A stretch of DNA of 20,000 nucleotides from an uncultured virus (IMG/VR IMGVR_UViG_3300042484_003076). Its lineage: Duplodnaviria > Heunggongvirae > Uroviricota > Caudoviricetes. Below are positions 1 through 20,000 of this stretch, piece by piece; position 1 is the first letter of the stretch, and every line of letters begins with the position of its first letter. The notes under the pieces were generated by a model that saw only the letters and a program-made list of their open reading frames with translations, was not told where the DNA came from and made no database searches. The stretch lies in the IMG/VR virus record IMGVR_UViG_3300042484_003076, one strand, 5' to 3'. The translations under genes were made by a program, and so were the position numbers.

Positions 1-8
1 GACCTATA

Positions 9-29
9 GGTTTTGTCAATAGCAAAACC
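9..29 (-). promoter_or_regulatory. Putative leftward promoter (-35 TTGACA) inside an inverted repeat; -10 would fall just outside the window
   Basis: Plus-strand TGTCAA at 14-19; GGTTTTG (9-15) / CAAAACC (23-29) inverted repeat. Confidence 0.4.
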
Positions 30-48
30 AAACTATTTTTATAGACAC

Positions 49-77
49 AAAAAAAAGCCGTCGCGAGTGCAACGACT
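49..77 (-). terminator. Intrinsic terminator downstream of cas6
   Basis: Minus strand GTCGTTGC-ACTC-GCGACGGC (8-bp stem with G:U) followed by T8. Confidence 0.75.
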
Positions 78-136
78 GGGGGATGCGAAGTAGTCACTCT
101 ATTTTAAGCGATCGCTCCGCCGAGTGATTTTGTTAT

Positions 137-718
137 TTATTCAAAAAACCCGCATCCTAGATGTTTGCGACCTCCCAACCCTTTCTCTTGTAATATTAAA
201 GACTCGTTAGAGCGCAAATCTGAAAACATTACAGGGTATACAGCACACGGTTGCTTTTTAATAATTAGCTGCTCCTTGCGCCCTATTGTTGGCAGTGTAT
301 TAATATCAAACTTTGCTAGTTGCTTACCTAGCGACACCGCAAACCTAGTAAGATCGGGTTCACGATTGTTGTCGGTTTTAATTGATACCCAAGCCGCTAG
401 ATTCTCTTGAGATTTTAGCTCTGTGCCATTAACCAGCTTGAGTTTAATCAACTCTTTGCCTAAATGGATTTGACAATCAAAAAGCATCGTTAGCTCTGTA
501 ATTAAATCTTTGGAGCAACGTAGCTTTATGGTGTTTTGAGTTAAACGTAATGTGCGATCGTCAAAAATATTTGTGTTACTGATTCTACCGATCGCCCACT
601 CAGGGTTATCTTTGAGCTTAGGAGCTAATCCCGTCAAGGCAGAATAGAGACAGTAATGGTAGTTTCTAGGGATTAAAGAGCCTTCAATACTGAAAAGAAA
701 TTCTACGAAGTTACTCAC
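137..718 (-). CDS. cas6: Cas6 endoribonuclease, I-MYXAN/Cmx6-like
   Basis: C-terminal Gly-rich loop LQEKGLGGRKHLGCGFF and N-terminal F.I.G..IP.NYHY.LYSA pattern typical of Cmx6-type Cas6; GTG start with upstream AAGGA. Confidence 0.85.
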   Translation of the reverse strand: MSNFVEFLFSIEGSLIPRNYHYCLYSALTGLAPKLKDNPEWAIGRISNTNIFDDRTLRLTQNTIKLRCSKDLITELTMLFDCQIHLGKELIKLKLVNGTELKSQENLAAWVSIKTDNNREPDLTRFAVSLGKQLAKFDINTLPTIGRKEQLIIKKQPCAVYPVMFSDLRSNESLILQEKGLGGRKHLGCGFFE

Positions 719-760
719 GTTCTTTTATTCCTTTGGTATTTGTGTATTTCTTCAATTCCG

Positions 761-808
761 CATGACTTTCTTAGATCGTTCTTAGATCGTTCTTAGGGAT
801 ATCTCATG
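761..808. repeat. Short tandem 11-bp repeat array upstream of cas6
   Basis: TTCTTAGATCG at 768-778 and 779-789, degenerate TTCTTAGGGAT at 790-800, bracketed by CATGA (761) and TCATG (804-808). Confidence 0.7.
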
Positions 809-819
809 TATCGGCGCAC

Positions 820-849
820 AAAAAAGCCGTTGCCACTGTGACGGTTTTT
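820..849. terminator. Probable bidirectional terminator, sequence-related to the 49-77 hairpin
   Basis: AAAAAA-GCCGTTGC-CACT-GTGACGGT-TTTT; T-tracts available on both strands. Confidence 0.6.
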
Positions 850-868
850 GATAATGGTAAAATAATAG

Positions 869-1014
869 ACTAGCCGAAGAATTTAAGCGTAACGATTAAA
901 TACTAAATAAGCGTCGCCTACCTTTGTTGGAGAGAAGCAGACAGGCGATCGCGAAGTGTGTTGTAAAGAAAAGCTTCTCCGCTTTATTTTAGCACTGCCA
1001 AAAGGATAGCTAGC
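869..1014 (-). ncRNA. Candidate structured RNA or inserted element of unknown family
   Basis: Nested helices 1008-1014/869-875, 980-996/899-913, 939-948/914-923, plus 973-979/932-938. Non-Watson-Crick positions are G:U on the minus strand but A:C on the plus strand. Confidence 0.45.
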
Positions 1015-1074
1015 ATCTTTAAGGACTAATGCTTCAAAACCGTTAGGGGCGGCGCAAAGGTAGCAGTTATTCAT
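1015..1074 (-). pseudogene. csf1: 5' fragment of a csf1 (Cas8-like) gene; the ORF runs on to 883 through apparently unrelated sequence
   Basis: MNNCYLC...LVLKD resembles the CxxC N-terminus of Csf1 (from recall). Start overlaps the cupin stop, and csf1 is the one core type IV gene otherwise missing. Confidence 0.5.
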
Positions 1075-1426
1075 TGATAATCACCAATCTTTTCTCACTA
1101 TCTACGGGTTGATGTTTGTTGGCAACGGATAGCAAAAAAAGCCCGTCATTTCCAGCCCTTACCCTGTGAGGTTGCGAACCGTCTATAAAGTAGCAGGTTC
1201 CCTTGACGATTGGTTCGGTTTCAGCGCCGCAATCAATCCATCCAGACCCCTCTACTCCAAACAAAATATGATCACCCTCATGGGTATGAAGAGAAGTTTT
1301 TTCATTAGGTGCAAAATTCAACATATCAGCAGCAAAGCCGTCTTTTTTTACCAGTGGCAATCCGACAGCTTGACTGCCATACATCTGATACCAGTAATCA
1401 GCATCTAAATAATTTTTAATTTGCAT
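1067..1426 (-). CDS. Cupin-domain protein
   Basis: Cupin motifs H-T-H-x4-H...VEGSG and G.CYFIDGSQPHRV; overlaps both neighbouring genes. Confidence 0.85.
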   Translation of the reverse strand: MQIKNYLDADYWYQMYGSQAVGLPLVKKDGFAADMLNFAPNEKTSLHTHEGDHILFGVEGSGWIDCGAETEPIVKGTCYFIDGSQPHRVRAGNDGLFLLSVANKHQPVDSEKRLVIINE

Positions 1427-2084
1427 ACAATAATCCTTTTAGGTATTCAAAATATTCTGGCGAAATCTTGCGAAACTCTTCTAATCTTGTAGCTTGATAT
1501 TGATTGTTAGTATTTTTGCTGACATGATCTGTAGTTCGTTTTGCGCCTAAATCATAGGCTTTTAGGTATGGCAATTCATGAAAAAAGGTATAAGCCCAAA
1601 TATCGTTTTCACTCCAATTAAAAACAGGGCAAGCGCGATAATCTCCTTTTTTATATTGATAGATAGCACCATTTTTTAGCAAGGTTGCTTTACGTTTTGC
1701 GCTTTCTTCTATCCGCAATCCAACAAAAGCGACAGGATAATCAATCCATAATTTTTGTGACTTAACTTTGTTAGGGACATGATCGCCTTGCATCAAAATA
1801 GTTTGAATGTTTAGCCCAAATTTGTCCTGATATTTTGATTCTGTTTCAGCATAATTACTAATCATTTCTCTTTCATAATGTCCAAAAGAAATAGCCAAAA
1901 TATTAGGACAAATCGACTGCACCAAATGAAGCATTACGACTGAATCTTTACCCCATGACACCGCAACATAAGAAGGAGCGATCGCTAAAGCCTCTCGAAT
2001 AATCTCTTTAGCTTTCTCAACTTTGCGCTTAAATGTTGGCAGTGTCGCATGAGCTAAAAATGCATCGCGTTCTATTCCCTCCAT
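1416..2084 (-). CDS. cysH: CysH-like / PAPS reductase family protein (type IV-B accessory)
   Basis: PP-loop SWGKDS, VGLRIEES and PVFNWSENDIWAY motifs; directly after csf3. Confidence 0.88.
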   Translation of the reverse strand: MEGIERDAFLAHATLPTFKRKVEKAKEIIREALAIAPSYVAVSWGKDSVVMLHLVQSICPNILAISFGHYEREMISNYAETESKYQDKFGLNIQTILMQGDHVPNKVKSQKLWIDYPVAFVGLRIEESAKRKATLLKNGAIYQYKKGDYRACPVFNWSENDIWAYTFFHELPYLKAYDLGAKRTTDHVSKNTNNQYQATRLEEFRKISPEYFEYLKGLLYAN

Positions 2085-2758
2085 ACGTTATCCGTTGGCA
2101 TATAGCACATAGATTTATTCGCCGCTAACCATGTAGGAGGTCTCCACCCCCAGTTCATCATATTGATAGATTGAGGCTGTGGAATCATATTAATTGGCAT
2201 TGGTCGGGCTAAACTTTCACCTCTCCACAAATGCCAATCATGTTCAAAAGGAAGTACTTCCCATTTGTGTACCTGTCCGCAACCTTGCGATCGCTTCTTG
2301 CCAAGGTTCGTAACATTTAGAATTAGTTCGCTAATCTTGTCAGCATTGCCAATCGCAAACCAGTGTATAGTCTGCATTTCGCGATCATATCGTGGTAAAT
2401 CATAGGCTTTAAAATGCCCTTGCGAACTATCAACCTTAGCTTTCTTTTTACCCCAATCAAGGTGTAGTTCTTGCTTGTCCCATCGCTTACGGTAACGCTG
2501 AGTTTGTTGATGATTTTCGATGTAATGTGGTGAACTCACGGCCCAATACCACTCGCCTTTAAGCGTCTTCCGAGCGATCGGCATTTCATCAAAAATCAAG
2601 GGCAGATTCTTTTCAGCATCCGCAGCCGTTGGATTAGGCGTGATTAGCCCTAATTGGTCTAACAATTGATACTCAATCAGAGCATCGAAGCTAGGGGACC
2701 AGTCATCATAGGCAACTAGCGGCGTTGCCATGTGTGCGATTATTTGGAGGTTATCCAT
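2072..2758 (-). CDS. csf3: Type IV CRISPR-associated Csf3 (Cas5 group)
   Basis: G.FKAY.LP, WFAIG, LGKKRSQGCGQV..WEV Gly loop, RPMP and GWRPP.W motifs. Confidence 0.88.
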   Translation of the reverse strand: MDNLQIIAHMATPLVAYDDWSPSFDALIEYQLLDQLGLITPNPTAADAEKNLPLIFDEMPIARKTLKGEWYWAVSSPHYIENHQQTQRYRKRWDKQELHLDWGKKKAKVDSSQGHFKAYDLPRYDREMQTIHWFAIGNADKISELILNVTNLGKKRSQGCGQVHKWEVLPFEHDWHLWRGESLARPMPINMIPQPQSINMMNWGWRPPTWLAANKSMCYMPTDNVWRE

Positions 2759-3962
2759 TCAATAAACTCCGAATATCGCTCTTAGAATCAGCTAGAAAGC
2801 CTTTGTAATCTTCGAGATATTCTTTATACCTTGCGTGAGATTCAGTAGCGCGATCGCTTAATTTCTGAGCATGAGGTGTAATCGTCATAAACTCACCGCG
2901 ATCGCCCTCCGCAGTCTCAAACCAGAATTGCATAGAACATAGTCCGCAACCCGTTCCTGATTGACCGCCTAAGTATGGCGATTCAGCGAACTTGAGTAAT
3001 GCATCTGCAATAAATCCTTCTTCGATTCTGGTGACGTTTGCGCTCCAATAAGAGTACAAAGTAGCACCTGTTTGGAGTAGCCAATTACCCATAATCATCT
3101 GTTGGCTTTTCTCTTTTTCGGGCTTTGCTTTTTCGCTTTTACCTTTCTTGGTTTCAGGCTCCGAAACTATACCAAATAGATCGCATTGAGAAATCATCTT
3201 TTGAGGTTCTGGAGTAGCGCCGATCAAATGTTTTGCAAAGTTAGGATCGTGAAGTGAATCGCGCCTTGTCTTTTGGCTATAGGTAAGCCAATCGGAATAA
3301 TATCGAAGCTTCTCACCTAAGAATGGCATCCATTCATCAAGCAAAGCCTTGAGATCGTAATTGCTAACATCCAAAGGAGAACCATGATGTAGCCATTGAT
3401 TCACTCGTTGACTATGCTGTAAGTCTTTGCCATCAATAATCTGCTCCAGTGCTGGTATGACTTCGATTGGCAACGCAGGGGGGAACATCTGATAAAGATA
3501 CTTAGCGCTTTCTACACAAGCCAAATAAGCATCACCAACAGCGATTCGACCGTGCACCATTTGAGCATCGGATACACCAAACAATCCTTTAGGTTTGGCA
3601 GTTCCTAACACTGAAAGGCATGGCAAAAGTTGCCTAATCTTCTTATCCAAATCTAAGTCATTACCCGTGCCACCATCAATCGCGCCGCCACAAAATAGAG
3701 CGTGATGCATCGTTGGCGATACTTGCACACCAATCTGAGAGAGGAAAGAATCAATACCACAGCGCCTCAAAATACGATTGCGTAGTGAGTTACCAGAAAG
3801 ACAAAACACCTCAGAGGGATTTCCCTCTAAATCTGTCACTTTCATCGTTCGTAAATTGGTTTGATTGCCTACGGACTCACTGATATGAGACAAGGGCTGT
3901 AGCAATGTAATTTGCAGGTGTAGCTTGATATTATGGCGATCGTGTGGGTTGTAATTAAGCAT
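2751..3962 (-). CDS. csf2: Type IV CRISPR-associated Csf2 (Cas7 backbone)
   Basis: PLSH, SGNSLR..LRR, LFCGG, LP.LSVLG, GRIAVG, TRRD, QMI and C-terminal LGGQSGTGCG Gly loop. Confidence 0.9.
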   Translation of the reverse strand: MLNYNPHDRHNIKLHLQITLLQPLSHISESVGNQTNLRTMKVTDLEGNPSEVFCLSGNSLRNRILRRCGIDSFLSQIGVQVSPTMHHALFCGGAIDGGTGNDLDLDKKIRQLLPCLSVLGTAKPKGLFGVSDAQMVHGRIAVGDAYLACVESAKYLYQMFPPALPIEVIPALEQIIDGKDLQHSQRVNQWLHHGSPLDVSNYDLKALLDEWMPFLGEKLRYYSDWLTYSQKTRRDSLHDPNFAKHLIGATPEPQKMISQCDLFGIVSEPETKKGKSEKAKPEKEKSQQMIMGNWLLQTGATLYSYWSANVTRIEEGFIADALLKFAESPYLGGQSGTGCGLCSMQFWFETAEGDRGEFMTITPHAQKLSDRATESHARYKEYLEDYKGFLADSKSDIRSLLNG

Positions 3963-4485
3963 TATTAGCCTCTACATCTAGAGTATTTTCTGTTTCTTCT
4001 GGAATATTCAAAGCGCGATCGCTTTCAAAGCGAACACGACAAAAAGCAGTAATAATGTGCGGTTTTGATTTGCACAAACTGAGGATATGGTGATCGCTTA
4101 TCCCGTGCGTATATTTCAATTTGGCTAAAATGTCGTTCCATCCCAACCACCAAAGATCAATATTTTGATCGCAGTCTTTCTGTTGAATGTCTCCCATACT
4201 GCCATCGTCATTCACAGTAGCCCGTAAAACCACTTGTTTTGGCGCGATTATGCGAGTCCATTCTTTTGGGTTGAGGTGTGCAACGATTAGCTTTTTTGCC
4301 AGATTCTCAATGTAGTCGTCGATATTGCGAGAGGGAATAGCAGCATTTTGGATACTGCTTTGAAAATATTCCCATGTTTTTAAGCCCATGGCAGGACTTT
4401 TGCCCTTGTCTCTACAGCGAAAAACCCAATAACTAAGCGCACTGGCTAATGCTGTAGTCTTGTCCTCAGTTTCTATTCCATACAT
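3955..4485 (-). CDS. Probable type IV-B small subunit (Cas11-like)
   Basis: 176 aa helical-looking protein (W.YF..SI.NAA...IDDYIE.L.KKL) coupled to csf2, in the position cas11 occupies in IV-B loci. Confidence 0.6.
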   Translation of the reverse strand: MYGIETEDKTTALASALSYWVFRCRDKGKSPAMGLKTWEYFQSSIQNAAIPSRNIDDYIENLAKKLIVAHLNPKEWTRIIAPKQVVLRATVNDDGSMGDIQQKDCDQNIDLWWLGWNDILAKLKYTHGISDHHILSLCKSKPHIITAFCRVRFESDRALNIPEETENTLDVEANNA

Positions 4486-4513
4486 AAATATTTCTCGTAC
4501 ATCTACGGTATTT

Positions 4514-4810
4514 TTATTCTAGATCACAAACAGCATTCCAAGCCGCCAACTTAGCTTTACCGACAGACACACCACGCGCCCGCATCTCCTTTGGTGTTGC
4601 CTTACGTAGCTTAGGGATAGCGCGGTAATTACCCTCAACACACTCAATATGCAATCGCCTGTTACCGTATGCGATCGCGCCTTGTTTAAGAAGTAAGCGC
4701 AATGCGCTCGTATTGATTTGCGTACAGATTTCAATGTAGCGTAGAGAGTAAGAGCCGCGATGGGTGCTGAAAAAGCCGATGAGCTTGGCTCGTTCAATTT
4801 CTAGAGGCAT
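4514..4810 (-). CDS. Small basic hypothetical protein, possibly DNA-binding
   Basis: Start overlaps the stop of the kinase gene; Arg/Lys rich. Confidence 0.65.
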   Translation of the reverse strand: MPLEIERAKLIGFFSTHRGSYSLRYIEICTQINTSALRLLLKQGAIAYGNRRLHIECVEGNYRAIPKLRKATPKEMRARGVSVGKAKLAAWNAVCDLE

Positions 4811-5553
4811 TATAGTTCCTCCAAATAATCTTCAACAAATTTCATCCGATCGCCCAAATCCAAACAGTCCCTATGCAACTCTTTATAAGGTAAATTTAGA
4901 TGATTGAGCATCCCTAAAAGCTGAGTATGCAACTTGAATATTAACGGTTGATTAATCGCCGCTTTGTACTCACGCTCGACAAAAGGGATTGCAGGAGGAA
5001 TTAGTACAATCTTGTCAAAATACCGAGCCGTAACATTAAAGCAATTTTGCAAATAGTCCATAACCTCAGACTGCATACGCTCATCTAACTTGCCATTGCC
5101 AATGTCTGCGAGCAAGTAAGCAGCCATGTCCAATGGTGTGCGATCGCAGATAAAACTAGGTTCGTCAACTTCAAACCAGATGTCTTCAGCTTTAGCCAAA
5201 ATCTTTTGCTGCAAAAACAACCTAGTGCGGATATCCAATTTGTCGGACGGGTGGAAACTATGCTCCAGAAAAACACTGCTCGCATCAATAGGGATATATG
5301 GAATCCCTAGCTTTTGCGATAAGGCGATTGCCAGTGTGGTTTTGCCCGTGCCATGTGCACCGCAAAGTCCTATTCCTATACAGGACTTTGCGGTGCGATA
5401 ATCTGGATAAACAACCAATCTATCGTCTGGGATAAGCATTGCATAGCTAACCCTTCCACCAAACATAGCTTTCGCTTCGTCTTCAGTGTCAAATCCGCCA
5501 TAAGCAATGCAGTTTGAGCCTCGGTCTTCAAACATCGCGTACCATTTTTTCAT
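4810..5553 (-). CDS. P-loop NTPase / nucleotide-kinase-like (AAA_28-type) with a ~55 aa N-terminal extension
   Basis: Walker A GAHGTGKT and kinase-like ICDRTPLD motif; start placed at ATG 5553 after GGTGAAG. Confidence 0.75.
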   Translation of the reverse strand: MKKWYAMFEDRGSNCIAYGGFDTEDEAKAMFGGRVSYAMLIPDDRLVVYPDYRTAKSCIGIGLCGAHGTGKTTLAIALSQKLGIPYIPIDASSVFLEHSFHPSDKLDIRTRLFLQQKILAKAEDIWFEVDEPSFICDRTPLDMAAYLLADIGNGKLDERMQSEVMDYLQNCFNVTARYFDKIVLIPPAIPFVEREYKAAINQPLIFKLHTQLLGMLNHLNLPYKELHRDCLDLGDRMKFVEDYLEEL

Positions 5554-5770
5554 TGTCTTCACCACCAATATCAATTACTTCCTTGTCCAAGCACTGCATT
5601 ATCAGTGCTAACTCGCCTTTTAGATCTTCCAGTGTTGTGCCAACAGGTGTTACTTCCTCGTGGCTCCAACTGGTTAATTTGCCCTTACTATTTGGGTAAA
5701 ACTCGCGGATAGCAAACAACTCTTCGCCATTTTCAAGGGTTTGCTTTGAGATTCGATACGTCCAACTCAT
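5528..5770 (-). CDS. Phage-type hypothetical protein
   Basis: Overlaps both neighbours; W.YR...IREFY...W...P.G pattern. Confidence 0.7.
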   Translation of the reverse strand: MSWTYRISKQTLENGEELFAIREFYPNSKGKLTSWSHEEVTPVGTTLEDLKGELALIMQCLDKEVIDIGGEDNEKMVRDV

Positions 5771-6003
5771 TATTTCAAATCCCCAACAATCATCTCAAAA
5801 ATGCTATGGGTGCAACAGCCCATAAATTTAAAATTATCTGCGGCGATCGGGTCAGTTGGATTACCGTCGGCATCAGTCCAAAACATTTGCGGTTTATATG
5901 GTTCGCCGTTTAGCGTGAACTCAATGCTTTCAATGTTCTGGCTATCCCAAAGAGCTTTTTGCGCTAGCCATGCTTGGATGTCTTCAATCTTGACGATCAT
6001 CAT
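5770..6003 (-). CDS. Hypothetical protein
   Basis: ATGA/TAATG coupling with neighbours. Confidence 0.65.
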   Translation of the reverse strand: MMIVKIEDIQAWLAQKALWDSQNIESIEFTLNGEPYKPQMFWTDADGNPTDPIAADNFKFMGCCTHSIFEMIVGDLK

Positions 6004-6242
6004 TCTTTACGCTCCTTATTCCTTAATCCAGCTTCTCTAAACGTGCTTAGAACTACTGCCGCAGTCCAAACGCATGTAAACACTGCAATAAATAGCAATC
6101 CCTTACCTAATGGCTGCCATACGAACCAGAAAAAACCCGCGATCGGTATCAGAAAAACAAAAGTTAAAGCGAAACAACCGCCAAAAGTTGATGCTGTTGC
6201 TTGTAGTTCTTCCTTACTGTCAGACTCAAATAATCTAGCCAT
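6000..6242 (-). CDS. Small membrane protein, two TM helices
   Basis: Two hydrophobic stretches; coupled to the dcd stop. Confidence 0.7.
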   Translation of the reverse strand: MARLFESDSKEELQATASTFGGCFALTFVFLIPIAGFFWFVWQPLGKGLLFIAVFTCVWTAAVVLSTFREAGLRNKERKE

Positions 6243-6772
6243 TATCCTTTACTCTCCTGTGTGTCTAAATCACCGTTGTATCTTCCAGTCTCTGAGTAAT
6301 CATGCCTTGGGTAAGCCGTCTCAGCAAAAACAATTTGACCGATTCGCATCATTGGATAAATAGGTTGCCAAGCCCAAAGACGATGATTTAGTAATTCTAA
6401 AGTCAGTTTTGAGTTGTTAAACCCACCATCAATCCATACTGCCAAAACGTGCCCCCATCCTGATCGCCCTCTACTTGACTTAAGCCTAAACTCTGCTGAG
6501 TAATTACTCGGCATATTGAAAGTCTCGTAAGTACAAGTCAAAATAAAACTTAGTGGCGATACCCAAAACGGGTTTGATTCTGAGTATTTGGTTAAGTCAT
6601 GAGTAGTAAACTCTTGACCTGTTAGACATCGTTTAAGCCAGTTGTTCTCAGTTTTCAGCGTGTAGCCTATCCGCACATCGAGTGATTGTGGGTTAAGCAT
6701 TGCTTTGTCAAATGGCACGATAACGCCTTTTTCTTCGCAAAGCTTTTCGATTTCGTGGTCAACTAACGTCAT
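6242..6772 (-). CDS. dcd: dCTP deaminase (trimeric dUTPase superfamily)
   Basis: NPQSLDVRIG, KSSRGRSG, WIDGGF, LTLEL, RIGQIVF and GRY motifs; ATG at 6772. Confidence 0.88.
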   Translation of the reverse strand: MTLVDHEIEKLCEEKGVIVPFDKAMLNPQSLDVRIGYTLKTENNWLKRCLTGQEFTTHDLTKYSESNPFWVSPLSFILTCTYETFNMPSNYSAEFRLKSSRGRSGWGHVLAVWIDGGFNNSKLTLELLNHRLWAWQPIYPMMRIGQIVFAETAYPRHDYSETGRYNGDLDTQESKG

Positions 6773-6920
6773 TTTCAAATAACCTCAAAATCCTAGAACT
6801 AGCACCCATCTTCTGAGCTTTTGCGCGAGAAGCTTCTACCCTATACCGATCTTCCATCTGCTGTGATGAAATGGCGATCGGGATGCGCTGTTTTTCTGGC
6901 TGTTTTTCTGTGTCACTCAT
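6759..6920 (-). CDS. 53 aa hypothetical protein (not in ORF track): MSDTEKQPEKQRIP...
   Basis: Hand-translated ORF that fills the gap and overlaps both neighbours. Confidence 0.6.
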   Translation of the reverse strand: MSDTEKQPEKQRIPIAISSQQMEDRYRVEASRAKAQKMGASSRILRLFENDVS

Positions 6921-7176
6921 GGTTATTTTTACTTATAAATTCTTGAACAAGTACCAATCGATCTTCATTGTTTAACAATGGGTTAGCGGCGATCGCCATT
7001 TCTATGGCTCTTAATTCTTCAAAAGAATATTTTTTGGTAGCGCTAAGCTCACATTCAAAACCACTCAAAAGCTTTTGCCATTCAGGAATAATGACAATTT
7101 TGCCGACTTCTTCATTGGCTTTTTCTAGGTACAACCTATTGTTTATACTAACTTCAATCTGACTTGTAGCCATCAT
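6913..7176 (-). CDS. Hypothetical protein
   Basis: Start reassigned to MMATSQ after a GGAG RBS. Confidence 0.65.
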   Translation of the reverse strand: MMATSQIEVSINNRLYLEKANEEVGKIVIIPEWQKLLSGFECELSATKKYSFEELRAIEMAIAANPLLNNEDRLVLVQEFISKNNHE

Positions 7177-7519
7177 TATTCTCCATACAGTGAATAAATA
7201 GATAACACATGGCTTTAGCTGCTGTATCAGAGTACTTTTCGCCTTTAGGATTAGAAGCAAAATAGCCAATATCACCATTATCTGCTACGCCTTTTTGCAA
7301 AACATAAGTCAACCTATGATCATCAAAAGCTCTAGTGATTGCGTCTAGGGATGTGTCATATTTTGGCACTGGAATATATTGCTTACTGCCATCAAGAGGG
7401 TTTCTAACGGTTGATCTGTCGTTAATTCCACAGAGTCCATCTAAAACAAATTCTTGATAATCACCAGTAAACCCGCAAAGCTCAGCGACTTTCTTTCTGA
7501 TTGAGATCGTGTTAGTCAT
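7154..7519 (-). CDS. Phage protein, possibly ABA-sandwich-domain-like
   Basis: VAE.CG...P.Y.TSLDA...TAA.A.C pattern recalled from that family. Confidence 0.5.
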   Translation of the reverse strand: MTNTISIRKKVAELCGFTGDYQEFVLDGLCGINDRSTVRNPLDGSKQYIPVPKYDTSLDAITRAFDDHRLTYVLQKGVADNGDIGYFASNPKGEKYSDTAAKAMCYLFIHCMENNDGYKSD

Positions 7520-7522
7520 GCT

Positions 7523-7759
7523 CTAAAGCCTCCTAATCTTCTGTAAATCATCAGCATTGCAATTAAGCACATTGCAAAGCGCGTCAATTAGGTCAAATTC
7601 CAAGAACCTGTAACACCCCTGCTCTAACTTTTGGATTTTGCGTAGATTGCAGCTATCCATACTTGCAGCATTAGCTTTTAGCCAAGCATCGCACTGCTTA
7701 GCTAATTCTTTTTGAGTTAGCGATCGCGCTTTGCGTAATCGCTTGAGATTTAGTTGCAT
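7523..7759 (-). CDS. XRE/Cro-like HTH transcriptional regulator
   Basis: LKRLRKARSLTQKELA...IQKLEQG...LCNVLNC..DDL; ATG at 7759. Confidence 0.8.
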   Translation of the reverse strand: MQLNLKRLRKARSLTQKELAKQCDAWLKANAASMDSCNLRKIQKLEQGCYRFLEFDLIDALCNVLNCNADDLQKIRRL

Positions 7760-7983
7760 GACTTTAGCTCTTGGTATTTGCGCTCTAATTCTGGTAGTTC
7801 GCATTCGAGATCCCCGTTGACGGTTAACTCGTACCATTTACCAGTAGATTTAGAATAATGGTAAGAATATTGTTCTAACTGTTTATTCCAACGAATACTA
7901 AGATTAGATTCAGTGCGGACATAAACTTCACCTTCATGCGCCAAAAGAGAAGTAGTAATTGTATTTTCTCTAATTATTTCCAC
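7750..7983 (-). CDS. Hypothetical protein, first gene of the leftward operon
   Basis: GAGGT RBS, GTG start, overlaps the HTH gene. Confidence 0.6.
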   Translation of the reverse strand: MEIIRENTITTSLLAHEGEVYVRTESNLSIRWNKQLEQYSYHYSKSTGKWYELTVNGDLECELPELERKYQELKSCN

Positions 7984-8022
7984 ATTGTTACCTCATCAAC
8001 TACTAATCACTATACTATCTAC

Positions 8023-8139
8023 TACCCCCTAAAAGGATACTTTTTACTTATATAATTAGATGAGAAGCAGTGACAATACTAATCATTTGTGTATTGTCTA
8101 TCCTTCAAAAGGGTAGTATCTTTAGTAAACCGAAGGGTA
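8023..8139. promoter_or_regulatory. Divergent promoter region with 17-bp palindromic operators
   Basis: TAYCC-N7-GGRTA at 8023-8039 and 8099-8115, half site ending at 8139. Back-to-back GACAATAC (8072-8079) / GTATTGTC (8091-8098). Rightward TTGTCT-17-TATCTT. Confidence 0.6.
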
Positions 8140-8191
8140 TCTACACACAAGCTAAGATGAATTTATGACTATTGTTGAGGTTGCTTAACCC

Positions 8192-8353
8192 ATGACACAA
8201 ATCCAATATTGCGAAAAATACTGGATTTCTCGCAATATCGCAATAGCGAGTATTCCAGTATTTCATTATGGCAATAAGGTAAGCCGAAAATGCCTATTTG
8301 TAATTGAATCGCAACCAATTGTAGGAATGACTGAGGTTTATTGTGATGACTAA
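8192..8353 (+). CDS. 53 aa hypothetical protein (not in ORF track): MTQIQYCEKYWIS...
   Basis: GAGG upstream; stop overlaps the next start. Confidence 0.55.
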   Translation: MTQIQYCEKYWISRNIAIASIPVFHYGNKVSRKCLFVIESQPIVGMTEVYCDD

Positions 8354-8600
8354 ACCCGTAAACCACTACGCATCAACAGCGCCGATCCCTGATTGGCTTG
8401 AGGCTGAGATTTTAGAGCTATCAAAAGATGTTGATGAGATCGCCTTATTAGTGACCGACTTAGGGGGATCGTTATGGCTTCTTAGTTGGTTGAGTCATCC
8501 ATCAGCAAAAATATCTGAACAAGCTAACAAATGGCTTAAAACACAATCACGCGACACATTCAAAGCGCTACCCATTGGAGTAGCGATGGAGTTGATTTAG
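8346..8600 (+). CDS. Hypothetical protein
   Basis: GAGG RBS; followed by a terminator. Confidence 0.6.
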   Translation: MTKPVNHYASTAPIPDWLEAEILELSKDVDEIALLVTDLGGSLWLLSWLSHPSAKISEQANKWLKTQSRDTFKALPIGVAMELI

Positions 8601-8643
8601 GCATGACAGCGGCGATCGCGAATTGGATTAATTAATAACCCAC

Positions 8644-8688
8644 AGCAAAAAGAGAGAGCGATCGCAATGATCGCTCTCTCTTTTTGCT
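8644..8688. terminator. Bidirectional terminator
   Basis: Perfect 20-bp inverted repeat AGCAAAAAGAGAGAGCGATC with a 5-nt loop, between convergent genes. Confidence 0.85.
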
Positions 8689-8744
8689 TACTTATAAGGC
8701 TTAGGCTTGGGCTTACTACCTTTGGGCTTAGGTTTCATTTTCAT
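8688..8744 (-). CDS. 18 aa Lys/Pro micropeptide MKMKPKPKGSKPKPKPYK
   Basis: KP repeat uses varied synonymous codons; stop abuts the terminator. Confidence 0.45.
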   Translation of the reverse strand: MKMKPKPKGSKPKPKPYK

Positions 8745-8942
8745 GGCAGTGGTTCTGTGACTTAACACTTTTATTATTGCAGATTGTCCTCCTCAAGATT
8801 TAATTTAATAGATCATCACTCAATTCTAGTATTAGTAACAACGATCGCCGCGAGTTCGCGGTTGATCTTGCTGCGTAGTTCAACCCATCAAGCCCGTAAC
8901 GCTTGATGGGATTCTCTGGGAAGTGGTGTTAAGTTCATGCCT

Positions 8943-9467
8943 TCACAAAGTTAAATATTCAGTGCTAGGCAAACTGTCCAAATCGACAGTAAATTTTTCT
9001 TTAAACCAATTTGGAAAACCTTTAGGATAAGCTCGTTTTAAATCTCCAACAGTAAAGCCTAAAACACCGCCGACCCAAGGTTCTGTTACCACATCAAAGG
9101 CAATGTGCAAACAACAAGAAAAAGCATTGCTTACCCTATCTGCTATCTCAAAGCGCAAATTATCGTAAGCCTCTAGTTCCGCCTCGGTACAGTCTTCTGA
9201 CTGGCTCCTTGTATCAACAAAGCGATCTAACTTTGCTCGTTCAAGCCTATTACCCATTAAATGAGCATAATCCACGACCTCAGTGGAATACTCAGAGATA
9301 AGGTCGTAGACATCCTCTAGGTTATTCCATTTGGGATAATCGGTCGCATATTTAAAGAAGGTGTGCAGTTGATTAACCGTCCAGCCGTAGTAGCGATCGT
9401 GTTTAAAACTAGCCTTAGCCAAGCGAAAAGCGAGGTCTTTTAATCGTTTGAGTTGCAGTTCTGTCAT
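8943..9467 (-). CDS. Hypothetical protein
   Basis: 174 aa ORF with GGAG RBS. Confidence 0.75.
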   Translation of the reverse strand: MTELQLKRLKDLAFRLAKASFKHDRYYGWTVNQLHTFFKYATDYPKWNNLEDVYDLISEYSTEVVDYAHLMGNRLERAKLDRFVDTRSQSEDCTEAELEAYDNLRFEIADRVSNAFSCCLHIAFDVVTEPWVGGVLGFTVGDLKRAYPKGFPNWFKEKFTVDLDSLPSTEYLTL

Positions 9468-9502
9468 GGTTTTCTCCGATGTGGTCTGGGGTGATTGTTA
9501 CT

Positions 9503-10099
9503 TTAAGCATAAATTAAACCTTGCACATCCCGATATTTAAGAACATGCTGCCAAGCGCCGATCTGAATCCATTCGATAGAAGTATTTTTGAATAGCTGTG
9601 GAGACTCATCACATTGCTTGCATGGAGTCGTAGGATTGACGGTGCATTTAAGATATTGCGAATCCGCAAAGTAAGGACATTGTTTATAAACTTCAATACC
9701 CTCACTTAGGAAGTAATTCTCTAAAGCCTTGTAAAATAAAGGATGCAAACAACCTTGAAATGAGCCGCCATATATCCGCAAAGCTATCCCTAGATTATTT
9801 GCGGCGACAGTGTAACCGATTAGGTTGAAGCAAACATTAAAGCCAGTTCCCATCTCTTTGATTGTAAATCCCTTGCAAACAACTGGTAAGTTCTTGGGGT
9901 AAAAAGTTAAGTTGTCAAGAAACATCTGATTTCTAGGGAATATATCACGACAGATTATTTCAAGGTCAAAACCTAAATTCTGCATCTTTTGGCAAATATG
10001 TTTAGAGTTTGATTTACTCTCTAACACCAATTGATGCGTGGCTTCTAGCTTTTTATCAGTGCAGTGAAAGCGATCGCCTAACCAATATATTTCGATCAT
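9503..10099 (-). CDS. Hypothetical protein with C-terminal Cys cluster (DUF6464-like)
   Basis: CPYF..S.YLKC.VNP..PC..C; start reassigned to the ATGA overlap at 10099. Confidence 0.65.
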   Translation of the reverse strand: MIEIYWLGDRFHCTDKKLEATHQLVLESKSNSKHICQKMQNLGFDLEIICRDIFPRNQMFLDNLTFYPKNLPVVCKGFTIKEMGTGFNVCFNLIGYTVAANNLGIALRIYGGSFQGCLHPLFYKALENYFLSEGIEVYKQCPYFADSQYLKCTVNPTTPCKQCDESPQLFKNTSIEWIQIGAWQHVLKYRDVQGLIYA

Positions 10100-10311
10100 T
10101 TTGCTAACCTCTGGAAATAGTGGCAAGTGTATCTGTTACCAGTCTTAATCACAACGTTACCGCCTTTCTTGCGGCATAGCCTAGAAGCCTCTTGATTGCT
10201 TCTAGCTGTGATTTTACCAAGGTCAGAGAAGCCATTGCCAACGGTGCGGTTAACTTGTGCGATCGCAGGGGTGGAAATAGAAAGCAATGCGAGGATTAGT
10301 AGATATTTCAT
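10096..10311 (-). CDS. Small secreted protein
   Basis: Signal peptide MKYLLILALLSISTPAIA; two Cys. Confidence 0.7.
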   Translation of the reverse strand: MKYLLILALLSISTPAIAQVNRTVGNGFSDLGKITARSNQEASRLCRKKGGNVVIKTGNRYTCHYFQRLAK

Positions 10312-10347
10312 GGTTTAATATTTGGTAGAAATGCAGTTATTCGGGTT

Positions 10348-10379
10348 TCAGCGATTGCTTGTCATGGGGCAATCGCTGA
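10348..10379. other. Intergenic hairpin after the methylase (terminator or processing site)
   Basis: TCAGCGATTGC / GCAATCGCTGA 11-bp stem. Confidence 0.55.
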
Positions 10380-10382
10380 TTT

Positions 10383-11414
10383 TTATTGAATGATCGCTTG
10401 CAAAATCTTTTGATACATCAGGGGTGGTACTGAGTTACCGATAATTTTGCCATCTAACGACTTTTTGCCACTCCACTGATAGTTATCAGGAAACGACTGT
10501 AAACGAGCTAAGCAAGCAATGTCTAGAGCTACGATACGAGCATTTAGCAATGCATTAGCTCTGTGATAATGCCCATCTTGACCCATCGCTCGTAATGTCC
10601 AACATGGCTCATCGGCAGCGCGGGTTTGGAGTTCGCGATCGCTTCTTGCTCCTGTGTTTTCGATTAGGATTGCCTTTAATGGGTGCGCTGAATTGGTTGA
10701 TGTTAATGTAAAAGATGGCGATTTTCTATCTACTGCATAAACATTTCTACCAGCTTCAAAATTATTATATTGTTGCGATAAAAATAGATGATCACTAATC
10801 TCATCTGGCAATGCTTTCAACTGCCAATCTGCCAGCTTGCTATCAGGTAAATCATGAACACAATCCGCGATCGCCTCATACCATCCGATATGCTTTTCTT
10901 TTGGCGGTAATGATGGGATAAAGCCGTCTTTAACAGCGATTAGGATTAAGCGGCGGCGACTTTGAGGCACTCCAAAATCAGCAGCGTTAAGTACCTGCCA
11001 ATTACAGAAATATCCAAGCTTATGAAGCATCTCAACAATCAAATGGAACGATTTGGATTTGCGGTAAGCTTCCACATTTTCAAGAGTAAAATGCTTAGGC
11101 TGTAGCACTTGGATAAATTCTGCAACCTTTCGGGCGCAATCAATATCAAGCTGAGCTTCGCCTTTGTTAGCATTAGCTGTGCTGAATTGCTTACAGACTG
11201 GGCTAGCGTGAAGGATATCAGGCTTTTCAAAGCGATACGGATCGCAATCAAGGATATTGGCAACATGCATTTTGCCGTTTATATTTGCCTTGTGAACTTC
11301 AGCGATCGCAGGATCGTATTCCACTGATTCACATGGTTCTAGTCCTGCGGCGATCGCTCCTAAATCTGCACCGCCCCCGCCTGCAAACAATGCTGTAAAT
11401 GTTTTTTTACTCAT
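10383..11414 (-). CDS. dcm: Orphan DNA (cytosine-5) methyltransferase
   Basis: Motifs I LFAGGGG, IV SPVC, VI ENV, VIII PQSRRR, IX RLQSFP, X GNSV; ATGA-coupled start at 11414. Confidence 0.9.
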   Translation of the reverse strand: MSKKTFTALFAGGGGADLGAIAAGLEPCESVEYDPAIAEVHKANINGKMHVANILDCDPYRFEKPDILHASPVCKQFSTANANKGEAQLDIDCARKVAEFIQVLQPKHFTLENVEAYRKSKSFHLIVEMLHKLGYFCNWQVLNAADFGVPQSRRRLILIAVKDGFIPSLPPKEKHIGWYEAIADCVHDLPDSKLADWQLKALPDEISDHLFLSQQYNNFEAGRNVYAVDRKSPSFTLTSTNSAHPLKAILIENTGARSDRELQTRAADEPCWTLRAMGQDGHYHRANALLNARIVALDIACLARLQSFPDNYQWSGKKSLDGKIIGNSVPPLMYQKILQAIIQ

Positions 11415-11692
11415 TGCACTAGCTCCACTAACTCGCACTCGTAAGCAAAAATATTCTCAGCAATCTCACCTTGGCTAGAACCGCCTTTAGCAAGGTAATC
11501 AAAACAACGCTCTGATGCAATTGCTGGTTCTGGTAGTGCATAAACCTTAGCTTCGATATATGCAAAATGTTGAGTGACGTGAACATTCTCGGAATATATC
11601 TCTCGCAGGGCAAGAGCTAATGGTGACTTACTAGGATATCTTGCGGCGGCGATGTGTGCGGCGGTAACAGACACTTTGATTGTACTTAGCAT
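11411..11692 (-). CDS. Phage-type hypothetical protein
   Basis: Coupled to both neighbours. Confidence 0.65.
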   Translation of the reverse strand: MLSTIKVSVTAAHIAAARYPSKSPLALALREIYSENVHVTQHFAYIEAKVYALPEPAIASERCFDYLAKGGSSQGEIAENIFAYECELVELVQ

Positions 11693-11967
11693 CGCTTCAA
11701 CCTCTTAATTACTTCCTTTTTGTACTGCTCTTTCTTCTCTTCTTTCACCCGCTTCGCCTTAGCCACGGGATGGGCTAGCTCTGATTCAAGGAAATCAGCT
11801 AGTTCGGCGGGGTTGCCTTGTTCATCTACGATCGCATAATCATAGTTAGGATTGTCAGTCTGATGGCGTTCTAGCATCAGACGTAGTACGTCAAGTCGTG
11901 CGGTGTACTTGGTTAAATCTTCTACTTTGCGTATGGTGCGGATGAGCTTGAATTGTTTGTCGGTCAT
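11686..11967 (-). CDS. Hypothetical protein with basic C-terminus
   Basis: Start reassigned to MTDKQF (ATGA overlap). Confidence 0.65.
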   Translation of the reverse strand: MTDKQFKLIRTIRKVEDLTKYTARLDVLRLMLERHQTDNPNYDYAIVDEQGNPAELADFLESELAHPVAKAKRVKEEKKEQYKKEVIKRLKRC

Positions 11968-12062
11968 TTGCTTCTTTTGCCAATAGTGTAGCCAAGGGTA
12001 AAACAAGAAATACATAAAGACGCTAGACAACAAATCACAGTAAAAATAGATACTCCGATCAT
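11964..12062 (-). CDS. 32 aa single-TM peptide (not in ORF track): MIGVSIFTVICCLASLCISCFTLGYTIGKRSK
   Basis: GAGGAG RBS; ATGA overlap downstream. Confidence 0.55.
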   Translation of the reverse strand: MIGVSIFTVICCLASLCISCFTLGYTIGKRSK

Positions 12063-12064
12063 AA

Positions 12065-12337
12065 TTAACTCCTCGCAACCGCAATCTTAATAGCGAGGTA
12101 AGCCAAGAAATCAGTTTGATCGCATGGTTCCCAAAGACCAAATATTAGCCAATCTTCAAAAGAGATTAAATCATCTCTCTCAATATCATGATCGCCAAAT
12201 TTGTAAAGAAATTGGAAGTCTATAATAATTTCTTCCAGCTTTTCTATAGTGCGATCCTTGTAGTTGCGAATAAAGCTAGAGACGGGGTGGGATTCGTGTT
12301 CGTAGCGCTCTATAACTTGTTGTAGTAATTCTTGCAT
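12065..12337 (-). CDS. Hypothetical protein
   Basis: ORF track; fits the operon. Confidence 0.65.
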   Translation of the reverse strand: MQELLQQVIERYEHESHPVSSFIRNYKDRTIEKLEEIIIDFQFLYKFGDHDIERDDLISFEDWLIFGLWEPCDQTDFLAYLAIKIAVARS

Positions 12338-12344
12338 AATGTTT

Positions 12345-12363
12345 AGGCGGCATTGCGCCGCCT
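12345..12363. other. GC-rich intergenic hairpin after bet
   Basis: AGGCGGC-ATTGC-GCCGCCT. Confidence 0.45.
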
Positions 12364-12374
12364 GTGAGTGTGGG

Positions 12375-13292
12375 TTAGAAATCGTCAGCGTCTATAGGAT
12401 TGCGGCTTTCATCTTCCAGCGTTGGCTCTACTTCATCAGGTTCAGCTTGTGCAGATTTCACGGGTTGAGGGGCAACTTCCTGATTAAACTTCTTAGTCAA
12501 ATCACCCAAAATATTAGTGATGATTGAGAGCTGATCTTGACTTGGCTCGTACTTGCTAGAGCTTTTCGCAACCCATGCTATAAGCTTTTCCAGATCCTCA
12601 ATGGTTGCGCACTTGTTTACACCCTTCTCAAAGATTGCCCATAGCTTGTCATCCCATCCCGTCGCGATTTCTGGCTGTGGGGTGCTGACTGGTTGAGTCT
12701 GTGGACTGACATTGCTAGCTTGATCCATCTCTTCAGATGCATAAAGCCCAGCGGTTTGCTCTGGAAATGCTTTGCGGAGCGCTAAAGCCTCGGAACATTT
12801 ACCGATCATAATATCGGGCATTTTTTCCCATAGTCCTGAAAGCTTGCCTTTGAAGTCTTGCTTGTAAGCGTCAAAACGAGCGACGGCTGTGAATGGTTGC
12901 CCACAACCTTTACGATATACAACAGTTTTAGCAGCGCTTGGCGGTGTTGATTTTAACCACACTTCCAACCATTTGCCATCTTCTCCACACCAAAAAGTTG
13001 TAGAGCCGTCATAGTATCCAGAATTAGCAGCGCGTTTGCGAAGTCCATCAATCGATACTTGGATCGACATTTTTGGCTCTTTGCGCTGTGTCTCTGGGTT
13101 CCAAGCCTCTCTAGAGATTGCGTAAATCTCACGGGTGAAAGGACTTAAACCAGTCTGTTTGCAAACTTCAATGAAATAATCAAGTTCTGTGTCAGAGCAT
13201 TTAGGCGCAATCTGTTGCTTGAGAACTTTCAACTGCTCAGGATTGAAATGCTGAGTGATGCTTGATTGAGATGTAGTTGTGATAGCAGACAT
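12375..13292 (-). CDS. bet: Phage recombination protein Bet (RecT family ssDNA-annealing protein)
   Basis: GLSPF.REIY, SIDGLR..A and W.KMP..M..KCSE..ALRKAFP motifs; acidic tail ending DDF. Confidence 0.9.
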   Translation of the reverse strand: MSAITTTSQSSITQHFNPEQLKVLKQQIAPKCSDTELDYFIEVCKQTGLSPFTREIYAISREAWNPETQRKEPKMSIQVSIDGLRKRAANSGYYDGSTTFWCGEDGKWLEVWLKSTPPSAAKTVVYRKGCGQPFTAVARFDAYKQDFKGKLSGLWEKMPDIMIGKCSEALALRKAFPEQTAGLYASEEMDQASNVSPQTQPVSTPQPEIATGWDDKLWAIFEKGVNKCATIEDLEKLIAWVAKSSSKYEPSQDQLSIITNILGDLTKKFNQEVAPQPVKSAQAEPDEVEPTLEDESRNPIDADDF

Positions 13293-13297
13293 TTGTT

Positions 13298-13405
13298 TTA
13301 CCTGTGTGGATTAATGTTAATAGCGATCGCCCAAATAATAGGCGATAAGAATGCGACGCAAAGCCAGTAAAGCATTTGCTGATGGAGATAGTCGTATGGA
13401 GTCAT
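13298..13405 (-). CDS. 35 aa single-TM peptide (not in ORF track): MTPYDYLHQQMLYWLCVAFLSPIIWAIAININPHR
   Basis: ATGA overlap with the upstream ORF; GGAG RBS. Confidence 0.5.
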   Translation of the reverse strand: MTPYDYLHQQMLYWLCVAFLSPIIWAIAININPHR

Positions 13406-13557
13406 ACTTCTATCTCCGTTAGCTCATCATGTGTGACTGGTCTTTCAACCCTATTACCACAGCGGATCAAATAATCGTATCCAATTACGCTAGGGAGTGT
13501 ATCAACGATTGTGGCGATCGCGCCTTGGTAAAGGACTTGCTGCGATGGTTGGTACAT
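13402..13557 (-). CDS. 51 aa hypothetical protein (not in ORF track): MYQPSQQVLYQGAIATIV...
   Basis: TAATG coupling upstream, ATGA coupling downstream. Confidence 0.6.
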   Translation of the reverse strand: MYQPSQQVLYQGAIATIVDTLPSVIGYDYLIRCGNRVERPVTHDELTEIEV

Positions 13558-14159
13558 TAGATCAGCGCTCCGCAACCGTAACGACCTGACAAAGCAAAAG
13601 CGTCATCGCCAAATGTGTCGCGTGGTGAGTAGGTAGAGGCGAAATCATCGACTGTGTATGCACCTTGTGATGCAATGCGTTCTTGTCGGCGTTGTTCCCA
13701 TGGGTCAACTGGTAGCAATTCTTGATAAGCTTGCTCAGCTACGGTTTCGCAGATAGTGACGACAGGGGGAAGTAAATCGCTGATTGCTTGCTCGGATTCA
13801 GTGGCGATCGCATCATCGGATTTAGCTTTGACAATCTCTAGGGAGATTTCATCTAGCACTTGCCAAGCATTTGCTTTTGTGGTCGTGTAGTAATCACCAT
13901 GATTATTACCAATCTGTTCACCTAGTTCAAACTTTGGAGGGAAAAGCGTGATTTCTTTCCCCTTGATCTCTATCTCTACACCCAAGGAACCAGCGCGATC
14001 GCTAATCTCTTGTAGTGAGCGGGATTTTGGGGCGCGTGGTTTAGTGATACCAGCGCGTTTGTTGGATTCTTTCACCATTGCATGAGCGTCTCTGGCTGCG
14101 ATTGTAGATGTGCTGCGGCGCATATCGTAACCGCCAATGATTTGAAATGTGTCTGACAT
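13557..14159 (-). CDS. Hypothetical protein, first gene of the bet-dcm operon
   Basis: 200 aa ORF directly downstream of a near-consensus promoter. Confidence 0.75.
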   Translation of the reverse strand: MSDTFQIIGGYDMRRSTSTIAARDAHAMVKESNKRAGITKPRAPKSRSLQEISDRAGSLGVEIEIKGKEITLFPPKFELGEQIGNNHGDYYTTTKANAWQVLDEISLEIVKAKSDDAIATESEQAISDLLPPVVTICETVAEQAYQELLPVDPWEQRRQERIASQGAYTVDDFASTYSPRDTFGDDAFALSGRYGCGALI

Positions 14160-14198
14160 GATGCGTTGCCTTTGCTTTACTTGCTTGAATCTTTTAGT

Positions 14199-14227
14199 AC
14201 TATAGATCGAAATAAGTACTATGTCAA
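14199..14227 (-). promoter_or_regulatory. Sigma70-type leftward promoter
   Basis: TTGACA-17-TATAGT with two AGTACTAT boxes overlapping it. Confidence 0.7.
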
Positions 14228-14251
14228 TACTTTTAAAATATTAATTTGGTA

Positions 14252-14289
14252 TTGACTTGATATCAATATATGCTATATTGATATCAAGT
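14252..14289 (+). promoter_or_regulatory. Rightward promoter overlapped by a 35-bp palindromic operator
   Basis: TTGACT-16-TATATT with extended -10 TG; ACTTGATATCAATATA-TGC-TATATTGATATCAAGT. Confidence 0.7.
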
Positions 14290-14307
14290 AGTTTACACAA
14301 AGCATTT

Positions 14308-14463
14308 ATGGCAAAAGTATCAATGCCATTGTATTTAGAGGAAGAGACTCGGAAAGATCTTGAGTCTTTTGCAAAATCCCAGAAAAGATCAATGAGTGCA
14401 TCGATTGAGATTTTGATTATTGAAGCAGTCAAAAAAGCTAAAAAGCAAGGAGTGATTGAATGA
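14308..14463 (+). CDS. Ribbon-helix-helix (Arc/CopG-like) regulator
   Basis: KVSMPLYL.EE....L...AK..KRSMS..I..LI pattern; ATG at 14308. Confidence 0.8.
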   Translation: MAKVSMPLYLEEETRKDLESFAKSQKRSMSASIEILIIEAVKKAKKQGVIE

Positions 14464-15188
14464 ACTTACAACTATTCTCATTTAACGATCATTTAGTTCG
14501 TGTCATTTCTGTAAATGGCGATCCTTGGTTTGTCGCTCAAGACGTTTGTTCTATTTTGGATTTAGGGAATGTAAGCCAAGCTTGCAAACCCTTGAAAGCT
14601 AGAGAAAAGGATCTATACAATAATGACACCCTTGGCGGTAAGCAAGATGTAGTAATCATTTCAGAGTCTGGCTTATACCGTTTGACCATGAAATCTCGTA
14701 AACCTCAAGCTGAGCCGTTCCAAGATTGGGTATGTGAAGAAATCCTTCCATCAATCCGCAAAACTGGTAAATATGAGGTAGTTCCATCTCAATCAGGAAT
14801 TAAAACATCTATTCCAGTAATTGCATCTAGAGAGCTAGCACTAGAAACCGCCCGATCGGTATCTGAAATCAAAGATTTATTAGCAGATACTGATCCGCGT
14901 TTATGCCAATTGCTTGTAGATGTAGCTATTAATGATGCAGTCAACAGCATTAAGGCGATCACCCCTGCTAGTGAAACTCAATGGATGGGAGTAGCGGAAA
15001 TTGCTGAATATTTGAAACTACCAATCACGCTGCAAAACCGTACCTCTCTAGGTAAATTTGTTAAAGCTGCATGTGGCAATATTGGCAAGCAAGAATCAAG
15101 AATTTGCAATGGTCGCATGATGCTTATTTGGTGCTATCCGTTCCCAAATAGTGAAGTCGAAAAAGCTGTTAAGAACTTTTTTAAATAA
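14460..15188 (+). CDS. BRO-N domain phage antirepressor-like protein
   Basis: F.F....VRV...NG.PWFVA.DVC..L; ISESGLY.L...SRKP.A..F..WV..E.LPSIRKTG.Y. Confidence 0.9.
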   Translation: MNLQLFSFNDHLVRVISVNGDPWFVAQDVCSILDLGNVSQACKPLKAREKDLYNNDTLGGKQDVVIISESGLYRLTMKSRKPQAEPFQDWVCEEILPSIRKTGKYEVVPSQSGIKTSIPVIASRELALETARSVSEIKDLLADTDPRLCQLLVDVAINDAVNSIKAITPASETQWMGVAEIAEYLKLPITLQNRTSLGKFVKAACGNIGKQESRICNGRMMLIWCYPFPNSEVEKAVKNFFK

Positions 15189-15201
15189 CAGGAGTAACAT
15201 C

Positions 15202-15645
15202 ATGCACCCCGTAGAAAACCTCACGCATCTATACCGCGCTCGTAGATTTTGGCACACACCTGAACTCAATCAAGCGATCGCGAAAATTATTAATCACTTT
15301 GGCGATCGCGCATCTATTCCCCCTGAATTTATGGCTGAGTTCATGAATGGAATCAACCGTCATGGCTTGCCAAGTGGCGATGGTTGGAATGTGTGGTACG
15401 AACCATGTCCAGTTGTTAAAACTACTGCGATGGAAATCATTGTGGTATCACAGGATCTATCGCCAGAAATCCTAGAAATATTTCCAGACCTCTACAAGGG
15501 CGGTAGATTCCATGTCAACAAAGCCAAGCTACAGCAATCAGGCAGGGCATATCACTCGCGGCATGGTGAGTATTTCTATATTGCTGTGCCTGATAGCGCG
15601 ATCGCATTGCCAGAAAGTAAGGAATTATTAGAGGTTGCATTGTGA
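15202..15645 (+). CDS. Hypothetical protein
   Basis: AGGAG RBS before ATG 15202. Confidence 0.7.
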   Translation: MHPVENLTHLYRARRFWHTPELNQAIAKIINHFGDRASIPPEFMAEFMNGINRHGLPSGDGWNVWYEPCPVVKTTAMEIIVVSQDLSPEILEIFPDLYKGGRFHVNKAKLQQSGRAYHSRHGEYFYIAVPDSAIALPESKELLEVAL

Positions 15646-15857
15646 CCCAACAAATCAAGATCGCCTATCTACTCCAGCGATTTATATCAGATCGCAGCGA
15701 GTGGAAAACACTACGCACCAACAAAAAAGAATCTGATGCAATCAAATTACTAAAAAGGATGAGATTGAGACATCCTGAATTACAGTATCGGGTTGCGATT
15801 GAAGAAGAGACTACTACGATTACTGTTGTAAAGGTTGTTAGAGGTATTGAATTATGA
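15642..15857 (+). CDS. Hypothetical protein
   Basis: GTGA overlap; GAGG RBS. Confidence 0.65.
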   Translation: MTQQIKIAYLLQRFISDRSEWKTLRTNKKESDAIKLLKRMRLRHPELQYRVAIEEETTTITVVKVVRGIEL

Positions 15858-16219
15858 TTTACGAACTCAGTCGCGATTACGATCGCGCATGGAAATTGAT
15901 ACAGCAAGGCGAAAAGCTTGCGTGTTGGGTTGATTGCAGTGATAGGGATGACAGATGCACTACTGCTATAAGTAAAGATGATGATTGCTTATTTTTTCTT
16001 CAGCCAAGTATCTTTGACGATTGGCAAGAAAAGATTCTGAATCTAAGCCATTTTGAGCGATTTGACAAGCGTTGCACAGAGCGTAATGCAGAATTTTATC
16101 TACCACTTGCTGACAATATGATCGTGATTTCTGAGGAGCGTTTAACAGAAATAACCTCAAAAGTCATTGACAGGAATTTTGAAAATTTAAAAAAATATCG
16201 TAAGGGAGAAGCATCATGA
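15854..16219 (+). CDS. Hypothetical protein
   Basis: ATGA overlaps at both ends. Confidence 0.7.
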   Translation: MIYELSRDYDRAWKLIQQGEKLACWVDCSDRDDRCTTAISKDDDCLFFLQPSIFDDWQEKILNLSHFERFDKRCTERNAEFYLPLADNMIVISEERLTEITSKVIDRNFENLKKYRKGEAS

Positions 16220-16887
16220 AAACACCGCCGATCGCATTCACAGAAGACAATTTTTGCGCTGTTCTCAACGGTACTAAAACCGAGACACGCCGATTACTCA
16301 CGATCAAAGGCGAAACCCAAGACGAAGTGACTCAAATCTCAAAGATAGAGCGCAACGAAAAGGGCAACTATTTGTTCTTGGGCGACGAGCTTAAGCCTAA
16401 ATACAACATAGGCGATCGTCCCTACCTGACGGAGCCAACGCAAAACCTAGCTGGCGCTGATTACACAAACAAAAAACTGCATATTCAGTATTTTTGGCAT
16501 AGTCCAGAATCTAAGTGGGTAACTCCTACTGAGCAAGATTTGATAAAAATCAACAACCGCAAAACTGGCTTATACTCAAAACAAAACGCCCGTTTCATGC
16601 TGAAGTCCTTTGCCCGTTACTGGGTTGAGATTGTTGATGTGAAGTTAGAGCGATTGCTTGATATCACGGCTGAGTCGGCGATCGCTGAAGGAATACCTTA
16701 CGTCACTCCTTATTCTAAGAAGGACGTAAGGGTTTACAAAAACTATGTAACAGGGGAATGGACTAGGCATAATCCAATTGATTCCTATATCTCAGAGATC
16801 GAGATGCTGCATGGCAAGGCGATCGCTAATTCAAACCCTTGGCTATGGGTGTATAAATTTAAATTTATAGGTATTAACAATGGCTAA
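16216..16887 (+). CDS. Phage ASCH/PUA-like domain protein
   Basis: I.F......VL.G.KT.TRR, FM....AR...EI.DV..ERL.DIT...A.AEG and NPW.WV..F. Confidence 0.75.
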   Translation: MKTPPIAFTEDNFCAVLNGTKTETRRLLTIKGETQDEVTQISKIERNEKGNYLFLGDELKPKYNIGDRPYLTEPTQNLAGADYTNKKLHIQYFWHSPESKWVTPTEQDLIKINNRKTGLYSKQNARFMLKSFARYWVEIVDVKLERLLDITAESAIAEGIPYVTPYSKKDVRVYKNYVTGEWTRHNPIDSYISEIEMLHGKAIANSNPWLWVYKFKFIGINNG

Positions 16888-17092
16888 AACTCAAACACTC
16901 GCGGATCTTAACCGCATTGCAATCGCTAAGCATGGAGAAGATCAAGCTTGGGCATTGGCAATAATAAAAGGAAATCCAAGACATAAAAAGACTTGGCAAC
17001 AGGTTATCGATCACCCTACACGCACACCTGAAGAAGCGCTAAAGCATCAAATTTGGCAAGAGAAAATGAAGAAACAGCTTGAGAGTGAGTAA
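16880..17092 (+). CDS. Hypothetical protein
   Basis: Overlaps the ASCH gene stop. Confidence 0.65.
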   Translation: MAKTQTLADLNRIAIAKHGEDQAWALAIIKGNPRHKKTWQQVIDHPTRTPEEALKHQIWQEKMKKQLESE

Positions 17093-17094
17093 TT

Positions 17095-17256
17095 ATGGCA
17101 ACCAGAAAATCAGCACCCAAAAAAGAACTGACGGTTGAGGCAACGCCGATCATTGAGCGATACCGATCGCGCCACACTTGGGCGGAGTTCGTTGCGCTGT
17201 ATGTTCCTGCGGATGCGGATAAGTACCCGACGATGCATAGGGAGTATTTAAAATAA
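17095..17256 (+). CDS. 53 aa hypothetical protein (not in ORF track): MATRKSAPKKELTVE...
   Basis: Starts 2 nt after the previous stop and ends at the terminator. Confidence 0.6.
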   Translation: MATRKSAPKKELTVEATPIIERYRSRHTWAEFVALYVPADADKYPTMHREYLK

Positions 17257-17303
17257 AAAAAAGAACTACTTGAATTATTCAAGTAGTTCTTTTTTTTATT
17301 TTA
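17249..17303. terminator. Bidirectional terminator
   Basis: Perfect inverted repeat with 27-bp arms (A8-GAACTACTTGAA...TTCAAGTAGTTC-T8) between convergent stops. Confidence 0.85.
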
Positions 17304-17496
17304 TTTCTCGCTGCCAATCGTGGCAATCATTTGCTGCATAAAACTTGGCGCTATCCCGTGGCGGTACTTTGGTACAGAGCCGCCAATTATTAAATCTGCA
17401 GTTGTGGCAACCTTTCAGCGATCGCACATCATGGGTATTTTCCAATAGGACGGGGTAAGACTCTTGTACTTGATATTCGGTAAGTTGTGGCGACAT
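17296..17496 (-). CDS. Small Cys-rich protein
   Basis: CHNCRF...LC...P......C.DW pattern; stop lies in the terminator. Confidence 0.6.
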   Translation of the reverse strand: MSPQLTEYQVQESYPVLLENTHDVRSLKGCHNCRFNNWRLCTKVPPRDSAKFYAANDCHDWQREIK

Positions 17497-17569
17497 GTTT
17501 TATTTTGTGTTTTAACAGTTATAATTTAAAAGCATTGTTACCTTTGTTTAACCTGTTGCCTTCTTGATC

Positions 17570-17608
17570 AAAGGCGGATCGCACTCCCTACAGCGATCCG
17601 CCTTTTTT
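17570..17608 (+). terminator. Hairpin with plus-strand T-tract (may end an sRNA)
   Basis: AAAGGCGGATCGC / GCGATCCGCCTTT 13-bp stem, T6 on the plus strand. Confidence 0.6.
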
Positions 17609-17905
17609 ATTTGCTTGTAACAGTTTGTAGGCATTACTCCAATCTGAGTAATGCCTAATATCCACAACAGTGGTTATAGGGAAAACAAAGGCATCAGGAT
17701 AGTCCCCTAGCTCTTTTGCATACTCTAAAGCGATTGTAGCTACTTCGTAGGTAGTGGAAAAATCAGCATCAGCAATATTGCTTACAGGCGTTTGGTTTTC
17801 ACTGCCCAAAAACATCCATTGGGATGTTATGGGTGAAGTTTCTATAATTTGTAGGACGACCACAAATCTTTCAAGTGTGTAGGAATGTTCTTGATTAGGA
17901 GTCAT
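17588..17905 (-). CDS. Hypothetical protein
   Basis: ORF track; 5 nt after the upstream gene. Confidence 0.65.
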   Translation of the reverse strand: MTPNQEHSYTLERFVVVLQIIETSPITSQWMFLGSENQTPVSNIADADFSTTYEVATIALEYAKELGDYPDAFVFPITTVVDIRHYSDWSNAYKLLQANKKGGSL

Positions 17906-17910
17906 AAGGG

Positions 17911-18150
17911 TTATCTGTATTTTTGCTCACATTCGTAATCGCGATCCGACTCTAATCGCGCCTCGATATCGCTTACTTGCTGCTCTAATTTGGTGACGCG
18001 ATCGCTAAGCGTTGGATTTGTTTGTATACCCAGCTCTTTTTCTAAAGCAATAGTAGCGATCTGTGTTTTACTTTCCTTTGTCTCAGCAATACGTTTGGCA
18101 ATCGCCTCGTCCAACCTGTCAGGAATCTGACAACCAAGAAATTTAGTCAT
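17911..18150 (-). CDS. RHH/CopG-like regulator with coiled-coil tail
   Basis: KFLGCQIP..L...I......T.ESKT.I...AL...L followed by heptads RV.KLE..V..IE.RL. Confidence 0.6.
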   Translation of the reverse strand: MTKFLGCQIPDRLDEAIAKRIAETKESKTQIATIALEKELGIQTNPTLSDRVTKLEQQVSDIEARLESDRDYECEQKYR

Positions 18151-18183
18151 ATTTAATCAAATAAAAATTTATTTAATAATAAC

Positions 18184-18212
18184 TTGACAAATGGCATTTA
18201 AAAGATTTTAAT
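18184..18212 (+). promoter_or_regulatory. Putative rightward promoter
   Basis: TTGACA-17-TTTAAT in an AT-rich divergent intergenic region. Confidence 0.5.
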
Positions 18213-18225
18213 TTTATTTAATTCA

Positions 18226-18286
18226 TTCATGAGATATCTCATGAAGCATTCGTGAGGTACTCCATAAAACATCTCATGACACATAT
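18226..18286. repeat. Degenerate 12-bp tandem array containing a perfect 20-bp palindrome
   Basis: CATGAGATATCT / CATGAAGCATT / CGTGAGGTACTC / CATAAAACATCT / CATGACACATAT; TTCATGAGATATCTCATGAA at 18226-18245. Confidence 0.65.
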
Positions 18287-18515
18287 AGATCAGGTTAAAT
18301 CTTTAGCTAGTTGGGCTAAAGATTTTGATATTTCTGAAGGGACTCTAGCTAGATGGTTTTATGGCTATGGGTTAGAGGCTCCGATAGATACAAGTAAAAT
18401 TCGGCTTGCTCTTTTCTACGGTAGAGGGCAATGCGAAAAAGCAAGAGGCGCAACTCGCCAAAACGCGATCGCTAATCTCCAAAAAATTAATCAAGCATTA
18501 CAGGTGACACAATGA
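18252..18515 (+). CDS. Putative HTH DNA-binding protein
   Basis: SLASWAKDFDISEGTLARW resembles an HTH; start uncertain (GTG 18252 or ATG 18276). Confidence 0.6.
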   Translation: MRYSIKHLMTHIDQVKSLASWAKDFDISEGTLARWFYGYGLEAPIDTSKIRLALFYGRGQCEKARGATRQNAIANLQKINQALQVTQ

Positions 18516-18868
18516 CTGAAGATGAACTAAAAGCACAGGAAGCGGGAAAATCTAGTCAGCGAACTGCAAGCAAAAAAAATCAGCAAGCAGATTCTGGATC
18601 ACAAGAAACTTTCATTAATACTGATCTGACTGAAGACTATAACTCTGGGCGTGAGCTTATTCGCCAAAGAGTAAAAGCTTTTGGTGCTGGCATGAAAGAT
18701 GAAATGGAATTAGTCCAGCAAGCTCTGAAAGGGTTCTCAGGCGGTAGGTTTGTGATTGCTGAAGCTACTTATCAGCGACCAATGCTTGCTCCATCTGAAG
18801 AGCAGGCTAGAGAATCAGTAATGTCTTTGATTTACGCACCTTCTTCTGTTTCTCAAGAGGTGGCATGA
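18512..18868 (+). CDS. Hypothetical protein
   Basis: ATGA overlaps. Confidence 0.7.
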   Translation: MTEDELKAQEAGKSSQRTASKKNQQADSGSQETFINTDLTEDYNSGRELIRQRVKAFGAGMKDEMELVQQALKGFSGGRFVIAEATYQRPMLAPSEEQARESVMSLIYAPSSVSQEVA

Positions 18869-19488
18869 TGTCAAGCGATTTAGCAATTATTGACGATGCA
18901 GCCGCAATCATGCGATCTCTTCCGCATGAATTACACAATGATTCATTTATGCAAGATTGCGTTATTGAAGGTTTGCAGCACGGCTTGTCTAATCATGAAG
19001 TAAGGCTAATTGCTCTAGAAGCAGTACCAGCCAGACTCAAAAAACTAGAAGAAACAGTTGCACATGGTTTCAATCTAGTAAACAACGAAATTCAAGGCAT
19101 TAAGCATGAAGCAGAAAAGGATCGCATTCATGCCAACTATGCAAAGCAAGCTGCTGAAAAAGCACAGGCGATCGCTGAACAAGCATGGCTTAAAACCCAA
19201 GAAGTAGCGATCGGTGTTGCCAAAGCTGAGGCTAAAGCAGATGGTGCGCGTGACCTTGCTAAGCAACCTCGTGGATTTGGGATAGATCCCTATTGGGGTA
19301 TGGGCTTAACCGCGATCGCTATTTTTGTCACTCTTGCCATGTTTACCAGAGTTGAAAAAGTAGAAGAGTATAAGCCACGCACTCAATCTCAGCAATCCGC
19401 GCCAATTTATTCATGTGATCGCTCTGCTATCAATGTTTCTGGCACTACAGATTTTAGTAAGTGCAAAAAGTTGAGTGGTGAAGTATGA
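18865..19488 (+). CDS. Coiled-coil protein with one C-terminal TM segment
   Basis: Ala/Glu/Lys-rich helix, then WGMGLTAIAIFVTLAMF. Confidence 0.75.
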   Translation: MMSSDLAIIDDAAAIMRSLPHELHNDSFMQDCVIEGLQHGLSNHEVRLIALEAVPARLKKLEETVAHGFNLVNNEIQGIKHEAEKDRIHANYAKQAAEKAQAIAEQAWLKTQEVAIGVAKAEAKADGARDLAKQPRGFGIDPYWGMGLTAIAIFVTLAMFTRVEKVEEYKPRTQSQQSAPIYSCDRSAINVSGTTDFSKCKKLSGEV

Positions 19489-19622
19489 CTAATTATGCGT
19501 GGGCTTTTTGGATGGCTCTCTTTTCCGTTTGGATTGTTTACGGAATTAGCAAAATGTTGCCATCTATTCCAATATCAATTACAGAAAAAGGAGCTTTGAT
19601 ATGGCAACTTCCCAAGAAGTAA
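19485..19622 (+). CDS. 45 aa single-TM peptide (not in ORF track): MTNYAWAFWMALFSVWIVYG...
   Basis: ATGA overlap; hydrophobic N-terminus. Confidence 0.55.
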   Translation: MTNYAWAFWMALFSVWIVYGISKMLPSIPISITEKGALIWQLPKK

Positions 19623-20000
19623 AGGCGGCGCTAGCTCAAAAGATGGCAGGGGGTAGCGCTCCTGCAAGGGATAGCGCTCCTGTTAGTTCTAATTCAGACG
19701 GCGAACAAATACAAGATCGCTTTATTAAAGGAACCTTGATAGACGATCGCATTATTGGATTTTTGCAAAAAGCCGCCACTATTATTTTTATAGTCGCTTT
19801 GCTTGGCGCTTTGTGGTTATGGGCTGAAAGATCTTTTGGAGTAAAAGTTTTAGCTCCTTATCGCATTTGGTCGCCTTCAATATTCATGGTTGTAATGATG
19901 TTTGTGACTAAGCCATTTTTGCGACTTGGTTGGTTTGGATGGGCTTTTGTTCTAGTCCAATCAATTAACCTATCTGGCTATCTATTCCAGACTATTCAAA
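19601..20000 (+). CDS. Multi-TM membrane protein, truncated by the window end (MATSQEVKAALAQKM...)
   Basis: AAGGAG RBS; open to position 20000; about three hydrophobic segments. Confidence 0.7.
   Translation, partial: MATSQEVKAALAQKMAGGSAPARDSAPVSSNSDGEQIQDRFIKGTLIDDRIIGFLQKAATIIFIVALLGALWLWAERSFGVKVLAPYRIWSPSIFMVVMMFVTKPFLRLGWFGWAFVLVQSINLSGYLFQTIQ

Follow-up and report, generated by a model that had tools for sequence, protein, structure and literature searches.

A type IV-B effector module with its own Cas6 and a CysH-cupin enzyme pair in a tailed lake cyanophage

Type IV-B is a CRISPR subtype of unexplained role. The Csf complex of Mycobacterium sp. JS623 (PDB 7JHY), encoded on an actinobacterial plasmid, is described in PMC8175902 as binding heterogeneous RNA and not the co-expressed type I-E crRNA. 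Type IV-B with a Cas6 is already in print as a rare exception, with "only 12 instances" given in the account of Pinilla-Redondo et al. 2020 (PMC7038947), and both of these sources (PMC8175902; PMC7038947) raise the hypothesis that type IV-B scavenges or sponges crRNA. A virus-borne case is the IV-B locus of Fuxivirus, a Bathyarchaeia virus, which has a CysH-like gene and a two-repeat mini-array, with no cas6 mentioned in the text of the paper, and for which a role in counter-defence or inter-mobile-element conflict has been proposed (PMC10541130). Subtype IV-A, in turn, combines csf1-3 and Cas6/Csf5 with an array and DinG. Two single proteins complete the comparison: the Cas6 of a cyanobacterial type I-B CAST Cascade (PDB 8FCJ chain B), and SbzM, a cupin dioxygenase reported to oxidise and decarboxylate L-cysteine (PMC6331615).

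The window, a stretch of 20,000 nucleotides from an uncultured virus (IMG/VR IMGVR_UViG_3300042484_003076), almost certainly contains the main operon of a type IV-B effector module belonging to a tailed lake cyanophage of ~75-80 kb. All seven minus-strand ORFs proposed in a first-pass annotation, namely cas11, csf2, csf3, cysH-like, cupin, a csf1-like fragment and cas6, were found in their places (Table 1), and HMM searches matched the type IV Cas11, Csf2, Csf3, PAPS_reduct and cas6_cmx6 families. From cas11 to the csf1 stump adjacent genes overlap by 8-13 bases, followed by a 164-base gap before cas6. The JS623 system has the same protein set, including a CysH-like protein that retains the PP-loop but lacks the catalytic cysteine, and likewise no array, adaptation genes, helicase or nuclease. 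Unlike that plasmid system, the present module is carried by a lytic-type tailed cyanophage, has csf1 last in the family operon and displaced from the operon in the window's clade, encodes its own Cas6 and a cupin partner of CysH, and gives equivalog scores far under the cut-offs. It represents a natural variant of type IV-B with its own Cas6 and a two-enzyme add-on.

Table 1. Features of the type IV-B module and its flanks, in window coordinates.
Feature	Position	Strand	Support
98-aa ORF, 29-base gap to cas11 downstream	4514..4810	-	kept in the window's clade
cas11 (type IV small subunit), 176 aa	3955..4485	-	PADLOC typeIV_Cas11 1.9e-12
csf2 (type IV Cas7), 403 aa	2751..3962	-	PADLOC Csf2_0_IV 9.2e-44; profile match to 7jhy_e
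csf3 (type IV Cas5), 228 aa	2072..2758	-	PADLOC Csf3_0_IV 2.9e-46; TIGR03116 2.2e-16, under cut-off
CysH-like PP-loop enzyme, SWGKDS subfamily, 222 aa	1416..2084	-	Pfam PAPS_reduct 7.2e-17
cupin metalloprotein, 119 aa	1067..1426	-	Pfam Cupin_2, 34.2 bits (cut-off 27.2)
63-codon ORF with csf1 5' end (stump)	883..1074	-	Csf1 similarity in first 20-40 codons
variable junction upstream of cas6	719..882	.	2.5x 11-base tandem repeat; weak hairpin, then T-run
cas6, Cmx6 / type I-B-like, 193 aa, GTG start	137..718	-	TIGR02807 103.5 bits; PF09559 1.3e-32
terminator-like hairpin and T-run after cas6	56..77	-	9-pair stem with 5 G-C pairs, then T-run

The type IV-B-like assignment is upheld by the combined matches to Csf2, Csf3, Cas11 and a PP-loop CysH without catalytic cysteine, with the family profile of Csf2 matching the type IV-B Csf2 of PDB 7jhy_e. 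Against the NCBIfam equivalogs, csf2 reaches 26.5 bits (TIGR03115, cut-off 130) and csf3 60.2 bits (TIGR03116, cut-off 140), scores under the cut-offs that mark both as divergent members. cas11 occurs in 60 loci of the phage family, which comprises about 60 loci (63 counted), 43 of them holding csf1. The dN/dS values of 0.05-0.40 show purifying selection on every gene of the module, with 0.11-0.26 for cas11, 0.05-0.08 for csf2, 0.12-0.21 for csf3 and 0.12-0.40 for cas6. Together, Cas11, Csf2 and Csf3 would form an RNA-wrapping Cas7/Cas11 filament capped by Cas5.

PADLOC detected neither cas1/2 nor dinG, as the first reading had held, and no further cas gene among the 52 window ORFs, and no DinG/RecD helicase, Cas10/HD or adaptation gene in these or in the 94 ORFs (100 aa or longer) of the complete relative G003, whose only cas genes are the module and a distal csf1. 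Subtype IV-A, with which the type IV backbone and a dedicated Cas6 are shared, was rejected, as the window contains no DinG, Csf5-type Cas6 or array and instead carries cas11 and cysH, its Cas6 being of the Cmx6/type I-B kind. The absence of Cas6, which is usual but not strict in IV-B, does not hold here.

The close relatives of the window measure 73-80 kb. One of them, G003 (80,032 bp), is rated 100% complete and has terminal repeats, and another, G002, is 95% complete; the window is 88-99% identical to both in blocks. G003 encodes portal, terminase, tape-measure, major head and DnaB proteins, supporting the view that the module is phage-borne. Within this genome type, the module is placed among early, DNA-metabolism genes, with a dCTP deaminase, a kinase-like AAA_28 protein, a methyltransferase and RecT as neighbours. 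The array-less character of the locus extends to the relatives: the window has no CRISPR-like repeats, no arrays or repeated hairpins were detected in the window, G002 or G003, and in the relative G001, where 10.7 kb of sequence lie to the left of cas6, that stretch contains neither an array nor an intact csf1, the pair whose presence there would have refuted the first reading. An ordinary crRNA-guided type IV system, with its array elsewhere in the phage's own genome beyond the window, is therefore very improbable, although a viral type IV-B with a mini-array is described in PMC10541130 and arrays do occur in four related phage loci, with two repeats abutting the csf1 stop codon in one of them (L051). 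The arrays of these distant relatives adjoin Cas12f/Cas12u-like genes in both records examined and are therefore no proof of guide use by type IV-B, and the array-bearing loci are without cas6.

The csf1-like fragment proved to be real; Csf1 is the Cas8-like large subunit of type IV-B. The first 20-40 residues of the stump match the N-terminus of the full-length Csf1 of relatives, with identities of 66% over 21 aa for two of them (L024 and L027) and of 38% over 42 aa for a third (L035), and the full-length Csf1 of stump-matching relatives scores 1.6e-23 and 8e-28 against PADLOC Csf1_0_IV. No csf1 similarity was found downstream of the stump, the 63-codon ORF has no family match of its own, and it is missing in four loci (L016, L018, L028 and L013). 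The gene does not survive only as this fragment: both G003 and G002 carry an intact csf1 tens of kb from the operon, whose product shares 86-88% identity with the Csf1 encoded in the operon of a sister phage. The module is therefore split, not Csf1-less, and genome rearrangement appears to have cut csf1 off the operon without its loss, the distal copy being seen only in relatives. Nor is the gene order atypical, as had been proposed under the term permuted: of the 43 loci with csf1, 34 have it in last place, which is the family norm.

cas6 occupies the place where sister phages have csf1. The csf1 of a sister phage is continuous with a gene block that includes a radical SAM gene, and in G003 this block additionally has a Mom-like gene. 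The junction itself varies, with bases 774-836 missing in G001 and bases 706-1062 missing in L016-type phages and in one contig of run X11. Together with the stump, this variable junction could suggest a decaying, non-functional type IV-B remnant after csf1 loss, a reading that is already disfavoured and hardly credible: purifying selection acts on every gene, relatives keep an intact csf1 elsewhere, and the phage type was found in 17 further lake metagenome runs. RNA-library contigs spanning cas6, csf2 and cas11 point the same way, though as weak evidence because DNA carry-over is possible.

Cas6 scores over the TIGR02807 (cas6_cmx6) cut-off of 98.85, and its structural model (pLDDT 93) shows a full-length double-RRM fold with a C-terminal glycine-rich loop, superposing on the type I-B CAST Cascade Cas6 (8fcj_B) with a TM of 0.87 at 26% identity (E 1.1e-8). 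The family-invariant residues R67, Q177, G180, G182 and G188 are all kept, the three glycines lying in the loop. In contrast to its 8FCJ counterpart, the phage Cas6 stands outside any type I-B system. The first-pass annotation expected cas6 and cupin to recur in homologous loci, and both do, cas6 being present in 22 of the 63. The exceptions of PMC7038947 also join a IV-B core to Cas6 with no array; compared by description only, they number 12, whereas the phage loci have gained the gene repeatedly. Phage Cas6 proteins do not form one clade among the host Cmx6 Cas6 sequences: three or more label changes are required by well-supported branches, and a single origin was recovered in 0 of 200 bootstrap trees. 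Such polyphyly indicates that the module has captured this host enzyme of crRNA processing repeatedly; judging from these phylogenies, host-type Cas6 was the source on at least three occasions.

Several loci have cas6 within the compact operon, at either the csf2-csf3 or the csf3-cysH boundary. This arrangement bears on the possibility that Cas6 alone is a counter-defence factor, for instance one that binds or mis-processes host pre-crRNA, and landed at the junction beside the Csf operon by chance. The 164-base variable gap, the gene's own GTG start, a junction that is polymorphic in populations, a terminator-like site after cas6 only and the lack of any array for Cas6 to serve would all suit such independence, which is nevertheless unlikely, since other clades embed cas6 in the operon with overlapping frames (L034, L037-43, L053), four relatives have it directly after cupin with an overlap (L016, L018, L028, L116), and the independent gains are all in or beside csf modules.

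The CysH-like protein is predicted with high confidence to be a PP-loop ATP pyrophosphatase without the reductase cysteine. Residues S43, G45, K46, D47, S48, R124, E127 and R131 are invariant in 21 sequences, among which no cysteine is invariant, and of the solved structures CysD and PAPS reductases come closest. Its gene is translationally coupled to cupin through an 11-base overlap. The cupin model (pLDDT 91.9) forms a cupin barrel, keeps H47, H49, H53 and H87, invariant in 15 sequences, and finds its best fold and profile match in SbzM (9ug7; 32% identity, rmsd 1.1 over 105 columns), with a profile E of 8e-17 compared to 4e-9 for the next cupin. With the metal-binding histidines of SbzM (PDB 9UG7) kept, the protein is an SbzM-like metal cupin, for which similarity makes L-cysteine dioxygenase/decarboxylase activity a possibility; it differs from SbzM in length (119 aa versus 173-215 aa) and in being coupled to a CysH-like gene within a cas operon. 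The proposed linkage of cupin with cas6 was not borne out. Instead, cupin follows one CysH subfamily, alternating with a Coq4-like gene as the partner of cysH: a script count finds a partner with the SWGKDS type of CysH in 15 of 19 loci, or 16 with L015, whose Coq4-like ORF overlaps cysH, compared to 0 of 34 with the SGGKDS subfamily. The CysH-like enzyme and the metal cupin would constitute the enzymatic arm of the module.

These enzymes invite a guide-independent explanation, in which the complex would serve phage nucleic-acid or nucleotide modification: the Csf filament would sit on non-CRISPR RNA, CysH with its cupin or Coq4-like partner would perform an adenylation-dependent step on RNA, DNA or a small molecule, and Cas6 would only trim a phage or host scaffold transcript. 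This explanation is possible, if rather doubtful. It accommodates the invariant PP-loop without the catalytic cysteine, the restriction of metal partners to SWGKDS CysH, the specific kinship of the cupin with the L-cysteine dioxygenase described in PMC6331615, the heterogeneous non-CRISPR RNA reported for the JS623 complex (PMC8175902), and the proximity of the module and of the csf1 block to the deaminase, kinase-like, methyltransferase, RecT, radical SAM and Mom-like genes listed above. Such nearness may merely mirror phage genome organisation, however; a search for a conserved candidate scaffold RNA or hairpin found none, and the gains of a host-type crRNA-processing Cas6 are left unexplained.

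The preferred reading, held tentatively, is that Cas6 provides the Csf complex with repeat RNA encoded in trans, probably by the host. Since Cas6 is present while the phage has no array or repeat of its own, the RNA that the enzyme cuts is most likely a hairpin of the repeat type produced in trans, and most plausibly pre-crRNA from the host's own arrays. The Csf proteins would assemble on the product, and the phage would soak up or re-use host guides for counter-defence or the exclusion of rival elements, the CysH/cupin pair acting on whatever the complex binds. Here the comparison with Fuxivirus is of note, as that virus combines its IV-B genes with a repeat, whereas this phage has a Cas6 and no repeat.

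Supply of host repeat RNA by Cas6 is consistent with purifying selection, the lack of arrays, the in-operon positions of cas6, its repeated gain, the presence of host-type Cmx6 Cas6 in 19 of 401 sampled cyanobacterial genomes (one such locus adjoining an array), and a spacer in a cyanobacterial array, 92% identical over 37 nt to the recT of the window, a match that shows the phage to be under CRISPR pressure. It also agrees with the crRNA-scavenging hypothesis cited at the outset. Against it stand the low identity of 27-33% between the Cas6 of the window and host Cas6 across those 401 genomes, the heterogeneous RNA taken up in JS623, and the candidate host bearing the spacer, whose genome gave no PF09559 Cas6 and whose array adjoins a type III-B system. 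The variable junction between operon and cas6 also counts against it, implying that cas6 may be a separate unit.

A more specific and distinctly speculative extension holds that the host-derived Cas6 diverts host pre-crRNA into the Csf complex, where CysH and an oxidative metal partner, SbzM-like or Coq4-like, would make an adenylate adduct derived from sulfur or cysteine, or attach one, at the nucleic acid that the complex binds. If true, host immunity would become a phage tool, and there would be an explanation for the association of CysH with type IV-B, which has long lacked one.

Upstream of cas11, the 98-aa ORF has no Pfam, NCBIfam, PHROG or PADLOC match; its position is kept in the window's clade with 78-84% identity, and it is possibly a further member of the operon.

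The left 4.5 kb of the window carries a set of minus-strand genes whose neighbours overlap by 8-13 bases, with a 164-base gap separating cas6 from a 63-codon remnant of csf1. The first-pass annotation had listed cas11, csf2, csf3, cysH-like, cupin, a csf1 fragment and cas6, and this gene list proved right, since every ORF was verified with the match given in the table, repeat scans revealed no CRISPR-like repeats in the window, and PADLOC detected no further cas genes among the 52 window ORFs. The protein set, together with the absence of array, helicase and adaptation genes, places the module in subtype IV-B. The csf2 and csf3 products score far under the cut-offs of curated NCBIfam models and are divergent members, while the Csf2 family profile matches a solved type IV-B Csf2 (7jhy_e), a type IV-C Cas7 and a type IV-A Csf2. 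The features discussed are collected in the table.

Coordinates of the type IV-B module and of related features in the window and in compared records
Feature	Location	Strand	Match or remark
cas11	window 3955-4485	minus	PADLOC typeIV_Cas11 1.9e-12
csf2	window 2751-3962	minus	PADLOC Csf2_0_IV 9.2e-44
csf3	window 2072-2758	minus	PADLOC Csf3_0_IV 2.9e-46
cysH-like	window 1416-2084	minus	Pfam PAPS_reduct 7.2e-17
cupin	window 1067-1426	minus	Pfam Cupin_2, 34.2 bits vs 27.2 cut-off
63-codon ORF	window 883-1074	minus	csf1 5' remnant
cas6	window 137-718	minus	TIGR02807 cas6_cmx6, 103.5 bits vs 98.85 cut-off
junction deletion, 357 bases	window 705-1063		run X11
junction deletion, 63 bases	window 773-837		run X19
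AAA_28 / thymidylate-kinase-like P-loop protein, 254 aa	window 4810-5574	minus	upstream of cas operon
dCTP deaminase	window 6242-6778	minus	upstream of cas operon
recT segment matched by spacer	window 12739-12775
matching spacer, genome G316	L100 about 1501-1537 (G316:C11:24708-24744)		92% identical over 37 nt
palindromic element	window 17229-17349		weak sub-threshold Rfam matches to plastid 3'UTR hairpin families (both strands, E ~0.008)
intact csf1, G003 (239 aa)	9,995-10,714	minus	Csf1_0_IV 1.2e-26 (PADLOC)
module, G003	57,707-62,359	plus
csf1, G002	66,273-66,962
module, G002	11,989-15,978
radical SAM and Mom-like proteins, G003	5,902-8,518 (L070:5902-7146, L070:7874-8518)	minus	Mom-like: PF25680, 8.8e-47
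second PAPS-reductase-like protein, G003 (296 aa)	68,168-69,058 (L073:8168-9058)		phrog_424 3.3e-26; PADLOC SspD 2.5e-12
GIY-YIG protein (125 aa)	L014:8199-8576 (G003 59,428-59,805)		between csf2 and csf3
Coq4-like	L010:9740-10093, L014:9928-10518, L015:9492-10268, L029:10138-10905
Coq4-like	L033:9797-10573, L050:9506-10198, L052:11214-11906
csf2-cysH-cupin-csf3	L119:2888-6049		csf2 E 1e-8 only
two 37-nt CRISPR repeats	L051:10301-10388		14 bases apart
array of ~39 repeats, 37 nt, G409	L130:10384-13157
Cas12f/Cas12u2-like protein, G409 (587 aa)	L130:8650-10413		E 3e-166
Cas12f/Cas12u2-like protein, G410 (622 aa)	L128:15683-17551		E 5e-58
two arrays of 37-nt repeats, G410	L128:11480-11930, L128:17860-18340

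The alignment of Csf2 relatives yielded 60 viral loci and two short cyanobacterial MAG contigs, giving a family set of 63 loci with the window included, and the ORFs called in all 63 were searched with iterated local HMMs. The full set of cas11, csf2, csf3 and cysH occurs in 53 loci, contig ends truncating most of the rest, and a complete csf1 in 43. In 34 of these 43, csf1 shares the strand of csf2 and comes downstream of it, typically in last position (cas11-csf2-csf3-cysH-csf1), and only five have it upstream on that strand. Three of these five (L064, L066 and L067) are the most distant members and have the order csf1-cas11-csf2-csf3-cysH. The permuted order described in the first pass is therefore a trait of the family. 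The tally of csf1 and cas6 content, limited to the 49 loci that extend 4 kb or more beyond csf2, comprises 29 loci with csf1 only, ten with both genes, nine with cas6 only and one with neither. Eight of the nine cas6-only loci fall within the clade of the window, where Csf2 is no less than 89% identical to the window protein. Two loci, L035 and L059, contain a 42-aa cas6 remnant immediately upstream of csf1. One close relative encodes a GIY-YIG protein between csf2 and csf3, and L022, L024 and L029 have ORFs of 181-187 aa at the same site, all of which look like homing-endonuclease-type insertions.

The 63-aa ORF resembles Csf1 over its first 20-40 residues only (66% over 21 aa in L024 and L027; 38% over 42 aa in L035), and no csf1-like sequence was found downstream of it. 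A Csf1-less variant was rejected in view of the intact distal csf1 in the close relatives G003, where 94 ORFs were scanned and the gene lies far from the module, and G002. Compared with the Csf1 that the sister phage G006 encodes within its operon, these distal proteins show 86-88% identity, similar to the 90-92% of Csf2. The gene order in G006 is a 311-aa gene (A), a block from dcd to cas11-csf2-csf3-cysH (B), and a block of csf1, a 251-aa gene, radical SAM and terminase genes among others (C); gene-by-gene comparison places A next to C in G003, with the entire block B, corresponding to the window's region, elsewhere. The rearrangement breakpoint lies at the 5' end of csf1, which explains the 63-codon stump, and a distal csf1 is presumably present in the window's own genome, judging from G003 and G002. 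The 251-aa gene following distal csf1 was rejected as a part of the module, as it adjoins csf1 only in G006/L022 among the family loci. The minus-strand block of G003 that holds the distal csf1 also encodes a radical SAM protein and a Mom-like DNA-modification protein, and its counterpart in G006 comes immediately after the type IV-B operon.

The junction upstream of cas6 occurs in six forms within the clade, namely cupin-stump-cas6, Coq4-like-stump-cas6, cupin-cas6, two further Coq4-like forms and cysH-cas6, and it is polymorphic in metagenome contigs as well. Contigs from metagenome or RNA libraries exhibit two deletions at this junction, matching the L016-type and G001-type arrangements.

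The confident structural model of the window Cas6 (pLDDT 93) aligns from end to end with the Cas6 in a type I-B CAST Cascade (8fcj_B; TM 0.87, 26% identity), a relationship also detected by sequence (E 1.1e-8). Residues R67, Q177, G180, G182 and G188 are kept and are invariant in 26 phage and host sequences. Of the 401 cyanobacterial genomes sampled, 19 contain a host Cas6 of the Cmx6 type, with 27-33% identity to the window protein. A tree built from 21 phage and 17 host sequences places the phage proteins in several groups interspersed with the host ones, which requires five label changes, at least three of them forced by well-supported branches, and no bootstrap tree has a single origin. 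The window clade sits on a long branch whose exact neighbour is unsure, and the 'host' Cas6 locus nearest to it in the tree is a 2.1-kb contig with an adjoining array. The tree topology indicates that array-less phage modules captured host-type Cas6 repeatedly. The gene is recurrent in homologous loci (at least 150 aa in 22 of 63) and stands mid-operon in L034, L037-43 and L053; repeated capture, often mid-operon, argues that Cas6 serves the module.

The description of the module as array-less extends to its relatives, with neither an array nor a solitary repeat in the window, G002, G003, G006 or the first 18 kb of the relative G001, nor in the 10.7 kb that G001 has to the left of cas6. Rfam returned nothing meaningful. 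G003, G002 and G006 contain no 11-mer in at least three copies at 45-100-base spacing and no CRISPR-like pair, and in G003 and G002 no hairpin-like 20-mer recurs, whatever the distance. Four distant loci of the family that lack cas6 (Csf2 about 43% identical) do have arrays, namely the near-identical L040 and L041, L051 and L052, with 10 and 14 full repeats of two types in L041 and seven repeats in L052. The separation of arrays (four loci, two near-identical) from cas6 (22 of 63), with no overlap, is not significant (p ~0.15, hand calculation). The L051 repeats lie a few bases past the csf1 stop codon and are 92% identical to an array repeat of the distant cyanophage record G409. In G409 the array lies beside a Cas12f/Cas12u2-like gene, and in G410, a complete 95,304-bp phage, two arrays flank such a gene, these genes and arrays being ~3-5 kb from the type IV-B operon. 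The arrays were therefore not taken as evidence of guide use by type IV-B, as Cas12f/Cas12u-like genes flank them in the two records examined, and the simpler reading is that they belong to a phage-borne type V-like system. The 26 spacers of these arrays had no targets among the compared loci, spacer scans of viral contigs matched only the spacers' own source contigs, and one of the repeats was absent from 401 cyanobacterial genomes.

The window aligns in blocks, at 88-99% identity, to G002 (73,403 bp, completeness rating 95%) and G003 (80,032 bp, direct terminal repeats, completeness rating 100%). G003 encodes a portal, a large terminase, a tape-measure protein, a major head protein and a DnaB-like helicase, a gene content that marks the element as a tailed phage rather than a plasmid. 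Neither the window DNA nor the Csf2 protein matched any GenBank phage. Besides the possible source run, 17 lake-water metagenome runs each contain half or more of the words sampled from window 1-5000. The rest of the window encodes RecT, an anti-repressor, a cytosine methyltransferase, a dCTP deaminase and HTH proteins, and it contains GGCGATCGC motifs, which are typical of cyanobacteria. Some Csf2 relatives are labelled Pseudanabaena or Cyanobacteriota in their source records. In the cyanobacterial genome G316, an array with 29 or more repeats adjoins type III-B Cmr genes and Csx1, and the match of one of its spacers to the window recT points to a host lineage and to CRISPR pressure on the phage. 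The hosts of the phage family are uncultured or inferred.

The reading that we tentatively consider most likely is that Cas6 would process a repeat-type RNA provided in trans, with host pre-crRNA as the most plausible candidate, that the Csf proteins, with Csf1 from its distal gene, would assemble on the processed RNA, and that the phage would thereby neutralise or re-use host guides. Three observations count against this reading, namely the distance of the phage Cas6 from sampled host Cas6, the type III-B system without Cmx6 Cas6 in G316, the sole candidate host, and the JS623 type IV-B complex, which ignored co-expressed crRNA (available part of PMC8175902). The array repeat of G316 has no copy in any phage locus.

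The main rival, which we regard as only slightly less likely, is a guide-independent ribonucleoprotein tied to phage nucleic-acid modification chemistry through CysH and its partner.

Among solved structures, the CysH-like protein is closest to CysD and PAPS reductases. It retains the PP-loop (S-x-G-K-D-S) along with other invariant residues and has no invariant cysteine, as is also described for CasCysH of type IV-B, which lacks the catalytic cysteine (available part of PMC8175902). Two CysH subfamilies occur, SWGKDS (the window's) and SGGKDS. A small metal protein follows 15 of 19 SWGKDS proteins (seven cupin, eight Coq4-like PF05019), or 16 with L015, whose Coq4-like ORF overlaps cysH, and 0 of 34 SGGKDS proteins, counts that are not phylogenetically independent. 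The CysH alleles of the window clade agree fully in their N-terminal third, and the remainder diverges along with the partner. The Coq4-like proteins (E 2e-6 to 6e-4, some below cut-off) stand in the cupin's place, and Coq4 is an oxidative decarboxylase. A cupin-seeded search returned nine viral loci, in seven of which the cupin directly follows the cysH-like gene in a csf module, so that the cupin, like cas6, is recurrent in homologous loci; the seven include a divergent module (L119) with a new arrangement. The cupin has four invariant histidines, and among solved structures SbzM is its specific relative (32% identity, rmsd 1.1; profile E 8e-17, the next-ranked cupin having 4e-9). SbzM is a cupin dioxygenase acting on L-cysteine by oxidation and decarboxylation (excerpt of PMC6331615). 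This chemistry makes the combination of a CysH-like adenylating enzyme with an oxidative metal enzyme a concrete biochemical lead, and it suggests cysteine or thiols as candidate substrates.

Pairwise comparison of the window with six clade members gave dN/dS values of 0.05-0.08 for csf2, 0.11-0.26 for cas11, 0.12-0.21 for csf3, 0.12-0.40 for cas6, 0.12-0.15 for the cupin and 0.11-0.26 for cysH of the same allele. Two metatranscriptome runs from a single study yielded contigs that match parts of cas6, csf2 and cas11 with 95-99% identity; these offer only a weak hint of expression, because DNA can be present in such libraries, transcription being uncertain, RNA ends not given and uncovered stretches carrying no meaning.

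To our knowledge, type IV-B is the only widespread CRISPR subtype without a known function. It still lacks a mechanism in the 2025 classification, and the RNA it binds and the role of CysH are given as open in reviews (available part of PMC8175902). Type IV-B with Cas6 is described as a rare exception of '12 instances' (excerpt of PMC7038947), and virus-borne type IV-B has been published for archaeal viruses (excerpt of PMC10541130). No publication joining cyanophage with type IV-B was found, and none of the matches listed for cyanobacteria, phage and type IV-B CRISPR describes such a module in title or abstract. As far as can be told, three things are new, namely the clade that combines cas6 with a split csf1, the finding that host-type Cas6 was captured repeatedly, and the strict pairing between a single CysH subfamily and a partner that is either an SbzM-like cupin or a Coq4-like protein. 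The repeated capture by array-less modules gives the clearest hint to date that a defined RNA, produced by Cas6, is important for type IV-B in phages. The family offers natural experiments in close genomes, with and without their own Cas6, with csf1 in the operon or distant, with two CysH subfamilies, one having a metal partner, and with a few relatives carrying adjoining arrays and Cas12-like genes.

Three further features were observed. G003 encodes a second PAPS-reductase-like protein outside the cas module, near replication genes. The palindromic element in the right part of the window is probably a bidirectional terminator between convergent genes. The AAA_28 protein and the dCTP deaminase are conserved together with the cas operon across the window clade.

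Follow-up and report, generated by a model that had tools for sequence, protein, structure and literature searches.

The question raised by this locus is what became of csf1 in a virus-borne type IV cas operon. In the window, which is the whole stretch of 20,000 nucleotides analysed here, the operon lies on the minus strand in the order cas11, csf2, csf3, a cysH-like gene, a cupin gene, an ORF of 63 codons and cas6. The 63-codon ORF (hereafter the stub) begins like csf1, the gene of the Cas8-like large subunit, and stops early. An earlier note on this DNA had offered two ways out: the complex works without its Cas8-like subunit, or the segment bearing cas6 was inserted or inverted and the rest of csf1 lies elsewhere. 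The genes around the stub are as follows.

3955..4485, minus strand, cas11 (type IV small subunit); PADLOC typeIV_Cas11, E 1.9e-12
2751..3962, minus strand, csf2 (type IV Cas7); PADLOC typeIV_Cas7, E 9.2e-44
2072..2758, minus strand, csf3 (type IV Cas5); PADLOC typeIV_Cas5, E 2.9e-46
1416..2084, minus strand, cysH-like gene (PAPS reductase domain); PF01507 PAPS_reduct, E 7.2e-17
1067..1426, minus strand, cupin-domain accessory gene, translationally coupled to the stub; Pfam match and 8-nt overlap
137..718, minus strand, cas6 (Cmx6-type) with a GTG start and its own AAGGA about 10 nt upstream; PF09559, E 1.3e-32
56..77, minus strand, terminator-like hairpin behind cas6; terminator scan

The genes csf2, csf3, cas11 and cysH had been taken to be intact, and the family matches agree with this, as do their dN/dS values of 0.05–0.26. 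cas6 is also conserved (dN/dS 0.17–0.39). In the comparison of the window with four relatives, the cas genes around the stub gave dN/dS values of 0.05–0.39, and these genes are under purifying selection. No CRISPR array or mini-array was found in the window, in any locus examined or in the complete 80-kb relative G006; repeat finding, TRF and a k-mer script were used, the script on the window, the loci and G006. A 98-aa ORF at 4514–4810 (minus strand) directly precedes cas11, where canonical IV-B loci have csf1. In close relatives this ORF has 98–114 aa and 78–84% identity, and it matched neither a protein family nor the Csf1 profile described below.

The rest of the window looks viral, with a dCTP deaminase, RecT, a Bro-N protein, a C5 methylase and HTH proteins. 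The nearest virus record has 36% of the sampled words of the window in common, and a tblastn search of the GenBank phage collection with Csf2 gave no match. The palindrome GCGATCGC is typical of cyanobacterial genomes. The window has 33 such sites against 0.22 expected from shuffles, and this excess suggests a cyanobacterial host.

The stub occupies 883–1074 on the minus strand and reads MNNCYLCAAPNGFEALVLKD... Its ATG lies within the last codons of the upstream cupin gene (1067–1426), which the earlier note had left unnamed, and the two frames overlap by 8 nt. The cysteines of the stub are residues 4, 7 and 46 only; as had been read from the letters, no further CxxC pair precedes the stop at 63 aa. 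The distance from the stub stop to cas6 (137–718) is 165 nt, thus there is indeed no room for a full csf1 before cas6. According to the comparisons described below, the stub is divided as follows.

883..1074, minus strand, 63-codon ORF, chimera in which a csf1 5' end is joined to non-csf1 sequence; no family match, no homologue
1041..1074, minus strand, csf1 start codon onward, about 11 codons (MNNCYLCAAPN), with the ATG in the overlap with the cupin stop; DNA comparison
1015..1040, minus strand, diverged csf1 codons 12–20, GFEALVLKD against ADKPLVLKD in intact genes; alignment and profile
985..1014, minus strand, possible last csf1 trace, codons 21–30; weak profile alignment only

As the reference, we used the Csf1 of a related viral locus, L018 (L018:3219-3866), which has 215 aa, lies 1.2 kb downstream of the cas6 of that locus and begins VNYCYLCAAPNAEKPLELKDSFTAHSNARCPDSKHLCDRCAW. 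It matches PADLOC typeIV_Cas8 over nearly its full length (E 4.6e-27), and TIGR03114 with an E value of 3.2e-9, under the curated cut-off. Relatives of this protein are encoded in 20 further viral loci. In the protein database 236 homologues were found, one of which is named Csf1 by a source, and PF27781 is precomputed by the database for most of them. The N-termini of the phage relatives follow the pattern M(N)nCYLCAAPNAxKPLxLKDxFTxHSxARCPDSKxLCDRCAW.

Three comparisons connect the stub to these genes. By tblastn, stub residues 1–29 align to the L018 Csf1 with 14 of 29 identities. A custom profile made from 19 phage Csf1 proteins was compared with each of the 607 six-frame pieces that the window yields, and the stub alone was matched (E 2.7e-5; the next best piece has E 0.48), with positions 2–31 of the 220 profile positions corresponding to stub residues 1–30. 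By blastn, the csf1 start of L021 is 97% identical to window positions 1075–1041 over 35 nt, and seven other csf1 starts are 81–84% identical to positions 1071–1015 over 57 nt. The proposed csf1 origin of the stub start is thus borne out: judged from these alignments, the N-terminus of the stub is csf1-like beyond chance. Along the stub, the likeness to csf1 is identical or nearly so to 1041, recognisable to 1015 and possibly present to about 985. Beyond about residue 30, no Csf1 likeness was seen in any frame, so the break placed by the earlier note at 1014/1015, after about 20 codons, is about right. The later Csf1 cysteines (ARC...LCDRC) are not in the stub, in which the position of the third cysteine is Ile30, and no second CxxC is present. 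The L018 Csf1 found no further piece anywhere in the 20-kb window by tblastn. Other csf1 pieces, such as a 3' end, were likewise sought in the window, including 700–1100, by tblastn at word size 2 and E up to 10, by blastn at word size 7 and by profile search, and none was found.

Two other readings of the start were rejected. The cas6 genes of L018 and L010 suggested that MxNCYLCAAPN might be the true N-terminus of Cas6; this was ruled out because intact csf1 genes with the same start are present in L018 and the 20 further loci. The 25-nt csf1 start might also have been a conserved nucleotide motif. Synonymous conservation is 0.85 in codons 1–10 and 0.83–0.92 in codons 31–50, and since codons 31–50 match it, the conservation of the start is unexceptional.

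The stub as a whole gave no match to Pfam, NCBIfam and PADLOC at E up to 0.1, and none to Pfam up to E 10. In a phmmer search of 1.84 billion representatives, only four weak matches appeared (E 9e-5 to 8e-4); they were judged spurious, being parts of proteins of 627–1810 aa, none of them Csf1-like or similar in size. A word-index search of 5.8 billion clusters found no protein resembling the stub. According to these two protein searches, the 63-aa ORF does not form a conserved family of its own; such a family would have spoken against a csf1 remnant. The join between the cupin end and the csf1 start is present in the contigs of all four sequencing runs examined (loose end before 6001). This identical join indicates that the junction is no assembly artefact.

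The window was then compared with 13 viral contigs encoding close cas6 relatives (14 cas6 loci in total). The 25-nt csf1 motif is present within 600 nt upstream of cas6 in 7 of the 14, in the following states.

Window and L016: 63-aa frame
L006: 62-aa frame
L008: 55 aa, with a 1-nt deletion in a GCGATCGC site and a 63-nt deletion
L015: frame shortened to 35 aa by a deletion
L007: Cys-Tyr replaced by two stop codons, and a deletion
L018: 14 csf1 codons fused in frame to cas6

The stub of the window contains one such palindromic site at 945–952, and the 1-nt deletion of L008 falls there. In L010, L012, L013 and L014, cas6 starts with the first four codons of csf1, MPNC, and is coupled to the cupin gene, whose stop it overlaps by 8 nt (L010:5989-6576 and its three counterparts). 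This arrangement resembles the outcome of a clean-up deletion by which cas6 became coupled to the operon again. No csf1 trace was found upstream of cas6 in L009, L011 and L017.

csf1 is the terminal gene in all five cas6-free operons of the clade (L020, L021, L022, L024 and L030). In L022 and L024 cysH is the gene immediately before csf1, and the two share the 8-nt ATGnnTAA overlap that also joins the stub to the cupin gene; in the distant L034 the preceding gene is a cupin, with an ATGA overlap. The cas6 of L018, a more distant relative (L018:1964-2596; 67% identity), has an in-frame N-terminal extension of 19 residues, the first 14 of which duplicate the csf1 start. As an intact csf1 lies 1.2 kb downstream, this cas6 and a 104-aa ORF are flanked on both sides by direct copies of the csf1 5' end. 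According to the gene orders, the stub occupies the ancestral operon slot of csf1, and cas6 looks like an incomer into it. The proposal of an inserted cas6 segment is thereby favoured.

The slot between cysH and cas6 is itself variable, and holds the cupin gene (window 1067–1426), a Coq4-like ORF or nothing (L009). The Coq4-like ORFs are L008:5387-5740 (117 aa) and L017:5380-5970 (196 aa), with Pfam E values of 3.7e-5 and 6.4e-4. In Coq4-like loci that retain the stub, the swap junction is right at the stub start, and the cupin and Coq4-like upstream variants both give an ATG just before the first Cys codon.

Several other irregularities were observed in these operons. The forms of the cysH-like gene are just 52–57% identical among operons that are otherwise 95–99% identical. 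Between csf2 and csf3 of G006, a 125-aa GIY-YIG ORF is present (L017:3651-4028; Pfam E 2.9e-5), and it resembles a homing endonuclease inside a cas operon. Downstream of the intact csf1 of L021, two fragments (L021:6586-6654 and 7248-7325) encode the last 23–26 residues of Csf1 with 73–78% identity; according to these fragments, csf1 3' ends also remain as scars. In L032:1-6700, three csf3-like, two csf1-like and two cysH-like genes stand in a row.

If csf1 lost its place in the operon, it may be absent or encoded elsewhere. That the phage is truly without csf1, and that a Cas11–Csf2–Csf3 complex with Cas6, the CysH-like protein and the cupin works without the Cas8-like subunit, is improbable in our estimate, although no csf1 beyond the stub was found in the 20-kb window or in 12 close cas6 loci, and the other operon genes are under purifying selection. 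In such a complex, Cas6 might cap the RNA end instead. Both near-complete relatives with the same operon carry an intact, selected csf1 elsewhere: G004 (95% complete at 73 kb) and G006 (100% complete at 80 kb, with terminal repeats) each have exactly one full-length csf1. It lies on the opposite strand, 51–54 kb from cas6 linearly and 18–28 kb around the contig ends, and the dispersed csf1 genes show dN/dS values of 0.07–0.25. In G006, csf1 is flanked by an ORF of 152 aa and by a Cys-rich ORF of 251 aa; the latter overlaps the csf1 end, and a Mom-family gene follows two genes on (L031:6644-8787; Pfam, E 8.8e-47). Three fragmentary relatives (36–47% complete) had either the stub or no csf1 sequence at all, a result that is uninformative and lends no support.

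The sequencing runs containing the window sequence are lake-water metagenomes. One of them, X1, contains 100% of the sampled words of the window and may be its source. An X1 contig of 12.8 kb (depth 12) has the same join of cupin end, csf1 start and the following element as the window. A second X1 contig of 5.1 kb has a similar depth (8.7) and covers the L023 csf1 from end to end, gap-free and with 17 substitutions; the 225-codon frame is still open, with 5 amino-acid changes. In this analysis the X1 contigs were aligned to L023:5100-6700, and stretches without cover in some runs were left out of the evidence. Related phages could be the source of the X1 csf1 contig. Judged from the relatives and from the co-occurrence in the metagenome, this phage itself most likely carries a distant csf1. 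Of the two ways out offered at the beginning, the complex without a Cas8-like subunit is thus the less likely, because complete csf1 genes are present in the near-complete relatives and in the probable source sample. The expectation that the rest of csf1 lies elsewhere holds in that a csf1 is found elsewhere; what is found is a complete gene with its own start and not the remainder of the broken one.

The body of the stub also occurs elsewhere. The relevant features, the last two without an assigned strand, are as follows.

808..1046, minus strand, 239-nt non-coding-looking element that gives the ORF body and stop; 98.7% identical to L023:5258-5496
809..843, weak hairpin with T/A runs; 74% similar to the terminator region that follows cas6 (40–74)
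768..796, 11-nt tandem repeat of 2.6 copies; stretch deleted or shortened in relatives

The copy in L023 is intergenic, with no start codon and no CYLC in front. Behind it come a promoter-like sequence, then, about 500 nt on, a gene of 127 aa, and finally an intact csf1. These results indicate that the ORF body is a unit of about 240 nt that also exists outside any reading frame. The first 45 nt of the element retain the diverged csf1 codons 11–21, and the remainder has no detectable origin. The 809–843 hairpin was not called by the terminator scan. Over 35 nt, 40–74 and 809–843 are 74% alike, and the promoter-like sequences after the two regions (window 1–40; L023:5520-5560) are also similar. 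The regions look like recurring module-boundary sequences.

The recurrence of the 1046–808 sequence in a different context in L023, again near csf1, could mean that the stub and the element form a functional RNA or regulatory unit, such as an attenuator that controls transcription into cas6 or an RNA to which the Csf complex or Cas6 binds. The end of the element, a weak hairpin with T runs like the terminator behind cas6, and the start signals that cas6 possesses behind the element would also suit such a unit. However, the predicted fold is no better than that of shuffles (z-score −0.12), no repeat-spacer structure is present, and an Rfam scan of 1–1500 gave no match for the element (two irrelevant sub-threshold sRNA matches appeared near 35–173). 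The fold and the Rfam scan disfavour a non-coding RNA. The element has also lost parts in L007, L008 and L015, 7 of the 14 loci lack it and still have all their cas genes, and its carriers are too closely related for their 98–99% identity to be informative on constraint. We consider an RNA or regulatory unit very improbable. That the 63-aa ORF is a genuine small protein reusing the N-terminal CxxC knuckle of csf1 is scarcely credible: translational coupling to the cupin gene persists, the window, L016 and L006 have an open frame, and by eye two synonymous changes and one non-synonymous change precede the L008 frameshift, but L007, L008 and L015 have an interrupted or truncated frame, 7 of the 14 loci have none, the large protein collections hold no homologue, the L023 copy of the body has neither start codon nor CYLC, and three cysteines do not make a complete Csf1-type zinc site.

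We therefore return to the csf1 remnant. It is highly probable that the 63-codon frame is a non-functional recombination scar of csf1, and that the large subunit is most likely provided in trans from outside the window. The ancestor would have been a cyanophage-like virus of lake water with the operon cas11-csf2-csf3-cysH(-cupin)-csf1, in which the csf1 ATG overlapped the stop of the preceding gene. Recombination at the csf1 5' end would then have placed cas6 in the terminal slot, and cas6 would have brought its own ribosome-binding site and GTG start. The csf1 start would have remained as about 11 pristine and about 9–19 decayed codons, joined to about 240 nt of DNA that looks non-coding, where by chance the frame remains open up to 63 codons. 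With its coupling to the cupin gene preserved, the stub may still be translated into a junk peptide. With one CxxC pair and no Csf1 body, this peptide would be unable to act as the large subunit. A functional large subunit would most likely come from an intact csf1 located elsewhere in the genome, and the system is thus most likely not Csf1-less.

From the states of the frame, we infer that the stub is not under selection and has no function. Residual selection could nevertheless be hinted at by the intact frame in 3 of 6 free-standing stubs and by the ATG that both upstream variants supply. A handful of arrangements is the basis for the proposed order of cas6 insertion and csf1 export.

The recombination scar may be part of a larger design, although this is rather unlikely. 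In a speculative extension, the IV-B effector of this clade would be a split system, and the stub would be the scar of csf1 export. The backbone, together with Cas6, the CysH-like protein and the cupin, would perhaps be encoded in one transcription unit, which we propose with the same reserve. Csf1 would conceivably be encoded in a distant unit of opposite orientation near the Cys-rich ORF and the Mom-family gene, a suggestion that is no less tentative. The coupling of the stub and the hairpin might still damp read-through into cas6. If the split system is real, the supply of the large subunit would be timed separately from that of the backbone during infection.

The findings bear on annotation as well. 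Seen alone, this operon would be annotated as a Csf1-less IV-B system, whereas the comparison points to a large subunit that is displaced and not lost. The first codons of csf1 with their start/stop overlap appear to be a recurring seam for cas6, a methyltransferase-like gene and other cargo, and swaps at this seam leave stubs and in-frame N-terminal tags on cas6. The natural variants (with and without cas6; csf1 linked, unlinked or duplicated at its 5' end) may be useful for the question of type IV-B function.

When compared with Csf1 (TIGR03114 cas8u_csf1; PADLOC typeIV_Cas8 PDLC01721), the stub has the same 11 N-terminal residues, the first CxxC among them, and its translational-coupling junction is that of intact phage csf1 genes. 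With 63 aa against 211–237 aa for Csf1 in this clade, it lacks the body and the later conserved cysteines, and its frame is not conserved in relatives. By this comparison the stub is a fragment of Csf1 and not a member of the family.

Among the papers listed by our literature searches on type IV-B, none describes this stub or an unlinked or split csf1. In the passages of PMC8175902 and PMC7038947 that concern it, subtype IV-B is characterized by csf1, cas11, csf2 and csf3 with a cysH-like gene, and by the lack of an array and of Cas6; a passage of PMC7038947 gives Cas6 within IV-B as a rare exception with 12 instances. As in IV-B systems such as the Csf complex of Mycobacterium sp. JS623, in so far as these passages describe them, the window operon, a type IV-B-like cassette, keeps cas11, csf2, csf3 and the cysH-like gene together. 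It also resembles them in that neither the window nor the complete relative G006 showed a CRISPR array. Unlike the IV-B systems described, the cassette is virus-borne and includes a Cmx6-type cas6, as is often the case in this clade, and a cupin gene. csf1 is the first gene in described IV-B operons, whereas it is the last gene in the operons of this clade that keep it. In the clade of the window, unlike IV-B, csf1 has left the operon: the window locus retains the stub, and intact copies are located in G004, in G006 and on the separate X1 contig.

Follow-up and report, generated by a model that had tools for sequence, protein, structure and literature searches.

The 146-nt element that separates the csf genes from cas6 in a phage operon is probably the orphan core of a mosaic-junction scar, left as a cas6 cassette displaced csf1 and carried passively in the operon transcript (we put the probability of this reading at roughly 0.6). 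The element occupies positions 1014-869 on the minus strand of a 20,000-nt stretch of DNA from an uncultured tailed virus, here called the window. We propose that the scar spans about 355 nt (window ~1065-710) in a cyanophage type IV-B-like operon and that the element is its middle piece. In the ancestral layout csf1 would have come directly after the cysH-like gene; in this lineage, recombination at the first csf1 codons, illegitimate or based on short homologies, would then have put a cas6 cassette in the place of csf1. This exchange would have left behind 21 codons of csf1, 146 nt whose origin could not be traced, and fragments from the ends of other genes. From the comparisons below we infer that this segment has no dedicated function and is transcribed as a passive spacer between csf2-csf3-cysH-cupin and cas6. 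A sequence-only reading had suggested that the element might be a cargo or guide RNA for an array-less Csf complex, a regulatory RNA or a small non-autonomous insertion. A scar, not a guide RNA, is most likely because close relatives either lack the element or carry it with partial deletions.

A csf-cas6 operon in a phage resembling cyanophages

The source of the window looks like a freshwater cyanophage, judging from its DNA. The HIP1 octamer GCGATCGC, which is linked with cyanobacteria, occurs 33 times in the 20-kb window where base composition predicts 0.14 copies, and the DNA runs that contain the stretch are lake-water metagenomes. Among the records compared, the closest to the window is the virus contig G001. 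Besides the operon, the window codes for a RecT recombinase, a C5 DNA methylase, a Bro-N protein and a dCTP deaminase. A blastn search set for distant matches with window positions 1-5000 as the query returned nothing from the phage collection. A search for a Cas6 route into cyanobacterial genomes gave 63 pattern matches, none of which was a relative by tblastn, and a literature search for cyanophage together with type IV-B gave, among the papers listed, none that combines both terms.

The minus-strand gene order is a 176-aa ORF, csf2, csf3, a cysH-like gene, a cupin gene, a 63-aa ORF, the 146-nt element and cas6 (Table 1). The 176-aa ORF stands in the cas11 position and has no family match. 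The csf2 and csf3 products match TIGR03115 (E 3.5e-6) and TIGR03116 (E 2.2e-16), both below cutoff, while the cysH-like and cupin genes match PAPS_reduct (E 7e-17) and Cupin_2 (E 2e-8). The occupant of the accessory slot varies among relatives and can be the cupin gene, a 117-aa ORF, a methyltransferase-like ORF or nothing at all.

Table 1. Features of the csf-cas6 junction and its surroundings (window coordinates).
Feature	Position	Strand	Remarks
Upstream operon	1067..4485	-	176-aa ORF, csf2, csf3, cysH-like, cupin
csf1 5' stub	1015..1074	-	ATG plus about 20 codons (MNNCYLCAAPNGFEALVLKD); overlaps the cupin stop by 8 nt
63-aa ORF	883..1074	-	csf1 stub (first 21 codons) continued by foreign sequence
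146-nt element	869..1014	-	Orphan non-coding core of unknown origin; similar to near-identical copies only
13-bp hairpin	911..952	-	One bulged A (949), 15-nt loop; built on HIP1 site GCGATCGC, then U-rich UUAUUUAGUAUUU
Possible Bro-N/ANT antirepressor 5'-end remnant	837..868	+	Contains TGGTAAAAT; 21-nt matches to L063 (95%, E 0.005) and L018 (90%, E 0.058)
A-tract, weak hairpin and U-tract, GTGCGCCGATAC	808..850	-	Degenerate copy of the terminator downstream of cas6 (77-56)
11-nt tandem repeat CTAAGAACGAT	768..798	-	About 2.6 copies, upstream of cas6; read from sequence
Non-coding remnant of cysH-like allele 3' end	719..770	-	88% identical over 52 nt to L009/L059
cas6 (Cmx6 type)	137..718	-	GTG start; Pfam Cas6 E 1.3e-32; TIGR02807 E 1.3e-29, above cutoff

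Type IV-B systems are defined, in PMC8175902, by csf2, csf3, cas11-like and cysH-like genes and by having neither cas6 nor a CRISPR array. The phage group departs from the last two points because cas6 is present and related phage contigs carry arrays. The premise that the Csf complex is array-less thus fails for this group: CRISPR arrays with a 37-nt repeat occur in four related viral contigs (4-7 exact repeat matches in each), two of which also carry a csf3 relative. The array of G002 has five repeat copies separated by spacers of 12, 34, 36 and 35 nt and sits at an intergenic site that is missing in G003 and G006. The repeat folds on one strand (-9.1, z -2.45). The spacers of the G002 array have no match of at least 14 nt in the sequences examined, outside the array itself, and the window has no CRISPR-like k-mer spacing. 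With arrays in related phages, the Cas6 of the group has a more natural substrate than the element. A likeness between the element and the 37-nt repeat was considered and rejected, as the best local alignment is the HIP1 core only and was matched in 29/500 and 294/500 shuffles.

The element begins where csf1 homology ends

The sequence-only reading placed the start of the element exactly at a csf1 breakpoint, and this placement is borne out by homology: similarity to the csf1 5' end stops at window position ~1015, adjoining the start of the element at 1014. A full Csf1 query (L018:3219-3866; tblastn) aligned to window 1074-1012 alone, with 62% identity over 21 aa, and gave no other convincing match in the rest of the window. 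A 57-nt DNA alignment of the stub with the csf1 5' ends of G003 and G006 shows 82% identity. Full Csf1 proteins (215-225 aa) are present in relatives (L018:3219-3866, L026:2179-2856, G002 and G003), and the L018 protein matches TIGR03114 with E 3.2e-9, below the curated cutoff. The window has no full-length csf1 and retains residues 1-21 only of a family protein of ~215-225 aa; the rest of its csf cassette (csf2, csf3, cysH) is intact.

The distant relatives L065 and L067 have the order cas11-like, csf2, csf3, cysH, csf1, with csf1 starting 5 nt past cysH, and the stub thus appears to mark the ancestral csf1 slot. Two relatives are near-complete, G002 (95%) and G003 (100%, terminal repeats), and their coordinates place the full csf1 ~19-28 kb from cas6. 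The csf1 5' end is found at other junctions too. In L018, it forms a 35-nt direct repeat flanking cas6-ORF104-ORF60, from which it follows that the Cas6 encoded there has a csf1-derived N-terminus.

The stub opens the 63-aa ORF, whose translation probably occurs by coupling to the cupin stop. Comparison of its copies suggests that this ORF is not a conserved gene. In G001/L052 a 1-nt deletion frameshifts the C-terminus to give 55 aa, the G006 copy has neither a start codon nor the codons next to it, L007 and L015 have deletions that cut the ORF short, and it has no Pfam or NCBIfam match. The same observations stand against a real small protein gene at 1074-883, with a CxxC half zinc knuckle and a new tail, which we regard as the least probable of all the readings weighed here. 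What speaks for such a gene is its start, which overlaps the cupin stop (ATGAATAA) in the same way as the cas6 start is arranged in L010-type phages.

The flanks are a patchwork of gene ends

On both sides of the core lie short pieces of gene ends: the csf1 5' end (1065-1015), a possible Bro-N 5' end (868-837), a terminator copy (843-809) and a cysH 3' remnant (770-719). The 21-nt matches behind the Bro-N assignment have marginal statistics. They fall at the start of an L018 ORF, 4383-5339(-), that encodes Bro-N (E 1e-24) and ANT domains. An extended -10 had been proposed at 855-863, pointing into the element from the opposite strand. The motif TGGTAAAAT is present there, in ~30 nt that look like the coding 5' end of a Bro-N/ANT gene in relatives, and the promoter scan gave just a weak plus-strand promoter-like site at this place (9/12 matches).

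A terminator-like hairpin had also been noted after the element. On the cas-sense strand this hairpin (856-812) has little stability (-6.2, z +0.54, 132/200 shuffles), with a stem of ~4 bp in 850-818; it does better on the opposite strand (-13.0, z -1.82, 12/200). The region belongs to the repeat family D3, in which 809-843 and 40-74 are 74% identical, and its GTGCGCCGATAC tail is common to the region upstream of ORF127-csf1 in G002, G003 and G006. Closer to cas6, the CTAAGAACGAT tandem repeat is shortened in L007 and cut in L015 and in G001-type records. The cysH remnant now provides the Shine-Dalgarno region of cas6; in L009/L059 the matching sequence encodes the last residues (ending in GGIEKMHKYQRNKK and a stop) of a 218-aa cysH-like ORF that overlaps the cas6 ATG. 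A promoter scan of the minus strand from 808 to 719 found no sigma-70-like promoter for cas6.

No parent gene was found for the 146-nt core: tblastx and blastn (word size 7) searches against all loci examined found nothing beyond the two pieces from the start of csf1 and the end of cysH, and the 21-nt Bro-N match. Because the core was traced to no gene, the word remnant is unproven for the core itself. Two apparent likenesses were set aside. The 16 nt TGGCAGTGCTAAAA match a P-loop gene in G002/G003 as well as a different G006 gene; since the flanks are unrelated, this was put down to chance. A 'DRRS' likeness to a Bro-N protein, seen by eye in the plus-strand translation, is a by-product of the HIP1 site.

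Near-identical phages carry, lack or have partly deleted the element

The element was found only in the window and in six near-identical records (97-100%). Among 13 viral loci with a Cas6 relative, it is whole in three (L006, L008, L016) and entirely missing in eight (L009-L014, L017, L018); it is absent from 10 of the 13 if L007, which retains 1014-1002 only, is counted. L016 is identical to the window, and L006 and L008 (the same as G001) carry the element at 98-99%. The deletions differ from record to record: 1001-832 (170 nt) in L007, 1030-782 (249 nt) in L015 and 774-836 (63 nt) in G001-type records including L008. Four loci (L010, L012, L013 and L014) have a cupin stop that directly overlaps the start of cas6 (MPNCNFIEF...), and L009, L011, L017 and L018 have other junctions, also free of the element. 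G002 lacks window 706-1062 and has flanks that are 93-95% identical. Relatives whose csf and cas6 genes are intact are without the insert or have one of these deletions in it. All of the diverged csf3 loci L063-L067 lack the element. That relatives can do without it does not prove that it has no function; cas6 too was not found in the examined stretches of L065/L067.

Copy number was low in every search. G001 and G006 have one copy each and G002, G003 and G004 none, the copy-number and MITE tests having covered the relatives G001-G006. An exact-pattern scan of the viral collection gave four contigs with the element, and a metagenome scan added two G001-type records, neither of them in a new context. 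Searched as an exact string, a 20-mer of the core is absent from genome_contigs and occurs twice in metagenome_contigs, each time at the known locus; as a test of host origin, such exact matching would overlook diverged host copies. No repeat family lies inside 700-1100.

G006/L026 has the element in a different context. There, a 239-nt segment that is 98.7% identical to window 1046-808 lies in 1.2 kb of ORF-poor sequence, and ORF127-csf1 follows ~500 nt downstream; the stub start codon is missing and cas6 is not adjacent. The module is thus upstream of cas6 in the window and upstream of csf1 in G006. Other regions common to the window and G006 are 78-94% identical, which argues for a recent move of the whole module in one piece.

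As a structure the element is unexceptional

The three helices described in the sequence-only reading do exist on the minus strand, where all 32 of their base pairs can form, six of them as G:U. The fold of the element does not stand out from shuffled controls on either strand: the minimum free energy (MFE) was -34.8 kcal/mol on the minus strand (z -1.31, 22/200 shuffles as good) and -37.1 on the plus strand (z -1.58, 11/200 as good). The structure as it had been drawn reaches -23.9 kcal/mol, or -30.8 once completed, versus the MFE of -34.8, and its long helix is not part of the MFE structure. The homology-defined module 808-1046 gave z-scores of -0.56 and -1.12 (from a script run on T letters, in which the element scores -36.0 versus -34.8). 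Scanning the whole window with cmscan against Rfam at E<=10 gave 21 matches, none of them within 156-1800. Structurally, the element is thus unremarkable.

The proposed 7-nt loop complement, GAGAAGC/GCUUCUC, is real and, being matched in 99/5000 flank shuffles, nominally unusual. So is a flank-to-flank duplex on the minus strand, which was matched in 23/1000 shuffles if 3 nt of the hairpin base were borrowed and in 158/1000 if they were not; on the plus strand the figure was 365/1000. Both the loop-complement and the flank-duplex tests are post hoc, made on a stretch that was picked for showing these features.

The inner hairpin (905-955) is the sole part of the element that is stable beyond shuffles (-17.1 kcal/mol, z -3.2, 2/200). 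The 20-kb window has 38 distinct places that hold a 51-nt stretch at or below -17.1, many within genes, and the hairpin ranks about 19th. Its energy in the variants ranges from -15.8 to -25.8 kcal/mol, and the inner hairpin is at its strongest (-22.0 to -25.8 versus -17.1) in the records that lost the one downstream. With its 15-nt loop and UUAUUUAGUAUUU tail, the hairpin at 952-911 was not called as a terminator by the scan, because of the loop length and the broken U-tract. Its effect, if any, may be no more than to reduce read-through or to stabilise the mRNA upstream.

Among the window and the six records, the variable sites in 1014-869 are 1011, 1010, 949 (a deletion), 920 and 919, to which contigs from RNA libraries add 941. 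Pairing is kept or strengthened by all four hairpin changes (920 GU to GC, 919 UA to UG, 941 UG to CG and loss of the bulged A949). In the closing helix, the change at 1011 keeps pairing and 1010 G>A in L026 breaks a pair. All of the helix changes are one-sided and there is no both-sided compensatory change in the window and six records, which are 97-100% identical. By a hand count, ~15 of 26 possible stem transitions would keep pairing, so that three pairing-preserving stem changes out of three are not significant. The variation is therefore compatible with selection on the hairpin at a level that is not significant.

Contigs from RNA libraries fit co-transcription

Contigs from RNA libraries (four runs from four studies), all of G001 type, cover 837-1065. 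Three of them bridge the 773/837 joint into the cas6 leader and one of 614 nt extends into the upstream 117-aa gene. These contigs fit co-transcription of the element with its neighbours; they carry no strand, ends or levels, DNA carry-over is possible and they do not prove transcription. Positions 1116-1800 (cupin, cysH) are uncovered, which says nothing about expression because the variant in these runs is of G001 type and has another gene at this place. The contigs of X18 and X20 both end at 731, and that of X17 passes through.

Weighing the alternatives

A cis-acting role for the hairpin is the main rival to the scar reading and, in our estimate, possible but doubtful. The hairpin and its U-rich tail would in that case be a partial terminator, an attenuator or a stabiliser of the mRNA 3' end between the csf genes and cas6; an alternative fold (upstream GAGAAGC with the loop and AAAUAAAGCG with CGCUUAUUU) may compete with the base of the hairpin and set the csf:cas6 ratio. 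Such a role would agree with the hairpin z-score of -3.2 and the four structure-compatible changes out of four, with the greater strength of the hairpin in records that lost the second hairpin, and with the shuffle counts for the loop complement (99/5000) and for the flank duplex that borrows 3 nt of the hairpin base (23/1000, minus strand only). In addition, cas6 would depend on read-through because the minus strand from 808 to 719 has no sigma-70-like promoter. Like intrinsic terminators and stabiliser hairpins, this one combines, on the operon sense strand, a 13-bp GC-rich stem with a U-rich stretch behind it; unlike them, it has a 15-nt loop and an interrupted U-tract, lies within an ORF that is probably translated by coupling and received no terminator call. 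The 38 equally stable places in the window and the post hoc nature of all these signals also weigh against a cis-acting role, and L007, L015 and G002-type phages manage without the hairpin. A trans-acting RNA serving as a dedicated cargo, scaffold or guide for the phage Csf complex, and possibly released by Cas6, seems improbable to us. Its appeal lies in the position of the element between the csf genes and cas6, in the G006 module likewise lying beside a type IV gene (csf1), in the presence of the region in RNA libraries and in descriptions, in PMC7937560 and PMC8175902, of type IV-B complexes that bind non-CRISPR RNA. PMC7937560 reports that the Csf complex of Mycobacterium sp. JS623 bound heterogeneous non-CRISPR RNA. 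The element would resemble such RNA (PMC7937560, PMC8175902) in being non-CRISPR and next to type IV-B genes, but the JS623 RNA, as described, is heterogeneous and not dedicated or encoded, and the element is missing in relatives with the same genes. The proposal of a cargo or guide RNA for an array-less Csf complex is unsupported on several counts: the whole-element fold is on par with shuffles, no Rfam family matches, homologs are confined to one tight lineage, and lineages that keep csf and cas6 carry different deletions of the element. Moreover, near-complete relatives that keep csf2, csf3, cysH, cas6 and csf1 are missing it altogether, there is no conserved promoter and there are three different upstream junctions, the element has no likeness to the CRISPR repeat of related phages, and the RNA contigs bridge both neighbours and show no discrete species.

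Of the three options originally offered, a small non-autonomous insertion comes closest, inasmuch as the segment is present or absent among near-identical phages, but it is not a MITE. The check for many dispersed copies turned up none, with at most one copy per record. A mobile or cassette-like element with csf1 5' ends as its insertion sites, whether MITE-like or a portable terminator module, would account for the 98.7% identity of the 239-nt module in two genomic contexts, for the presence/absence polymorphism and for the recurrence of the csf1 5' end at junctions. We still hold this to be highly unlikely: no phage record searched has more than one copy and genome_contigs has none, the only two further metagenome records are in the known context, the left ends differ in length between contexts, and the terminal 'inverted repeats' GCTAGCT/GGCTAGT match at 5/7 as DNA and vary at 1011 and 1010, with no target duplication. 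The element is small, non-coding and insertion-like, as MITEs are; it differs from them in being single-copy, with no clear terminal inverted repeats, target duplication or dispersed copies. A further speculative view, to which we give as little credence as to a trans-acting RNA, is that phage type IV-B systems use the ~240-nt module (stub, core with hairpin, U-tract) as a portable RNA, regulatory or scaffolding, that moves between csf loci. The hairpin and the long-range helix competing with it would then act as a switch, or the module would be a dedicated RNA for assembly of the Csf complex in the absence of a CRISPR array.

Mosaic scars in tailed phages are novel joints at gene boundaries that arise from illegitimate or short-homology recombination. 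The element has several of their properties, as it lies at a gene boundary among short pieces of several gene ends and is present, absent or partly deleted among near-identical genomes; it differs from them in that its core has no identified parent gene and the module has also been copied to a second locus. RecT, the recombinase of this phage, belongs to a class of enzymes that favour exchange at short homologies. Phage morons are genes inserted between two genes together with their own promoter and terminator. Like a moron, cas6 has related terminator-like sequences (D3) on either side and is inserted between operon genes relative to L065/L067; unlike for a moron, the scan found no promoter-like site for it, and it is translationally coupled to the preceding gene in other relatives.

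Implications

The stretch behaves like ordinary recombination debris and should therefore not be pursued as an RNA partner of type IV-B complexes without transcript data; as an RNA candidate the element matters little. More interesting than the element is the system around it, where a type IV-B-like cassette includes cas6, csf1 has been displaced, the accessory slot is swappable and relatives carry arrays. The locus is a clear example of the remodelling of a phage type IV-B cassette, in which csf1 was displaced from its slot after cysH and a Cmx6-type cas6 was installed, and the real CRISPR arrays in some of its relatives bear on the question of which RNA type IV-B-like complexes use.

Mosaic organization of the cassette and its surroundings

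A type IV-B-like cassette was observed in this cyanophage, comprising an ORF in the cas11 position, csf2, csf3, and a cysH-like gene together with a Cmx6-type cas6 (Table). A published description presents type IV-B without Cas6 (PMC8175902). A highly mosaic slot separates csf3 from cas6, both in the window and in three related viral contigs (L002, L009, and L018). The cysH-like alleles share only 25-60% amino acid identity, compared with ~95% for csf3 among closer relatives. The gene following the cysH-like gene varies and can be a cupin, an ORF of 117 aa, a methyltransferase-like ORF of 250 aa, or nothing. The 250-aa ORF had no NCBIfam match and was named by eye.

Coordinates of features in the window and in related viral contigs and records
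Feature	Location	Energy (kcal/mol per 51 nt)
Type IV-B-like cassette	window 137-4485 (-)	
csf3-cas6 slot	window 1067-2084	
11-nt tandem repeat	window 768-798	
Hairpin	window 8641-8691	-34.9
Hairpin	window 5346-5396	-32.0
Hairpin	window 13376-13426	-28.7
Hairpin	window 17251-17301	-25.7
Perfect palindrome	window 17256-17296	
MicX match	window 8644-8744	
CRISPR array	G002 46613-46914 (= L049:6613-6914)	
csf1	G002 66297-66953	
csf1	G003 10004-10660	
cysH then csf1	L065:2860-4255	
cysH then csf1	L067:5175-6570	
cas6 (Csf1-derived start) through full csf1	L018:1964-3866	
ORF-poor stretch	L026:605-1789 (G006)	

Immediately upstream of cas6 are ~2.6 copies of a tandem repeat that could be an operator or simply a product of slippage. 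Its copy number in contig L007 differs from that in the window, and deletions in L015 and in G001-type records cut into it.

All four tabulated hairpins are far more stable than the hairpin at 952-911 in the 146-nt element. The base of this latter hairpin is formed by one of the 33 HIP1 octamers (GCGATCGC) found in the whole window, where 0.14 are expected from composition. The palindrome is AT-rich and weak Rfam matches to it were judged to be chance; the MicX match in the Rfam scan was sub-threshold.

The ORF-poor stretch in the related record G006 spans 1.2 kb with one ORF of at least 40 aa (42 aa, L026:920-1048). One portion of the stretch shows 73% similarity to a G003 region apparently syntenic with coding sequence near 17.6-18.2 kb of the window, so the stretch may represent decayed genes.

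CRISPR arrays and the position of csf1

Four related viral contigs (L075-L078) contain CRISPR arrays built on the same 37-nt repeat, each with 4-7 exact repeat matches, and two of the four also carry a csf3 relative. The array in G002 has five repeat copies, one of them degenerate. Its spacers had no match outside the array in the sequences compared (the window and its relatives). G003 and G006 have no array at the corresponding site.

The first 14 residues of Cas6 in L018 are taken from Csf1 (MTNCYLCAAPNAEK). There, cas6-ORF104-ORF60 lies between two direct copies of a 35-nt csf1 5'-end sequence, and the full csf1 comes after this repeat-flanked segment. In diverged relatives csf1 directly follows cysH, whereas in the near-complete records G002 and G003 it is ~19-28 kb away from cas6 and the remaining cassette. 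This lineage thus has a split type IV-B cassette.
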